64,000 nt of DNA from NCBI GenBank assembly GCA_019112895.1, contig DXIM01000010.1, positions 50,992 through 114,991 on the forward strand, read 5' to 3'. This stretch comes from Candidatus Stackebrandtia faecavium. GTDB taxonomy: Bacteria > Actinomycetota > Actinomycetes > Mycobacteriales > Micromonosporaceae. This document shows, piece by piece, positions 1-64,000 of this stretch (positions are counted from its first letter, which is position 1; each line of letters begins with the position of its first letter). Below the pieces are notes generated by a model, which worked only from the letters and a program-made list of their open reading frames with translations, had not been told where the DNA came from and searched no databases. The position numbers were made by a program, and so were the translations under genes.

Positions 1-354
1 GGCGCCGCACAGGACGAGGTCGTATTCCTGGTCTTTTAGAGCGGCCGCGAGGACTTTGGATGTCGAAACGGCACAGGAACCGGCGATCGCGTCGTCGACG
101 ACGTGGACGGCGGCGTCGGGTCCCATGGACAAGGCTTTGCGGATCGACTCCGTCGCATGGTCGGGGCCCACGGTCAACAGCGTGATGTCGCCGCCGTGTT
201 CTTCGACCAATTTCAGTGCTGCCTCGATGGCGTGCTCATCGATCTCGTTTATGACGTTGGATGCCGACGCGCGGTCGACCGTGAAGTCGTCTGTGCTCAG
301 GTGGCGGTCCAGACTCGAGTCTGGCACCTGCTTGACGAGGACAACAATCTTCAT
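1..354 (-). CDS. etfB: Electron transfer flavoprotein beta subunit (5' part; runs off window start)
   Basis: Manual translation of minus strand from ATG at 354: MKIVVLVKQVPDSSLDRH...NEIDEHAIEAALKL...LTVGPDHATESIRKALSMGPDAAVHV...YDLVLCGA, a typical EtfB/FixA N-terminus. Not in the ORF track. Confidence 0.93.
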   Translation of the reverse strand, partial: MKIVVLVKQVPDSSLDRHLSTDDFTVDRASASNVINEIDEHAIEAALKLVEEHGGDITLLTVGPDHATESIRKALSMGPDAAVHVVDDAIAGSCAVSTSKVLAAALKDQEYDLVLCGA

Positions 355-532
355 TGGCCCGACTTTCCTCCTGCTGCGGCTTAACGGACGTTCAGCGTTT
401 CATCTTCGCTTGCGTCCTTGTGGCGGTTGCGAGCGGGTGCCCTGCCACATGGCAAATGTTACCCGGCGATGTTACCGCCGAGTAACCAGTGTCTGTTCGT
501 CCGTGTGACTCATCCCATTTACACTCTTTTCC

Positions 533-1147
533 GTGGCCCGCAACAAAGAACAAGCGACCATTGCATTCGTAGGCATCGACGGAGCGGGAAAGACCACACA
601 GGCGTCCTTGCTGACCCGACAACTAAAGCAGCTCGGCCGCCCGGTCACTTACCGACTCGCCGCCAGCGGGCGCAGAGCGTTCAGTCGCGGCGCCCGCCGC
701 CTCGGCCATGCCGACGCGATCTCCCTATTCGGCCCCAGGTTCGCCATCCGCGCCGAAACCTGGTTGCGATACGCGAATCTTCGTATCGCGCAACGGTCGT
801 ACCTGCTTGTCTCGGACCGTTACGACGTGTGCCAATACGCGCGAACACGGATCATCTGCCCAGAAATCGAGCCATGGGTCAGGCGACGCATGGGGAGACT
901 GCGCAAGCCCACGCTCACTCTTTTCTTCGACCTCGATCCGACGATCGCCCATAAGCGAGTCATCCAGCGCGGCATCGACAAGGAAAACCTCGACGACCTC
1001 AAGGCCCTCGACGCCGCATACCGGTCGCTACCGGAGGCTCGCGAGTTCGTGCACGTCGACGCTGCCGCGCCTATCGACGACGTTTTCGAAACGATCCAGC
1101 ACGAAGTGCGACGCAGACTACCGGGTTTCTACGACGGCGAGGCATGA
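533..1147 (+). CDS. Thymidylate kinase family protein
   Basis: P-loop FVGIDGAGKTT, DRY motif and LTLFFDLDP..AHKR lid region, as in dTMP kinases. Confidence 0.8.
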   Translation: MARNKEQATIAFVGIDGAGKTTQASLLTRQLKQLGRPVTYRLAASGRRAFSRGARRLGHADAISLFGPRFAIRAETWLRYANLRIAQRSYLLVSDRYDVCQYARTRIICPEIEPWVRRRMGRLRKPTLTLFFDLDPTIAHKRVIQRGIDKENLDDLKALDAAYRSLPEAREFVHVDAAAPIDDVFETIQHEVRRRLPGFYDGEA

Positions 1148-1154
1148 TGGGTAC

Positions 1155-1439
1155 ATGGGCCGAGTCCTGCTGTTTACCGTCCTGCTGTACCTGGCGGCTT
1201 TGATCACCGGCATCGCCGACTGCCTGGGCAGCGAGGAAGAGCCGCGTCGGTTTCGACGCGGCATATGGGCATTGCTGATCGTGGTGCTACCCATCGCGGG
1301 CACCGTGTTGTGGTTCACCCACGGCCGCCCGACGAAGAAGCGCCGCTCGGCGCGGGCGCGCTCGGGCCCGGTCGCGCCGGACGACGACCCGCAATTCCTG
1401 GCTGACCTCGAACGACGGCTGCGCGACGACCAGAACTAG
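1155..1439 (+). CDS. Small membrane protein with PLDc_N-like N-terminal domain
   Basis: MGRVLLFTVLL...DCLGSEE...WALLIVVLPIAGTVLWF...APDDDPQFL; ATG at 1155 within ORF 708..1439. Confidence 0.8.
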   Translation: MGRVLLFTVLLYLAALITGIADCLGSEEEPRRFRRGIWALLIVVLPIAGTVLWFTHGRPTKKRRSARARSGPVAPDDDPQFLADLERRLRDDQN

Positions 1440-1506
1440 GCCCGTCCGCGACACGACGGGCATATCCGCCCGGGGCACTGCGGCCCCACGTGCCACAATC
1501 CTCGCT

Positions 1507-2775
1507 GTGCGTATCTTGATGCTGTCCTGGGAGTATCCACCGGTCCTCGTCGGCGGCCTCGGTCGTCACGTCCATGCGCTGGCCACCACGCTTGCTGCGC
1601 ACGGCCATGACGTGACAGTGGCGACCCGCTACGGGCAACACGCCGACGGCACGGACACGCTCCAGGACGAAACGGTCGACGGAGTCCGGATCGTGCGCGC
1701 ACCGGACGACCCACCGTTGTTCCCGTTCAGCAACGAGACACTGCTGCAATGGACCATGGCGTTCAACCACGCGTTGACCCGCGCCGCTTTGTACGCCAGC
1801 CGCACCCAAGACTTCGATATCGTCCATGCGCATGACTGGCTCGTCACGCATGCCGCGGTCACGGTGAAACAGCACCTCGACCTTCCCCTCATCGCGACGA
1901 TTCATTCCACAGAGGCGGGACGGCATCGCGGTTGGCTACCGGACAACACCTCCCGCACGATCCATTCGGTGGAATGGTGGCTGACATACCAGGCCCGGAG
2001 CGTATTGACCTGCTCGCAACACATGAAGTGGGAAGTCAATCAGCTGTTTTGTCTGCCGCCAGACAAGACCGAGGTCATCCCCAACGGCGTGGATCTGGAC
2101 ACCTTCGCCGTCGACGATGCTGCGGCCCGCGATGTCAGGGCCCGCTACGGCGGGGGACCGTTGATTGTGTTCGCTGGGCGCCTCGTATACGAAAAGGGTG
2201 TACAGGACCTTTTGGATGCCGCTGCGACGCTACGCACAAAGTATCCGCAGCTGCGCGTCGTCGTGGCCGGCGAGGGCAGTTACGACACCGAGCTACAAGA
2301 ACAAGTCGAACGACTCGACCTGCATGAGACCGTGACATTCCGCGGCTTCATCGAATCGTCGCAGTTGGCGCCGCTGCTGGCCGCGGCGGACTGTTTCGCC
2401 ATGCCGAGCAGATACGAGCCGTTCGGGATGGTCGCCCTGGAGGCCATGGCCGCCGGCGCCCCCGTCGTCGCCGGTGACTGTGGCGGATTGTCCGAGTTCA
2501 TCGACAACGGCCGCACCGGGTTCACGCACGAGCCCGGCAACCCGGAATCGCTGGCCCGCGCGATCGACCGTGTCGTCTCAGACGAGGGCGCAGCGTCGTC
2601 GTTGAAGCGTCACGCCACGAAGATGCTCGCCGAACATTTCACATGGGACACGATCGCGCGTCGCACCGTCGCGGCCTACACCAATGCCGCCCAGAAGGAA
2701 CGCCAGGTCGAGGCCGCGCTCGCCGCCCAGGAGCTGAAGGTCGTGATCCCCGACGGAAACCTGCTCGGGACATAA
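1507..2775 (+). CDS. Glycosyltransferase family 4 (alpha-glucan synthase-like, Rv3032 type)
   Basis: MRILMLSWEYPPVLVGGLGRHV, HAHDWL, GRLVYEKG, PSRYEPFGMVALEAMAAG. Confidence 0.92.
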   Translation: MRILMLSWEYPPVLVGGLGRHVHALATTLAAHGHDVTVATRYGQHADGTDTLQDETVDGVRIVRAPDDPPLFPFSNETLLQWTMAFNHALTRAALYASRTQDFDIVHAHDWLVTHAAVTVKQHLDLPLIATIHSTEAGRHRGWLPDNTSRTIHSVEWWLTYQARSVLTCSQHMKWEVNQLFCLPPDKTEVIPNGVDLDTFAVDDAAARDVRARYGGGPLIVFAGRLVYEKGVQDLLDAAATLRTKYPQLRVVVAGEGSYDTELQEQVERLDLHETVTFRGFIESSQLAPLLAAADCFAMPSRYEPFGMVALEAMAAGAPVVAGDCGGLSEFIDNGRTGFTHEPGNPESLARAIDRVVSDEGAASSLKRHATKMLAEHFTWDTIARRTVAAYTNAAQKERQVEAALAAQELKVVIPDGNLLGT

Positions 2776-2780
2776 AAATC

Positions 2781-2803
2781 GGGCTGGGAGTAATACCCAG
2801 CCC
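2781..2803. terminator. Hairpin between convergent genes
   Basis: gggctggg-agtaata-cccagccc, 8-bp stem just after the GT4 stop. Confidence 0.6.
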
Positions 2804-2818
2804 ACCGTGCGCGGTTGC

Positions 2819-3163
2819 TTATTCTTCGCCGCCGAACGCACCGGCCTCAACAAGGCGCTTAGTCGTGTCGCCCCAGCCCTGATCCGGGTAAGACTCGGCG
2901 AACGAGTCCAGCTCCATGCGAATCTTTTCGCCGTGACCCGCCTCGGCCAAGCCCTTTACTTCTTCAGCAAAGGCGTCCGAGTCGGTCGCGAAGTGGACCG
3001 TCTTGCCGTTGGTCAAGTTACGCACATAGACGTGCTTGCCCTTGTTCAGCGGGATCAGGTACTTGTACTCGCCAAGAACGCTTAGGCCACCGCCCTTGCC
3101 GGCTTGGCCGGCGCGGACGGATGCGCGCGCGGTTTTGGAGGTGTTACTTGCCATTGCCGGCAC
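2819..3163 (-). CDS. Hypothetical protein (114 aa)
   Basis: Codon usage looks coding; RBS-like gaggag upstream; no recognised domain. Confidence 0.65.
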   Translation of the reverse strand: MPAMASNTSKTARASVRAGQAGKGGGLSVLGEYKYLIPLNKGKHVYVRNLTNGKTVHFATDSDAFAEEVKGLAEAGHGEKIRMELDSFAESYPDQGWGDTTKRLVEAGAFGGEE

Positions 3164-3520
3164 TCCTCATCTGCTTGCTAATGCTGTGTGGACTGCTAAC
3201 CACGACATACTTTCGCGTGGTCTGAATAACCGTCGGCCGATATACCGACTTAAGCAACAATACCCGACGCCATATGGTGCCAAAATCGGCGGCCCGAGGC
3301 ACGCGGGAGACATCCGTGGGTATTGCAACAAAATTAATCACCAATACCACTGGCGCATCACAGGTATCGCAAGTCATGATAGAGCGAACAATCGCGCAAC
3401 GTGGTGCGACACCTGGTCCGATTAGGCAATTGGGTTGTGGCTTAAGTCGAAACGAAGGCGACAACACTTGCGAATGCGTTGGGGAAGGCGCATTACCGCT
3501 CATCTGCCAGGAGGTTTGAC

Positions 3521-4012
3521 GTGCCAACGCGTGGCGTTATATATGTGCACTCCAGCCCACCTGCGGTATGTCCTCATGTCGAGTGGGCTGTTAGTCGTGT
3601 CCTCGATTACGAGGTTGAGCTCGAGTGGACCACTCAGCGCGCCGCACCTTCGATGTGGCGTGCCGATTGCCCGTGGGCGGGCGCTCCCGGGACGGCGGCG
3701 ACGATCGCGACCGCGTTGCAGCAGTGGTCGATGCTTCGGTTCGAAGTCACCGAGGACCCCAGCCCCGGCGTCGATGGCGAACGCATCATGTTCGTCCCCG
3801 GTCGCGGTGTCTATCGCGCCGCCACCAGCGCCAACGGGGATCTGATGATCGCCGAGGACCGTATCCGCGCCCTGTTGGCGACGACGCCGGACAGCGAAAA
3901 CCTCAGGCACGGTCTCGACAGTCTGCTGGGCGCACCCTGGGACGACGAGCTCGAGCCTTACCGATTCAGCGGAGACGACGGCGCCCAAAACTGGCTGTCG
4001 CAAGTTAGCTAG
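3521..4012 (+). CDS. DUF3145 family protein
   Basis: GTG start after ggagg; TRGVIYVHSSPPAVCPHVEWA...LRFEVTEDPSPGVDGER...WDDELEPYR. Confidence 0.9.
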   Translation: MPTRGVIYVHSSPPAVCPHVEWAVSRVLDYEVELEWTTQRAAPSMWRADCPWAGAPGTAATIATALQQWSMLRFEVTEDPSPGVDGERIMFVPGRGVYRAATSANGDLMIAEDRIRALLATTPDSENLRHGLDSLLGAPWDDELEPYRFSGDDGAQNWLSQVS

Positions 4013-4061
4013 TCGGGCGTTCACGGTGGTGGCACCCGTTTCGCGCCACCACCGCAAGCAC

Positions 4062-4694
4062 TTAATCGAAGATCGGGCCCTGCTGCCGCGTGCGCTTCAG
4101 CTCGTAGAAGCCGGGGGTCTGTGCGACCAGTACCGCGCCATCCCACAGTTTTCCAGCCGCCTCCCCTTTCGGGGCGGGGGTCACGACCGGACCGAAGAAC
4201 GCGATCTGTTCCCCATCGGGCCCCGGCAGTGCGACGACCGGTGTCCCTACGTCCTCACCCACCAGGCCGATTCCAGCGGCATGCGACTGCCGGATCTCGT
4301 CGTCGTAACGGGTCGACGACGCGGCATCGATGAGGTCGGAAGACAGGCCCAGCTCGGCGATCGCCTCGGACAGCACCTCGTCGTCTTGACGCCCCTGAGG
4401 ATGGAAACGGGTACCAAGCGCGGTGTATAGGTCGCCCAGAACCTTGCGGCCGTATTTGTGCTGCGCGGCCGCGATCACCCGCACCGGTTTCCAGATCCTG
4501 CCGGACGCGATCATGTCGCGATAGTCGCCGGACAATTCGTCGAGCTTCGGCTCGTTAAGAACCTGCAGGCTCATGATGTTCCAGCGGACCTCGATGTCGC
4601 GTACCTTCTCGACCTCGAGAATCCACCGCGACGTCATCCACGCCCACGGGCATACGGGGTCGAACCAAAAATCCACGGTCGTCTTGCTGGACAC
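4062..4694 (-). CDS. DsbA/thioredoxin-fold mycothiol-dependent reductase (Rv2466c-like)
   Basis: DFWFDPVCPWAW, DVGTPV, FFGPV, FYELKRTR. Confidence 0.9.
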   Translation of the reverse strand: MSSKTTVDFWFDPVCPWAWMTSRWILEVEKVRDIEVRWNIMSLQVLNEPKLDELSGDYRDMIASGRIWKPVRVIAAAQHKYGRKVLGDLYTALGTRFHPQGRQDDEVLSEAIAELGLSSDLIDAASSTRYDDEIRQSHAAGIGLVGEDVGTPVVALPGPDGEQIAFFGPVVTPAPKGEAAGKLWDGAVLVAQTPGFYELKRTRQQGPIFD

Positions 4695-4891
4695 GCGTCA
4701 CACTCCCTTGTCTGTCTTCACCAACATCAGCGCTGTTCAAGCCTGAACTGTCGATGTTACGCCGGGACCAACCAGCGCACTCATGCCCGCACCGAGCACA
4801 AAGAATCCGCAAGAACACTTTCCGTTAATATTTTGATTTCGCAGGAACTCAACTGTTGCGTGCACCACGTTTCGATGCCAGACTCCTGCAA

Positions 4892-5674
4892 GTGGGAACC
4901 GCTGAACACATCGACGCATTGCGACTACAGGGCGCATTGTTGGCCGACGCCGCGGATGAAGTCGGCCTGTACGCCCACGTACCCACCTGCCCAGATTGGA
5001 CCGTCCGCGATCTCCTGTGGCACGTCGGAACGCTCCACCGTTGGGCGAAGACGATCGTGACGCAGCGCCGCACGAGCCCTCCTGCTGACGCGGAGGTCGA
5101 CCTGATTGCGGGACCAATCCCCGACGACGCGCTCCTCATCGAGTGGTACCGGGAGAGTCATAGTCAGCTACTGCGGGTACTCGAAACGGAACCTGCGGAC
5201 CTGTCGTGTTGGCAGTTGTTCGACGCCGCCTCCGCTTTGGAAGGTTGGGCGCGTCACCAGGCGCACGAAACGACGATCCATCGTGTGGACGCGGAGAGCG
5301 CCCGGGGCGACGAGATCTCCCCGATCGATGCGAATCTGGCCTCTGACGGCATCAATTCGCTGCTGCACGGTTTCCATGGCAGCCCCGCCAGCAATGTCCG
5401 CTCCCCCTTGCCCAAGACGCTGCGCCTGCACGCGACCGACGAACTTCTCGATGGCGGAGACTGGTTCATCCACATTTCCTCGCAGGCGCCGATCACGACC
5501 CGCACAGCGACCGGGCCCGCCGACTGCACGATCAGCGGACCGGTCGAGTTGCTGTACCTGGCCCTATGGAACCGTTGCCGCACGGACGACCTCAGCGTGA
5601 GCGGGGATAACAGCGTGGTCAAGCTTTGGCACGAACTGTCGCCAGTCGAATGGCCACTTTTGACTCGGACTTGA
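4892..5674 (+). CDS. Maleylpyruvate isomerase family mycothiol-dependent enzyme (MDMPI)
   Basis: VPTCPDWTVRDLLWHVG...HRWA, RHQAHETTIHRVDAE, ELLYLALWNR; start approximate. Confidence 0.88.
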   Translation: MGTAEHIDALRLQGALLADAADEVGLYAHVPTCPDWTVRDLLWHVGTLHRWAKTIVTQRRTSPPADAEVDLIAGPIPDDALLIEWYRESHSQLLRVLETEPADLSCWQLFDAASALEGWARHQAHETTIHRVDAESARGDEISPIDANLASDGINSLLHGFHGSPASNVRSPLPKTLRLHATDELLDGGDWFIHISSQAPITTRTATGPADCTISGPVELLYLALWNRCRTDDLSVSGDNSVVKLWHELSPVEWPLLTRT

Positions 5675-5754
5675 GTCCGGACCCCACACGGCGCTCGCCA
5701 AGTCGAATCGACTGGCTATTGTTTGGTTTAAAGCGGTGCCATACGCTTTGCGGC

Positions 5755-6531
5755 GTGGAAGAAGTCATTCTTGAGATCATGCGTCCGCTGATGACGTCAA
5801 CATGGATCTTTGTCATCATCTTCGGCGTCGCCTTCCTGGATGCGTTCTTCCCCGTCGTTCCCGGAGAGACGTCGGTGATCATCGCCGGGGCTTCAGCCGC
5901 GGCCATCGGCTCGCCCAACATCGTGATGGTGATAGCCATCGCTGCTATCGGCGCGTTCGCTGGAGACCATGCTTCCTATGTCATCGGCCGGTTCGGGCTG
6001 CGGTCGGCCGGACGCGGGATCAAATCGAGACTCGGGCGCACCTCCCTGGCACGGCTGGCCGTACGCGTGCGACGACGCATCTTCCACAGCCGGCTCGTGC
6101 GATACATGACCCGTTCCAAACGCACCGAACAAACGAACATCTTCGAATGGGCGGACGCCTCGCTCAATAAACGCGGGGCGGCGATCCTCATCACCGCCCG
6201 ATACATCCCCGGCGGCCGGACTGCGGTGACTCTCACGTGCGGCACGGTCCGCTTCTCTCTGCGCCGCTTCGCCGCTTTCGACGCGGTCGCCACGCTGCTG
6301 TGGGGCATGTATTCGGGCTTGATCGGCTACGCCGCGGGGTGGTACTTCGAGGGCCATCCGCTCTTGGCCCTCGGGCTGGGCTTCGTCCTGGCCATCGTCT
6401 GCTCGTGCCTCATCGAGTTCGTGCGCGGCCGGTTCCTCAAGCGCGTCGAGCGTCGCAAAGAAGCCACCCGCATGATGGAGCCGGCGCTGGACACAGCGGG
6501 CAGCACCCGCAGCGAAGAAACCGCGGCGTGA
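5755..6531 (+). CDS. DedA family membrane protein
   Basis: LDAFFPVVPGET, GAFAGDHASYVIGR, ARYIPGGRTAVTLTCG; start approximate. Confidence 0.9.
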   Translation: MEEVILEIMRPLMTSTWIFVIIFGVAFLDAFFPVVPGETSVIIAGASAAAIGSPNIVMVIAIAAIGAFAGDHASYVIGRFGLRSAGRGIKSRLGRTSLARLAVRVRRRIFHSRLVRYMTRSKRTEQTNIFEWADASLNKRGAAILITARYIPGGRTAVTLTCGTVRFSLRRFAAFDAVATLLWGMYSGLIGYAAGWYFEGHPLLALGLGFVLAIVCSCLIEFVRGRFLKRVERRKEATRMMEPALDTAGSTRSEETAA

Positions 6532-7241
6532 TCGTGCCGTCGATCGAGCCGAGCGTGTGCCAGGTGTGGTGGGCACGTCCCGGTGACGCCCGCGAAGCGC
6601 ATACACGCATGATGACTGGCCCCGAACGGGACCGAGCCGACGCCTACCGACGTCCGGTAGACCGCAATCGTTTCATCGTGGGCTGCGCCACGAGTCGTTT
6701 GGCCTGCTCCACTGCTCTCGGCATCGCTGCCGACGACGTTGCGCTGCGGCGCGAATGCCAAGACTGCCAGCGCCCTCACGGTAAGCCGAGGCTCGTCGAC
6801 GACGCGCTTCACCTTTCGGTATCGCACGCCGGCGACTGGGTCGTGGTCGCCGTCAGCCCCAGCGCGGAGGTGGGGATCGACGTGGAGCGGGTCGACCCAC
6901 GGGCCGTGAGCACGATCGTGTCTGCGCTCGGGCTGCCTCCCGGCACGGAAGCCGATGCCGCTTTTCGGGCCTGGGTCCGACTGGAGGCCGCGCTCAAGGC
7001 CACCGGGGATGGCCTACGCGTCGACCCGGCCGACGTGAGTTTCACGCCCACAGCGGACGGTACGGAGGTCTGTGTGGGCGAACGCCCGGCCGTCATCATG
7101 CAGGTCCACGAGCTATCCCCCGACGAGGATCACCGCGTCGCCGTGGCAATTGAGTCCATAACGGCCATACAGGTTCGACAGTATTCAGCGTCGTCGCTTC
7201 TGGAAACAAACCTAAACACCATATTATGGACAGTTCATTGA
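6528..7241 (+). CDS. Sfp-type 4'-phosphopantetheinyl transferase
   Basis: C..C.RPHGKP, SVSHAGDWVVVAV, VGIDVE, WVRLEAALKATGDGL; GTG overlaps the DedA stop. Confidence 0.88.
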   Translation: MIVPSIEPSVCQVWWARPGDAREAHTRMMTGPERDRADAYRRPVDRNRFIVGCATSRLACSTALGIAADDVALRRECQDCQRPHGKPRLVDDALHLSVSHAGDWVVVAVSPSAEVGIDVERVDPRAVSTIVSALGLPPGTEADAAFRAWVRLEAALKATGDGLRVDPADVSFTPTADGTEVCVGERPAVIMQVHELSPDEDHRVAVAIESITAIQVRQYSASSLLETNLNTILWTVH

Positions 7242-7309
7242 TATATCAATGACACTGGCACGCGTACCCCCTAATGCAAGCCCAAGCATCCCCTCATGGA
7301 GGTCATGCA

Positions 7310-7822
7310 ATGAAGCTCTCCCGGAAAATACTGCGTCCGCTCATCGGTGTGGCCGTCGCAGTTTCCGTATCCCTTGCCTCGGCTGGCACAGCCTTGGCCG
7401 TGACCGGCGACGACGTCGAAGCCAACGCCACGAAGCTCAGCCACTCCAAGGCAGTCTCTATGCTGGATGATGCGGGAATTCCCGTGGTGTCCAGCGGCGG
7501 CTGCTCCGACCGCAATAAGTCCAACTGCACCTCGCTGTCGCAAGTGAACAAGGCCTCCATCCAAGGCGCGATCACATTGAAAGAGGCCAGCGGATGCAAG
7601 CTGACCGTCACCGGCGGCACCGAGACCGGCCACGCCAGCGGCACCTACAGCCACTGGAACGGCTACAAGCTTGACTTCCGTATGACCAGCTGCCTCACCA
7701 GCTGGGTGAAGAACCACTACTCCTCGATCGGCGGTTCCAAGTGGAAGTCCGCCTCCGGCAACGTCTACTACTACGAAGGTAACCACTGGGACGTGACTTA
7801 CTACAACTGTGGTGGTTGCTAG
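7310..7822 (+). CDS. Secreted protein, probable zinc peptidase M15/LAS-like fold
   Basis: Signal peptide MKLSRK...AGTALA; S-H-W-N-G-Y-K-L-D (H-x6-D) and C-terminal NHWD; Cys pairs. Confidence 0.6.
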   Translation: MKLSRKILRPLIGVAVAVSVSLASAGTALAVTGDDVEANATKLSHSKAVSMLDDAGIPVVSSGGCSDRNKSNCTSLSQVNKASIQGAITLKEASGCKLTVTGGTETGHASGTYSHWNGYKLDFRMTSCLTSWVKNHYSSIGGSKWKSASGNVYYYEGNHWDVTYYNCGGC

Positions 7823-7834
7823 CAATACCTACGT

Positions 7835-7869
7835 CAGTGCCGGGCACCGTTGAACGGTGCCCGGCACTG
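7835..7869. terminator. Bidirectional terminator-like hairpin
   Basis: Perfect 16-bp stem cagtgccgggcaccgt-tga-acggtgcccggcactg between convergent genes. Confidence 0.85.
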
Positions 7870-7904
7870 CGCGTTGAGAGGCTTGATGGGTAAAGGTCAG
7901 CGAC

Positions 7905-9140
7905 TCACCATTGCGGCCGCAACGACATGTCCGAGTGGACACCGTCGCGCAGCTTCACCCCCAGCATCTGGTGCAGCTGGATACCATTGTGTTCGAAGCC
8001 GAGGCGCGAACCGACCAGATAAAGGCGCCACGCGCGCGCCGTCTGTTCCCCCGCAAGTTCGACCGCCTTCCCCCAGGATCGCTCCAGGTTGCCGACCCAA
8101 TCGCGCAACGTCAGCGCGTAGTGCTCGCGCAGGTTTTCGCTGTGCCGGACCTCGAAACCGGAATCATGCATCCTCGACATCAGGGTGCCCGGCCCCGCCA
8201 GCGAGCCGTCGGGAAACACGTAACGGGAAATGAAGCCGCCGCGGGTGATCGCGGGCCCGAAACCGTCCGGTTTGGTGATGCAGTGGTTCAGCAACCGTCC
8301 CCCGGCCCGCAACTTTCCATACAGCGAGGCAAAGTATTCCTTGAGGTTCTCGGTGCCGACGTGCTCGGTCAGACCGATCGATGAGATCGCATCGAACTCG
8401 GTTTCGTTCACGTCGCGGTAATCCAGGTAGCGCACCTCGGCCAGGTGACCGAGGCCCTGGGCCTTGATTGCTTTTTGTCCCCATTCGGCTTGTTCCTTCG
8501 ACAAGGTCACGCCGATGACGTTCGCGCCGTAGTGCCGCGCCGCGTGCGTGACCATGCCGCCCCAGCCGCAGCCGATGTCCAGCAATCGCATGCCGGGACG
8601 CAATCCGAGCTTTCGCGCCACGAGATCGTACTTACCGAACTGGGCACGCTCCAACGTCGCCGTCGGCCTGTCATACAGCGCGCACGTGTACGTCATGGAG
8701 TCGCCGAGAACGAGTTCGTAGAAGTCGTTGCCGACGTCGTAGTGGTGCGCGATCGCTTCGGCATCGCGTTTCTTGGAGTGTTTGCGCCCGGATACTTTGG
8801 CTTCGCGTTCCGGCAACGCAGGACGACGCAGTAGACGCACGCCGCCCATGGAATTGAAGATCTTCAGCATCTCCATCTTAGACATGTCATATTTCAGGGT
8901 CCATAGGGACTTCAGCGCCTCATACAGGTCACCCATCACGTCGACAGCGCCGGTCACGTAGGCGCGGGCCAGCCCCAGTTCAAAGCGGCGCGCGCTCACC
9001 AGGTAGTTCAGCGCGGTCTTGTCGCGGACATCCAGGACCGGGGCACCCGCTTGGGGACCAGCACTGCTGCCGTCGAATGCGGTGAAACCGACCGGAGGAT
9101 CGTCACCGACGATACGTGTGAATACTTCAGCCAGTCGCAC
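7905..9140 (-). CDS. Cyclopropane-fatty-acyl-phospholipid synthase family SAM methyltransferase (TmsB/BfaB-like)
   Basis: AIAHHYDVGNDFY, MTYTCA, LLDIGCGWG, SIGLTEHVG, RYVFPDG, HYALTLRDW. Confidence 0.92.
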   Translation of the reverse strand: MRLAEVFTRIVGDDPPVGFTAFDGSSAGPQAGAPVLDVRDKTALNYLVSARRFELGLARAYVTGAVDVMGDLYEALKSLWTLKYDMSKMEMLKIFNSMGGVRLLRRPALPEREAKVSGRKHSKKRDAEAIAHHYDVGNDFYELVLGDSMTYTCALYDRPTATLERAQFGKYDLVARKLGLRPGMRLLDIGCGWGGMVTHAARHYGANVIGVTLSKEQAEWGQKAIKAQGLGHLAEVRYLDYRDVNETEFDAISSIGLTEHVGTENLKEYFASLYGKLRAGGRLLNHCITKPDGFGPAITRGGFISRYVFPDGSLAGPGTLMSRMHDSGFEVRHSENLREHYALTLRDWVGNLERSWGKAVELAGEQTARAWRLYLVGSRLGFEHNGIQLHQMLGVKLRDGVHSDMSLRPQW

Positions 9141-10485
9141 TATCTGTCACCACCTTGTCGAACAGCATTGGCAAACGCCCTGTTGCGTCATACCTGTTTT
9201 TGAGTGCGTGGTACGTCTCCCCGCCGTATTTACGCCAGAACTCGGCACGCCCGTAGTGGACGGTGGAGTACAACGATTTATGACCACCACAGTCGTCAAC
9301 GAGTTCCTCCACCCGACGATTGTGATGGTCGCGCTCATGCTGCGGATCCAAGGCGACGGTGGCCCAGAATCCGAAGTTCACGTACGTCTCACCGATGCCA
9401 AGTGGATATAGAGGCCATTGACGTGCCGAAGAAAGAGCCAATGGGCACACCCAGATCGGGCGGATCGGCACCTCGGCGCAGAACCATTCCAAGAACCGCG
9501 ACGCCTGCCGGATCGGGACCTCAACGTCCTGGATAACGGCCTCGCGACGCCCGCCGCCCAACCTCGCCAGTGTCCTCGTCAGCCCGGTCTTACGGTCCAG
9601 CCGGACAAGCTTGCGATACACATCGGAACGCCGGCGGTAACTGGGCCACAGCCGCCTCACGAACCGATTCTGCACCCCGAAGGCCGCAGAACACCAGAAC
9701 CAGTCGGTGTCCCATCGCCACAGGTAATCGTGAATGGTCAAGCGATCATGCCGTTGCCGCCGCAGCGACTGATAGTAAATGGACTGGCCGGTGTAGTCGC
9801 TCGTCGGTGCATGGTCATCCCGCAACGACCCCACCGTCATGTACATCTCGGTCGGCGAGAACACCACACCGTCCACATAGTCGACCTTGCCCCCGTCGTG
9901 AGTGCGGGTCTCACATGTCTCGTGCATCGCCTCGAAATATTCCTCAGGTCGCGAAAACCGCACGTGAGTCAGTTCGATCTCGTTACTGACCGGGTCGAGA
10001 TCGAGCACGAGCCGCACCGCGTAACCCAAGGTCCCGTACGAGTTTGGCAGAGCCTGGAAGAGGTCGTCACCGGGAAAAACGGTCAGCACACGCCCGTCGC
10101 CAGTCAACACATCCATCTCCCGCACGGCCTCGTGAGGCAAGCCCTCACGAAACGAACTGGACTCTATGCCGAGACCCGCAACGGCCCCACCCACAGTGAT
10201 CGTCTTCAGCTGCGGCACCACGGTAGGCACGAGCTTGTGCGGCAGGGTCGCCGCGACGAGCCGCTCATACGTGATCAGGCCACCGACTTCGATCGTGCGC
10301 GCCTCGGTGTCGAGCGCGATGACACTGTCCAGGCCATCGGTCGGCAGCCCCACCGCGGCATCACGTTTACCGAAACGGAACAGATTCGAGCTCGGTTTGG
10401 CCAGCCGGATCGTGTCGCGGGGATCGGTGGCTCGAAGCGCAGCCTGCAGTCGCGCGACACCGGCGTCATGGAGTGGACGACTCAT
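9127..10485 (-). CDS. FAD-binding oxidoreductase (TmsA/BfaA-like)
   Basis: VVPQLKTITVGGAVAGLGIESSSFR, NSYGTLGY, WRWDTDWFWCS, GGHKSLYS; overlaps the methyltransferase start. Confidence 0.9.
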   Translation of the reverse strand: MSRPLHDAGVARLQAALRATDPRDTIRLAKPSSNLFRFGKRDAAVGLPTDGLDSVIALDTEARTIEVGGLITYERLVAATLPHKLVPTVVPQLKTITVGGAVAGLGIESSSFREGLPHEAVREMDVLTGDGRVLTVFPGDDLFQALPNSYGTLGYAVRLVLDLDPVSNEIELTHVRFSRPEEYFEAMHETCETRTHDGGKVDYVDGVVFSPTEMYMTVGSLRDDHAPTSDYTGQSIYYQSLRRQRHDRLTIHDYLWRWDTDWFWCSAAFGVQNRFVRRLWPSYRRRSDVYRKLVRLDRKTGLTRTLARLGGGRREAVIQDVEVPIRQASRFLEWFCAEVPIRPIWVCPLALSSARQWPLYPLGIGETYVNFGFWATVALDPQHERDHHNRRVEELVDDCGGHKSLYSTVHYGRAEFWRKYGGETYHALKNRYDATGRLPMLFDKVVTDSATG

Positions 10486-10778
10486 ATAGGAAACATTAAT
10501 TGTTTAACGGCGAAAAACACCAACGATCGACCCCTTTCGCGCGACACCGCACGCCCCGCGGCACCACCCGACAGCCCGATTGCGGTTAGCGATCAAACAC
10601 AGAACGCATCGAAAACAGTACAGTCATACCAAACGGCGATTGTGTTGTAGCTAACAGTTGCACCCATGAGCGCATCGCCCATGCAGACGCTCACCGCATC
10701 TGTCTCGTGGCCGCACCCACGATCCAATGCCGCGTCTGGCCGCCACACACCTCTATGAAGATTGCGAGGTAACGGACC

Positions 10779-11957
10779 ATGGTAACCACCACTGTGGGCG
10801 TTATCCGAGAAAGCGACCCCCACGAGAACAGAGTCTCGCTCACCCCGGAAATCACCACCAAGCTCACGTCCCAATCGATCACGGTCCTCGTTGAACACGG
10901 TGCCGGAGCACAGGCGTTGATCCCAGATTCGGAGTACGAAGCCGCCGGCGCGAGCATTGTTACCAGGACGGACCTGTTCTCGCGCTGCGACGTGGTCACA
11001 TGCATCAATGCCCCGAATGAGGAATCGCGCACGCTGATGCGGGAACAACAGATCCTCATTGGTCTCCTGCAACCACAGCAGGATGCGGAGCTGGTGACGC
11101 AGCTATGTCAACGCAAAGTCAGCGCCATCAGCCTCGACCTGTTGCCGCGTCAGCTCAGCCGGGCGCAGTCGATGGACGCGTTGAGTTCCCAAGCCAACAT
11201 CGCGGGCTATAAGGCCGTCCTGGTTGCGGCCAATTCCTACGGCCGCTACTTCCCCATGCTCACCACGGCAGCCGGAACCTCCACTCCGGCCCGTGTCCTA
11301 GTGCTGGGCACCGGAGTGGCGGGCCTGTCGGCCATCGGGACCGCGCGGCGGCTCGGCGCCATCGTGACCGCTTACGATGTGCGGCCGCAAGCCCGCGGCG
11401 AAGTCGAATCGCTAGGAGCCAAGTTCCTCAAGCTGTCGAGCGTCGACTCCGCCGAAGGCAGCGGCGGTTACGCCCGTGCTCTGACACAGCAGGAAAAGCA
11501 AGCCCAGCAGCAGGAATTGTCCGACCACATCAGCAAATTCGACATCGTCATCACCACGGCGAAAGTCCCGGGCGGACCCCCGCCTCAGCTCGTGACGGAA
11601 GCGGCGCTGGACGCGATGCAGCCGGGAAGCGTGGTCGTGGACATGGCCGCGGGGCCATGGGGCGGAAACGTGGCGCTCTCCAAGGCCAACGAGACGGTAA
11701 CCGTCAGCGACAACGTCATCGTGATCGGCAACGACAACCTCGCCTCCGACATGGCGCCGGCAGCCTCGCACACCTATGCCCGCAACATCGCGGCCATGCT
11801 CCGCCACGTCCTCGCCGACGGCGAGCCCTCGATCGACGCCACCGACGACATCACGTCCGCCACGCTCGTCACCCACGACGGCGCCACCGTCAGCCCCGCC
11901 GTCACCGTCGCCGACGACGCTTCAGCCGTCGTCACGTCAGAAGGACCAGCATCATGA
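10779..11957 (+). CDS. pntA: NAD(P) transhydrogenase subunit alpha, domain I
   Basis: ENRVSLTP, SMDALSSQANIAGY, GTGVAGL, YDVRP, DIVITTA, GGNV. Confidence 0.95.
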   Translation: MVTTTVGVIRESDPHENRVSLTPEITTKLTSQSITVLVEHGAGAQALIPDSEYEAAGASIVTRTDLFSRCDVVTCINAPNEESRTLMREQQILIGLLQPQQDAELVTQLCQRKVSAISLDLLPRQLSRAQSMDALSSQANIAGYKAVLVAANSYGRYFPMLTTAAGTSTPARVLVLGTGVAGLSAIGTARRLGAIVTAYDVRPQARGEVESLGAKFLKLSSVDSAEGSGGYARALTQQEKQAQQQELSDHISKFDIVITTAKVPGGPPPQLVTEAALDAMQPGSVVVDMAAGPWGGNVALSKANETVTVSDNVIVIGNDNLASDMAPAASHTYARNIAAMLRHVLADGEPSIDATDDITSATLVTHDGATVSPAVTVADDASAVVTSEGPAS

Positions 11958-12277
11958 GCATCGAACTGTTGACCGCCGTCACCGTTTTCACCCTCGGTGT
12001 CCTGGTCGGTTTCGAAGTCATATCCAAAGTGCCCGCGACATTGCACACCCCGCTCATGTCGGGCGCGAACTCGATCCACGGCATCGTCGTCATCGGTGCC
12101 ATGTTGATAACGGCGTCGGCGGATTCCTTCTTCGGGTATCTCCTGGCGTTCGTGGCCGTCGCGTTCGGGTTCATGAACGTGGTCGGCGGATACGTCGTCA
12201 CCGACCGCATGCTCCACATGTTCCGTGCACGCCCGAAGCCCGGTGACGCCGCCTCAACGGGAGGTAATAAGAAATGA
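11954..12277 (+). CDS. NAD(P) transhydrogenase alpha, membrane part (PntAB)
   Basis: VPATLHTPLMSGANSIHG, NVVGGYVVTDRML; ATG at 11954. Confidence 0.93.
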   Translation: MSIELLTAVTVFTLGVLVGFEVISKVPATLHTPLMSGANSIHGIVVIGAMLITASADSFFGYLLAFVAVAFGFMNVVGGYVVTDRMLHMFRARPKPGDAASTGGNKK

Positions 12278-13683
12278 GCCCCCTCGAACTCGTCATCCGT
12301 TACGTATTCCTCGCCGCCGCCGCATGCCTCGTGCTGGGGCTCCACCTCATGAATTCGCCCGCGACGGCGCGGCGCGGCAACTTGCTGTCCGCGACGGCCA
12401 TGGCGGTCGCGATCGTGTCGACCGGGATCCTGCTGGTCGAAGACGGCGCGATCGACGCGACTGGATGGATCGTCCTGCTATGCGGCGCCGCCACCGGTTC
12501 CGCCGTCGGGCTGTACCTGGCTCGATCGGTCGCCATGACCGCGATGCCGCAGCTAGTCAGCATCTTCAATGCCGTCGGCGGCGGCGCGGCCGTCCTGTTG
12601 GCGGTCGAGCACCTGCAGTTGAGCGCTGACGCCAGTCCCGTCGGCGCCGCCGTCACGGTCCCCGGGGCCCTGGACATCGTGATCGGCGCCGTGACGTTCA
12701 CTGGGTCGATCATCGCCGCCGCCAAACTACAAGGCATCATCTCCGGCAGCCCGATCGTCTTTCCCGGAGCCCGGGTTCTCAACGCAGTGCTCGGGCTAGT
12801 TTTCGTTGGCGGATCGGTCTGGCTGGTCGCCCAGCCCGGTAGCGTGCTCGCCTTGACCGTGCTGCTGGTCGCGGCGCTCATATTCGGCGTGACCATGGTG
12901 CTGCCGATCGGTGGGGCCGATATGCCGGTCGTGATCTCGTTGTTGAACGCGTTCACCGGTACAGCCGTGGCCATGTCCGGCTTCGTGCTCGGCGAGACGA
13001 TCCTGATCGTCGCCGGCGCCCTCGTCGGGGCGGCCGGAACGATCCTGACGAAGCTGATGGCCGACGCGATGAACCGTTCGCTCCTCAACATCATTGTTGG
13101 CGGTTTCGGGACCGCGGACGCCCCCGACGCCGCGGACACATCCGGTGCCGATGTGCGTTCGGTCAACGTCGACGACGTGGCGATCCAGCTCGCTTACGCC
13201 CGCAATGTGGTCGTGGTTCCCGGTTACGGCTTGGCCGCCGCACAGGCGCAACACGAGCTGGCCGGGCTGGCGGAACTGCTGGAGGAACACGGCGTCTCCA
13301 TCAACTACGCCATCCATCCCGTGGCCGGTCGGATGCCTGGACACATGAACGTCCTGCTCGCGGAGTCGAACGTCCCGTATCCGCAGTTGCGCGAGATGGA
13401 CGACATCAACCCCGAGTTCCCGCAGGTCGACGTCGCGCTTGTGATCGGCGCCAACGACGTCACCAACCCGGCGGCCCGGCGCGCCGGCAACGCGATCTCA
13501 GGCATGCCGATCCTCGATGTCGATAAGGCGCGCAGCATCGTGGTGATCAAACGGTCCATGGGCCACGGATACGCGGGGATCGACAACGAGCTGTACACGA
13601 ATCCGAGGACCGGGATGCTGTTCACTGACGCGAAGAAAGGACTCATCGACTTGAGCGCCGCCGTGCGGTCGTTCGTGTCATAG
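12274..13683 (+). CDS. pntB: NAD(P) transhydrogenase subunit beta
   Basis: MPQLVSIFNAVGGGAA, PGYGLA, IHPVAGRMPGHMNVLLAE, GANDVTNPAA, GYAGIDN. Confidence 0.96.
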   Translation: MSPLELVIRYVFLAAAACLVLGLHLMNSPATARRGNLLSATAMAVAIVSTGILLVEDGAIDATGWIVLLCGAATGSAVGLYLARSVAMTAMPQLVSIFNAVGGGAAVLLAVEHLQLSADASPVGAAVTVPGALDIVIGAVTFTGSIIAAAKLQGIISGSPIVFPGARVLNAVLGLVFVGGSVWLVAQPGSVLALTVLLVAALIFGVTMVLPIGGADMPVVISLLNAFTGTAVAMSGFVLGETILIVAGALVGAAGTILTKLMADAMNRSLLNIIVGGFGTADAPDAADTSGADVRSVNVDDVAIQLAYARNVVVVPGYGLAAAQAQHELAGLAELLEEHGVSINYAIHPVAGRMPGHMNVLLAESNVPYPQLREMDDINPEFPQVDVALVIGANDVTNPAARRAGNAISGMPILDVDKARSIVVIKRSMGHGYAGIDNELYTNPRTGMLFTDAKKGLIDLSAAVRSFVS

Positions 13684-13698
13684 ATCGAGCAACCACAA

Positions 13699-13735
13699 AT
13701 CGGGTGGGGCCGCGATGAGCCCGGCCCCACCCGAT
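13699..13735. terminator. Hairpin between convergent genes
   Basis: atcgggtggggcc...ggccccacccgat, 13-bp stem. Confidence 0.8.
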
Positions 13736-14577
13736 CAAGCTCTTAGCGCGGAACGAAACGTCCCACTCGCCATCTCGTGTGCCGCTTGACGCGCGTCGGC
13801 GATCCGTTTGTCGAGCGGGCCCGGTGAGATCGCCCGCGTCGCGACGCGCAACGCACGCAATTGACCAGTCACGACGGCGTCGGTACCGGGCAGAACGGGG
13901 ATCGCGTACATGCGTCGCGCCCAAGCCGGCAGGGAGTTCAACGCCAGCGTCGTCACGAACGGGACCCCCAGGCGCAAAGCTGCGATCCGTCGCGGCATCG
14001 GTGGACGGAAGGAAGCCAAGACGGCGCGCAGCGCGTCGCCTGTGAGCTGCAGTCTCGGCCGCATCGAGGCGAAATACTCCTCGAGTTGGGCGGCACTGTC
14101 GGGGACCCGTTCGCGGTCCAATCCCACAAGCTCTGCGGAGTTGCGGTTCTCGTCGATGTAGCGATCGACCTGATCGTCATCGTCGAAGACGCCAGCCCGT
14201 TTCGCTATCTCGGCGTACGAACCGATCTCGGCGCAATGAACCCACTGCAGATACTCGGGCTCATCGAGTCGAAACGCCGTCGCCGTCTGCGGGTCGAAGC
14301 CGCGGAGTTTGGCGTGGATGGTGCGGACACGCTCCGCGGCGCGGCGTGCTTCCGGCTTGGTCCCGAACGTGCGCACGTTGACGAACTGCGCGGTCCGCAG
14401 GAAGCGGTTCCACGCCTTGCCCGTGTCAAACAATGCCGAATTCTGGTATGTGCCGCGCATGACCCGCGGGTGCAGACTCTGTAGATACATGGCTCGCAAT
14501 CCCGCGACCCACAGGATTGGCTCGACATGGACCCGCCACGTCACGGACCCGGAACCGAAGAAGCCCTCGTCGCCCAT
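13735..14577 (-). CDS. Oxygenase MpaB family (DUF2236) protein
   Basis: GSVTWRVH...GLRAMYLQSLHP, VRTIHAKL, LQWVHCAEI. Confidence 0.88.
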   Translation of the reverse strand: MGDEGFFGSGSVTWRVHVEPILWVAGLRAMYLQSLHPRVMRGTYQNSALFDTGKAWNRFLRTAQFVNVRTFGTKPEARRAAERVRTIHAKLRGFDPQTATAFRLDEPEYLQWVHCAEIGSYAEIAKRAGVFDDDDQVDRYIDENRNSAELVGLDRERVPDSAAQLEEYFASMRPRLQLTGDALRAVLASFRPPMPRRIAALRLGVPFVTTLALNSLPAWARRMYAIPVLPGTDAVVTGQLRALRVATRAISPGPLDKRIADARQAAHEMASGTFRSALRA

Positions 14578-14664
14578 ACCTACAGTCTATTGCCGAACGT
14601 GGCGATGACCAGCCCACGAGCCACACCGCGACGGTGCGGACCGTGAAGCGTTCGATATCGGTAG

Positions 14665-15876
14665 TCAGCCCGCGCGCCCGGCGACAGCTTCGGGCTCCGC
14701 TTGCGCCACGACCGGCACCTTCGTCCTCAGGAATGCCGGGATCACCGCGACGGCCAGTACACCCGCCAGCACCGCGAAACCGATCGGGTAACCGGTCACG
14801 ACTGCCAGGTAGCCGAAACCGACCGCACCGATACCCATGCCGCCATCGTAACCAATATTCCACAATGCACTCACCGCTCCAACGCCCCCGGCGTCCGTAC
14901 GGTCCAGCATCATCGTCAACGTGAGGTTTTGTGTCATGCCGAAGCCCATGCCGAAGATGCACATGCCGCCGATCACCATCGCTGCGCTGCCCGTGGCGTA
15001 CATGCAGGCGGCCCCGATCGCGGCCGCCGCCACTGCGGGAGGCAGAAGCCGCGACGCCCCGAACCGGTCAGACAGCCGGCCCGCCAACCACCGAAACACC
15101 GACGTCAGCGTCGTCTGCGCCAGCAAAGCCACGACCACGACCGAGCCGGAATCGGTGATGCTCACCGCCAGCGGCAAGAAAGTCATGAACACACCCGTGG
15201 CCGTCGCTGCGGCCGTGAAGATCAACGCGGGCCGCAGCACCGCGGGCCTTGCGGCGGCGGCCGCGACACCGGACGTGCCGACGTACGGCTTGCGCGTGTT
15301 CGGGTAGGCGCCGACGGCGACCAACGCGCACAATGCACACAGGAAAGCCAGCACGAAAACCACCGTGAAGCCGACGTTCTCGCTGAGCCAGACCCCCAAG
15401 GGCAGCCCGAAGATCGACGGCACGCACACCGCGACGCCGTACAAGCCGAGGGTTTCGCCTCGCCGCCCTGGCGCCGCGAACTCGGCGGCCAGCGCGGTGG
15501 CACCGACGACGACGATCCCGAAACCGATCCCGCGCGCGAACGCCACCGCAATGATGGCGCCGAACTGGTCGAACGGCACCAGCACCAACGACGGGATAGC
15601 CAGCAGCAGATAGCCGGCGATCATGACGTTGCGGTATCCCCATCTCGCCACCAACTGCGGCATCACTAGCTCGATCGCGACGGTGGCGAGCATCATCACC
15701 CCCGTCACGAGACCGGCGTCGACGGAACTTCCGCTGGATTTGCTGGCGTACAGGGGCGCCACCGTCATCAGGAGGAAAAAGCTCGACAGCGACAGCAAGG
15801 AACCTGTCAACAACCACGCGAGTCGGGGCGTCACCAACCGCGGTTTCTGCGGCACCGAGGACACGTGGCCGGCCAC
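14665..15876 (-). CDS. MFS transporter
   Basis: About 12 hydrophobic segments; MFS motif A-like LAGRLSDRFGASR. Confidence 0.9.
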   Translation of the reverse strand: MAGHVSSVPQKPRLVTPRLAWLLTGSLLSLSSFFLLMTVAPLYASKSSGSSVDAGLVTGVMMLATVAIELVMPQLVARWGYRNVMIAGYLLLAIPSLVLVPFDQFGAIIAVAFARGIGFGIVVVGATALAAEFAAPGRRGETLGLYGVAVCVPSIFGLPLGVWLSENVGFTVVFVLAFLCALCALVAVGAYPNTRKPYVGTSGVAAAAARPAVLRPALIFTAAATATGVFMTFLPLAVSITDSGSVVVVALLAQTTLTSVFRWLAGRLSDRFGASRLLPPAVAAAAIGAACMYATGSAAMVIGGMCIFGMGFGMTQNLTLTMMLDRTDAGGVGAVSALWNIGYDGGMGIGAVGFGYLAVVTGYPIGFAVLAGVLAVAVIPAFLRTKVPVVAQAEPEAVAGRAG

Positions 15877-16047
15877 GAAGGCACTCCTTAAAACAGTGAG
15901 AAGACGACGAAGACCGTCGCATCCTGCGTCGTTTCCGGATCAGCGGCGATCCACAACGAACGCACAAATACGACAGCCCTGATGGTCAATGTATCGTCGC
16001 TCGTCGCGCGATTCCAGTGGCCGACGTTGTCTATTCGCTCACCGCGT

Positions 16048-17493
16048 TCAGGCCGACCGTTGTGTGCGCGTCCATCCGTGCGGTAGGGCCACATTTCGCC
16101 GGTCGCGGTGACGGATCATCGCCTGTTTCGTTTTGCGTTCCCGCAGTCGCTGCAGTGCCGAATATTGCGCGCTGGCGGCTTCCTCCTCGACCGCCATGCG
16201 CCTGGCGAAGGACCGCACCGTGGCATAGAAGAGGTATCGCTTCGAGTTGTCGCATTTCAGGAGGCTCTCGTCGTGGAGCGTCGACAACAATGCAGATGTG
16301 TCGCGCGGCGACTGCCCAGTCAGTGCCGCGGCGGCCTCGATATCGATCGCCCGCCCCGGATAGATTGACAGCAATCGAAACAGTCGCTGGGCCGGCGCAG
16401 GCAGAACGCGGTACGAGGCGAGCAGGGCATGGTGGCTGGCTTCATGGATGGGCAGACCCCGTATGCGGGCGACATGGTCCGCCAGTGTCCAGTCCGGCTT
16501 GTCACGCAAGGCGTTACCGACGACGGTCAATTCGAGTGGCAATTGCTGACACAGGTCCACAAGGGTCCGTGTGCGTTGTGCGTCGCCGTCGATGCGATCG
16601 ACCGGATCGTAACTGCGCAGCAGCGAGACCGCATCGTCGCGGTCCAACACGTCCAGATCTATGTGCTCAGTCCCGGGCACGTCGATGGACCGGCGGCTGG
16701 TGATGATCACGATGTTGGCGCCGTAGCGCGGAATCAACGGCTCCACCTGCGCCGCCGATTCGGCATTGTCGAGGACGACGACGGCGCCTCCGGACCGCAA
16801 CATCTGACTGAATTCCTCGGCGAATCTCGCGCGCGTGAGGCTGTCGACCTGTTGCGGCTTCATCCCCAACCGTTTCAGGAAGCCGCGCAGCACCGCCACC
16901 GAATCGGCTGGCGGTTCGGCGGCGTGATAGCCGCGCAGATCGACGCTCAGCGCGGGCCCGTGCGGGTGCCCATCCTCCGCCAGGTCGGCGCAGATTCGGT
17001 GTGCCAGTTCGGTCTTTCCCACACCGGCCGGACCGCGCAGCGTGATCACCGTCGAACGGTCGGCCGCTTGACCGCCCCGGATATAACGTCTGGCCAGCTC
17101 CCGTTGCCGATCTCGCCCATGGAAACACCACGTCGGCGCGGGTATTTGTGTAGCGATCGGCACCGCCATGGATCGATGTATGCCGTCGACAATGAGCCGG
17201 CATTCCCGTTGGAGCCAACGCAACGCATCCTGGTCCAAGCCGAGCGCCGCGCCGATCTCACGCACGGTTTCCACATTAATTCGTTTACGACCACGCTGGA
17301 AATAGCCGTGGATCGTGGCGACGGACGGTGGCGGCTCCGGAACGCCCTTCTTCTGCCGCTCGTCCTTGATACGACGCCGGATCTCGCGAAAGGACGCATG
17401 CTTCGCATTACTGCGTGCGGTGGACAAGAATTCAGCTATGTCGTCAAGACTGCGGACCGCGATCGGGTCCCTACATCCGCACGCGTGAATCAT
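16048..17493 (-). CDS. HTH + NB-ARC (STAND) transcriptional regulator with no TPR tail
   Basis: N-terminal XRE-like helix region, Walker A GPAGVGKT, VLDNA Walker B, ITSRR, C..LPLEL, then ends after the winged-helix part. Confidence 0.82.
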   Translation of the reverse strand: MIHACGCRDPIAVRSLDDIAEFLSTARSNAKHASFREIRRRIKDERQKKGVPEPPPSVATIHGYFQRGRKRINVETVREIGAALGLDQDALRWLQRECRLIVDGIHRSMAVPIATQIPAPTWCFHGRDRQRELARRYIRGGQAADRSTVITLRGPAGVGKTELAHRICADLAEDGHPHGPALSVDLRGYHAAEPPADSVAVLRGFLKRLGMKPQQVDSLTRARFAEEFSQMLRSGGAVVVLDNAESAAQVEPLIPRYGANIVIITSRRSIDVPGTEHIDLDVLDRDDAVSLLRSYDPVDRIDGDAQRTRTLVDLCQQLPLELTVVGNALRDKPDWTLADHVARIRGLPIHEASHHALLASYRVLPAPAQRLFRLLSIYPGRAIDIEAAAALTGQSPRDTSALLSTLHDESLLKCDNSKRYLFYATVRSFARRMAVEEEAASAQYSALQRLRERKTKQAMIRHRDRRNVALPHGWTRTQRSA

Positions 17494-17523
17494 AGATTTG
17501 CACGCCCCAAATAACGCTACATA

Positions 17524-17535
17524 GTCATATATGAC
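17524..17535. promoter_or_regulatory. Perfect 12-bp palindrome upstream of the NB-ARC regulator
   Basis: gtcatatatgac in an AT-rich 90-bp intergenic gap. Confidence 0.35.
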
Positions 17536-17582
17536 CCTATGAATGATAGATCGCTAATGCAACACCTAGCGTCAAAGTGTCT

Positions 17583-18854
17583 CTAGCCGAGTTCCACACC
17601 ACAGAATCGGTACAACTCCTCCAGCAGTCGCCGGCCGTCCTCCTTCGAAGCGGGAAGCGGCCCCTCCTGCGCTAGACCCGCGTCAGGAAGGTCCGTCAAG
17701 ACTTCGGCGACCGTGCCGCCACCGGCCCGCAACCTGTCGACGATCACGTCGAGTTGGTCCGAGGTCAACGCGGTCTCCACGACGCGACCGTTCACCCCGC
17801 ACACCATCGTCCCGTTGCTGGTAGGCGTCCACGCGCAGACCTCGTCCTCGCCCATGCGCACGCGCGTGTCGTCCGGCAGCGCGCACGGTTCCAGCAGAGC
17901 CGGCACCGGCTCATAGCCGCCTGCCGTCACGCACGCCACGGATCGTTGCGCCGCCCGATCCGTCAACCGCGCACCGGACAACGGCTCAATCAAAGCCGAC
18001 ACGGCCCCCGACATGGCGTCCGGCACTGAGCTGGTCAACACGCCATCCTCGTCGGGCCCTGGCGATGTCATCGCGACATCGAGCGAAGGCAGATACGACT
18101 CCATGCTCTCGCTCACGAGCATCTCGAGGTCGTAGTCCTTATAGAACTTCGGCAGCTCATAGATCGCGCGGTGCCCATCAACCGGCACCCCGACGTTCAC
18201 GCTGGTGGCAGGCGGGCCGTCCCCACTCTCGCCGACGTGGAAATAGCTCGACGGCCAATACAGCATCTGGCCCGGCTCGACATCGACTGCAAACGAGCTA
18301 GGCAGATACTCCTGGTATTTAAGCACCGTCGACACATTCTCGGTCCAGGGACGCTGGGCCCAAAACCGCATCCGCTTGCGCTCGCGCAACGCGAACATGA
18401 ACGTCGCGAACCGATCCTTATGGACACCCACCGGGCTCGACTCATAGTTGCCGTGGAACAACGTGGTGATCGCACTGGTGGCAGGGACACCGATCTGCTG
18501 CCACAATCCCCGATAAAACCTGCGCTGACGCTTCCACATCGCCCAATCGAAGATATGGAAACCGTTGACCATCAGCGCATAGGGCTGCCCGTCCAGCTGC
18601 TTGGCGACCCGGTCGATGTAGCCGTCGAAGTCACCGTCATCGTGCGTCGGCAGGTACGCGTCCGGGATGTCCTGCTGGAACCGGCCGATCGTCAGGTTCA
18701 CTGCCCGTCGGCTCGCGTTCGTAGCTGCGGTGAAAACCTCGTCGGGAACGAAAGGCGGGTCGGCCAGGTTCGTGTACAGCACCGGAGCCCGATTCCAGTA
18801 CTTGCGGGCGAAAGTCTCCCAATCGAACGTGGTCTCCACATTCACATCAGACAT
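17583..18854 (-). CDS. JmjC/cupin Fe(II)-2-oxoglutarate oxygenase (RiPP tailoring candidate)
   Basis: FARKYWNRAP, VGVHKD (HxD), PGQMLYWPSSYFH (distal His); ATG at 18854 overlaps the upstream stop. Confidence 0.85.
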   Translation of the reverse strand: MSDVNVETTFDWETFARKYWNRAPVLYTNLADPPFVPDEVFTAATNASRRAVNLTIGRFQQDIPDAYLPTHDDGDFDGYIDRVAKQLDGQPYALMVNGFHIFDWAMWKRQRRFYRGLWQQIGVPATSAITTLFHGNYESSPVGVHKDRFATFMFALRERKRMRFWAQRPWTENVSTVLKYQEYLPSSFAVDVEPGQMLYWPSSYFHVGESGDGPPATSVNVGVPVDGHRAIYELPKFYKDYDLEMLVSESMESYLPSLDVAMTSPGPDEDGVLTSSVPDAMSGAVSALIEPLSGARLTDRAAQRSVACVTAGGYEPVPALLEPCALPDDTRVRMGEDEVCAWTPTSNGTMVCGVNGRVVETALTSDQLDVIVDRLRAGGGTVAEVLTDLPDAGLAQEGPLPASKEDGRRLLEELYRFCGVELG

Positions 18855-20007
18855 CACTGCCTCCATCCTGCGCGACCATCTCGACAGCGCGTATGACGTA
18901 CAACCGTTGCAGCAGTGCCTCCAGGCCTTGCGAACCTCCACACAGTTCCTCCACCGTGACGTCGGTGCATTGCTTGAATTCCTGCAACCACTCGGCGGCC
19001 GCCTCGCCCTGCACGCTGAACGCGTGCCCGTTGGCGGCCCACATTTCGCTACCGTCCGCTTGAGGATTACGCACCACGAGACTGCTCAATCGCACTCTCG
19101 TGTCCGGTTCGAACTCGATCGGCTGCCGTGGATCAGGGGCCGGATCCAGGCATGCGGCGCTCGTCTGCTGCGTCCACAGGATCGCCGAAATGCGCGCCTC
19201 CGATTCCGGGTCCAAGTTGTCGCGCATGGTTTCGGCCGTCGTCTTAAACGGACCCGCCGCAGGAATCCGGCCGTGATACGAATCCAACTGCAAGTACGGG
19301 ACTTTATCGACATCCAAAGCGTTGTCCACCGCCAGCGCGCCGCGATTGAAGACCGATGCCGACAGTTGCCTGGAATCCTCGATGACCTGTACCTGCACGG
19401 CCATGTAGTCGTCGTGGAACGATTCCGTGCGCGCGAACCCTGCCGGGTGGTAGACCACGTCGCCCGTTCCGACCGTCATGTCGACGGTCTTGCCTCCGCC
19501 ACTGATCGTGATGTCGGCTCCACCCGAAAGCACCAACGTGATCCCCGCCTGCGCCACCTCATCGGCCGGTAGATGGACCTCGAAATTGGATCCCAACCGG
19601 ATGAACGTCTTGACCGGGACGACCGGGTAACCCACGCGTTTCCACAGTGATCGAACGAGGTCCCGCATCTGGGACCACAGACGGTAGTTGCCCATGAAAC
19701 CTTCGGCGATCCGCACCAAGAACCCGGCGGCGTCGAGCTCGGCACGCATTTTCTTCGCATACGTGCGCGGGTCGTCTCCGGAGTCCGGCAGCAAGTCATG
19801 CAACGCCCGCGTCCGCCCCATCGGGGTCCATACCGCCACGTCGGGCAATGCCCGCATCCGCGTGCCGGCGCGAAAAGGCGCGCACACGTCGATGACCGTC
19901 GAGAACACGTCGCCGGTCGGCAACGGTGAACCGCCGAACGCGTTGGGCACATGCACCGGTTCCCGGCCCCAATGCTTCGCCAGCGTGTGTATCCACGAAT
20001 CGTTCAT
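18847..20007 (-). CDS. JmjC/cupin-like protein lacking the metal-binding triad
   Basis: Same architecture as neighbour (KHWGREPVH, GDVVYHPAG, C-terminal helical domain) but no HxD and no distal His. Confidence 0.7.
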   Translation of the reverse strand: MNDSWIHTLAKHWGREPVHVPNAFGGSPLPTGDVFSTVIDVCAPFRAGTRMRALPDVAVWTPMGRTRALHDLLPDSGDDPRTYAKKMRAELDAAGFLVRIAEGFMGNYRLWSQMRDLVRSLWKRVGYPVVPVKTFIRLGSNFEVHLPADEVAQAGITLVLSGGADITISGGGKTVDMTVGTGDVVYHPAGFARTESFHDDYMAVQVQVIEDSRQLSASVFNRGALAVDNALDVDKVPYLQLDSYHGRIPAAGPFKTTAETMRDNLDPESEARISAILWTQQTSAACLDPAPDPRQPIEFEPDTRVRLSSLVVRNPQADGSEMWAANGHAFSVQGEAAAEWLQEFKQCTDVTVEELCGGSQGLEALLQRLYVIRAVEMVAQDGGSDV

Positions 20008-22391
20008 GTGTTGACCGCCTTCGACAATGGGAAACGGTTGTGCAGGATCTGTGCGTATTCCGTCAGGGAGACCATGCCAATCTCCTCCCGACGTTTCTCG
20101 ACGTCATCGGCGCTTCCGTCGAGCTGACAGGGCACCAACGCGTCACCGTCGCGTTCGAACTTCGTGCCGTACCGTTGTGGACGGTCGTCCTGTAGCCGCA
20201 TCGCGTCCGTCAGATACGCCACCATCTTCAACAATTGGCGATCCCGTCGCGCCTCATCGCGCAGCAACGCCAGGCAGTGCCGCTGAAACGGCGTGGTCGC
20301 CCCGTGTCGGTGCTGCAGCAAGGCCACCGCCGATTCTGCGGCGGCCCGACCGACCTTGTCCGCGCTCGGCCACCCGTGCACCGCCACAACATCGGTGAGG
20401 TAATCCGTCGCGCTGCGTGTCAACCGCTCGAGCTTCGCCGCGGCCTCGTCGTCGCTGAATCCGCCCTGCGCCCAGGGCTCGCGGATCGCGCCGTCCACAT
20501 CGCCGATGCGTTCGAGCTTCTCGGCGACCTCCGCGTAGTCGCCGACTTCGTGATGGGGCCGATCCTGCGGCTCGATCGGTTCCAGGTTCACGGTGTCGTC
20601 GTTCCAGCAGTAATTGAGGTCCTGGCCGAACTCGCTGAATCCGAACCGTACCTGGCCGCACGCGATATCCCACAGGTCGATGGAGACATCCTCGTCATGG
20701 TCGGCCCATGCGGCGATCGGCACGTTCGCGCGAACGTATTCGACCGCATCCCGGACGAAAACACCGAAGCCGGTCATGTCCCACGCGCGACCGTGCAACG
20801 CATCCTCGCTCGGTATGACGCAGGGGCGCGGGACGTCGTCACCGGCAACCCGAAACCGCGTGGTCGTGTCGCCGCGGGTCGCCTGTTTAAGCAGGGACCC
20901 TCCTTGCGCACTCACGAAGAAGTAGGGCACATCGCCGTTGTGCAACTGGTTCTGTTCGTCCTTGGTGAATTCCAGTTCCGGACTCTTATCCGGTGTGAAC
21001 AGTCGACGCTGGAGCTCGTCGTCGTAGACGGCCGTCGGTCGTGGCACCACGCGAATTCGATTGTCCCGGCGATGGGCCGCCAAATTCCGCGCGATCCGGT
21101 CTCGCTGCCCGTTCAGGAGCACCCAGGCCTCGAAGGCGCCGCGCAGAAACTGCGGCAGATAAGCACTGTAGCCAACGTTTCCGTTGCTGTCGGTGACGAC
21201 GGTACGCGTCTCACCGCGAGCCCACGGCTTCCGGATTCGGCATATCCGCGGGGCGTCGTCACCATCGAAATCGAGGTACGCCCACGGTGCATCGACCCCG
21301 CATTCCCGTTGCCGGTCTTCGAAACCGACATGGTGAAGCGCGTCGTCGGGGCCGGGAATGAGACCCGTCCCCCACAGTCGTTGAATATCCGAAAAGTACA
21401 CCTCGATATCGACCGGTACATAACGGAGCCGACCGTCAGGACCGTTGGGGCCAACGAGCACATTGCCTTCGATCAGGTCGCCGATTCCGAACGCGAAACA
21501 CACGGCCGCGAGCGCGCCCGCATCGCGCCACATCTCGGCCGCCACGTCCGGCTCAACCACGGGGCCGGACAGACGCGGAGTCAGTGGCGCCATCTGCGTC
21601 GGCGCCGACACCCACTCCTGCCACAGGTAATCGTGGCTGTCGTAACCGGCGCCGCGCCAACAATGCAGTTGCGGCAGTCGGAATCGCCCATCGGCCAGAT
21701 CGTTGATCAGCCCAAAAGTGGAGGGTTCGTCCCCGAGACTGTGGCGAGCCGAGAAGAGGGCGTCGCCGCGCGCCGGACTCGGTTTGTACGCCACGACCGC
21801 TCCCCCCTGGAGCGTCACCCGCAGGACCCGCGATCCCCCATTGTGGGTCTCGGCTCCACATGCGGATACGCCCGTCACCGGCCCCTCAAAGGCCGGTTCG
21901 TCTATCCAGGAGCAAGCCATGTCGCTGTCGAGCCGCTCAAGGAAAATCTCGAGCGCGCGTGTCAACTGGCGGCGGCGGTGGGCGGCTCGGCTCGCGGCCC
22001 GCGCCGCATGCGTGAACGCGCAGACCGTGAAGATCTCCGAAAGTAGTGGCCCGAACAGGTCCGTGTTAGTGATGGCCAGTACACCGGGCTTGACCCGCTC
22101 CGCATGTTTCTCGACCATGGTCTTGCACCATGAGTCGAGGGCGACGATGGTCTTGACGACGGGCCGAAAGGTTGCGTGGCCGAGGACGGCGCCCAAGGCG
22201 TCCACCCGGGCCGGGTTGAGGCCCGGTTCTTCGCAGACGATGAGATCGTCCTGCGCAGGCCGAGCGATCGGCGGAAAAATACCGGCCACGCTCGCGGTAC
22301 TCGCAAGGTGGTCGAGGAGAACGCGCACCGGTTCGGGCAAGGCGGCAACTTCCTCGGTGCCGGCTTTGGGTAGCAGTCGTGTCATTTCCAT
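20004..22391 (-). CDS. LanM-type dehydratase domain (DUF4135) fused to C-terminal DUF6624; no LanC cyclase domain
   Basis: ETHNGGSRV, YKP, DLIEGN, PVDIE, RVVPRPTAVY (LanM kinase/eliminase motifs); C-terminal HGWP..KVG..A..A..LLQH..FQRHCL..AYLTD..PQRYGT (DUF6624); ggagg RBS before ATG at 22391. Confidence 0.85.
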   Translation of the reverse strand: MEMTRLLPKAGTEEVAALPEPVRVLLDHLASTASVAGIFPPIARPAQDDLIVCEEPGLNPARVDALGAVLGHATFRPVVKTIVALDSWCKTMVEKHAERVKPGVLAITNTDLFGPLLSEIFTVCAFTHAARAASRAAHRRRQLTRALEIFLERLDSDMACSWIDEPAFEGPVTGVSACGAETHNGGSRVLRVTLQGGAVVAYKPSPARGDALFSARHSLGDEPSTFGLINDLADGRFRLPQLHCWRGAGYDSHDYLWQEWVSAPTQMAPLTPRLSGPVVEPDVAAEMWRDAGALAAVCFAFGIGDLIEGNVLVGPNGPDGRLRYVPVDIEVYFSDIQRLWGTGLIPGPDDALHHVGFEDRQRECGVDAPWAYLDFDGDDAPRICRIRKPWARGETRTVVTDSNGNVGYSAYLPQFLRGAFEAWVLLNGQRDRIARNLAAHRRDNRIRVVPRPTAVYDDELQRRLFTPDKSPELEFTKDEQNQLHNGDVPYFFVSAQGGSLLKQATRGDTTTRFRVAGDDVPRPCVIPSEDALHGRAWDMTGFGVFVRDAVEYVRANVPIAAWADHDEDVSIDLWDIACGQVRFGFSEFGQDLNYCWNDDTVNLEPIEPQDRPHHEVGDYAEVAEKLERIGDVDGAIREPWAQGGFSDDEAAAKLERLTRSATDYLTDVVAVHGWPSADKVGRAAAESAVALLQHRHGATTPFQRHCLALLRDEARRDRQLLKMVAYLTDAMRLQDDRPQRYGTKFERDGDALVPCQLDGSADDVEKRREEIGMVSLTEYAQILHNRFPLSKAVNT

Positions 22392-22439
22392 GGCCACCTC
22401 CGGCGTAGCGCGTAAAACTGTGGAATTTGTAGCGGTGTA

Positions 22440-22470
22440 CCGCGGCGCACACCGTCGGTGTGCGCCGCGG
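22440..22470. terminator. Strong hairpin between the precursor genes and the modifying-enzyme gene
   Basis: Perfect 14-bp stem ccgcggcgcacacc-gtc-ggtgtgcgccgcgg, 8 nt after precursor stop. Confidence 0.8.
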
Positions 22471-22478
22471 CCCAGCCG

Positions 22479-22607
22479 TTAAAGCGGGGTGCAGTAAATG
22501 TTCATGCAAGTGACGGGGTCCTTGGAAGGCTGCTTCGGCAGCTCTTTCGTCAGCTCGCCAAGAACGACATCCACCGAACGGGTCTTCGATGCTTTTTCTT
22601 TGGACAT
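22479..22607 (-). CDS. RiPP precursor peptide A1 (42 aa)
   Basis: MSKEKASKTRSVDVVLGELTKELPKQPSKDPVTCMNIYCTPL; RBS gaggaa; ORF track starts it too far upstream. Confidence 0.9.
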   Translation of the reverse strand: MSKEKASKTRSVDVVLGELTKELPKQPSKDPVTCMNIYCTPL

Positions 22608-22825
22608 GGATTTCCTCTTCTCAAGGTCAGGCGAAGCGAACACTTCGCCATAGTTCTGGGCCCATCGATTTTCCAATGGCCCAAGGCCGGAACGGATCAA
22701 CAGATCGTTACACCGCCGGCCAGCTCAGGGGGATCTCATGTCATGGCCCGCTGGGCACACCCACTGTCATTCGGCTACTCACGCGATGCGTGTCGGCCAT
22801 TCACCTGTGCCGACTCATGTGTGGC

Positions 22826-22856
22826 GGGCCGCGCATGCTCTCTGGCTGCGCGGCCC
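22826..22856. terminator. Hairpin downstream of precursor A2
   Basis: gggccgcgca-11 nt-tgcgcggccc, 10-bp stem. Confidence 0.55.
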
Positions 22857-22879
22857 ATTAGTCATGCGATTGGGAATCC

Positions 22880-23014
22880 CTACCAGGGTTCACAATAGAC
22901 TCTTGTGCAGGTGACAGGGTCCTTGTTCTGTTCCCGCTGGCGAGGTAGTTCTTTCGACAGTTCGCCGAGGACTACATCAACCGGACGGGACTTGCCTTCA
23001 TTGATTTTGGACAT
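22880..23014 (-). CDS. RiPP precursor peptide A2 (44 aa)
   Basis: Manual translation: MSKINEGKSRPVDVVLGELSKELPRQREQNKDPVTCTRVYCEPW; RBS gaggat; below the ORF-track cutoff. Confidence 0.9.
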   Translation of the reverse strand: MSKINEGKSRPVDVVLGELSKELPRQREQNKDPVTCTRVYCEPW

Positions 23015-23084
23015 AGCATCCTCGAATCAATCAGTATCGGCAATTACAGCGGCCGAAGCCGAATGGATTCTCTGAGCGCGTTAA

Positions 23085-23210
23085 TTACACGCAGTACATG
23101 CTCGCACAGGTCGGCCAGTCCTTCGATTCACGTTTGCTCGGCAGCTCCTTGGACAGGTCACCAAGGACTACATCAACCGGGCGGGCCTTTTCTGTCTGAA
23201 CTTTGGACAT
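23085..23210 (-). CDS. RiPP precursor peptide A3 (41 aa)
   Basis: Manual translation: MSKVQTEKARPVDVVLGDLSKELPSKRESKDWPTCASMYCV; RBS ggagga; below the ORF-track cutoff. Confidence 0.9.
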   Translation of the reverse strand: MSKVQTEKARPVDVVLGDLSKELPSKRESKDWPTCASMYCV

Positions 23211-23354
23211 AAAATCCTCCATATCGTTCAAAACATCCTGATGCGTTCGCATCTGGCCCACACGTTGCCCAATGATCGAGGTCAGCGCATCGTTTCCGAA
23301 CGAACCCGAACACCGCGCAATGAGCAGCGGTTGCGGGAATGCAGGTTAAGCCGG

Positions 23355-24197
23355 TTAAAACTCCTCGTAAACGGCCGGGTCTTGCTCCTCGGTGCGTCCG
23401 TCTTCGCGACCGAGGCCACTGATCGTGGCCATCTGTGCGGACGTCAGCTCAAAATCGAAGACGTCGATATTCTCCTCCTGCCGCGCGGGGTGCGCCGATT
23501 TCGGGATCGGAATCGAACCCAACTGGATGTGCCAACGCACAATCACCTGCGCCACCGACTTGCCGTGCTGTTGAGCGATGTCCACGACCTCGGGTTCTTT
23601 CAGCACCGCGCTGGCACGGCCCAGCGGACTCCACGACTGGGTGCGGATGCCGCGTACGTTGTCGGCGCCGCGTTGCCTCCGCTGCGGAAAGTACGGGTGC
23701 AGCTCGATCTGGTTGACGCTCGGTGCGACGCCGGTGTCGTCGATGAGCCGATCCAGGTGTTCGGGCAAGAAATTCGAGACCCCGATCGACCGCACGAGTC
23801 CCCGCTCCTTCGCGTCGATCAACGCTTCCCACGCCTGCGAGTACAAGTCCTTGCTCGGGTTCGGCCAATGGATCAGGTAAAGGTCATAGTAGTCGAGTCC
23901 GGTACGGTACAACGATTCTTCGATCGCGGTGCGGGCGGCCCGATAACGCTGGTGACGTCCCGGAAGCTTGGAACAGACCCGCATCTGGTCACGCGGCACC
24001 CCACATGTGCGCACGGCTTTGCCGACGGCGCCCTCGTTTTCATAGTTGAACGCCGAATCCAGTAGCCGGTAGCCGTAATCAACCGCGGAGTGAATGGCCT
24101 TGACACCTGCCTCGCCGCGCAGGTTGTACGTTCCGAAACCCATGACCGGAACGTGGATGCCGTCGTTTAGCTCGTATACAGGCATTTTGCGTGTCAT
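23355..24197 (-). CDS. Aldo/keto reductase (2,5-DKG reductase type)
   Basis: GFGTY, GYRLLDSAFNYENE, YDLYLIHWP, RSIGVSNF, NQIELHPY, IPKS; real start MTRKMP at 24197. Confidence 0.93.
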   Translation of the reverse strand: MTRKMPVYELNDGIHVPVMGFGTYNLRGEAGVKAIHSAVDYGYRLLDSAFNYENEGAVGKAVRTCGVPRDQMRVCSKLPGRHQRYRAARTAIEESLYRTGLDYYDLYLIHWPNPSKDLYSQAWEALIDAKERGLVRSIGVSNFLPEHLDRLIDDTGVAPSVNQIELHPYFPQRRQRGADNVRGIRTQSWSPLGRASAVLKEPEVVDIAQQHGKSVAQVIVRWHIQLGSIPIPKSAHPARQEENIDVFDFELTSAQMATISGLGREDGRTEEQDPAVYEEF

Positions 24198-24258
24198 GGC
24201 CCCCATGGTAGGAGCTACGAACCCAATATTTTCTGCCTTAGACGCATCCACGTTCGCG

Positions 24259-25518
24259 CTATGCGGGCTGTCGGTGCCGCTGGATTGCCAGCTCACCGCT
24301 GACGTGGAAGTCGCGCGATGTCGCCACGATCGCGTCCTCAACTTCACGGGATGTACGGCCACGGAACCGGAAGCGTCCGCCGACATGTTCGTAATACGCA
24401 TCGGCCGCCGGCAGGATTTCGCCCGGCCGAAGCAACGCCTCTGCGTACGGTCCCGGTACACGCCCCACCATCGACGTGGCATGAGTGATGCGGCACGGCC
24501 GCTGGGTGGGTGCCGGGGCCAACAACCAGCCGGCCACGTCCGTTCCGGGAGCGGGGGCGACGGCATCAATGGAGCGCGGCCACGGCAGGGCGCGCTGGCC
24601 GGCCAGCAAACGAAACGCCGACTCCATGAGGTCGTAACCGTGCACCTCGCGCCACAGGTACGGGATCTCGGCGCCACCGACACGAGCGCCCACTTCCAGG
24701 AAGGCGCACGACCCCGTGACACGGTCGACGAACAGTTCAAGATGGAACACGACCGGTTTACGGCTCAGCGCCCGCATCACGCCGGTCGAAAACGCCGTGA
24801 TGCTGCGCATCAGGTCGGGATCGTCTTCTTCGACCGAACCGAGCGTATCGCCGGTCCGAAAACCCAAGCAGTTGTTGACATAACGCGAGGCCCGCAATGG
24901 TCCCATCGTCGTACCGTCGAAGTAGCCGTCCACATGGTAGATCTGGCGCCCGTCGAATGCCTGAACGAGGTGGGGTTCTCCTTCCGCGAATTCGAGACCG
25001 GCACATTCGCTGGGACCATCCACTTTGATGACGCCGGCGCTGGAGCTGCCCGCGCACGGTTTCACGACGACCGGCCAGCCGTGATCTCTACCGAACTCGA
25101 CGACGTCGTGTGGGTGACGCACAGGCGCGTGGGCCGGAACCGCCAGACCCGCCCTCGATACGAGACCCGCCATGACGAGCTTGTCGCGGAACGGAATGAC
25201 ATCGTCAATGTCAGGACCGGGGCATCCCCATTGCTGACGCAATTGTGCACCGACAAGAAGGTCGTCTTCCTTCAACGCGATGATCGCTTCCGGGCGGCCC
25301 TGATTCTCGGCCAGGCGCTTCACGGCATCAGCCACCGAAGGTAGATCGTCGGTAGCGTCCACAATCGCGACTTCGGCTGCGCTGGCCGGCAACGATGGCG
25401 CGCCGACTTCGGTGGTCACATAGCTGACGGCGTAACGCGAATGGTCCACGTAGCGTTCGTAGTGCGCATAGTCGGCCAACCAACGGTGAACGATCACCAT
25501 GTGTGGGCGTGCAGCCAT
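24259..25518 (-). CDS. ATP-grasp ligase (amino-acid ligase-like)
   Basis: FRDKLVM, VVVKP..GSSSAGV, YHVDG, VFHLELF, FLEVGARVGGA; RBS ggagga before ATG at 25518. Confidence 0.88.
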   Translation of the reverse strand: MAARPHMVIVHRWLADYAHYERYVDHSRYAVSYVTTEVGAPSLPASAAEVAIVDATDDLPSVADAVKRLAENQGRPEAIIALKEDDLLVGAQLRQQWGCPGPDIDDVIPFRDKLVMAGLVSRAGLAVPAHAPVRHPHDVVEFGRDHGWPVVVKPCAGSSSAGVIKVDGPSECAGLEFAEGEPHLVQAFDGRQIYHVDGYFDGTTMGPLRASRYVNNCLGFRTGDTLGSVEEDDPDLMRSITAFSTGVMRALSRKPVVFHLELFVDRVTGSCAFLEVGARVGGAEIPYLWREVHGYDLMESAFRLLAGQRALPWPRSIDAVAPAPGTDVAGWLLAPAPTQRPCRITHATSMVGRVPGPYAEALLRPGEILPAADAYYEHVGGRFRFRGRTSREVEDAIVATSRDFHVSGELAIQRHRQPA

Positions 25519-26774
25519 AACAGCTCCTCCCCCACCTCGTAGAAGTCCGGACCATCCAAATAGCGCACGGTGCCGAAGTCCCGCATCACGACTTCCTCCA
25601 CCGAGTCGGCCAGGTTCACCACGAGCGGACACGACATGTCGTCGACGGTGCGTCGAAGCTGGCCGCCCTCCGGAACCAGCATGCGGATGTCGTGCAGGCT
25701 CTCCAATTCGCGCAGACGAGACATCTTCGGGTAGGACCGCAGCGGCGCCTCAATGTGCGACACGGTCATCGCCGACACGAAATGCTTCGTCAGTCGGTAG
25801 TCGTTCTTCCAGCGCGCGGCGAAACGATCCGGATCCGTGTACGCGTCGACGATCCATTCCAGTTGGGCTTCGCCGATGCACTGCTGCGAGTAGTAAGGAA
25901 TGTCGAGCCCTGCCATACGCGCCGCGGCCTCGACCAGGCACGGTCCGGTCGGGGTCATCTTGATCTCCAGATGCGAGGCGCCGTGCGACACGCCAAGCGC
26001 GTCGAGGACGTTGGCCGCATACGGCAGGAGACGGTCCTGCACCTCACCGCACTTGGGCAGGAGTCGGATTCCCGTGGTGAGGTCGACGATCCCGTTGGCC
26101 GAGATCTTCTCGTATTTCCAGATGTCCGTAACATGATGCTGGCCGTCGCGACTCACCGAATCCACGATGTATTCGCCGCCGGCAAGGTATTCCTGAGCCA
26201 CGACCGCCTCGTTGCGTGCCGAGAACACGCTGTCGGACGCCAGGATCGAATGATATGCAGCCACCGATTCCTCTGGTGTGTCACAGAAGGCGACGCCGTC
26301 GCCGGCCGCACTGCGGATCGGCTTGACCACGACCCGACCGCCAATGTCGGCGTGCCACTGCGCCAACTGCTGAGGCGACGACACCAACAACTGGGCGGTG
26401 GCGCGCAAGCCTGCGGCCCGCACGGTCTCCATCTGCACGTATTTATCGCGCCGGGCGACGCTGTAGCCGGTGCCGTTGGTCAACAGCCCCATAGCCTCGC
26501 TGAGTTGGTCGGTCAGCTCGACCCCGCTTTCGCCTCCGGCAATGACCGCCTCGGGAGCGTACGGCTCCAACTGCGCCATAGTCGCGTTGATATCGCCGTC
26601 ATGCACAATGTTGACCGCGTACGGCGACAGATCGAAATCGGATCGGTACACCAACGGGGTTTCCGGTGTACTTTGGACCCTGATGACGTCGTACCCGGCT
26701 TTATGGAAATGCGGTGCCAGACGCCGCGTCGGCGAGTAGGCGTCGACCACGACGACATACTTTTTCGTTCTCAT
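25494..26774 (-). CDS. ATP-grasp ligase (NikS/L-amino-acid ligase-like)
   Basis: MRTKKYVVVVDAYSP, RRDKYVQ, VVVKPIRSAAGDGV, QEYLAGGEYIVD, HLEIKMT, VEAAAR. Confidence 0.88.
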   Translation of the reverse strand: MRTKKYVVVVDAYSPTRRLAPHFHKAGYDVIRVQSTPETPLVYRSDFDLSPYAVNIVHDGDINATMAQLEPYAPEAVIAGGESGVELTDQLSEAMGLLTNGTGYSVARRDKYVQMETVRAAGLRATAQLLVSSPQQLAQWHADIGGRVVVKPIRSAAGDGVAFCDTPEESVAAYHSILASDSVFSARNEAVVAQEYLAGGEYIVDSVSRDGQHHVTDIWKYEKISANGIVDLTTGIRLLPKCGEVQDRLLPYAANVLDALGVSHGASHLEIKMTPTGPCLVEAAARMAGLDIPYYSQQCIGEAQLEWIVDAYTDPDRFAARWKNDYRLTKHFVSAMTVSHIEAPLRSYPKMSRLRELESLHDIRMLVPEGGQLRRTVDDMSCPLVVNLADSVEEVVMRDFGTVRYLDGPDFYEVGEELLWLHAHTW

Positions 26775-26827
26775 AACGGACCCTTCACCTTCAACGCGAT
26801 TGCCATCCGCCCAAACATGACCAATCG

Positions 26828-26893
26828 CGCTACAGATTCGCTGCAGATCGACCGCACGTCGGTGTCCAGCGCTTTTACAGCGGATCTGTAGCG
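26828..26893. promoter_or_regulatory. Putative SARP-type binding repeats in a divergent promoter
   Basis: 18-bp inverted repeat (16/18 match) with 11-bp periodicity on both strands: cgct-acagatt-cgct-gcagatc-gacc-gcacgtc (+) and cgct-acagatc-cgct-gtaaaag-cgct-ggacacc (-). Confidence 0.55.
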
Positions 26894-26955
26894 GGCGTTG
26901 GAAAGCTCGAGTTGCTCCCCTTTCGGCAGGGGCCACGCAACTATCGAAACGGTGA

Positions 26956-27957
26956 ATGATGTCCAACAATGAAAGCACGCTACGGCGCATCATCTGGCTC
27001 TTCCCAGACCGGGAATCGACCCGCACGCAGGCAAAATGGAGCGGGGCGTTTTGGGAGACCTATGCGCAGATCGCCAACGATATGGGGCTGTCCTTCAAGC
27101 GCGTAGCCCCCGAAGCGGTGGTGGTCGATGCCTTGAACCCACAGGATCCGAAGTTCTATATCGACGGCGAACGCGTCACGCCGCACGACACGGTCTTCAT
27201 CTCGACCCCGTACACATTGCCGTACCAGACGGTGGATGCGTTCAATCAGTTCACTTTGTACGCTGTGCTGGAGGAAGCCGGATTCTATCTTCCACACCCG
27301 ACGGACATGGCGGCTGTCGGCAACGACAAGCTGGCCACGTTGCTGCGTTTCCGGGACTGCCCGGTACCGCCGGTACCGACGGTCCGCATCGGCACCGGCC
27401 GTGACCTGCTGTACGACGAGTACGAAGTCGCGATCGAGGACCTTCCCTACCCTGCTTTCACCAAGCCCGCCGGCTGGTGCGCGTCACGCGGCATCAACCT
27501 TGCGCGCGACGCCCACGACGTGCGGGGATTGCTCAGCCTGGCACAGGGTGGGGACACGACCATGGTGTTGCAACCGTTCTTGGGCGACAACACCGCCGAT
27601 TACCGCGTCTTCATGATCGACGGTAAGCCACACACCGTCATGGTGCGCGCGTCCGGCGACGGCGCCATCTATCCACAATTCACCACCGGCGCCACCATGT
27701 GGTTCTGTCCGCTCCCGGAGGAACTGTCCGAGGCGATGTCGTGGATCGCCAAGAAGCTGCCGGTCCCGTTCGCCTGCGTCGACTTCCTTCACGACGGCGA
27801 GAAGTTCTGGTTCTCCGAGATCGAAATGGACGGCGGGATTCTGTGCCCCGATCCGTCCGACCCTCAAGCCGTGGCCACTCAGCATTCCATCATTCGGGAT
27901 CGCTTCGAGGCCTATCGCACCCGTCACCAGGCGTTCCTTCAGGAGGTTAAAGCATGA
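26956..27957 (+). CDS. ATP-grasp fold protein (RimK/GshB-like)
   Basis: NDKLATL, FTKPAGWCASRGI, VLQPFLG, DYRVFMIDG, DFLHDG...EIE. Confidence 0.8.
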   Translation: MMSNNESTLRRIIWLFPDRESTRTQAKWSGAFWETYAQIANDMGLSFKRVAPEAVVVDALNPQDPKFYIDGERVTPHDTVFISTPYTLPYQTVDAFNQFTLYAVLEEAGFYLPHPTDMAAVGNDKLATLLRFRDCPVPPVPTVRIGTGRDLLYDEYEVAIEDLPYPAFTKPAGWCASRGINLARDAHDVRGLLSLAQGGDTTMVLQPFLGDNTADYRVFMIDGKPHTVMVRASGDGAIYPQFTTGATMWFCPLPEELSEAMSWIAKKLPVPFACVDFLHDGEKFWFSEIEMDGGILCPDPSDPQAVATQHSIIRDRFEAYRTRHQAFLQEVKA

Positions 27958-29171
27958 CCGGTTTCTATTCGTCCGGACCGATATCGATCGACATCCCCCG
28001 ATCCACATTGGCCAGGCTGCGTTCCGTCCCGACTCTGGCGTCGCGATACGAAGGCATCGTCGCCATCGACAGCCCCGAAGATCTCATCCATGCGCCCATC
28101 ATGGTCAAAGACGACCTGACCGCAGCCGTTGAATATTTGCGCCCCAAAGCACATCGTGGCGCGACGTGGACGTTCCAAAGCGGCGGCAGCACCGGCGTGC
28201 CGAAACTCGGCTACGCCCCTACCGGCCTCTACATGGACGAGGTCTATCAGCAGTGGAAACCGTTGGGGCCCAACGATGTTTTCGCCAACTGTTGGGGCGC
28301 CGGCAAGATGTGGGGCGCCCATTACCTCGTCAACGCGTACGCCGACCTGACCGGCTGCACAGGCATCAGTCTCGGCGCCATGGACCGCAGCGAATACGAC
28401 ACGTGGCTGGAGTTCGCACTCAACCGTCAGGTGACGTCGATAGGGGGCACACCCAGTGTGCTGCGCCCCCTGTTCGGCTATGCCCGCGACAACGGGGTGA
28501 AACTGCCCGACCTGCGAAGTGTGCTGTTCCTGGGCGAAGCCTGGAACCCTGGGCTGGAAGCCGATGTGCCGGCGGTCGCGCCGCACGCCCAACGCTGGGG
28601 CCTGTACGGCAGCACCGAGACGTGGGTTGCCGGAACCAACACTCCGAACTGCGCCGCCGACACCTGGCACCTGATCCCGTCGCAACTAGTCCACATCGGT
28701 GAGGACCAGCTGATCGACTTCACCTCACTCAAGCCGCACGGCTTGAACCCATTGCTGCGGTACCAAACCGGCGACGCTGGTGAATGGGTCAGCTGCACCT
28801 GCGGCGAACCCGGTCGCGCCCTTCGCATCCTCGGTCGGCGTGACGAGAACACAATGTTTCGCGGGATCTTGTTCAATACCGACCAGTTCGTCGACGAGGT
28901 TTTGGGCGAGCCCGGAGTCATGCAGGCCCAGACGGTCATCACGACGCACGAGGCCCGCGGCGAAACCTGCGAGGTACTGGTGGTGCCGACGAACGACGCG
29001 CCCGCAGACCTCACCGATCGCATACATAAACGCATCCTGAGCTCCGCCTACGGGCACACGACCGCGTTCCACCGCGACCCCACGTGCTTGACGGTCAGCA
29101 CCGTGGAGGCGCTCATCGCTAATCCGCGCACCGGCAAGACTTCCAACCTTGTTCGTCGGCAGGCGGCATGA
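27954..29171 (+). CDS. Phenylacetate-CoA ligase (PaaK)-family adenylate-forming enzyme
   Basis: QSGGSTGVPK, YGSTET, PLLRYQTGDAG..C.CG, ILGRRDE. Confidence 0.85.
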   Translation: MTGFYSSGPISIDIPRSTLARLRSVPTLASRYEGIVAIDSPEDLIHAPIMVKDDLTAAVEYLRPKAHRGATWTFQSGGSTGVPKLGYAPTGLYMDEVYQQWKPLGPNDVFANCWGAGKMWGAHYLVNAYADLTGCTGISLGAMDRSEYDTWLEFALNRQVTSIGGTPSVLRPLFGYARDNGVKLPDLRSVLFLGEAWNPGLEADVPAVAPHAQRWGLYGSTETWVAGTNTPNCAADTWHLIPSQLVHIGEDQLIDFTSLKPHGLNPLLRYQTGDAGEWVSCTCGEPGRALRILGRRDENTMFRGILFNTDQFVDEVLGEPGVMQAQTVITTHEARGETCEVLVVPTNDAPADLTDRIHKRILSSAYGHTTAFHRDPTCLTVSTVEALIANPRTGKTSNLVRRQAA

Positions 29172-30469
29172 CAAAAGCATCCGAAAAGGTCCGGCTCGGC
29201 CGCGACTTCAACCTCTTTTGGACGGGACAGTCCGTCAGCTTTATCGGCGACAAGATCAACCTGTTCGTGGTTCCTACGATCATGATTTTGTTCCTCGACG
29301 CCACGTCGTTCCAGGTCGGCCTGGTGAGCATGGCGCAGTGGGTGGCGATCCCGCTGCTCAGCCTCGTCGCCGGCGTCCTCGTCGACCGTTGGGACCTGCG
29401 TTGGACGCTCATCTGGTGTGACCTGATCCGGTTCGTGGCCATCGCTATTCTTCCGGTGGCTTACTGGATGGGCTTCCTGTCCGTCGGTCTGGTCTTCGCC
29501 AGCGTCGCGACCGTCAGCGCTGCGGCGGTGTTCTTCAATATCGGATACACGACGTCGATCGCGGCACTCGTGCCGGATAAAAACCGGGTGCGGGCGTATT
29601 CGCGGCTCGAAGGCAGCCGCACCACATCCGAAGTCATCGGCCCGGCGATCGCCAGTGGACTGTATTCGTTGCTGAGCGTCGTGTCGCTGTTCGCCAACGC
29701 CGTCGCGTACCTGTTCTCGGCGGCCACGATCGGCGCGATGAAACCCCACGGCACCCGCACCGCCGCATCAGTTCCGATGTGGACGCGCTTGAAGCGCGGC
29801 GTGCAACTCAACCTGAAGGACCCGGTGCTGCGCGGCACGGTCCTCGGCGCGTTCCTGCTGAACTCGGGCGGCCCCATCTTCGTAACCGTCATGCCCATCC
29901 TGGCTTACCGAGGCTTGAACATGTCGGTGGGCATGCTCGGTCTGGTCATGTCGGGCGCCGCCGTCGTCGCCGTGCTCGGTGCGGTCGTGGCACAGCGCGT
30001 CAGTGAACGGATCGGACCGGCGCGGATGTCGCCGATCTCGCTGTTCATGCACTGTTTCGTCGGCCTCGGTGTCCTACTCGCCCCGTGGCTGCCGGCCGCG
30101 CTGGTCCTATTCGTCACTCAGTCCCTGTACGGACTGTTCATGGTGTGGTTCAACGTGAGTACCGCCGCGATCCGTCTCGCCCGGGTTCCGGCCGAGGACC
30201 AGGCCGTGTCTCAGGCAGCGTTTAGGACCATCACCTGGGGCATCATCCCGTTCGCCGCACTCATCGGTGGAGTCTTGGTCGAAGCGTTGACGGGTCCTTT
30301 GGGCATTCTCAATGCCGCCAAGTACACGATGGTCGGTGCGACTCTCATCGGTGTCCTCGTCGGCTGGATCCCGTTGGCGCCCACCCATCGGCGCCTTGAA
30401 CGCGAGAAAGCGGAGCAGAAGGAAGCCGAAATGTTGGCCGCGGAGGAACCGGAGGTGACTCCGGCATGA
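29168..30469 (+). CDS. MFS transporter (DHA3-like exporter)
   Basis: RDFNLFWTGQSVSFIGD, AGVLVDRWDLR, GPAIAS; about 12 TM segments. Confidence 0.92.
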   Translation: MTKASEKVRLGRDFNLFWTGQSVSFIGDKINLFVVPTIMILFLDATSFQVGLVSMAQWVAIPLLSLVAGVLVDRWDLRWTLIWCDLIRFVAIAILPVAYWMGFLSVGLVFASVATVSAAAVFFNIGYTTSIAALVPDKNRVRAYSRLEGSRTTSEVIGPAIASGLYSLLSVVSLFANAVAYLFSAATIGAMKPHGTRTAASVPMWTRLKRGVQLNLKDPVLRGTVLGAFLLNSGGPIFVTVMPILAYRGLNMSVGMLGLVMSGAAVVAVLGAVVAQRVSERIGPARMSPISLFMHCFVGLGVLLAPWLPAALVLFVTQSLYGLFMVWFNVSTAAIRLARVPAEDQAVSQAAFRTITWGIIPFAALIGGVLVEALTGPLGILNAAKYTMVGATLIGVLVGWIPLAPTHRRLEREKAEQKEAEMLAAEEPEVTPA

Positions 30470-31341
30470 ATCCTGTCGACGAGCCGCGCATGGTTATCAC
30501 GGGATGCTCCTCCGGTATCGGTTTGGGCACCGCGATTCTTGCGGCCCAACGCGGTTACCGAGTCATCGCGACCATGCGCGACCTGGGTCGCGCCGATGCG
30601 CTTCGGGAAGCGGCGCAAGCCGCCGGGGTGACTGTCGACGTCCAGCAGCTCGACGTGACCGATGAGCAGTCGATCGCGCGCTGCATGGACGAGGTGATAG
30701 CGGCCCACCAACGCATCGACGTGTTGGTCAATAACGCCGGCTCCGCCGGCACCGTACCGACAATCGAACAATGCGCGATGTCGCAGTATCGACGCGGTTT
30801 CGAGGTGAATTTCTTCGGCACGGTCGCGGTCACGAAAGCGGCGATGCCGCATCTGCGGGCCAGTGGCGGCAAGATCATCACGGTCGGCAGCACCCGCGGC
30901 ATCATCGCCCAGCCGTTCAACGAGAGTTATTCGGCAGCCAAGTTCGCGACCGCGGGCTTCTTCGAAGCGTTGGCGCCCACGGCCAAGAGCATGGGAGTGT
31001 CGGTGACGATGGTGGAGCCGGGCCCGGTGTTGGGTACTGCTTTCGCCGCTAACGCCGGCGGGTCTGCCGAATCCGTCACGCGGCAGTCCGGGCCGTACAC
31101 GCCGGTCCTTAAATCCTATCTGGATTGGTTTGGCCGTACGGACCACCCGGATGTGCAGACCGCCGACGAGATAGCCGAGGTCATTCTCGACACCGCCCAC
31201 GCGCCGTCACCACCGTTTCGGGTCCTGACTAGCCCTTGGGCGCGGGAATTCGCCGCGCGCAAACTCGTGGATCCCAGCGGCGGGAACGTGATCGCGATGA
31301 CGTCGGCGTGGCTGGCACCGCATGGAGGCGCGCAACCATGA
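30466..31341 (+). CDS. Short-chain dehydrogenase/reductase
   Basis: TGCSSGIG, LDVT, NNAG, YSAAK, VEPGPV. Confidence 0.93.
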   Translation: MNPVDEPRMVITGCSSGIGLGTAILAAQRGYRVIATMRDLGRADALREAAQAAGVTVDVQQLDVTDEQSIARCMDEVIAAHQRIDVLVNNAGSAGTVPTIEQCAMSQYRRGFEVNFFGTVAVTKAAMPHLRASGGKIITVGSTRGIIAQPFNESYSAAKFATAGFFEALAPTAKSMGVSVTMVEPGPVLGTAFAANAGGSAESVTRQSGPYTPVLKSYLDWFGRTDHPDVQTADEIAEVILDTAHAPSPPFRVLTSPWAREFAARKLVDPSGGNVIAMTSAWLAPHGGAQP

Positions 31342-33029
31342 ACATCACGACACAACTCGCGCCACGCACGGTTTTCGACGCCATCGCGCGACACGCACAG
31401 TCACAGGCAACCGCGGTAATCCATAACGGAATCGAGTGGACTTACGCTGAGCTTCTCGGGCGGGCCTACGCGCTCGCGCGCGTGCTCGGACCGAACCCTG
31501 GCCCGGTCGGCGTAGTCACTTCCCACTCGCCGAACACGATCGTCGCGTTGCTGGGAGTGTGGGCCGCCGGCGGCACGTACTGCCCGATAGATCCGGCTTT
31601 CCCGCAAGTGCGGCAGCAGGAAATGGTGGCCGCGGCCGAATGCACGAACCTCGTGCTCACCGAAAGCCACCAGGACTCACCCACCGATATTCACGCGATC
31701 GCGGTCCCAACCGAACAGTCACCACCGGTCGAGGCCGTCGGTTCCGCGGGGCCCGCCTACATCCTGTTCACCTCGGGGTCGACCGGTACACCAAAGCCTG
31801 TCGAGACGTCACACGTGGCGATCGCGGCCACGGTCGCCTCGCTTCGGGACCTGTTTGACGTCTCATTGGGCGACCGGGTGTTGCAGTTCGCGTCGTTGAA
31901 CTGGGATACATGTTTCGAAGAGATCCTGCCCACGTTGTCGGCGGGGGCGGCGGTCGTGTTCGACGACGACGCCCACACCGGTTCCTTCCCGCGTCTACTG
32001 CGGTTGTTGGCGCGACATCGGGTCACGGTAGCGGATCTGCCCACCGCGTATTGGCACGAGCTCGTGCGGTATCTGGACGACGAAGGCACGACGGTCCCCG
32101 ACTGCTTCAGGTTGATGATCATCGGCGGCGAAGCCGCCAGTCCGGCGCGGCTGCGGCAGTGGGACGCGCTCGGCAACGACCGGGTGCGGTTGTTGAACAC
32201 CTACGGCTGCACCGAGACCACGCTCATCACTCATGCTGCCGATCTGGGCTCCTTCGATACCGGCCCGGTGCCGATCGGTTACCCGTTGCCGCACGTGGTC
32301 CAGCACATTGATGACGGCGAACTCCTGATCGGTGGCCCCGCCCTGGCGACCGGTTACGTACACAACAACGCCGAAACGGACCGGAAGTTCGTGTGGCGCC
32401 AGGGACAGCGGTTCTTCCGCACCGGCGATGCCGTCACCATATCGCCCAGTGGCGCACTCATCCACAACGGACGCATCGATGCGGAGCTGAAGATTCGCGG
32501 CATCAAGGTCAACCCGGTCGAAGTGGAGGCGCTGATCGGCGCGCACCGGGACGTGTCCGCCGTCGCCGTCGTCGGTACGCAGCACGCCGGGCGCACCGCG
32601 CTGCTGGCGTACCTCGTGCCGGCCGACAACACCGACTCGAACGCGCTGGCCGCAACCGTTGCCCGCGACCTGCGGTCACGCGCGCCCAGTCATCTCGTGC
32701 CCGCACGAATCATCACTGTCGACGCGTTGGCCCACACGCCCAGCGGCAAGGTCGATCGGGCGCTCACCCATCGACGCCACACCTCGATTAGTCACTTAGG
32801 AGAAACAATGAACGTGGACGAAATGATCGACACTTTCCGTCGAGTGTTGGAAACCGACGACATCGGCGCCGACACGGATTTCTTCGAACTCGGCGGGGAC
32901 TCGCTCCTGGCCACTCGGGTTCTCAGCGCGATCGCTAAACGCAGCGGGATCGAACTCACCTTCGACGACTTCGTCGTCTCTCCGACCCCGAGCGCGTTGG
33001 TGAAACAGTTGGGACGTGCGCAGTCATGA
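31338..33029 (+). CDS. Stand-alone NRPS adenylation-thiolation (A-PCP) didomain
   Basis: YILFTSGSTGTPK, YGCTETT, FFRTGD, GRIDAELKIRG, SGKVDR; PCP motif FFELGGDSL. Confidence 0.93.
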   Translation: MNITTQLAPRTVFDAIARHAQSQATAVIHNGIEWTYAELLGRAYALARVLGPNPGPVGVVTSHSPNTIVALLGVWAAGGTYCPIDPAFPQVRQQEMVAAAECTNLVLTESHQDSPTDIHAIAVPTEQSPPVEAVGSAGPAYILFTSGSTGTPKPVETSHVAIAATVASLRDLFDVSLGDRVLQFASLNWDTCFEEILPTLSAGAAVVFDDDAHTGSFPRLLRLLARHRVTVADLPTAYWHELVRYLDDEGTTVPDCFRLMIIGGEAASPARLRQWDALGNDRVRLLNTYGCTETTLITHAADLGSFDTGPVPIGYPLPHVVQHIDDGELLIGGPALATGYVHNNAETDRKFVWRQGQRFFRTGDAVTISPSGALIHNGRIDAELKIRGIKVNPVEVEALIGAHRDVSAVAVVGTQHAGRTALLAYLVPADNTDSNALAATVARDLRSRAPSHLVPARIITVDALAHTPSGKVDRALTHRRHTSISHLGETMNVDEMIDTFRRVLETDDIGADTDFFELGGDSLLATRVLSAIAKRSGIELTFDDFVVSPTPSALVKQLGRAQS

Positions 33030-34357
33030 AGATCGTGGTAGTTGGCGCGGGACTGGCCGGCCTGACCGCCGCGCGACTGCTGCGTGACGCGGGAACCGAA
33101 GTCACCGTCGTGGAAGCGCGCGACAGGGTCGGCGGACGGACGCATGGCATAGAGGTGTCACCGGGTTCGTGGGTCGACGCGGGCGCCGCGTATTTGGGCG
33201 ATCGACACACGCAGCTGCTGGAGACGATGTCAGCGCTCGGCATCAAAACCGTCGCCACCGACATGGAAGGTGGGAGCCGGTTTGAGTTGAACGGCGACGC
33301 CGACACCGCGGATGGGCGTTTCCCGCCGCTCAACGCTGTCGCTCTCGGCGACCTGTTCGAGCACCTGGCTGATCTGACGTCCTCGATCCGGCCGGACGCG
33401 CCGTGGCTCACCCCCGATGCCGAAGCCTTGGACGCGACCACGGCACGGCAGTGGCTGGACGAACGCACCAATCATCCGGACGCGCAAGCGTTCTTCCCGC
33501 TTTTCCTCGGCGAAATGATGGCGGCGGCCCCGGAATCGATATCCGCGCTGCACATGGGCTTCTACCTGCGTTCCGGCGGAGGGATCCGCTACCTGAACGC
33601 GTTCGAGGGCGGGGCTCAACAGGACCGGGTCGACGGCGGGGCGCACCGCATCTGCGAGGGTCTGGCCGAGGGTCTGGATGTCCGGCTCGATTCGCCGGTG
33701 ACCGAGATCGACAATCGTCCGGATGGTGTCGTGGTGACGACGGCGCGGCAACGGTTCGACGCCGATGCCGTGATCGTCGCAGTGCCTCCGCGTGTGGCCG
33801 ACCGCATCGACATCCGGCCGAAACCGGCCACTTCCCGTTCCACTTCGCAGTCTGCGCCCGGGTGCGCCGTGAAGGTGCACTTGATCTACCCGTCCCCTGT
33901 GTGGCGCGAGCACGGTTTGTCGGGCTGGTCGGTCAACGCACATGGCCCACTGTTGTCCACTGTTGATGATTCTTCGGGAACCGGCGTCGGTGTCCTCACC
34001 GGATTCGTGACCGGCGACGAAGCACACCGTTTCTCGCAGCTGGACCGCCACACGCAACGCACGCAGGCGATCGACCAGGCACAACGTCTGTTCCCGTTCC
34101 TCGGTGAACCGACCGGTTTCCACGTCACCGACTGGTTGCGCGAAACCTACAGCAAGGGCTGTTACGCAGCCCTGTTCGGACCCGGCGATTGGACCGTGCT
34201 CGGTCCGAATCTCACCGCCCCACACCACCGGGTGTATTGGGCCGGAACCGAAACCAGCACCGAGTTCTATGGACTGATGGAAGGTGCGATCCGCAGCGGA
34301 CAGTCCGCGGCGGACCAAGTTATAGCTGCCCACCAAAAGGACGACCACCATGACTGA
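33026..34357 (+). CDS. Flavin monoamine oxidase family protein
   Basis: GAGLAG, EARDRVGGR, DAGAAYLG, YWAGTET, MEGAIRSG. Confidence 0.92.
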   Translation: MKIVVVGAGLAGLTAARLLRDAGTEVTVVEARDRVGGRTHGIEVSPGSWVDAGAAYLGDRHTQLLETMSALGIKTVATDMEGGSRFELNGDADTADGRFPPLNAVALGDLFEHLADLTSSIRPDAPWLTPDAEALDATTARQWLDERTNHPDAQAFFPLFLGEMMAAAPESISALHMGFYLRSGGGIRYLNAFEGGAQQDRVDGGAHRICEGLAEGLDVRLDSPVTEIDNRPDGVVVTTARQRFDADAVIVAVPPRVADRIDIRPKPATSRSTSQSAPGCAVKVHLIYPSPVWREHGLSGWSVNAHGPLLSTVDDSSGTGVGVLTGFVTGDEAHRFSQLDRHTQRTQAIDQAQRLFPFLGEPTGFHVTDWLRETYSKGCYAALFGPGDWTVLGPNLTAPHHRVYWAGTETSTEFYGLMEGAIRSGQSAADQVIAAHQKDDHHD

Positions 34358-36053
34358 CCGCTCCCCGTTGGCGCCGATCGAAGTACGCAAACGTTTCATG
34401 GACGAACCGCTGCTCGGCGCCGGCAATTTCCTCGATTACGCCCTCGAAGGCAACCCGAACCGTTCGGTACCGTACGCGTTCACCCACCACGTCGATCACA
34501 CCGGTGCGGTCTCGATGCGCGGGCACAGCCTCGAACAGCTCGCTGCGCAACGCGACCGGTACGCCAGCTGGTACCACGCCAACGGCGTGCGCCCGCACCA
34601 ACCGGTCGGCGTGGTGGTCCCGGACGGTCTCGAACCGCTCATCCATTTCTTCGCGTTGACCGCGCTGGGAGCGATCCCGACGTTGATCAACGACGCGATG
34701 CCGCACGACGTCATGGTGCGGTACCTCAACCATGTCGGGGTCGTTGGTGTCGTTGCCGACGACACGACGAAACTGGCCGCCGCGTACCGGGCTGATCCGC
34801 AAAGCCGGCCACGTTTCATCGCCCTGTCGTACGAGGTGCAGTCCTGCGACACCTCGCAGACATCGCTTCCCGACCAGTACCCGTACCGGCACCAGCCCGA
34901 AGATGTTGTCGGTCTGATCCATTCGTCCGGAACGACCGGCACACCTAAAGCCAGCAAGCTGGGGCACCGGCAGTTTTGGGAAGGTAAGCAGCCGCGAATG
35001 GTGCGGTTCCCCACCGACGAAGACGACAAACTGTATTCGCTGATGCCGCACACGCACGCCGGCGGCTTGAGCTATTTCCTGACCACGACGCTGCTGGGCC
35101 TACCGACGATGGTCGCCGGCGATTGGCGCCGCGCCACGGTCGAGCCCGTCATGGAGGCGTTTCAACCGACCATGATGGCCTCATTCCCGCGCACCTTCGT
35201 TGAGCTCGCCACCGGCGAACTGCCCACGAAGGGGGCGGCGAACGTGCATTCGTGGTTTAACACGGGCGACTCCGCCCATTATGGGCATATTCGGAGGCTC
35301 GTCACCTTGGGTCGGCGCCCTGCCGGCCTCATCAAGCCGTGGCTGCTACCGCAGGACCATCCCGCCGACGCCGACATTCCCGGATCGCAATACATCGACG
35401 GCCTCGGCTCGACCGAGATGGGGATGGCGTTGTTCGGCCAGGTCACCACGCCCGAGTCCGAACGCGACGACCGGTGCGTCGGTCGACCGAGCGAGGTTGT
35501 CGACGACGCCACGATTCTCGACCCGGACGGTAACGAACTTCCGGACGGCACCGTGGGCATGTTGGCAGTCAAAAGCGTCTCGCTGACACCCGGATACTGG
35601 AACAACGAACGGTTGACCGCATCCTTCCGGCTCAACGGATACTGGCTCACCGGCGACATCGCCTACCGCAAGCCGGACGGTCGTTTCTACCACCTCGACC
35701 GCACGGTCGACGTGATCGACACCGAAACCGGGCCGGTGTACAGCCTGCTGATGGAGGAAGTGTTGTTGGCCGACTGCAGCGCCCAGATCCTCGACTGTTC
35801 TGTCGTGGGCGTCGCCGCCGGTTCCGGAGTCGGGATGGCGCCAGTCGCGGTCGTCAAGCTGCAAAGCGACGCACTCAATCTCACGCAGGAGGAGGTCCTG
35901 GAGCTGGCGAACGCGAAGCTCGCCGAAGCTGGACTGGAGAAACTGCATGCGGTGCGCATCGCCCACGGCGAGAAAGATTTCCCGCTCGGCCCGACCGGCA
36001 AAGTCCTCAAGCGACAAGTTCGCACGCAGATGGCGACCGTGTTGACCGGATGA
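34350..36053 (+). CDS. Class I adenylate-forming enzyme (acyl-CoA/amide synthetase-like)
   Basis: HSSGTTGTPK, GLGSTEMG, WLTGDIAY, LDRTVD, TGKVLKR. Confidence 0.9.
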   Translation: MTDRSPLAPIEVRKRFMDEPLLGAGNFLDYALEGNPNRSVPYAFTHHVDHTGAVSMRGHSLEQLAAQRDRYASWYHANGVRPHQPVGVVVPDGLEPLIHFFALTALGAIPTLINDAMPHDVMVRYLNHVGVVGVVADDTTKLAAAYRADPQSRPRFIALSYEVQSCDTSQTSLPDQYPYRHQPEDVVGLIHSSGTTGTPKASKLGHRQFWEGKQPRMVRFPTDEDDKLYSLMPHTHAGGLSYFLTTTLLGLPTMVAGDWRRATVEPVMEAFQPTMMASFPRTFVELATGELPTKGAANVHSWFNTGDSAHYGHIRRLVTLGRRPAGLIKPWLLPQDHPADADIPGSQYIDGLGSTEMGMALFGQVTTPESERDDRCVGRPSEVVDDATILDPDGNELPDGTVGMLAVKSVSLTPGYWNNERLTASFRLNGYWLTGDIAYRKPDGRFYHLDRTVDVIDTETGPVYSLLMEEVLLADCSAQILDCSVVGVAAGSGVGMAPVAVVKLQSDALNLTQEEVLELANAKLAEAGLEKLHAVRIAHGEKDFPLGPTGKVLKRQVRTQMATVLTG

Positions 36054-36068
36054 CCAAAGATCGCACTT

Positions 36069-36101
36069 TGGGGGTGGGAGCCGTTACTGCTCCCACCCCC
36101 A
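36069..36101. terminator. Bidirectional terminator-like hairpin
   Basis: tgggggtgggagc-cgttact-gctcccaccccca, 13-bp stem between convergent genes. Confidence 0.8.
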
Positions 36102-36105
36102 GAAA

Positions 36106-36564
36106 TCAGGCCCGACCGTCCACGTGTTTGTGTCGATCGGCGAACGGGTTGCCGGACAGCATCATCGATTGGCCACGGAATTCGGCCACCATCTGCGGAT
36201 CCGCCGACTCTTCCCCCACTCGTGACACGGTCACGTCGTAGATGCCACTCCTGCCCTGCCGCGACCGTTGCCGGGCTTGCGCCAGCAACACGTCATCGAC
36301 GTCGACGGGCTGGAAGAACGACACTGTGGCGTGTTGGGCCACCGTCACCGGACCGTGACTGTTGGCCGCATACGCGAAAGCGGCATCGGCCAACAGGAAC
36401 AGGTATCCGCCATGCGCGACGCCGTGACCATTGAGCATGGACCGCGCCACCGTCATACGTAGTTGCGCATATCCAACGTCGACTTCGTCGAGGCGGATCC
36501 CCACACTTTGGCAGGCGAAGTCCCGGCGAAACATTTCCTCGGCGCGGGGATTGACCACGTGCAC
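36106..36564 (-). CDS. paaI: PaaI-type (hydroxy)phenylacetyl-CoA thioesterase
   Basis: MLNGHGVAHGGYLFLLADAAFAYAANS, GRSGIYDVTV, AEFRGQS. Confidence 0.88.
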   Translation of the reverse strand: MHVVNPRAEEMFRRDFACQSVGIRLDEVDVGYAQLRMTVARSMLNGHGVAHGGYLFLLADAAFAYAANSHGPVTVAQHATVSFFQPVDVDDVLLAQARQRSRQGRSGIYDVTVSRVGEESADPQMVAEFRGQSMMLSGNPFADRHKHVDGRA

Positions 36565-36569
36565 TCCTT

Positions 36570-39335
36570 TTACGCGATGGGCATGAACAAGGTTGCGGGT
36601 AAAGACCGCTTCGCCTCAGACTCGAGCACTGTGGACCACATGGCGCGGAACACGGTGTCTCCTCTTCGCTGTGACGGGATGCGTGCCGGCATGACCGTCG
36701 GCTCCAGCGCCGCCACTGGGCCCGCCACCGCACCAATGTCGATCATGTTGCGCGCCATGGTGCGGTCCAGCACTTGCACACGCGGGTTCGTCAGGAAGCC
36801 GGCGACCTCCTCGCGCGCGGCCGCGATCTTCGCGCCCGTTATCGCCCTGGCGCCTTGCATCGAGATCGCAAACGTCCGGCTGCCTTTGCCGATCGTCGCT
36901 TCGCACAGGATCATCGCCTGGGCGTAACGCTCCCGCGCCAGGTCGCCACGGTTGGCGGCGACGCAGACTTCCGCGTGAGCCAAAAGCGCCAGCGAATACG
37001 ACATCGGTTCCCGGCCGGGTTCCAAGTCTTGAAGCGCCTGTTCGATCTCCTTATTGAGGTCGGTGCCGGAACCCTTCTGCCTCCGCAAATACCCCAAGGC
37101 GAAGCGCGTCAGGCCGAGCAAGCGGGACTCGCCGGGATCGAGCAGCACCGTGGCCCGCATGAGATGCTCGGCGGCGTCGGCGAGCCGGACCTGTTCGCGC
37201 ATGAGCACGATCCCCAGTCGCGCCCGCGCCTCGCCGACGGCGTGCCAATCGTGCAGCTGGACGGCGCACTGCAGCCCCAGCTCGCAGGCCGACTCCGTCA
37301 GACGGATCCCGCAGGAATCGGCCAGCGTTAGCAGCCGCCGTCCGACCTCGTAGTCGCCCCGGTCGTGTGTCCACTCCAGGATCGCACCGATGTTGGCTTC
37401 CTCGGCGGCCATGAACGCTTCGGCACCATCGCCCCGTGCACCCAGCGGCAACCATTCGGGCTGCTCCACAATGAGAGGCTGCGGCGACACGGCATCCATG
37501 CTGCGTGACACGGCATCGAACACCATCAGGTACCAGCGCAGAATGCGGCGCTCGACCGCTTCGCGGTCGGGCAGGGTCTCTGCCCGGCGCCGCGCGTAAC
37601 GATCCACCAGTTCGTGTACCCAGTACCGATCTTGGGCGGTTTCGACAACGAGGTTGGCGGCGGTCAAGGCGTCCAGCAGCTGCCGTGCACGTACGAGCGA
37701 TATCCCGGCAGTCGCCGCGACGAGTTGAAGGCTCACGGTCGCCCCCGGAAGCAGGCCGAGCTGTGAAAACAGTCGCGCTACGGCAGGGTCGAGGTCGGAG
37801 ATGGCGGCGTCAAGCGCCGCGGCTACGGTCCGCTGATCATCGTCGACCGACAGTTGCTCCACCCGCGCACCGACTTCATCCATGAAGGACCACAGCGTTT
37901 GGTGTGGGCGCGTAGCGAGGGCTGCGGTCACGATGCGAAGCATCAACGGCCAGCCGCCACACAACACCGCCAGCTCATTCGCACCACCGTGCGCCAGCCG
38001 TCGACTGCCGAGTCCAGACTCCAGTAGCGCCAACGATGCTTCGGTATCCAACGGCTCGAGCGTCAACGTCGACGTCGAATGCTGCACCGCCAGCGACGGC
38101 AGCTGTTTGCGGCAGGTCGCCACGATTTGACTCTTCGACGTCGGGGGCGCCAAAGCGAGAACCTGCGCCGCCGAATCCGCGTCATCGACCACGATCAATA
38201 CTTCGCGCTGACACATCACGGTGCGATACAGGCAGATCAGCTCGTGCGGGTCGGAAGGGATGTTTTTGCTGTCTACACCGAGCGAAAACAGCACGGTCCG
38301 CACCGCGGCACTGCGGGACAAGGGTTCCTGTGTACCGGACCCACCGAGGTCGACGAAAATCTGCCCGTCGCGGAACCTCTCGGCGACGTCGTGTGCCCAC
38401 GCTACGGCAAGCGCGGTTTTGCCCAGTCCGCCTGCTCCCGAGATCACCAACAGTTTCGGTTCCCGGTTCGGCGACGCGATGGCGGCAGTCAGTTGGGCGC
38501 ATTCGCGGGTTCTGCCGACGAAACGGCTAGGCCGTGCCGGCAGTTGCGCGGGCCTGGACACGGCCCAGCTGTCGGCTTCGGTGGCTTTCGGGGCGTCGTC
38601 GGTCTCGCACGGGGGCGGCAGTTGTTCGTCGCGCAGGATCTTGGCGTGCAGCTCTTGCAGGTCGACACAGGGGTCGCTGCCGTACCGGTCGGCAAGGCGG
38701 TATCGCAGGGACACATAGCTTTGTAGCGCGTCGGCGCGGCGGCTGCTGCGGCACAGCGCCACCATGAGTTGCCCATGTAGGCGCTCCCGCACAGGGAACA
38801 GGGAGGTCGCCTCGATGAGTGAGTCCACAATCTCTCGATGTCGTCCGAGACGTAGCTCCACGTCGCATAGTTCTTCGAATTGACTGACGCGAAGCTCCGA
38901 CAGTCGGGTACGGGCGCCTTCGAGCCCGGGTGCCGTGCCACCGTCGAGCGGATCGCCGCGCCACAGCTTGCTCGCTTCGCGCAGGATCGGCGCCGACTCG
39001 GCCGACGTTCGGGCATCACGCGCTTCGCGCGTGAGTTTCTCGAGTCGGTTGACGTCACAACTGGATTCGGGGAGTTTCAGCACGTAACCCGGGTGACGGG
39101 TTTCGACGGCTGTACCGAGCTTGCGACGCAGCGAAGAGACGAGGCCCTGGACCCGCGAGCGCGGCGCGGCCGGTGGGCGTTCTCCCCAGAGGCGGTCGAT
39201 GATGCGGTCGGTCGATAGGACTTTACCGACAGACAAAGCAAGAAGCGCGCACAAGTTTCTCTCAAGCGGCGCCAGGCGGAGATTCTCTCCGTCTTTGTAG
39301 ACCTCAATTGGTCCGAGCAGCAATACTTCCAGCAA
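36570..39335 (-). CDS. AfsR/SARP-family regulator (OmpR-type wHTH-BTAD-NB-ARC-TPR-like)
   Basis: LLGPIEV, PGYVL, LWRGDPL, RERL..QLM.AL, GAGGLGKT, VVDDA; probable TTG start at 39335 after agagg. Confidence 0.9.
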   Translation of the reverse strand: MLEVLLLGPIEVYKDGENLRLAPLERNLCALLALSVGKVLSTDRIIDRLWGERPPAAPRSRVQGLVSSLRRKLGTAVETRHPGYVLKLPESSCDVNRLEKLTREARDARTSAESAPILREASKLWRGDPLDGGTAPGLEGARTRLSELRVSQFEELCDVELRLGRHREIVDSLIEATSLFPVRERLHGQLMVALCRSSRRADALQSYVSLRYRLADRYGSDPCVDLQELHAKILRDEQLPPPCETDDAPKATEADSWAVSRPAQLPARPSRFVGRTRECAQLTAAIASPNREPKLLVISGAGGLGKTALAVAWAHDVAERFRDGQIFVDLGGSGTQEPLSRSAAVRTVLFSLGVDSKNIPSDPHELICLYRTVMCQREVLIVVDDADSAAQVLALAPPTSKSQIVATCRKQLPSLAVQHSTSTLTLEPLDTEASLALLESGLGSRRLAHGGANELAVLCGGWPLMLRIVTAALATRPHQTLWSFMDEVGARVEQLSVDDDQRTVAAALDAAISDLDPAVARLFSQLGLLPGATVSLQLVAATAGISLVRARQLLDALTAANLVVETAQDRYWVHELVDRYARRRAETLPDREAVERRILRWYLMVFDAVSRSMDAVSPQPLIVEQPEWLPLGARGDGAEAFMAAEEANIGAILEWTHDRGDYEVGRRLLTLADSCGIRLTESACELGLQCAVQLHDWHAVGEARARLGIVLMREQVRLADAAEHLMRATVLLDPGESRLLGLTRFALGYLRRQKGSGTDLNKEIEQALQDLEPGREPMSYSLALLAHAEVCVAANRGDLARERYAQAMILCEATIGKGSRTFAISMQGARAITGAKIAAAREEVAGFLTNPRVQVLDRTMARNMIDIGAVAGPVAALEPTVMPARIPSQRRGDTVFRAMWSTVLESEAKRSLPATLFMPIA

Positions 39336-39819
39336 GGCAGTACCTCTGTTAGGTCTGGATTTTCGGGCACGCGCGACGCCCAAGGCGAACGTTCGCCAAT
39401 CCGCAACCGGCGAGGGATGGTGTGTAGTCGATGATCGTCTGGCTGCGAAACAGGCGCCAACATCTGCAACATTACTGCCAAAGCGCCGCCACATCCTGGG
39501 GCCTTCAGCCAAGCAATATTGTCGATTCGAAGCTATTAATACCGGATTAGCGGTTGACTTGACGGGGCAATCAGGGATATGACGGCCGACACCGGTTTAT
39601 GATGCACTGCAATGCTTCCCGATCATCAAACCTTACAGACTTTACAAACCACCAGGCCAGCCATCGATGTCCGTAATTCTCTAATGCCATAAATGGACAC
39701 GTTTCCTGCATTTAACCACCCGACGGAATTCCCTCATAGAACATACCTAAAGATATGGTTGCAATACCGTATAGATACACACCGTATCTGATATGAACGA
39801 TTCCAATTAATGGGCTGGA

Positions 39820-40191
39820 TCAAAACCACAAGGCGAACGCGAATGCCGCCCCGAGCGCGGCGCACGCAATTCCCGCAATAGTCGTTCCCACGATATTCGC
39901 GATCGCTTTCGCCGGCTGACGTTTGCGGACGAGACCAATGGTGTCATTGGACAACGTGGAGTATGTGCTGAGCGCGCCGCACAGCCCCATACCGACGAAC
40001 GTTTCGGTGCCAGTCGAGATCTCATGGAGAACCACTCCGACACTGACGATCGCTAGCAGAAACGAGGCGACGCAGTTTGCCACCACAATCCCGTACGGGA
40101 ACCGATCCGCGCCGGCACGCCGAAAACCCGTGTCGGCGAGGTAACGCAGCACGGCGCCCGCTGCGCCACCGGCGAACACGAGGACGATCAT
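39820..40191 (-). CDS. crcB: Fluoride efflux channel FluC (second subunit)
   Basis: GGAAGAVLRY, FPYGIVVAN, GLCGALSTYST. Confidence 0.88.
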   Translation of the reverse strand: MIVLVFAGGAAGAVLRYLADTGFRRAGADRFPYGIVVANCVASFLLAIVSVGVVLHEISTGTETFVGMGLCGALSTYSTLSNDTIGLVRKRQPAKAIANIVGTTIAGIACAALGAAFAFALWF

Positions 40192-40616
40192 GATGCCACC
40201 CGAGCATAGTTCGAGCCAGACCAGCGCCGCAGGGCAGCGCTCGTGGCGGCCAGTCCGGCTCCGGTGGCCGCCAGCGCGGCGATCGGTGTCGCGAACAGGT
40301 ACGCCAGCGCGCCGAGCAGGTCGGTCGAAAGAGCCGCGTGGAGGTGCACGGCATAGCCCGAGAACGTCGTGAATCCTCCCAACACCCCGACACCGGCGAA
40401 GGCCTGCAGGGTGCGCCAGCCTCGATGCGCACACACTTGCGTCACGCATCCGATCAACACGCAACCCACGACGTTGATGACGAATATCGGCCAATCGAAC
40501 ACGTCGACGGGGGCGCGCCACGCCTCGATCGTGGCGTAGCGTGCGCAGGCGCCGATACCGCCGCCCGCCGCGACCGCGGACAGCAGCACGAGGCGACGTC
40601 GCCACACGGTCGACAT
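40188..40616 (-). CDS. crcB: Fluoride efflux channel FluC (first subunit)
   Basis: GGGIGACARY, INVVGC, GVLGGFTTFS. Confidence 0.88.
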   Translation of the reverse strand: MSTVWRRRLVLLSAVAAGGGIGACARYATIEAWRAPVDVFDWPIFVINVVGCVLIGCVTQVCAHRGWRTLQAFAGVGVLGGFTTFSGYAVHLHAALSTDLLGALAYLFATPIAALAATGAGLAATSAALRRWSGSNYARVAS

Positions 40617-40859
40617 GGCCGATACCTCCTATCGCCGGCACTGGATGTGATCACTCACGGCATTCGGAGCACCGCAGGCGACGTCGACCCTAGCGCGCAC
40701 ATCATCGGACCGCATGCCCGAATGTGTCGTCCCGGGCGGACGGACGTGAACCGTGTTCTGAAGCGAAGACTCTCGGAAGAGACCACCGTGTTCGTACACG
40801 TGAAGACTATCCACACGGTCCATTCCTTCCGTGTCTATTTTGGTATAGGTTCACACCGC

Positions 40860-42164
40860 ATGTTCATCAATCGGGACTACCGCAGACTGTGGCTGGGACA
40901 TACGGCAGCCCAGTTCGGCGATGCCGTATTCGTCACCGCCGTGTTGATCTGGGTCGCCGACGCCTTGAAGGACAGTCCTCATGCTCCGGCCGCAGGCGGC
41001 GCCATAGTGGCTCTGAGCACCGCCGCTACGCTCCTGGTCGCACCGTTCGCGGGCGTTGTCGTGGACCGCAGCGGCGATAAACGCGCCGTCATGCTACGCA
41101 CCGACGCACTGCGTTGCGCCGCGATCGCCTCCGTCTGTCTACTGTCTATTCTGCCGCGGCAGGCGATACCGCCATGGGCCCTGGGTGTGGCCCTCGGTCT
41201 CGCGGTGGCGCTCGTCGCCGGGGCGGGCCAATTCTTCAACCCGGCCCGATTCATTGTCGTGCGCGATATCGTGCCGAAGACGCAATACGGGCGGGCCAGC
41301 AGCTTCACCCAAGGCTCGGCCGCCATAGCGATGATCCTCGGTCCGGCCGTCGCGGCACCGCTGACGGTTGCGACCGGGGTGACGGCGGCGCTGGCGATCA
41401 ACGCTTCTACGTTCCTGGTTTCCTATTTGGCGATACGGACGATGTCGCTTCCGGTGCTACACGCCGAACCCGAGACACCGTCAGAACGTGGCACCGCGGC
41501 CCGTTCGGTAGCGGCCGGGCTGCGCACGGTCGCCACAACTTCGACCATCCGGGCGGTACTGGTGACCGGGATGGTGGTGATGGCCGGTGCCGGAGCCGTC
41601 ACCGCCCTGAACGTGTTCTTCGTGCAGGAGAATCTCGGCGCCGACCCGGCCTGGTATGGGTACGTCAGCTCCGGCATGGGCGCCGGCCTACTGCTGGGCG
41701 CGGTCGCCGCAGGTTTCGTCGGTGACCGCGTAGGGCATCCGCGGGTACTGCGTTTCGCGCTTGCCGGCTGCGCTCTTGCTCTCGCCGTTTACTCCCGTAT
41801 GGACGACGCATGGTCCGCCGTCTTGGTGATTGGTCTATATGGCGTTTGCGCCGGTGCTGTGGAAACCGTGGTCGCCCCGCTGTTGCTGGCGGACACGCCA
41901 CGAGCCTTCCTCGGTCGAATCAGCGCGGTGTTCGTCCCGGCGATGCGGGTGGCCTCAATGTTGTCGGCGGCAGCGGCCGGGGTGATCGCGGGTGGGCTGC
42001 CGACGGGTTTCTCCGTTTCCGTCCTCGGAATCGATTTCGGACGCATCGACGCCGTGTACGCCGCTTCGGCGCTACTGCTCGCATTGGGGGCGCTGTACGC
42101 GTCGTTCGCGTTCCGCAGCCGCAACAGGCACCCGGACCGCGTCGCCGCTGTACGAGACGAGTGA
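40860..42164 (+). CDS. MFS transporter
   Basis: NRDYRRLWLG..AQFGD, AGVVVDR, GFVGDRVG; about 12 TM segments; ATG at 40860. Confidence 0.9.
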   Translation: MFINRDYRRLWLGHTAAQFGDAVFVTAVLIWVADALKDSPHAPAAGGAIVALSTAATLLVAPFAGVVVDRSGDKRAVMLRTDALRCAAIASVCLLSILPRQAIPPWALGVALGLAVALVAGAGQFFNPARFIVVRDIVPKTQYGRASSFTQGSAAIAMILGPAVAAPLTVATGVTAALAINASTFLVSYLAIRTMSLPVLHAEPETPSERGTAARSVAAGLRTVATTSTIRAVLVTGMVVMAGAGAVTALNVFFVQENLGADPAWYGYVSSGMGAGLLLGAVAAGFVGDRVGHPRVLRFALAGCALALAVYSRMDDAWSAVLVIGLYGVCAGAVETVVAPLLLADTPRAFLGRISAVFVPAMRVASMLSAAAAGVIAGGLPTGFSVSVLGIDFGRIDAVYAASALLLALGALYASFAFRSRNRHPDRVAAVRDE

Positions 42165-42312
42165 ACAGTGCGCGGTAACGGGTTTGGCATCGCAGATTCG
42201 TCGTGACAGATCATGCTGCGCGCGTTCGCCAAACCGCAGGGACCGCTCGAACGCGAACGTGGCGCGCCCCCTCACGCCGTAAAAGCGCAACCGGTAATAT
42301 GGCTGTGCGCGA

Positions 42313-42389
42313 GGGGCGGTAGCTCAGCCGGTTAGAGCAACGGACTCATAACCCGTCGGTCGCGGGTTCGAGTCCCGCCCGCCCCACCA
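42313..42389 (+). tRNA. tRNA with anticodon CAT (Ile2 or elongator Met)
   Basis: GGGGCGG/CCGCCCC acceptor stem, D loop AGCTCAGCCGGTTAGAGC, anticodon loop CTCATAA, T loop GGTTCGAGTCC, encoded CCA. Confidence 0.96.
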
Positions 42390-42416
42390 GGATTGACCTG
42401 CGGTTACATAAACCTA

Positions 42417-43020
42417 CTATCCTTTGTGGGTGTCCGTTTTGTCTGCTGGTGGGCGCAAGGTGGGCGCATCGCGTTCGGCGCGATGCACCGTTTTTGTATT
42501 CCTGGGCACAATGGACGCTACTGCCTCGGCCGCGCTTTCGGGATACACATGCTGGTAGACATCGCGGGTGAACGCGGCGGTAGCGTGTCCGCATTCGCCC
42601 GATACCACCGTAATATCGACACCTGCGGCCAGGGCGAGGCTGGCGGCACCATGTCTGGTGTCGTGTAGCCGGATGGGCGGTAGCGACATCGCTAGGGCGG
42701 TGTCGATGGCCCGGTGGGTGGCTTTATAGCTAGCGGCGATGCGGTCCCAATTCCAGTGTTGCGTGTAATAGCGGTTTCGGATGGCGGCGTGGCGGACCAG
42801 GAAGCGTGCAAACTTTTGCGAGATCCAGCCTGGATCCAGGGATCCACCGGGGGGGTGGTGAACAGGCGTTGTGAGCCCGCCCAGGCGGCACCGAGATCGC
42901 GGCGGCGTTGGTCTTGCCGCGCCAGGTGTAGGCGTAGTACTTCGATCGTGACGGTGTCGAGGGCTTGGACGCGTTGGGAGGTGTCGGTTTTGGTGTCGTC
43001 CCATTCATCATCAGCATCGA
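42417..43020 (-). pseudogene. Tyrosine integrase, C-terminal fragment with frameshift
   Basis: TKT..SQRVQALD (frame of 42692..43084) shifts to IRLHDTRHGAASLAL...GH...FTRDVYQH (frame of 42417..43004); N-terminus replaced by an IS fragment. Confidence 0.88.
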
Positions 43021-43226
43021 CCCACAACGTCCTAGACCGCAAGCGTTGGCGGACCCCAAAAGAGCTCCGGACAGCGATAATCACCTGGCTCGAAAGGACC
43101 TACCACCGTCGCCGCCGCCAAGCCCGCCTGGGCCGATTGATCCCCATCGAATACGAGACCATCATGAAACCGGCCGTGAGCCTCGCGGCCTGAAACCCCA
43201 ACTGTCACCTATCAGTGCAGCAGCCC
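43021..43226 (+). mobile_element. IS3-family remnant: OrfB C-terminus and probable right end
   Basis: NVLDRKRWRT..ELRTAIITWLERTYHRRRRQARLGRL.PIEYE, followed by aactgtcacctatcagtgcagc. Confidence 0.8.
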
Positions 43227-43329
43227 CCGGTAACGCTCCTGCCAGGGTAGGAATGTTGCACTGTTATCTACAGCGGAGGGCACTGGTACGTGTGGACGCT
43301 CTCGCTGTCGGATGATCTCGAGGACACAG

Positions 43330-43815
43330 TGTCAGCGCTGACTGTACGAAGACAGATCCCTGTCGTACTGGTGAGGATCGGGCCGTTTCATGCGGGCCTG
43401 GTAGAAAACGTCGACCGGGCAAGACCGGCCACCTCCAGCAGCACTGCGAGGGGAAATTGTGCCTTGAGAGCAACGACAGTGTGTGTCTTCACTGCCGCTT
43501 TTGATCCCTCAAGGCACTCAATTTTCCCAGGTAAGCCACCTCGGCCCGCAACCGCTCGTTCTCGACCCGCAGCCGATCCAGCTCGCTGACCGGTTCAGGC
43601 GACGGCAGTGACGCTCGAGACCGCCGTCCCCGCGGCTTAGGACGCAACCCCGCCTCGCCCTCCTCGCGGTAGATCTGGGCCCACTTTCCCACCAACTTGT
43701 GCGACGACAGGTTGTACTCACGCGCCAGGTCCATCGTGGTCGCCTCGCCGCCCATGAAGCGGACAACGACCTCTCGCTTCATCTCGAACGAGAACTTTCG
43801 CTTCGTCGTCTTTCG
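43330..43815 (-). mobile_element. IS3-family (IS150-like) remnant: OrfA and frameshifted start of OrfB
   Basis: KFSFEMKREVV..DLAREYNLSS..LV.KW..YREEGEAGL.PKPRGR..LR.ENERLRAEVAYLGKL, then VVALKAQFPLAVLLEVAGLARSTF. Confidence 0.82.
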
Positions 43816-43858
43816 TAGTGGTCATCGAGCACGAAGTCGAGGAAGTTACCCGTTTGGG

Positions 43859-44641
43859 ATGATGGCGATTGATGATTTACTGGAACCCGCGTGGGTCATG
43901 CAGAGTCGAATCACAGGGAGCACGATTGTGGACGAATTCCGGTCGCGCGGAAAGCTGGCCGTGACGGCTCGCGTCGTCGCGGCGATCGGCGTCACGGTGG
44001 GCGCGGTGGCGTGGATCAATGTGATGACGAGGATGAACCCCGGGTCGGCGTGGTTTTGGAATCATGATTCGTCACTGACCCTGTACAAGAGCCTTGAGAC
44101 GCTGTTCCTGGTCGGCGTCGCGGCGGTCGCCGCTCATGTGGCAACCCTCGTGCTGATCCTCCAATTGACCTCGCGGCGGGCCGGACTTTGGTTGGGGCAG
44201 GCGGCACTGACGGGTATCGCCGGAATGTCGGGCCTTGCTCTGTACGCCTTTTCCGCGAATCCACGGCTTTTGTTCGCGACGCCGGTGCTCGTACCCGTCG
44301 TGGCCGACGGGCTGGCGGTGGTACTGATCGGCGTGGCGTGGTGGATTTCGCAACTACGGCAATCGAATCAGGACACTTTGATGTGGTTGGAGTCGACGAA
44401 CCTGGAGTGGTTTGAGGCGGCGACAGTTGTCGTGCCGCTAGGTATCGTGCTGATGCTGACGGGCGGATGGCTAAACGTCGTCTTCGATGAGAGCATGGGT
44501 CCCGAAGACGGCGGCGTCGTTGCGTGGGCGCTGTTCATATCGCTGTCGGCGCTGGTATGGGCGCAGATCCTGGTTGCCGTATCGCGGCGCCGGATCCGTA
44601 AGCAGCGTAACGCCGATACCGCGCCCAAGGAAGCGCAGTAG
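43859..44641 (+). CDS. Hypothetical multi-pass membrane protein
   Basis: About 6 hydrophobic segments; a degraded paralog lies at about 57741-58200; start approximate. Confidence 0.7.
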   Translation: MMAIDDLLEPAWVMQSRITGSTIVDEFRSRGKLAVTARVVAAIGVTVGAVAWINVMTRMNPGSAWFWNHDSSLTLYKSLETLFLVGVAAVAAHVATLVLILQLTSRRAGLWLGQAALTGIAGMSGLALYAFSANPRLLFATPVLVPVVADGLAVVLIGVAWWISQLRQSNQDTLMWLESTNLEWFEAATVVVPLGIVLMLTGGWLNVVFDESMGPEDGGVVAWALFISLSALVWAQILVAVSRRRIRKQRNADTAPKEAQ

Positions 44642-44643
44642 CA

Positions 44644-44781
44644 GGGCTTTGCGAGCCGACGTTGTGCCACACCAGCTTGCCATGGCCCATTGCTGCCCCG
44701 CACCACACGTGCCGATCCCTTCCGACTCCACGCTACCGAAGACCGGGTACGCGTGTAACCGGTGATATCGACTCGACGTCA
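44644..44781 (+). repeat. Imperfect direct repeat, copy 1 (copy 2 at 55698-55833)
   Basis: Shared blocks ttgtgccac, atggcccatt, cgcaccacacgtgccga, ctccacgc, gcgtgtaaccg. Confidence 0.75.
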
Positions 44782-44876
44782 CGCCAATCCACTTCTCACA
44801 CCTATAATGGCCACGGGTGCGGGTGGTTGCGTTTTGGGTCCGGCTGGGTTTATCAGATTCCCGCGGATCGGTCGGT

Positions 44877-44945
44877 CATGATATGACGGTGACGACGTCC
44901 GGGTCCACGCTGTAGAGCAGCGAGTCTCGCCATTGGTCACGGCGG
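44877..44945 (-). pseudogene. C-terminal scrap of a RimJ/RimL-type GNAT
   Basis: Minus-strand translation DQWRDSLLYSVDP; WRDSLLY is a typical RimL-type C-terminal motif. Confidence 0.4.
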
Positions 44946-44999
44946 GTTCAATAGCGGCCAACGTCTCGTTTCCACTAATACTCCCGAACCAATGAGCGA

Positions 45000-45557
45000 T
45001 CAGTTGTCTGGCGCGAGTTCTTCTTGGGGTACGTCTGCATCAGTGAGGTCTGCGAGAAAACGGATCACGGTGTCTCGATCTTTCGGGCTCATGGAGGCGG
45101 CGACTGTGAATCTCCGGGCGTGCTGCCGGCCGACAGTCTCGTGCGCTGATCGTCGTGTGTGTTCCGTGACTTTGATGCATGTTGTGCGACGGTCGTTGGG
45201 GTGTGGAAAGCGGACGACGTGCTGCCCGGCGACGAGCCGGTCTATGAGCTTCGTTGTTGATGCGCTGGAAATCCTGACTTCGCGAGCGATGTCTTTGGGT
45301 GTGACGATCTGGTTCTGCTTCTCCGCGCGGATCATCATCCGTATTGCACGCATGTCACTTTCGTTGAGTTTCATGTAGCGCTGCGATGCTTCGGAGAGAG
45401 TGCGGGCGGCCTCTTGCCATTCGCGCAGAGCTTCCATCACTCGGACGCACTGTTGGCGATCTTCGTTGGAGAGGTCGGCGTGGTCAATGAGGTCAGAATC
45501 GCTGGAAAAAAAGCTTACGTCCGCGATTCCCGGTACTATGCGCTCAATTTCGGACAC
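45000..45557 (-). CDS. MarR-family regulator (CrtR-like), divergent from the crt operon
   Basis: MKLNESDMRAIRM, VTPKDIA, ISSASTTKLIDRL, HPNDRR. Confidence 0.9.
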   Translation of the reverse strand: MSEIERIVPGIADVSFFSSDSDLIDHADLSNEDRQQCVRVMEALREWQEAARTLSEASQRYMKLNESDMRAIRMMIRAEKQNQIVTPKDIAREVRISSASTTKLIDRLVAGQHVVRFPHPNDRRTTCIKVTEHTRRSAHETVGRQHARRFTVAASMSPKDRDTVIRFLADLTDADVPQEELAPDN

Positions 45558-45563
45558 GATCCC

Positions 45564-45602
45564 AGCATACAGTTAATATGCTAGGTTTAACTCTCGCCTA
45601 GC
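45564..45602. promoter_or_regulatory. Candidate MarR operator in the marR/idi divergent gap
   Basis: Overlapping inverted repeats agcata-cagttaa-tatgct and gctagg-tttaactctcg-cctagc, each enclosing TTAA. Confidence 0.45.
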
Positions 45603-45608
45603 GAATAA

Positions 45609-46166
45609 ATGGGGGATTCCTTGGTGGAGATGGTTGTTCTGGTGGACGGCACCGGACGCACCATTGGCGTGCAGCGCAAGGATTGTGTGCATGGGCTGTC
45701 TACGCCCCGACATCTTGCGTTCTCCTGCCATGTCGTCGATGGTGACGGCCAACTTCTTGTGACCAGACGTGCACTGAAGAAGAAGACGTGGCCTGGCGTG
45801 TGGACGAACGCGTTTTGCGGCCACCCGGGACCGGGTGAATCCCTCGAAGATGCGGTGCATCGTCGTGCCGGACTCGAATTGGGACTCACTGTGGACAACA
45901 TTGTGTGCGCGCTTCCCGATTTCGGCTACCGCGCTCGTGACGCATCAGGGATCGAAGAGAATGAGCATTGTCCCGTCTTCATCGCGACGGCCGTTTCACC
46001 CCTGTCGCCTAACCCGAACGAAGTGGCCGAGGCGCAGTGGACAAATACATCCGAACTGTCGACGGCGACGAAGGCGGCGCCTTGGGCGTTCAGTCCCTGG
46101 CTGGTCGAACACTTTCCCAAACTTCTCACGCATTTCCCCAGCTCGGCGGGTGACGTTAAGCGATGA
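45609..46166 (+). CDS. idi: Isopentenyl-diphosphate delta-isomerase type 1
   Basis: HLAFSC, TRRAL.KKTWPGVWTNAFCGHP, RRAGLELG, ENEHCPVF, FSPW. Confidence 0.95.
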   Translation: MGDSLVEMVVLVDGTGRTIGVQRKDCVHGLSTPRHLAFSCHVVDGDGQLLVTRRALKKKTWPGVWTNAFCGHPGPGESLEDAVHRRAGLELGLTVDNIVCALPDFGYRARDASGIEENEHCPVFIATAVSPLSPNPNEVAEAQWTNTSELSTATKAAPWAFSPWLVEHFPKLLTHFPSSAGDVKR

Positions 46167-47230
46167 TTTCTGATCCGACCACTGACGTTGCCGACATCGC
46201 TCTCAGCTTCGAGACGAGATTGATGGAAGTGCTTTCACAGCGCCGAGAGCGCTCGCGTGCGTTCGCCGCTCCGTACACACAGCTTTGGGAATCGCTAGAG
46301 CGCATGGCGGCAGGAGGAAAGAGAATCCGACCGAAATTGCTGATCGACACACACGAGGCACTAGGCGGCATCCACGCGCGTGCGGCCGTCGATGCGGCGT
46401 GTGCGATGGAGCTTTTGCACATCGCCCTAGTGATCCATGACGATGTGATCGACAAGGATCTGATGCGCCGCGGAGAAATCAACCTTTCTGGGAGGTTCGC
46501 TTCTGAGGCGATGCTGCGCGGTAAGACCAGACCGGTGGCGAGTTCATGGGGAGAAGCCTCGGCCCTCCTCGCGGGTGACCTCATGCTCACACTTGCTCAC
46601 TCCTTGCTGGCGCGACTTGACGTTCCCGAGGAACGGCGGCAGAGCATTCTCGACGTGTTCGACGACACCGTTTTCGAGAGCGCGGCAGGTGAACACTACG
46701 ACGTGTGGCTCAGCATGCATCTCGAACAGGCGAGTCCGGAAGACGTGCTGGCCATGGTCGATCAGAAGACCGCGGCGTACTCCTTTGAAGCGCCGCTGGT
46801 CCTGGCTGCGGTCCTTGCTGGTGCCACAAAGGGCATGATTGAGGAACTGATGGTCATCGCACGCCAAATCGGTGTCATCTATCAGTTGCGCGACGACGTT
46901 CTCGGACTGTTCGGGGACGAAAAGGAGACCGGGAAGTCTGCACTCGGTGATTTGCGGGAGGGGAAGGAGACGCTCCTGATCGCCTACGCGCGCTCCGACC
47001 CGTCTTGGACCGAGGTCGAACCTCTCTTCGGGAACAGCGCCCTCAGCGTCGCTGATGCGCATCGCTTGCGGCGCGTCATCGAGGAATCCGGAGCGCGGGT
47101 CTTCGTGGAGTCACTCATCGCCGAGCGTTGCGAGAACGTCTATGACCTGATTCGCGGGGCCCAGTTGCCGCTCGTACTGAGAAAGCAATTGACCGATCTG
47201 ACGTCTGCCTGCAATTCCCGTACCTCATGA
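46163..47230 (+). CDS. crtE: Geranylgeranyl diphosphate synthase
   Basis: GGKRIRP, IHDDVID, KTAAYSF, YQLRDDVLG, DLREGK. Confidence 0.93.
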   Translation: MISDPTTDVADIALSFETRLMEVLSQRRERSRAFAAPYTQLWESLERMAAGGKRIRPKLLIDTHEALGGIHARAAVDAACAMELLHIALVIHDDVIDKDLMRRGEINLSGRFASEAMLRGKTRPVASSWGEASALLAGDLMLTLAHSLLARLDVPEERRQSILDVFDDTVFESAAGEHYDVWLSMHLEQASPEDVLAMVDQKTAAYSFEAPLVLAAVLAGATKGMIEELMVIARQIGVIYQLRDDVLGLFGDEKETGKSALGDLREGKETLLIAYARSDPSWTEVEPLFGNSALSVADAHRLRRVIEESGARVFVESLIAERCENVYDLIRGAQLPLVLRKQLTDLTSACNSRTS

Positions 47231-48093
47231 ACACCACAGACCAGGACCTGTACGACGCGACGGCGAAGTCCAGCGCCTCGATCGTGATTCGTAAATATTC
47301 GACATCATTTGGTTGGGCAAGTCGTCTGCTCGACGCATCTACGCGAAACCACATAGCCCACATTTACGCGCTTGTGCGAATCGCCGACGAGCTGATCGAT
47401 GGCCCGGCCGAGATGGCGGGTGTCCACACGGCAGCGCGAGCATTGCTGCTCGACGAACTCGAAGCAGAAACCGAACGTGCGCTACAGCTCGGGTTCAGCA
47501 CGAACCTCATTGTGCACGCCTTCGCGCTAACTGCGCGTGCACACGGGATCGGCATGGACCTGTGTCGCCCTTTCTTCGAATCGATGAGACGAGACATTGA
47601 CACGAAGTCCTTCAGTGAGGCGGAGCTCGAGGATTACATCTATGGTTCGGCCGAAGTGATCGGTCTCATGTGTCTGGCAGTCTTCGAATCTGGCATGATT
47701 CGAAACGGCGACCAGCGCGAACGACTCCACGCTGGTGCGCGGCGGCTCGGTGCCGCTTTCCAAAAAGTCAATTTCCTTCGCGACTTCGCCGGAGATCACG
47801 ACGACCTCGGACGCGCCTATTTCCCCGGAACGGAGAAGGAGCTGACCGAGGTGACCAAAGCTGACGTCGTCGCCTCCATTAGACAAGACCTGCGTATCGC
47901 AGATGAATCGATCCCGTTGTTGGCTGCAGGATGCAGGGCCTCCGTGTGGGCGGCGCGGGCAATGTTCAGCGAGCTCACCGACCGCATCGAGTCGACTCCG
48001 GTTCCGGTGTTGATGCGCGCGCGGGTTCGAGTGCCGAATCCTGTCAAGATGCGGATTCTGGCGCGTGCACTCAGGATGAAGGTGACTCGGTGA
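47227..48093 (+). CDS. crtB: Phytoene synthase
   Basis: YSTSFG, YALVRIADELID, FFESMRRD, YIYGSAEVIGLM, FQKVNFLRD. Confidence 0.95.
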   Translation: MNTTDQDLYDATAKSSASIVIRKYSTSFGWASRLLDASTRNHIAHIYALVRIADELIDGPAEMAGVHTAARALLLDELEAETERALQLGFSTNLIVHAFALTARAHGIGMDLCRPFFESMRRDIDTKSFSEAELEDYIYGSAEVIGLMCLAVFESGMIRNGDQRERLHAGARRLGAAFQKVNFLRDFAGDHDDLGRAYFPGTEKELTEVTKADVVASIRQDLRIADESIPLLAAGCRASVWAARAMFSELTDRIESTPVPVLMRARVRVPNPVKMRILARALRMKVTR

Positions 48094-49649
48094 CAGTGTC
48101 GCGCGTCGTAACGATCGGTGGAGGCGTGAGTGGGCTCGCCACCGCCTGCCTACTCGCCCGAGACGGACATCAGGTCACCGTTCTCGAGAAGAACAACCAA
48201 CTCGGTGGCAGAGCTGGATCGTGGGAACAGGACGGTTTCACCTTCGACACCGGGCCGTCCTGGTACCTCATGCCCGAAGTGTTCGACCACTTCTATCGGA
48301 TGATGGGCACGACCACTGCCGATCATCTCGACCTGGTGCCGTTGCAACCCGGTTACCGTATCTACGGTCAGCCAGCAGGTGACACAACCGAAGGTCCCAT
48401 CGATGTGAGAGCGGGAGCGGACGCCGCAGCCGCACTGTTCGAAAGCCGTGAACGCGGCACAGGCGACGGAATCCGCACCTATCTCGGATCGGCGACGAAG
48501 ACGTATCACGCGGCAGTTAGATCGTTCCTCTACAACCCGTTCTCGTCGTGGCGAGACTTCATCTCTGCGCAGGTTCTCGCTTCGACGCCCGCCGTTCTAC
48601 CGTTGCTGACGAGTACTTTGTGGGCTTTCGTAGCGCGCCGCTTCGCCGACACTCGTTTGCGCCAGATCCTCGGCTATCCCGCAGTGTTTCTCGGCACGTC
48701 GCCATTCGACGCACCCGCGCTCTACCGGCTAATGAGCCACATGGATCTCGTGGATGGAGTGAAATACCCGGTTGGCGGATTCCGAAAGTTCGTGACCTCT
48801 CTCATCGAGATCGCACGTGAGAACAACGTCGAACTGGTAACTGGCAGCGATGTCCTCGCCATCACCAGCCGCGAAGGTACGGTTCGCTCGGTCGAGTTCG
48901 AGCGGGATGGACAGCGGCATCAGCTTGACGCCGACATCGTTGTCTCGGCGATCGACGAGCACCATACCGAGACGGTGCTGCTCGAAAACGCCGACCGTTC
49001 GTACCGGCCGAAACGGTGGGACAAGCAGGTGTCTGGCCCGGGCGTGGTGCTCATCATGATCGGCGTCGAGGGGACGCTGCCGGAATTGCTGCATCATACG
49101 CTGTTCTTCTCCAATGACTGGCATGACAACTTCGACGCGATCTTCGGCTCACCGGGCCGTATCCCGGATGCACCGTCGCTGTACGTCTGCAAGCCCAGTG
49201 CCACCGACGGCGATGTGGCCCCGGCCGGGCACGAGAACCTGTTCGTACTCGTGCCGATACCACCGGACACGACGATCGGGCACGGCGGCCCTGGCTGGTC
49301 TGGCGACGAAGCGGTGAACGAGGTCGCGGACCTCGCCATCCAACAGATCGCGGACTGGGCGCAGATCCCAGACCTCGCCTCGCGAATCGTTGTGCGACGA
49401 ACTGTGGGCCCCGCGGACTTCGCTAAGCAGTTCAACACGTTTCGCGGAAGTGCGCTCGGACCTGCGCACACTCTCACCCAAAGCGCGTTCTTCCGTGGGG
49501 TCACGAGGTCCCGCCGAGTCAAGAACCTCTTCTACGCAGGCGCAACCTCTGTGCCTGGCGTCGGCTTGCCGATGTGCCTCATCAGCGCAGAACTGGTCCT
49601 CAAACATGTGCGCGGCGACCACTCGCCAGGACCGCTGGAGGAGCCGTGA
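48090..49649 (+). CDS. crtI: Phytoene desaturase
   Basis: IGGGVSGL, LEKN..LGGRAG, FDTGPSWYLMP, YPVGG, PGVGLPMCLISAE; GTG at 48090. Confidence 0.95.
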   Translation: MTVSRVVTIGGGVSGLATACLLARDGHQVTVLEKNNQLGGRAGSWEQDGFTFDTGPSWYLMPEVFDHFYRMMGTTTADHLDLVPLQPGYRIYGQPAGDTTEGPIDVRAGADAAAALFESRERGTGDGIRTYLGSATKTYHAAVRSFLYNPFSSWRDFISAQVLASTPAVLPLLTSTLWAFVARRFADTRLRQILGYPAVFLGTSPFDAPALYRLMSHMDLVDGVKYPVGGFRKFVTSLIEIARENNVELVTGSDVLAITSREGTVRSVEFERDGQRHQLDADIVVSAIDEHHTETVLLENADRSYRPKRWDKQVSGPGVVLIMIGVEGTLPELLHHTLFFSNDWHDNFDAIFGSPGRIPDAPSLYVCKPSATDGDVAPAGHENLFVLVPIPPDTTIGHGGPGWSGDEAVNEVADLAIQQIADWAQIPDLASRIVVRRTVGPADFAKQFNTFRGSALGPAHTLTQSAFFRGVTRSRRVKNLFYAGATSVPGVGLPMCLISAELVLKHVRGDHSPGPLEEP

Positions 49650-49969
49650 GCGGCGCCTACACCGCAGCATTGCTCGTCAGCACCGCGTGTCTAGTGCTGC
49701 TGGACATGCGCTTCAGGCTCGTGTTTCGACGCGGGCCGGCACTCGCAACCGTGGCGCTCATCGTCGGCGCGGCCTTCTTCATCGCCTGGGATGCGGTGGG
49801 AATCAGCCTCGGCGTGTTTCGTCACCTGGATTCCCGTTGGGCCACCGGCATCCTTCTGGCGCCGGACTTTCCGGTCGAAGAACTGCTCTTCCTGGTGTTC
49901 CTGAATTACCTCACGCTCATTCTGCTCAGCGGTTGGCAACGTTGGCGGGAGAAGGGAAACCAACGATGA
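49646..49969 (+). CDS. crtYe: C50 carotenoid cyclase subunit (CrtYe/CrtYg type)
   Basis: YTAALLVS..CL.LLD.RFRL.F, FF.AWD..GI..GVF, PVEELLFL.FLNY. Confidence 0.8.
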   Translation: MSGAYTAALLVSTACLVLLDMRFRLVFRRGPALATVALIVGAAFFIAWDAVGISLGVFRHLDSRWATGILLAPDFPVEELLFLVFLNYLTLILLSGWQRWREKGNQR

Positions 49970-50301
49970 CATATCTGCTCATGTCCCTTCCTTTCATCGG
50001 TATCGGCTTCGTCGTGTTCACAGCAGGTGCTGTCCATGCGCATAGTCGAGGATTCGCAAGGCGATACTTCTCGTCGTGGGCGGCAACGGTGGCAGCACTC
50101 ATCGTTTTGACCGCGGTGTTCGACAACGTGATGATGGCCGCTGGGTTCTTCGATTACGGTGCCGAAGAGATCTCGGGCCTGCGATTTGGGCTTATGCCTC
50201 TCGAAGACTTCCTCTATCCGTTCGCTGGCGCTTTGCTGCTAGCGGGAATCTGGCAACTGCTCGGAGGCGACCGTGAGACAAGCGAGAGCAATGATGGCTG
50301 A
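49966..50301 (+). CDS. crtYf: C50 carotenoid cyclase subunit (CrtYf/CrtYh type)
   Basis: MTYLLMSLPF, LTAVFDNVMMAAGFFDY, GLMPLEDF.YP. Confidence 0.8.
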   Translation: MTYLLMSLPFIGIGFVVFTAGAVHAHSRGFARRYFSSWAATVAALIVLTAVFDNVMMAAGFFDYGAEEISGLRFGLMPLEDFLYPFAGALLLAGIWQLLGGDRETSESNDG

Positions 50302-51184
50302 AAACATGTCGACGATTCGCCCATTGCTCATCGCCTCACGCCCACTGAGCTGGATCAACACTGCGTACCCGTTTGCCGCGGTCTACCTGCTGACGACCGG
50401 GCGCATCGACATCTCATTGGTGGTCGGCACCGTATTCTTCCTCGTGCCGTACAACCTGGCGATGTATGGCGTAAATGACGTGTTCGACTATGAATCCGAC
50501 CTCGCAAATCCCCGCAAGGGCGGTGCCGAAGGCGCCAAACTGCCGCCACGGCTTCATTCCACCACACTCGCGTCGGCCGCCATACTCGTCGTGCCTTTCG
50601 TCATCGCGCTCGCAATTCTCGGTGCGCAGCGGCCGATGTCTTGGCTTGTTCTCGCTGTGAGCCTGTTCGCTGTTCTTGCGTACTCCGTGAAGGGGCTGCG
50701 GTTCAAAGAGATCCCTGTGCTCGACTCGATCACCTCGAGCACGCACTTCGTCACACCGGCGCTCTACGCCCTCGCTCTCGCGGGGACGACAGTCACCTCG
50801 GCGATCGTCATGACCATGGTCGCGTTCTTTTGCTGGGGTATGGCCAGTCACGCGTTCGGTTCCGTGCAAGACATCGTGCCCGACCGCGAGGCCGGGATCG
50901 GCTCAATCGCCACGGTTCTCGGCGCCGCAACGACAGTCAGGCTCGCCGTCGCGCTTTGGGCGGCCGCCGGAGTACTCATGCTCTTCACGCCGTGGCCGGC
51001 GAACCTGGCCGCGTTGGCCGCGTTGCCGTATATCATCAGCGTGGCACCGTATCTGCACGTCGACGACACACACTCAGAGACCGCAAACCGCGCCTGGCGC
51101 CGCTTCCTCGCCATCAACTATGCGGTGGGATTCGCGATCACACTACTGCTCATCCTTTACGCAACGGGAGGTCTTTTCTCGTGA
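50294..51184 (+). CDS. crtEb: Lycopene elongase (UbiA-family prenyltransferase)
   Basis: SRPLSWINTAYPF, PYNLAMYGVNDVFDYESD..NPRKGG.EG, RFKEIP.LDSITSS.HF, QDI..DR. Confidence 0.9.
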   Translation: MAENMSTIRPLLIASRPLSWINTAYPFAAVYLLTTGRIDISLVVGTVFFLVPYNLAMYGVNDVFDYESDLANPRKGGAEGAKLPPRLHSTTLASAAILVVPFVIALAILGAQRPMSWLVLAVSLFAVLAYSVKGLRFKEIPVLDSITSSTHFVTPALYALALAGTTVTSAIVMTMVAFFCWGMASHAFGSVQDIVPDREAGIGSIATVLGAATTVRLAVALWAAAGVLMLFTPWPANLAALAALPYIISVAPYLHVDDTHSETANRAWRRFLAINYAVGFAITLLLILYATGGLFS

Positions 51185-52653
51185 CACGTGTACTCGTGAC
51201 GGGCGCAACGGGTTACATCGGCGGACGCCTCGTCCCGCAGCTACTCGAGGCGGGATACGAGGTGAGTGTGTACGTCCGCTCTCCATGGAAGTTGCGTGAC
51301 GTGCCCTGGCGAGATCAGGTGGAAATCTTCAAGGGAGATCTCTCTGATGTGATCGCAACGCGCCGTGCGATGAACGGCGTGGAGGTGGCCTTCTACCTGG
51401 TGCATTCAATGAGCGCCGGTCCCGACTTCGTGAGCGCAGAGCAGACTTCCGCGCAGACCTTCGCCGACGTCGCTGCCGCGGCCGGAGTGGGGCGGCTGGT
51501 GTATCTCGGCGGACTGCACCCGAACGATGTCGTGCTGTCGAAGCATCTCGCATCCCGGACGGCGGTCGGTCGAACGTTCCTGGACTGCCCGGTGCCGGCA
51601 ATTGTCTTCCAAGCAGGCATCGTGATCGGTTCCGGCTCGGCGTCTTTCGAGATGATCCGCCATCTCACCGAGGTGCTCCCGTTCATGCCCGCGCCCCGCT
51701 GGGTGCGCAATCATGTGCAGCCCATCGCCATCCGCGACGTGCTCCGCTACCTGGTGCTCGCTGTCGCGGTCGAAGAGGAGCTCAATCGGACGTTCGACAT
51801 CGGTGGCCCGGATATCTTGCGCTACGGGAAGATGATGAACGGATACGCCGTCGAAGCCGGACTTCCGCAACGCCATATCGCGTCGCTTCCTGTGCTCACA
51901 CCGTGGCTCGCGTCTCAATGGGTGAGCCTCGTCAGCCCCGTTCCTCGTCAGCTTGCCGTGCCGATCATCGCCTCTCTCCAGCACGACTGCGTCGTGACCG
52001 AACATGACATCGACCGATACATAGCGCCGCCGGAGGAAGGGTTGCTCGCATACCGGTCGGCGGTGCACCGCGCGCTCAAACGCGAGGCTGAGGGTCAAGT
52101 CGAAACAAGTTGGCAAACCGCCACGGTGCCCGGTGCACCGAGTGATCCGCTGCCAAGCGACCCGAGCTGGGCCGGCCACACTGTATTCACCGACCTGCGG
52201 GAGCGTCAAAGCACCGCATCCGCGGAGGCCGTGTGGGCCGTGATCGAAGCGATCGGCGGCCGGAAGGGATGGCATTCGTTTCCGCTGGCGTGGGCGGCGC
52301 GCGGGTGGATCGACCGGCTCGCCGGTGGGGTCGGCATGCGTCGCGGTCGACGACACCCGTCTCGAGTGAACAGCGGCGATGTCATCGATGTGTGGCGCGT
52401 CGAATCTATCGACCGCGGACGCCTGCTGCGCTTGCGGGCGGAAATGCGGATGCCTGGTCGTGGCTGGCTCGAGTTGGGAGTGGAACCAGCCGAAGACGGA
52501 AGCCGGTATCGGCAGCGGGCCGTTTACTTCCCGAAGGGACTCACGGGGCGGTTGTATTGGGCTGTGCTGTTGCCGTTTCACAGCATCATCTTCAACGGCA
52601 TGGCCACCAGGATCCTTCACGAAGCGCAGAGTTCTACGAAGGAGTCAATATGA
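51181..52653 (+). CDS. NAD(P)-binding SDR/epimerase fused to DUF2867
   Basis: VTGATGYIGGRL, YLVHSM, GSGSASFEM, QPIAIRDVL, IGG..GW, DVWRVE, LRAEMRMPG; GTG at 51181. Confidence 0.9.
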   Translation: MTRVLVTGATGYIGGRLVPQLLEAGYEVSVYVRSPWKLRDVPWRDQVEIFKGDLSDVIATRRAMNGVEVAFYLVHSMSAGPDFVSAEQTSAQTFADVAAAAGVGRLVYLGGLHPNDVVLSKHLASRTAVGRTFLDCPVPAIVFQAGIVIGSGSASFEMIRHLTEVLPFMPAPRWVRNHVQPIAIRDVLRYLVLAVAVEEELNRTFDIGGPDILRYGKMMNGYAVEAGLPQRHIASLPVLTPWLASQWVSLVSPVPRQLAVPIIASLQHDCVVTEHDIDRYIAPPEEGLLAYRSAVHRALKREAEGQVETSWQTATVPGAPSDPLPSDPSWAGHTVFTDLRERQSTASAEAVWAVIEAIGGRKGWHSFPLAWAARGWIDRLAGGVGMRRGRRHPSRVNSGDVIDVWRVESIDRGRLLRLRAEMRMPGRGWLELGVEPAEDGSRYRQRAVYFPKGLTGRLYWAVLLPFHSIIFNGMATRILHEAQSSTKESI

Positions 52654-53141
52654 GACTGTGGTCCATTCACCCACGGCACCACGACCGCCAAGCCCTCACT
52701 GCATGCTGGCGCGAGGCACTCCTCGCCCAAGCGGTAATCACCGAGCCTGACCGAGGCTACTCACACCATCCACAGCTGCGACGGTTCCAGCAGATCGAAA
52801 ACCCACGAGCGGCAATTGGCGACTACCTCAGTGCGATTGCAGACGAGGCCGATGCGCGCGGGTACCACTTCGCCAGAGGGAAGATCCGCACCACCGGAGC
52901 CGCCGAGCCGATCACGGTCAACGACGGTCAGCTCCGCTACGAGTGGGGACACCTTCTCGCCAAACTGAAGCTGCGCAGCCCGGATGTATGGGAACGCTGG
53001 CAGTTGATCGCGTTCCCCGACCCACATCCGCTCTTCAGCGTCGTGGACGGGCCGATCGCGGAGTGGGAGAAGGTCGTCTACCACGGCACGACGGGCCCGT
53101 CTTTCGAGGCCATCAATGGATCGGTGGAATCATCACGATGA
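52650..53141 (+). CDS. Pyrimidine-dimer DNA glycosylase / T4 endonuclease V family
   Basis: MRLWSIHP..D..AL.ACWREALLAQAV, GY.HHPQL.RF, YL..IADEA..RGY.F, QL.YEW.HL..KL. Confidence 0.88.
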   Translation: MRLWSIHPRHHDRQALTACWREALLAQAVITEPDRGYSHHPQLRRFQQIENPRAAIGDYLSAIADEADARGYHFARGKIRTTGAAEPITVNDGQLRYEWGHLLAKLKLRSPDVWERWQLIAFPDPHPLFSVVDGPIAEWEKVVYHGTTGPSFEAINGSVESSR

Positions 53142-54397
53142 GCAACACACCTGACGGAGTACCGTCGCGTACGACGAGTGGAACCGGTTTCCGGACGAAT
53201 CGTCCCCGCGAAACAAAACCACCCGCAGCGTCGCGCGCGCATCTTGGCGAAGGCTCGGTCGTGCCCGGGGCAACCGAGGCGACGCGGAATGGCCCAGAAC
53301 ACGCCACGCAGCCGGTGAGCTACGACGCGATACTCCTTTCGAGTTTCGGTGGCCCCGAGGGGCAGGACGATGTCCTGCCGTTCCTGCGGAACGTGACGCG
53401 GGGAAGAGACATCCCTGACGCGCGGCTCGAGAAGGTCGCGCATCACTACCGTCAGTTCGGCGGTATCAGTCCCATTAATCAGCAGAACCGTCACCTCAAA
53501 AGCGCACTCCAAGAGGCGCTCGCACGAGCCGGACTCGATCTGCCTGTCTACTGGGGCAACCGCAATTGGGCGCCGTATCTCGACGAAGCGCTGACGCAGG
53601 CAGCGGAAGACGGTGTCCGGACGCTGCTCGCGATTCCGACGAGTGCCTACTCCTCTTATTCGTCGTGCCGTCAATACCGCGAAGACTGGGCGGACGCGCT
53701 GGAAGCGTCGGGATTGCAGCAGAGTCTGCAAATCGACAAAGTGCGTCAGTTCTTCTCACACCCGGGTTTCATCCAGCCCTTCATCGACGGTGTGCGAACG
53801 GGAGTGGCCGAGGCGATGCAGGCGGGCCACGACTACTCGAACATCGAAGTGCTGTTCTCCACACACAGCATCCCGACCGACGACGCCGCGCGATCCGGAG
53901 CGGGACTGTTCACCGACGTCGACGGGGGCGGCTACGCTGCCCAGCATCTCGCCGTCACAGCAAAGGTCATCACCGAGGCTGCGCCAGGGATCTCGTGGCA
54001 GCTCGTCTACCAATCGCGCTCCGGCACGCCATCGCAGCCGTGGCTCGTACCTGATATCAACGACGCGCTGGAAGCGCTAGAAGGACGCACCGCCGTGCTC
54101 ATCGTGCCACTGGGGTTCGTGAGCGACCACATAGAAGTCTTGTGGGATCTCGACACGGAAGCATGCGGAACTGCTGCTCGGCTGGGCCTGTGGGTCACTC
54201 GAACCCCAACCCCAGGAACACACCCCGACTTCGTGCATGCGCTCGTCGACATGGTGCAGGAGAGGATCACAGGACGCCCCACTCAGCAGCGAGCAAACAC
54301 CACCACCATCGGCCCATGGTTCGACGTGTGTCGCCCCGGATGCTGCGAGAGCACCCGGCTCGGATTCAAACCCGCAATAGCCGGTATTCAGCCCTAG
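53138..54397 (+). CDS. hemH: Ferrochelatase (coproporphyrin/protoporphyrin)
   Basis: SFGGPEG..DV.PFL.NVTRGR.IP, HHY..FGG.SPIN, YWGNRNW.P, FSTHSIP, YQSRSG.P..PWL.PD, GFVSDH.EVLWDLD. Confidence 0.93.
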   Translation: MSNTPDGVPSRTTSGTGFRTNRPRETKPPAASRAHLGEGSVVPGATEATRNGPEHATQPVSYDAILLSSFGGPEGQDDVLPFLRNVTRGRDIPDARLEKVAHHYRQFGGISPINQQNRHLKSALQEALARAGLDLPVYWGNRNWAPYLDEALTQAAEDGVRTLLAIPTSAYSSYSSCRQYREDWADALEASGLQQSLQIDKVRQFFSHPGFIQPFIDGVRTGVAEAMQAGHDYSNIEVLFSTHSIPTDDAARSGAGLFTDVDGGGYAAQHLAVTAKVITEAAPGISWQLVYQSRSGTPSQPWLVPDINDALEALEGRTAVLIVPLGFVSDHIEVLWDLDTEACGTAARLGLWVTRTPTPGTHPDFVHALVDMVQERITGRPTQQRANTTTIGPWFDVCRPGCCESTRLGFKPAIAGIQP

Positions 54398-54484
54398 GCG
54401 CCGAGATCGTGACTAACTCTTGCGTCCTCGTTGACCGGCCTAAAGCCTAATCTGGCTCATTCAGGAAAAGTAAGGTGAGCAACG

Positions 54485-55078
54485 ATGGAAACCCGAGCAC
54501 GTATGGACCTGCTTCGTCAGATCATGGTGATCTCGGCGGCGATTTTTATGGCCATCGCCGCGATGGTCGGCACTGGACTCCTTGGCGGCACCCCCGTGCA
54601 AGAACTCCAGGGAGGTGCCCTCGACACCGACGGCTCTTTCCTCGCCCCCGCTAGCAGGGCGTTCTCCATCTGGACGGCGATTTACCTGGGGCTGTTCGCA
54701 TACACCGTATGGCAAGCCCTGCCAGGTCAGCGCGCAAGGGAGCGTCATCGTTTTGTGGGCTGGTGGGTGGCGGTGTCAATGGTCCTGAACGGACTATGGC
54801 TTGTGACAGCCCAGTTCTTGACTCTGCCGTTGACGGTGGTATCGATCATCGTGCTCCTGGCCGTATTGGGGGTCACTTTCCGCCGCACGACCGCTATACC
54901 GGCCAGGAGTTGGCTCGATAAGGGCCTGCTCGATGGCGTCACTGGTCTACATCTGGGATGGGTGACTGTGGCGACAGTGGCAAACGTATCGGCCTGGCTT
55001 ACTGATATCGATTTTGCTCCAGGTACACCTCCTGGACGCATATTCGAACATTTCTCAGCAAGTCGCAGCTGTGCATAA
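54485..55078 (+). pseudogene. tspO: TspO/MBR (tryptophan-rich sensory protein) family, apparently 3'-truncated
   Basis: LAPA..AFSIW..IY.GL, SMVLNGLW, GL.LGWVTVATVAN; similarity stops at about 55010 and the ORF ends in non-hydrophobic sequence. Confidence 0.65.
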
Positions 55079-55697
55079 GCGGCTACACGCTTCGACAGAA
55101 GGGCTCCTGAACCCGGATGAAGATGGAACGACGATGACACCTACGGCATGTTTAGTAGCTGGGAATAGGGGTCTAGCGCTGTGATCCAAACAGTACACAG
55201 CGCCGCCCCAGCCGTCAATTCACAGGATCACGGCGTGCCGTTTCACCGTAGTCCTCGAAACGGTTCGGGCCGGCCGAGTTCACCTCACTCGGTGCGGATG
55301 TAGTCCGACTCAGCCGTTTACGTATCCACGAGTCGCCGCCACCGAACCCGAAATCGTCGCTCTTGAAAGCCGTATCGGTGAAAACTCAGTCTCACGAGAA
55401 AGGCGGATCACGCCAAGGGTGCGCACACTAAACTCCACGACGGATGTGGGTCGCCGTAGTCAACCCGACTCCTCGCGGGATGTCTATACTCCTCAAATCA
55501 CCGGCGGTCGTCGACTGAGGCTGACGTGCTGCTACTCATCACCCGTGTCCGCTTGGCATCAATCGCGCGCCTACTGATGAGGACGGCACCATCAACACCT
55601 TGCCCTTGGCCGCATGCAAAATGACTCCGTTGCGAGCCCGCGACCCACACCGGCCTTCGAGCCGGCCACTCGCTGGGGCAGCGGCGGCCGCGCAGCC

Positions 55698-55833
55698 GGT
55701 TTTGCGGACCGACCTTGTGCCACGCCTATTTCTGATGGCCCATTACTGCCCGCACCACACGTGCCGAGTCCTTTCGCCTCCACGCACGAGAGCCGCAGGC
55801 AGCGTGTAACCGCTGGTGTCGAGTCCAGCGTCA
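55698..55833 (+). repeat. Imperfect direct repeat, copy 2 of 44644-44781
   Basis: Same blocks as copy 1. Confidence 0.75.
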
Positions 55834-56077
55834 TTACACGTTGCTGTGTAATGAGGTCGAGTCGAGTGGAATCGTGACCAGCAGCGTTTCGCATACCACA
55901 CAGGAATGACCCCATAGATCATTCCATTAAGTATTGGCCGTGGGCACAAAGTGGTCGCAAACCAAGCCCCACCAGCCACCACTGGCCAGCACAAACACTC
56001 GATCGGACTCGACGCCTGAGCGGCGGAAACAGCACATAGCAACCTCAATCAACACTAGCCAACATGGACGCCATAGC

Positions 56078-56225
56078 ACTCATAACACGTCGGTCGCGGG
56101 TTCGAGTCCCGTCCGCCCCACCAGACTTGATCTGCGGTTACACATATCCGCTATCCTTGTGAGTGTCCGTTTTGTCTGCCGGTGGGCACAAGGTGGACGC
56201 ATCGCGTTCGGCGTGATGCACCGTT
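56078..56225 (+). repeat. att-like duplicate of the tRNA 3' half plus about 100 bp of flank (copy of 42344-42492)
   Basis: actcataacacgtcggtcgcgggttcgagtcccgtccgccccaccag, then a similar flank encoding the same integrase tail (TVH.AERDA.TL.PPADKTDTHK) on the minus strand. Confidence 0.92.
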
Positions 56226-56333
56226 CTTCACGACGACGGGCTTCACGCAGTCGTACACGGCAGCGCCCGACCGGGGATGCACCGTCCGTGTCCGCGTCAG
56301 GAGTGTGTGAAAACCTCAGCTCGCGGCGCCCAC

Positions 56334-56912
56334 TCATTCCCTATCGACGAGCGAATCCGGTGTCGGCTGCTCGTCGCCTTCTTGGCACCGGCGCAAGTAG
56401 TGCAGCAGCTCGACTCGCTCGCCCGAGGGTGCGGTGTCCACAGTTTGGTACTTGAACGCGAATCCCGCAGCCGTCAGGGTGCGCCGCGATGCCGAATTCT
56501 CGGGCAGCGTCCGTGCGGCGAGTTCGCGCAAACCGCTGCCCCAGGCGAACCTTGCCGACAGAGCCAGGGCGGCGGAGGCGATCCCCGCACCCCGGTAGTG
56601 AGGATGAACCCAGAAGCCGACTTCGGCGGACTCATCGCTCACGTCGAAGATAACGAGGCTCCCCGCGAAGGCATCGGTTGCGGAATCAGCAATCGCAAGC
56701 ACTGCGAGGTCGCCGCGTTCCAAGCCAGGCACCACGTCACGCTCGATCATCGTGCGCACTGACTCAGGCGTGTACTCAGACTCTGGCAAGTGCCCGTACC
56801 GCTGCACGTTGGGATCGACGGTGCCTTCGGCAAACATCTGGGCGTCGCGTGCCTGGAGGAGACGGAGCCGCACTCGTTCACCCTGGATGGGCAGGAAGTC
56901 GGGCTTGAGCAT
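56334..56912 (-). CDS. GNAT acetyltransferase (RimJ/RimL type)
   Basis: RVRLRLL, AEVGFWVHP.YRG.G.AS.A, N.ASRRTL..AGF. Confidence 0.9.
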   Translation of the reverse strand: MLKPDFLPIQGERVRLRLLQARDAQMFAEGTVDPNVQRYGHLPESEYTPESVRTMIERDVVPGLERGDLAVLAIADSATDAFAGSLVIFDVSDESAEVGFWVHPHYRGAGIASAALALSARFAWGSGLRELAARTLPENSASRRTLTAAGFAFKYQTVDTAPSGERVELLHYLRRCQEGDEQPTPDSLVDRE

Positions 56913-56949
56913 GTTTCTAAACCTAACATAGATCGGATAGTGTTGAATT

Positions 56950-57567
56950 GTGAGCTACTGGGAACATCCGAAACCCGTGCAGCGCAAACGAGCCGTTGCC
57001 ATCACCAAGGTGGCCCGTTCAGCCTCGGCTCTCCTGGATGAAGGCGGCTTGCGCGCACTGACCTTGCGCGCGGTTGCGGCCCGGCTGGATGTTGCGCCCG
57101 CGAGCTTGTACTCACGAGTGAGCTCGGTCGATGACCTGTTCGACCTCGCTCTCGATGCAGAACTCGGCGACGACCTGGCCGTCAGCCACGCCCTTGACAA
57201 CTCCGAACTGGATGAGCTGATGCTGGCCTACTACCGACATCTAGTCGCGCATCGGTGGGCGTGCCAGGTGATCACGATGCGACCGCCACGCGGCCCGAAC
57301 TACCTGCGCCTCTCGGAGCGGATGTGCGAACTGCTCATCGACGCCAGAGCAGAAGACCCGGTGGGTGCGGCCTATGCCCTATCGAACTTCGTGATCGGCA
57401 GTGCGAGCACAACCCCCGCCTCGGTACACGAACTGCGAGCATCGGTCGACCCATCCATCGCGCCGCACTATGCCCGCCTCCACGCACAGCGACAGGAAGC
57501 GGACGCAGAAAAAACCGTCATCGCGGGACTCACAGCCCTCATCTCGCACTTTGACCGCACCGACTGA
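56950..57567 (+). CDS. TetR-family regulator
   Basis: LLDEGGL.ALTLRAVAARLDVAPASLY.RV. Confidence 0.9.
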   Translation: MSYWEHPKPVQRKRAVAITKVARSASALLDEGGLRALTLRAVAARLDVAPASLYSRVSSVDDLFDLALDAELGDDLAVSHALDNSELDELMLAYYRHLVAHRWACQVITMRPPRGPNYLRLSERMCELLIDARAEDPVGAAYALSNFVIGSASTTPASVHELRASVDPSIAPHYARLHAQRQEADAEKTVIAGLTALISHFDRTD

Positions 57568-57740
57568 CCTGCCGGACGCGGCCCGACGAGCGTGCTTACC
57601 GCCACGGCTGCGCGACGTGAAGGGGCGACCGCGGTCCCCAAGGCATTGGAGATGGTCTCGGTTGCTGAGAAACTGGGCTCCTAATTGAGCAGTCCGAGCA
57701 CCAGAGCGCACGGTGACTGTTCCCACTATCGGCGCCAATA

Positions 57741-58200
57741 ATGTGGCAGCGCTCGTGCTGATCCTCCAACTGAGCTCCCGGCGGTCCGGATTCTGACTGG
57801 GGCAAGCGACGCTGACCGGCGCCTGCGGCATGTCAGGCCTTGCTCTGTATTTCTCTTCGGCGAATCCACGGCTGTTGTTCGCGAGCCCAGTGCTCGTACT
57901 CGTCGTGGCCGAGGGACTTGCAATGGTACTTATCGGCACGGCGTGGCGGATCGCGTGACACCTAAATCCTATCAGGACTCTTCGATGTGTCCGGAACCGA
58001 CGAACCTGCACTGGGCGGAAGCGGCGACGATGGTCGCGCCGCTAGGTCTCGTGCTGATGGCGACGCGCATATGGTTGGGCTTCCTCTTCAAAGAGGACAT
58101 GGGTCCCGACGACGTTGGCGTCGTAGTGTGGACACTATTCATGTCACTGTCGACGCTAGCATGGGCGCTGATCCTGGTTGCGGTGTCCCGGCACCGGCAC
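57741..58200 (+). pseudogene. Degraded paralog of the membrane-protein gene at 43859-44641
   Basis: DNA aligns with 44137-44590; TGG changed to TGA near 57794, and indels split the frame. Confidence 0.8.
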
Positions 58201-58301
58201 CGCTCCAGATGCAGGCGTAGTACTTCGATCGTCTTACCGCATCACAGTGGTCACCCACATAGGAGCTTGGTACGATTCGCTACCGAAAGAGAGGCAACCC
58301 C

Positions 58302-58805
58302 ATGCCCATACGTTTGATTGAGGCACGCGATTTTTCCGCCCTCCACGACATCGAAGACGCCACCGCCAAGCAGTTCGAGTCCATCGGCATTGATGCGATG
58401 ACTGACCTCGGCCCATACAGCGACGAGGAGATGACCGGTTACGTGACCGCAGGCCTCGCCTGGGCCGCAACCGACGACAACGACGTACCCGTCGGCTTCC
58501 TAGTCGCCGAGATCGTCGACGACTGCCTCTACATCGCCGATGTCAACGTGCACCCACGCGCAGCCCGTCGAGGTCTCGGCCGACAGCTCATCGACCATGC
58601 CGCCGCCGGCAACTACCCCGCCCTGGTCTTGACCACCTTCCGCGATGTGCCCTGGAACGCCCCCTACTACCGTCGTCTCGGATTCGAGACCCTCGCCGAT
58701 GACGAGATAACCCCGAACCTGCGCGCCATTTGCGAATTCCAGGCCACAATCGGACTCGACCGCTGGCCCCGCGTCTGCATGCGCCGCAACCTCACCACCC
58801 GGTAA
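58302..58805 (+). CDS. GNAT acetyltransferase
   Basis: LYIADVNVHP.AARRGLGRQLI, LTTFRDVPWNAPYY.RLGF. Confidence 0.92.
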   Translation: MPIRLIEARDFSALHDIEDATAKQFESIGIDAMTDLGPYSDEEMTGYVTAGLAWAATDDNDVPVGFLVAEIVDDCLYIADVNVHPRAARRGLGRQLIDHAAAGNYPALVLTTFRDVPWNAPYYRRLGFETLADDEITPNLRAICEFQATIGLDRWPRVCMRRNLTTR

Positions 58806-58898
58806 ACGCATCGCCAGCTCGAGCCGGCCCGCCCGGTTCCCGCTTCCGCTTCCGGCGATCGTTCGCACCGGACGGCTGTCGCGGCACTCGCGTGGAAC

Positions 58899-59534
58899 CT
58901 AAACTTCGTTTCGCCGATCGATGCCGAGGGTGGCGATGAGGTCTTCGTGGAGTTGAAACCACACACGGTGGCAGGAGTCCTTATCGGTCTTGTCGACCCA
59001 GTCGTGATGTCCGTTTCTGGCTTTACGCAGCGCCGTTTCATATCGTGTCGCGTACCCGTCGAATCTGGCCAGAACCGCGGAAAGGCGCTCGGTCAAGGGC
59101 ACGAGTTCGTTGGAGAGTAGTGCGAGTTCATTGAGGATGCGCTCATCCCACCCAGGATCTATATGGTCGTTTCGGGCAAATTGGTCGGCTGCTGTCGGTT
59201 TGATCTGCCATTCGGTCACCGCCTTCAGCAGCCGTGCATTGAGCGGCAGGAAATCGCGGTAGACGGCCGCGATGACGCCGTCGGGGTCGGCCTCCTCGCG
59301 TTCGGCGGCGAGTCGGCGTTCGTTTTCCACCTTGCCCACATCGGTGAGTGACCAGCCCTCGAGGCCCGCGAACGCGACATGCTGCACCCACCCTGCACGT
59401 TCGGCCCGACTCAGCACCCGCAGGGCCTCACCGTGACTCGTGCCGGCACGTTCGGCGATCACTGCGCCGCTGGCGAAACCGATGACGCGTACCGCGTGCA
59501 GGACACGCGACTCAGGTGCTTGCCGATGACTCAT
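58899..59534 (-). CDS. Winged-helix protein resembling M. tuberculosis Rv1126c (ppdK neighbour)
   Basis: VLHAVRV.G, Y.DF..LN, VTEWQ, DSCHRVWFQLHEDL; similarity recalled from the Rv1126c sequence. Confidence 0.7.
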   Translation of the reverse strand: MSHRQAPESRVLHAVRVIGFASGAVIAERAGTSHGEALRVLSRAERAGWVQHVAFAGLEGWSLTDVGKVENERRLAAEREEADPDGVIAAVYRDFLPLNARLLKAVTEWQIKPTAADQFARNDHIDPGWDERILNELALLSNELVPLTERLSAVLARFDGYATRYETALRKARNGHHDWVDKTDKDSCHRVWFQLHEDLIATLGIDRRNEV

Positions 59535-59935
59535 GGTCTCTTGTCCTGCCTTGCGGCGAGCCGGTTGACGTACTGCTGACAGGCTTGCGGCGAGCGGAAC
59601 CCCATCGCCTCGGCGATCTGCGCCCAGGTCAGCCCGTCGTTTCGCGCTGCGAATAGCAGACCGATCTCCACACTGTCGACCTCAGCCCGAGCGGTCGGAA
59701 GTAGAGACAACGCCCCCAGGAGTTCATCGGGGGTCAGTTCGGATGAGCGCCACAACGCGTACTGGGTTAGATCGACCGTCGACGGCGGCGTCGATTCATG
59801 TTGCCAAGGCCGCGGTTCAAGTTGGTCCGCGCCCTTGTCGAGAAGCACGTCTCGGGGGTCGCGCTCACGCTGGGTTTCGGTTTCGTCGGCGCTGCCGGAG
59901 CATTCGAGGTTGTTCTTACGTGTCATGTCTCCCAT
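59531..59935 (-). CDS. Small HTH DNA-binding protein
   Basis: E.GLLFAAR..GLTWAQIAEAMG..SPQA.QQ...RL. Confidence 0.8.
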   Translation of the reverse strand: MGDMTRKNNLECSGSADETETQRERDPRDVLLDKGADQLEPRPWQHESTPPSTVDLTQYALWRSSELTPDELLGALSLLPTARAEVDSVEIGLLFAARNDGLTWAQIAEAMGFRSPQACQQYVNRLAARQDKRP

Positions 59936-59942
59936 CCTGCTA

Positions 59943-59977
59943 CTATCAACATAATGTTGTCAACATTTTATTGATAG
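59943..59977. promoter_or_regulatory. Long AT-rich palindrome (operator candidate) in a 50-bp divergent gap
   Basis: ctatcaacataatgttg-t-caacattttattgatag; 15 of 17 pairs match, with nested caacat/atgttg half-sites. Confidence 0.7.
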
Positions 59978-59985
59978 TAGGTGCG

Positions 59986-61146
59986 ATGCTCATACGTCTT
60001 TCGGAGACGGCCGGCAAAAACGCCGGCGGTAAAGCCGGCGTCCTCGGTGTACTGCTGCGCCGGGGACTGCCGGTGCCCGATGGATTCGTCGTAGCCACCG
60101 ATGACGTGCGCATCGGACCTGCGTCCGAGCGTTCTTTGCGCGATGCGGTCGCCAGCGAACTCGCGCGGCTAGGTGATCCAGTGGTGGCGGTGCGCTCGTC
60201 GGCAGCGAATGAAGACACCGCGGATGCTTCGGCGGCGGGCCAGTACCAAAGCATCATCGGTGTGCGCGGAATCGATGACGTATATAGCGCCATCTTGTCG
60301 TGCCTGGCATCCACCGACACCGATCGGGTAGCTGCGTACTGGACTCGGACGAACGGTACTGATTCGCGGCCACCCCAGAGGATGGCGGCTCTCGTGCAAG
60401 CTGTGATCGAGGCCGACGCCTCCGGTGTGATGTTCACGCCCCAACGGCCCGGAGAGTCCACGCGGATCGAGGCATCCTGGGGGCTGGGACCGTCCATGGT
60501 GGACGGAACTGTCACTCCCGATACATACGAGGTCACATCGGATGGTGCCGTGCGTTACACGATCGGGAGTAAGCAGATCCGCACAGACTTGAACCGTGAG
60601 CACGGCGGCGTCACCAGCAACACAGTCGCTCCGGCCCTCCAACATGCGCGGGCCCTGGACGATGCCACGGTCACGACCCTAGCGGCCTTCGGCGGCCGGA
60701 TCACTCGACTCTTCGGAAGGCCGCAAGACATTGAGTGGGCGGTTGTCCGTGGCGCAGTATGGATCTTGCAAGCACGCCCCATCACCGCACACGTACCCGC
60801 CCGGCGCACCGCATCACACGCGCGTGGTGGAGCGTTGACCGGCACTCCCGGTTCTCACGGCACAGCTGCCGCAACAGCACGCATCGTGCGAAGCCCCTCG
60901 GAGTTCTCGACTGTTCACACGGGTGAAATCGTGGTCTGCCCCTATACGGACCCGGCATGGACACCACTGTTTTCCATCGCCGCCGGAGTCGTTACCGAGA
61001 CCGGAGGTGCGCTCTCGCACGCGGCAATCGTCGCCCGCGAATACAGCATCCCGGCCGTACTCGCCGTCACCGACGCCACGAACCGCATCGGCAATGGTGC
61101 CCCGATCGTGATCGACGGCACGGCCGGAACCGTCACCGTCCAATGA
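59986..61146 (+). CDS. PEP-utilising enzyme: PPDK-type ATP-binding domain plus His-swivel domain only
   Basis: GGKA, VPDGFVV, AVRSSA..ED...SAAGQY, SGVMFT, WGLG..VDG..PD, PQDIEWA, LQARPIT, TETGG.LSHAAIVAREY.IPAV. Confidence 0.9.
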   Translation: MLIRLSETAGKNAGGKAGVLGVLLRRGLPVPDGFVVATDDVRIGPASERSLRDAVASELARLGDPVVAVRSSAANEDTADASAAGQYQSIIGVRGIDDVYSAILSCLASTDTDRVAAYWTRTNGTDSRPPQRMAALVQAVIEADASGVMFTPQRPGESTRIEASWGLGPSMVDGTVTPDTYEVTSDGAVRYTIGSKQIRTDLNREHGGVTSNTVAPALQHARALDDATVTTLAAFGGRITRLFGRPQDIEWAVVRGAVWILQARPITAHVPARRTASHARGGALTGTPGSHGTAAATARIVRSPSEFSTVHTGEIVVCPYTDPAWTPLFSIAAGVVTETGGALSHAAIVAREYSIPAVLAVTDATNRIGNGAPIVIDGTAGTVTVQ

Positions 61147-61199
61147 CCTCATCCGAAGAAAGGAGAACAGGGGCATCACCGCGATGCTCCCGACACCCC

Positions 61200-61802
61200 A
61201 TGGCCACCAGGTATCTCTACATTGCTCGCCACGGCGACGCAGACGCATTCGGCAACCTCACCGATACTGGACACGAACAGGCCCGCTGTCTCGGGCGTCG
61301 CTTGGCGCACTTGCCCATAGACGCGGTGTGGCACTCGCCGCTGTCCAGAGCGGCTGACAGCGCCCGGCAGCTCAACATCTTCCTCAGCGGTAACATCCCC
61401 GTGGACGAGGCCCGCGAGTTGATCGACCATGTGCCGTATGTGCCCGACCCGGAGGAGACCCCGCCGTCCTGGGTGCCGTTCTTCGACGGTTACGACGCAG
61501 ACGAGGCCGCGGCCGGCTACGAGACCGCGCAAAGCCTCACCGCGAGGTTCGCCACCCCTCCCGAGGGTGATGACGATGTTCATGAAGTGCTCATCACCCA
61601 CGCTTACCCGATCGCCTGGCTCATCCGCCACGCCCTCGATTCCCCGCCGGTGCGGTGGCTCGGACTCAACAGCGCCAACGCCGCCTTGACAGTGATCGAG
61701 AACCGGCCCGATCTGCCCCAGAGCATCGTTATGTTCAACGACATGAGCCACCTGGAACATAGGCTGCAATGGACGGGATTCCCCAAGACGCTGCGCCCAT
61801 GA
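61200..61802 (+). CDS. Histidine phosphatase (phosphoglycerate mutase) family protein
   Basis: RHG motif (IARHGDAD), WHSPL.RA.DSA, LITHA. Confidence 0.88.
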   Translation: MATRYLYIARHGDADAFGNLTDTGHEQARCLGRRLAHLPIDAVWHSPLSRAADSARQLNIFLSGNIPVDEARELIDHVPYVPDPEETPPSWVPFFDGYDADEAAAGYETAQSLTARFATPPEGDDDVHEVLITHAYPIAWLIRHALDSPPVRWLGLNSANAALTVIENRPDLPQSIVMFNDMSHLEHRLQWTGFPKTLRP

Positions 61803-62333
61803 AGATGATCGGAAAAGGCAAAGAAGTTCCGGTGATGAATGTGCGCGATGCCGAGGGCCGACGAAACGCACTGGTGAGCGCACCGCGTTGGACGAAGCGC
61901 ACCGATCATCATGTGTCGCCTTTCCGGCGACCCTCGACCGCTGAACGGACTTCCGCAAACCCTGCTCGTCCCAGACGAAGCCGATGTCCGGCAAGATGCA
62001 GGCGAGCGGTACGCCAATAAGCTCCGCGAAGTCGGCGTCGACTCGTATCCGCATGTTGAGTCCACCGACACGACAGGCGCGGGAATTGAGGTCGCCGATC
62101 GCGCTGGGCCCACCAATCGACTCCAGCATCTGAGGGCGGCGATTCCCGTCATGGTGGCAAACACGATCGCCACCTGCCGACGCTACGGCAGCAAGTTCAT
62201 CTCGTTGGACAACACCTGCATCCACCCGAGACCCCCAGCGGGAGGGACGCCATTCGAGCCGTTGAGGGCAGGCGGGTGTGCGGGCGCATGCCTATTTGGC
62301 AGTCGTGAAGCGCGCATTCGAGGTGCAACTGGG

Positions 62334-62870
62334 TCAACGCTCGCGCTCAAAGCCGAGCGCGAAGACGATGTGGGTCACGCCGTCGGCGATCTCATCCCAG
62401 TCCGGTCGACGGTGGAGCCCAGCGCGAACAGCGGTTTTCTGCGACGCCACATTCTCAGGAGTCGTGCGCGCGATGACGGGTAGGCGCTGCCGGAGTCGCG
62501 CCCATTGCGCGACTGCCTCCGTCGCCAGTTCACTCGCGTAGCCCTGTCCCCATGTCGACGATGCCAACCGGTAATAGAGGTTGTAGAACTGTCGACCGCG
62601 GAGTTCGGTTCGACGGATGCCGCCGAAACCGATCACCCGTTCGGGCGCTTCGACGCATGCGATGGCCCAGTACCCAATGGCATCGTGCATCCAGTCCGAG
62701 GACCAGTCTTGGGCAAGCTTCGTCGCCTCGAAACGGTCCCGCATCGGGCCGGCGGGATTGTGCGCGTTCGTCGCCGGGTCGGAGTGGATATCCCAGACGG
62801 CCCCGACGTCGGACGGAGCAACAGGCCTGAGTGCGAGCCTGTTCGTATTTAGAGTCTGGTTTGCATTCAT
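62334..62870 (-). CDS. GNAT acetyltransferase (RimJ/RimL type)
   Basis: LNTNRLALRP, IGFGGI, YYRLASSTWGQGYASE, N.ASQK.A.RAGL; ATG at 62870. Confidence 0.88.
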   Translation of the reverse strand: MNANQTLNTNRLALRPVAPSDVGAVWDIHSDPATNAHNPAGPMRDRFEATKLAQDWSSDWMHDAIGYWAIACVEAPERVIGFGGIRRTELRGRQFYNLYYRLASSTWGQGYASELATEAVAQWARLRQRLPVIARTTPENVASQKTAVRAGLHRRPDWDEIADGVTHIVFALGFERER

Positions 62871-63083
62871 GACTCGACGGTATCCACGACAGCGCAACAA
62901 ACGAGGTGAGTCCGGTCGCGGCGAATTCGTCGTTCGCAGAATGCGAACCGTCCAACAGCGTTCACGTCGCCTCGATGTCGGTCCTGCGCGGTCCAATACG
63001 CCCGCAGTCATGTCCGGCCGCGAACCACAGTCCCGACTACTGGGTTCCGTCTTGTACGCGCCCGCTCACGCAGTTAGGCTCGC

Positions 63084-63278
63084 CTTGGCGCTGGTTCGCC
63101 GCCCCGACCGGTTCTGGGCGGCGTCGTAAGAGGGAACCCGGTGGAATTCCGGGACTGCCCCGCAGCGGTGAGTGGGAACGAACATCGTCAATAGCACTGG
63201 TGGCAGCACTGGGAAGCGACGGTCAATAGGCGAGCTGCGTTTTGTAGCTCATACCCACGAGTCCGAAGACCTGCCGCG
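63084..63278 (+). ncRNA. Cobalamin (B12) riboswitch
   Basis: ggttc...aagagggaacccggtggaattccgggactgccccgcagcggtg...gcactgg...cactgggaag...gagtccgaagacctgcc (B12 box). Confidence 0.93.
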
Positions 63279-63392
63279 CCTCATCGGCCGGATGGCCGGT
63301 GGTGACCGACGGTCTCGTGGGAAGGCCGGCTGCAATTCTTGCATCCCCACCCCCATGACCGTCCACTGTAACTCTCGTGGGAGGGGCACATC

Positions 63393-64000
63393 ATGACACA
63401 TCCGCTCGACGCCACCGTACTCGGATTTCCCCGAATCGGGCCGAACCGTGAGCTCAAAAAAGCTGTCGAGGCCTACTGGTCGAAAGACATCGGCCAGGAA
63501 GCCATGGATACCGCCGCTGACGCCATCCGGGCCGACATGCGTCAGCGATTGAGCCACAAGGGCTTGACCTCTATTCCTTCGAACATCTTCTCCTGGTACG
63601 ACCATGTGCTGGACACCACAGTCATGGTGGATGCGATTCCACAACGGTATGAGGAGCTGGACCTCTCCCCGTTGGATACCTACTTCGCGATGGCGCGTGG
63701 CACGGAACTGATCGCTCCATTGGAGCTGACGAAATGGTTCGACACGAACTACCACTACCTTGTACCGGAGATCGGGCCATCGACCAGGTTCACGGCGATA
63801 CCGGATAAGCCCCTACGCGAATACGTCGCCGCGAAAGAGGCGGGGACCGAAACGCGACCGGTCCTGCTTGGACCAGCGACGTTCCTGTTGCTGGCCAAAG
63901 CCGACGAAAACGCACCGGCAAATTTCGAGGTGCTGTCTCGGCTGGACGAACTCACCGACACGTATCTCGAACTGTTGAACGCCCTAGCGGCCGCCGGTGC
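63393..64000 (+). CDS. metE: Cobalamin-independent methionine synthase (5' part; runs off window end)
   Basis: Manual translation: ATVLGFPRIGPNRELKKAVEAYW, FSWYDHVLDT, YFAMARG, LELTKWFDTNYHYLVPE, RPVLLGP.TFL.LAK. Confidence 0.95.
   Translation, partial: MTHPLDATVLGFPRIGPNRELKKAVEAYWSKDIGQEAMDTAADAIRADMRQRLSHKGLTSIPSNIFSWYDHVLDTTVMVDAIPQRYEELDLSPLDTYFAMARGTELIAPLELTKWFDTNYHYLVPEIGPSTRFTAIPDKPLREYVAAKEAGTETRPVLLGPATFLLLAKADENAPANFEVLSRLDELTDTYLELLNALAAAG

Follow-up and report, generated by a model that had tools for sequence, protein, structure and literature searches.

A condensation-domain-free gene cluster in Candidatus Stackebrandtia faecavium that probably makes a lysine-derived pseudopeptide with a nitrite-dependent step

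The window analyzed here, a 64,000-nucleotide stretch of the Candidatus Stackebrandtia faecavium genome, contains an uncharacterized biosynthetic gene cluster of the natural-product type that has no condensation (C) domain. We consider it moderately probable that this cluster is SARP-controlled and NRPS-independent and that it makes a small lysine- or β-lysine-derived pseudopeptide, with a nitrite-dependent step during assembly. The key to this reading is an ANL enzyme whose sequence places it in the family of nitrite-activating type Ib diazotases. Its membership makes a small lysine-derived pseudopeptide formed via nitrite (N–N bond) chemistry the likely product. The original prediction listed three ATP-grasp proteins, a PaaK-like ligase, a second ANL ligase, an A-PCP didomain, an amine oxidase, an SDR, a PaaI thioesterase, and an MFS exporter; all were found at or near the positions it gave. 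It also expected an uncharacterized small pseudopeptide or acyl-amine, which is still the most likely type of product given ATP-grasp enzymes, one of them DdaF-like, beside adenylating enzymes.

Seven genes lie on the plus strand. Operon gene 1 encodes a RimK/LysX-like ATP-grasp ligase (ATP-grasp C, grC; 26956..27957; TIGR00768 (rimK_fam), 7.4e-12), whose AF2 model (pLDDT 81) gives RimK, ArgX/LysX, and PruB as its top Foldseek matches with a probability of 1.0. It is followed by a 405-aa PaaK-family ATP-dependent ligase (27954..29171) with a weak sequence signal (partial match to PF00501, 9.5e-10). The AF2 model of this ligase (pLDDT 81) has PaaK1/2, BT_0428, NatL2, AjiA1, and ClxA as top Foldseek matches; the enzyme probably forms an amide or ester. 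Next are an MFS transporter (29168..30469; PF07690, 1.8e-30), the probable exporter of the cluster product, and a classical short-chain dehydrogenase/reductase (SDR; 30466..31341; PF00106, 2.3e-45). A stand-alone A-PCP didomain (31338..33029; PF00501, PF13193, and PF00550 matches) precedes a flavin amine oxidase of the MAO/putrescine-oxidase type (33026..34357; PF01593, 6.1e-70). The nearest PDB relatives of the oxidase are a bacterial MAO (8p84, 3.7e-74), MAO-A/B, cyclohexylamine oxidase, and putrescine oxidase. The last gene encodes the ANL enzyme, assigned to the type Ib ATP-dependent diazotase/N-nitrosylase family (34350..36053; NF058622 (AvaA6), 1.2e-101). The overlapping starts and stops predicted from 26956 to 36053 resolve, at the six junctions, into five overlaps of 4 nt (ATGA) and one of 8 nt, and on this arrangement the seven genes are read as translationally coupled.

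Two genes on the minus strand converge on this operon. One encodes a PaaI-type hotdog thioesterase (36106..36564; TIGR02286, 125.8 bits against a cut-off of 118.9), which probably releases or edits the thioester on the PCP. Between it and the ANL gene lies a 12-bp GC-rich hairpin read from the sequence (GGGGGTGGGAGC-N7-GCTCCCACCCCC; 36070..36100), which is probably a bidirectional terminator. Directly upstream of the PaaI gene, on the same strand, is a gene for a SARP-family regulator with winged-helix, BTAD, NB-ARC, and TPR regions (36570..39512; PF03704, 1.8e-34; PF00931; PF00486). The original prediction had left this gene out of its list; it is a member of the cluster, and the order of the SARP–PaaI pair is kept in four related loci (L001, L005, L009, and L027). 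A candidate SARP operator (26828..26893) lies in the divergent promoter upstream of grC. It comprises an 11-nt tandem repeat, CGCTACAGATT-CGCTGCAGATC, at 26828–26849 and an inverted copy ending at 26893; the inverted repeat spans 16 nt and is 94% complementary. A genome search with the 22-nt tandem, allowing up to five substitutions, returned two close copies (zero and five mismatches), both in this promoter, the five-mismatch copy being the inverted arm; six other matches in the genome were weak (five mismatches). These repeats are the probable SARP operator.

On the other side of this promoter, two further ATP-grasp genes run on the minus strand. ATP-grasp ligase B (grB; 25494..26774), of the DdaF/L-amino-acid-ligase type, matches PF13535 (8.9e-11), exceeds the cut-off of NF005543 with 331.9 bits, and matches the DdaF model with 210.9 bits (2.8e-62); its ATG at 26774 is preceded by GAAGGTGAAGGG. 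An overlapping open reading frame at 25692–26891 (+) was rejected as spurious, the real gene there being on the minus strand. ATP-grasp ligase A (grA; 24259..25518, minus strand) is a paralogue of grB (25% identity, E = 4e-10) and has NCBIfam ATP-grasp matches down to 8e-10. Its reading frame stays open up to 25632, with an ATG at 25518, preceded by GGAGG, as the probable start. The minus-strand pair, together with an aldo-keto reductase, could instead be part of the adjoining RiPP cassette, giving a RiPP/non-ribosomal hybrid, since these genes run in the same direction as three precursor genes and a LanM-like gene and lie immediately upstream of them. We regard this as very unlikely. Orthologues of grA (62–68% identical) adjoin grB in three other genomes (G001, G002, and G003), where the pair keeps its divergent arrangement beside grC and where no aldo-keto reductase, LanM-like, or JmjC genes lie beyond grA. 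Moreover, the RiPP cassette occurs in none of the 45 loci of the cluster family. The aldo-keto reductase and the RiPP cassette thus lie outside the cluster. The grA + grB pair recurs in three other loci and is a variant-specific accessory, outside the universal core.

That core, consisting of the A-PCP, the amine oxidase, and the ANL enzyme, recurs in rearranged form across at least 45 species of actinomycetes, most of them Kitasatospora. It is usually joined by the RimK-like ATP-grasp C, the PaaK-like ligase, the MFS transporter, and the SDR, each found in 43 of 45 loci. The amine oxidase is present in all 45 and always directly upstream of the ANL gene, and the ANL family numbers more than 120 protein clusters at 90% identity. 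Within the flanks fetched, a PaaI thioesterase is present in 31 of 45 loci. Most loci (38/45) carry a second PaaK-like gene, which the window copy lacks. No characterized cluster matching the gene set was found, in keeping with the original view of the product as uncharacterized.

An operon for the catabolism of an amine or arylacetate could also hold several of these genes: an amine oxidase would give an aldehyde and then an acid for a PaaK-type CoA ligase, PaaI would act as the proofreader, and the MAO-type oxidase, SDR, PaaK-fold ligase, and PaaI thioesterase are all present. This reading is disfavored to the point of being extremely improbable. It does not account for the A-PCP, three ATP-grasp enzymes, diazotase-family ANL, drug-efflux-type MFS transporter, and SARP activator; the cluster has no aldehyde dehydrogenase; and in other genomes the gene set co-occurs with KamA and creE/creD. 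The original prediction that the PaaK/PaaI pair stands apart from the paa catabolon holds, as PaaA and PaaC matches were confined to another contig (C130), with none on the window contig (C18). A SARP, an MFS transporter, and a PCP in a unit that is conserved in antibiotic-producing genera likewise agree with the view that the cluster is not catabolic. As also predicted, profile searches of the listed cluster proteins gave no Condensation (PF00668), KS, or thioesterase-domain match.

The original prediction had treated the ANL enzyme as an ordinary second acyl-adenylate ligase, an assignment that we revise. Its best profile is NF058622 (AvaA6) at 340.8 bits; the next model reaches 152.9. The score is far under the AvaA6 equivalog cut-off of 975 bits, and the enzyme is by sequence an AvaA6 relative, not an equivalog of that 3-aminoavenalumate diazotase. 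The only PDB sequences matching it below 1e-20 are 9xb8, 8ztz, 9bq0, and 8tf7, with no non-diazotase ANL structure among them. Entry 9BQ0 is named as Tri17 (PMC12207350); 8ztz is assigned as CmaA6 because a chain offset of +16 places the published residues, and 9xb8 is probably Mco01_40450, judging from residue numbering. Nitrite is bound in CmaA6 by His224, Phe267, and Lys533, which correspond to H236, F279, and K527 of Mco01_40450 (PMC12207350, PMC13674236). His236, Phe279, and Lys551 of our enzyme align to the CmaA6 triad (chain offset +16), and Arg216 aligns to the Arg with which characterized diazotases bind the carboxylate of their substrate. All four residues are invariant in 44 family members. 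From this alignment, the enzyme is predicted to activate nitrite.

No matches to creD (nitrosuccinate lyase), creE, or narG were found in the host genome, whose only Lyase_1 genes are fumC, argH, and purB; nitrite would therefore have to come from outside the cluster. Among 21 cluster-bearing genomes tested, a creD-like gene is found anywhere in the genome in 12 and is absent from nine, indicating that a dedicated nitrite source is often missing. These absences would suit an ANL enzyme that has diverged from the diazotases and is a conventional carboxylate-activating ligase, in which case the same cluster would make an ordinary lysine or β-lysine pseudopeptide without nitrite-derived nitrogen. 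The score well under the AvaA6 cut-off points the same way, as does the use of the triad His and Lys by ordinary ANL enzymes (PMC12207350). We consider this alternative credible but unlikely. The Phe "steric wall" and the triad as a whole are invariant in the 44 orthologues, and the close structural matches are free of non-diazotase enzymes. In addition, three of 45 loci (L033, L034, and L045) carry the nitrite-producing genes creE/creD: in two of these genomes they are inserted between the ANL gene and KamA, and in the third they adjoin the cluster. In K. purpeofusca, trace nitrite in the medium supported ~9% of the negamycin yield (10.1101/2025.07.31.667836); nitrite use is therefore compatible with the lack of an ANS pathway.

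The proposal of a lysine-derived substrate comes from the A-PCP and its neighbors. Motif anchors give the A-domain specificity code DTEDMITLIK, which is lysine-type; the family consensus over 46 sequences is DTED[V/M]ITLIK, and the lysine code of ScoA is DTEDVGTVVK. The PCP carries a GGDS motif with its serine at residue 522. Sequence reads this lysine-like code equally as α- or β-lysine. A lysine 2,3-aminomutase (KamA family) lies beside the ANL gene in 39 of 45 loci. The window cluster has no KamA gene. A homologue with a CPQYCGHC motif is encoded elsewhere in the genome, on contig C117 (TIGR03820, 5e-48), and is 65–68% identical to cluster-borne KamAs. All of these KamA-family matches fall under the equivalog cut-offs, and the substrate could therefore be another basic amino acid.

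The absence of KamA and of the second PaaK-like gene from the window, set against their frequency in related loci, might mean that this copy is a decaying or nonfunctional remnant that has lost its aminomutase, has no nitrite supply, and yields no product; the genome, which lacks an ANS pathway, is only 3.4 Mb. We judge this improbable. All 12 cluster genes, including that for the SARP, are intact open reading frames with high GC3 and tight ATGA coupling, and the SARP repeat site is intact as well. The C117 homologue could supply the aminomutase, and the KamA-less architecture with grA and grB occurs again in L040 and L045, a pattern more like a stable variant than decay.

Several known systems share parts of this chemistry. 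The type Ib diazotases AvaA6, CmaA6, SpiA7, Mco01_40450, and Tri17 are about one-third identical to our enzyme over the full length, as estimated by eye from alignments, and share the His/Phe/Lys nitrite site and the carboxylate-binding Arg; as in their pathways, creE/creD adjoin in the three related loci. However, the present family forms its own clade (65–74% identity among members), and most copies have no nearby ANS pathway. Unlike the characterized enzymes, it is never found beside 3,4-AHBA, PABA, anthranilate, or hydrazinoacetate genes. The substrates of characterized ATP-dependent (type I) diazotases are all aromatic amines or a hydrazone, and none is an aliphatic amine (PMC13674236), which weighs against the proposed nitrite-dependent step. 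The present enzyme always comes with a lysine-code A-PCP and a MAO-type oxidase, and in most loci with KamA, which implies an aliphatic lysine-derived amine, a substrate used by no characterized member.

Dapdiamide-type pathways (DdaF, DdaG) similarly make amides with stand-alone ATP-grasp and ANL ligases and without condensation domains, but they use other building blocks and lack the PCP, amine oxidase, and nitrite-type ANL; ATP-grasp B scores 210.9 bits against the DdaF equivalog cut-off of 840. The β-lysine loading pairs VioO/VioP (viomycin) and CmnO/CmnP (capreomycin) also combine a stand-alone A-PCP with a lysine 2,3-aminomutase. They serve a condensation-type enzyme by which an NRPS peptide is decorated, whereas the present cluster has neither a C domain nor an NRPS. 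The PaaK-family ligases NatL2, AjiA1, and ClxA of benzoxazole pathways share the PaaK fold and are among the best structural matches of the 405-aa ligase, but sequence identity is only 16–20% and aminohydroxybenzoate genes are not nearby. The negamycin pathway (neg1 with creE/creD, plus neg2) of K. purpeofusca is similar in its use of β-lysine from a KamA enzyme, ATP-grasp amide formation, genus, and nitrite as nitrogen donor, supplied from a distant locus. In that pathway a heme enzyme, NegJ (KinJ family), forms the N–N bond and neg2 uses kamA2; neither is in the present cluster. Beside kamA, neg2 encodes NegJ, an N-methyltransferase, and a lysine hydroxylase (10.1101/2025.07.31.667836, 10.1101/2025.05.27.656397). 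It was rejected as a match because the 12 window genes and those of a related locus (L019) were all assigned to families other than these three. K. purpeofusca has its own copy of the present cluster family at 2.0 Mb, which is probably the silent kamA1 locus.

Our analysis allows us to propose a pathway. β-Lysine would be formed by lysine 2,3-aminomutase, here the C117 homologue, and then adenylated by the A domain and loaded onto the PCP. The MAO-type oxidase may oxidize a primary amine of this unit, either on the PCP or free; the ε-amine is the simplest candidate, and the resulting imine or aldehyde could cyclize onto the β-amine. The ANL enzyme would convert ATP and nitrite to AMP-nitrite and pass NO+ to an amine of the oxidized intermediate, giving an N–N bond (N-nitroso or diazo) or a diazonium leaving group, and the SDR would adjust the oxidation state. 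The RimK-like and PaaK-family ligases, and in the window variant the two DdaF-like ATP-grasp ligases, would add amino-acid or acyl units via amide bonds. The PaaI thioesterase would then free the PCP-bound acid and the MFS pump would export the product. The original prediction counted six bond-activating enzymes. All are present, but as a count of amide-forming enzymes, six overstates the ligation steps, because the sixth is of the diazotase family and the cluster is tied to lysine 2,3-aminomutase and sometimes to creE/creD.

We tentatively suggest, as a possibility short of an even chance, that this ANL family is the first of type I "diazotases" to act on an aliphatic lysine-derived amine, in concert with the MAO-type oxidase and the A-PCP that invariably adjoin it. 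The family would then define a widespread new class of β-lysine pseudopeptides that bear nitrite-derived N–N groups (N-nitroso, diazo, or cyclic hydrazine) or are diazonium-activated. Most Kitasatospora species would carry such a cluster, silent under standard conditions, and many hosts would draw nitrite from outside an ANS pathway. There is demand for enzymes that create N–N bonds or diazo groups, both for biocatalysis and as markers that point to bioactive compounds. Genome mining for ATP-dependent diazotases has required a nearby creE gene (PMC13674236), a filter that would largely have missed the present family because most copies have none nearby; yet, with at least 45 species, it is among the most widely distributed relatives. 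Copies of the S. adustus type place an in-cluster nitrite supply beside the A-PCP, MAO-type oxidase, and ANL. Such a system could reveal whether aliphatic amino-acid substrates are also open to nitrite activation, and it could lead to the product of a cluster found in most Kitasatospora genomes.

Genes in the window were called by GC3-guided ORF calling and family scans, which recovered every gene of the set listed in the original prediction. ATP-grasp A (24259-25518) and its paralogue ATP-grasp B (25494-26774) are on the minus strand; ATP-grasp B scores above the NF005543 cut-off and matches the model of the dapdiamide ligase DdaF at 2.8e-62. The plus-strand operon comprises ATP-grasp C (26956-27957), a 405-aa PaaK-like ligase (27954-29171), an MFS transporter (29168-30469), an SDR (30466-31341), an A-PCP didomain protein (31338-33029), a flavin amine oxidase (33026-34357), and the ANL enzyme (34350-36053). 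Its starts and stops overlap as predicted, with ATGA overlaps at five of the six junctions and an 8-nt overlap at the other. The oxidase resembles monoamine oxidases (MAO) and putrescine oxidases in type and is no L-amino-acid oxidase. Between ANL and the convergent PaaI thioesterase gene (36106-36564, minus) there is a 12-bp GC hairpin; beyond PaaI lies a SARP/NB-ARC/TPR regulator (36570-39512, minus). Family scans of the cluster proteins gave no condensation, ketosynthase, or thioesterase-domain match, consistent with the architecture originally described.

Searches of PDB sequences with ATP-grasp C or the PaaK-like ligase gave no useful match. AlphaFold2 models of the two proteins (pLDDT 81 each) were compared by using Foldseek. 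The predicted fold of ATP-grasp C groups with RimK/ArgX/LysX; the ligase model groups with PaaK1/2 and with biosynthetic members of the PaaK family (NatL2, AjiA1, and ClxA). The proposal that the PaaK/PaaI pair is biosynthetic is supported by the location of the paa catabolon elsewhere in the genome, on contig C130.

ANL had been described as a second acyl-adenylate ligase. Its top NCBIfam model is instead the 3-aminoavenalumate diazotase AvaA6 (1.2e-101), at 340.8 bits versus 153 bits for the runner-up, a score far under the equivalog cut-off of 975. Only four PDB sequences match ANL with E < 1e-20: 8ztz, 9bq0, 8tf7, and 9xb8. The entry 9BQ0 is Tri17 (PMC12207350). A chain offset of +16 places the published CmaA6 residues correctly in 8ztz, which can be assigned to this enzyme, and from its numbering 9xb8 is probably Mco01_40450. 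Mutagenesis has identified CmaA6 His224, Phe267, and Lys533, equivalent to H236, F279, and K527 of Mco01_40450, as the residues that bind nitrous acid (PMC12207350, PMC13674236). In our alignment, these positions correspond to His236, Phe279, and Lys551 of ANL, and Arg216 of ANL to the carboxylate-binding or entrance arginine (CmaA6 R204, Mco01 R216). All four residues are invariant among 44 orthologues. The AvaA6 match and the invariant nitrite-site residues place ANL in the diazotase family, of which the type Ib members have been sorted into 14 SSN groups (PMC13674236). The first interpretation of the locus is partly supported: it holds as to an uncharacterized pseudopeptide-type cluster, but not as to an ordinary acyl-adenylate role for ANL.

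A scan with the ANL protein as the query, using one genome per species, identified orthologues (64-73% identical) in 45 actinomycete loci. These belong to Kitasatospora, Streptomyces, Catenulispora, Phytomonospora, Micromonospora, Streptosporangium, and Actinophytocola, as well as one Nocardioidaceae MAG and two unclassified Actinomycetota MAGs. Orthologues at least 69% identical fall into >120 protein clusters (90% identity), all with generic annotations, and our literature searches turned up no account of the gene set. Per-gene counts from tblastn tables show A-PCP and the amine oxidase in 45/45 loci, ANL in 44, ATP-grasp C, the PaaK-like ligase, MFS, and SDR in 43 each, a KamA-family gene in 39, a second PaaK-like gene in 38, PaaI in 31 (counted inside the fetched flanks), and SARP in 9. 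The order A-(PCP)-oxidase-ANL is fixed in all loci, and the remaining genes are shuffled. A and PCP are separate ORFs in 43/46 family members, including L002, the Streptomyces adustus locus L033, and most Kitasatospora and Streptomyces loci; the window and two further loci have them fused into a single didomain protein. ATP-grasp A and B are restricted to the window and to L001, L040, and L045, which form a sub-variant because the second PaaK-like gene is absent there. The S. adustus cluster is minimal, consisting of MFS, a LAL-type ATP-grasp, A, PCP, oxidase, ANL, creE, creD, KamA, and PaaI; a type I PKS module (KS-AT-DH; L033:18171-21701) begins ~400 bp past its PaaI gene. In the MAG locus L045, the ATP-grasp A orthologue (G003:C6:549063-550341) and the creD-like gene (L045:17353-18696) are each fragmented, and a complete ANL was not detected, which could reflect either misassembly or decay of this copy of the cluster.

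The additional gene adjoining ANL in 39/45 loci encodes a KamA-family radical-SAM aminomutase. Its top model is lysine 2,3-aminomutase (5e-48, under the equivalog cut-off). None is present in the window. A homologue on contig C117 (region 15844-21645, outside the window), 65-68% identical to the cluster-borne copies, carries the radical-SAM motif CPQYCGHC, and its neighbours, judged by inspection of their sequences only, resemble kdd (3,5-diaminohexanoate dehydrogenase) and kamD/E (lysine 5,6-aminomutase alpha subunit). The region would then represent a locus of the lysine-fermentation type and, in this genome, the sole candidate source of beta-lysine for the cluster. The same contig starts with a molybdopterin-type ORF. 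Motif anchors give an A-domain specificity code of DTEDMITLIK, which is DTED[V/M]ITLIK across 46/46 family members and similar to the lysine code of ScoA, DTEDVGTVVK (10.1101/121228).

Nitrite supply was examined by using the nitrosuccinate lyase of the Kitasatospora purpeofusca neg1 region (NF052556, 808 bits, above the cut-off) and its creE-like neighbour as creD and creE queries. In L045, creE and creD adjoin PaaI, and the creD-like gene of S. adustus scores 580 bits against NF052556. In the genome containing the window (3.38 Mb, 99% complete), no ANS (aspartate-nitrosuccinate) pathway was detected: it has no match to CreD or CreE, its only Lyase_1 genes being fumC, argH, and purB, and it has no narG (respiratory nitrate reductase). 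A creD-like gene is found anywhere in the genome in only 12/21 cluster-bearing genomes. These absences make nitrite use less likely, but trace nitrite from medium components still gave about 9% of negamycin production in K. purpeofusca (10.1101/2025.07.31.667836). Also arguing against nitrite use, none of the characterized type I diazotases is known to act on aliphatic amines.

The left boundary can be set at ATP-grasp A. Neighbouring RiPP precursor genes with a LanM-like gene, together constituting a cassette, occur in 0/45 loci, and in the three other genomes with A and B, the DNA past ATP-grasp A lacks genes for an aldo-keto reductase, a LanM-like protein, or a JmjC protein. On grounds of synteny, we rejected a link of the cluster to this cassette and to the aldo-keto reductase directly downstream of ATP-grasp A (23355-24206, minus); both are unrelated neighbours. 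The reductase, with a 47% identical paralogue on C167, is conserved with neither the pseudopeptide cluster nor the cassette in the loci examined. A STAND NTPase beside the cassette (16048-17553, minus) and the NB-ARC portion of the SARP regulator share 30% identity, with more paralogues on C103, C49, C11, and C7. A second ATP-grasp gene pair (C39:8815-12039, 28-30% identical to ATP-grasp A) and NRPS-type adenylation domains on C120 indicate more secondary-metabolite loci in this small genome. Among named organisms, Stackebrandtia has the nearest match to the PntB protein encoded in the window (76-78%), which makes a small-genome relative of the Glycomycetales the probable host.

The 181-bp divergent promoter contains a tandem 11-nt repeat, CGCTACAGATT-CGCTGCAGATC, with an inverted copy 30 bp away. 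A search of the genome for the tandem repeat allowing up to five substitutions placed both close copies in this promoter; the other six matches are weak, with five mismatches. The repeat fits a putative binding site of the adjacent SARP, whose pairing with PaaI is kept in L001, L005, L009, and L027. A single one-mismatch copy of the 11-nt repeat (CGCTACAAATT; 22424-22434, minus) is located a short distance before the start of the LanM-like gene, on its upstream side, and may be due to chance, with 23 one-mismatch matches genome-wide.

Dapdiamide biosynthesis has C-domain-free ATP-grasp logic in common with this cluster but differs in its building blocks. Negamycin biosynthesis likewise draws on both beta-lysine and nitrite. 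There the heme enzyme NegJ makes the N-N bond, and neg2 carries a methyltransferase, a hydroxylase, and kamA2 (10.1101/2025.07.31.667836, 10.1101/2025.05.27.656397). Identity with the negamycin cluster was rejected, as the K. purpeofusca copy (L019, at 2.00 Mb of the 8.87-Mb genome) lacks all four. From gene numbering, this copy probably corresponds to kamA1 (KPATCC21470_2073), a locus reported to be transcriptionally silent (10.1101/2025.07.31.667836).

KamA beside ANL, the lysine-type A code, and creE/creD in relatives together point to beta-lysine and nitrite. Exactly what ANL acts on, what the oxidase does, and what the pathway makes are inferences. The cluster belongs to a widely conserved, uncharacterized family, and we favor, with moderate confidence, a pathway to a pseudopeptide built from lysine or beta-lysine that includes a nitrite-dependent step.
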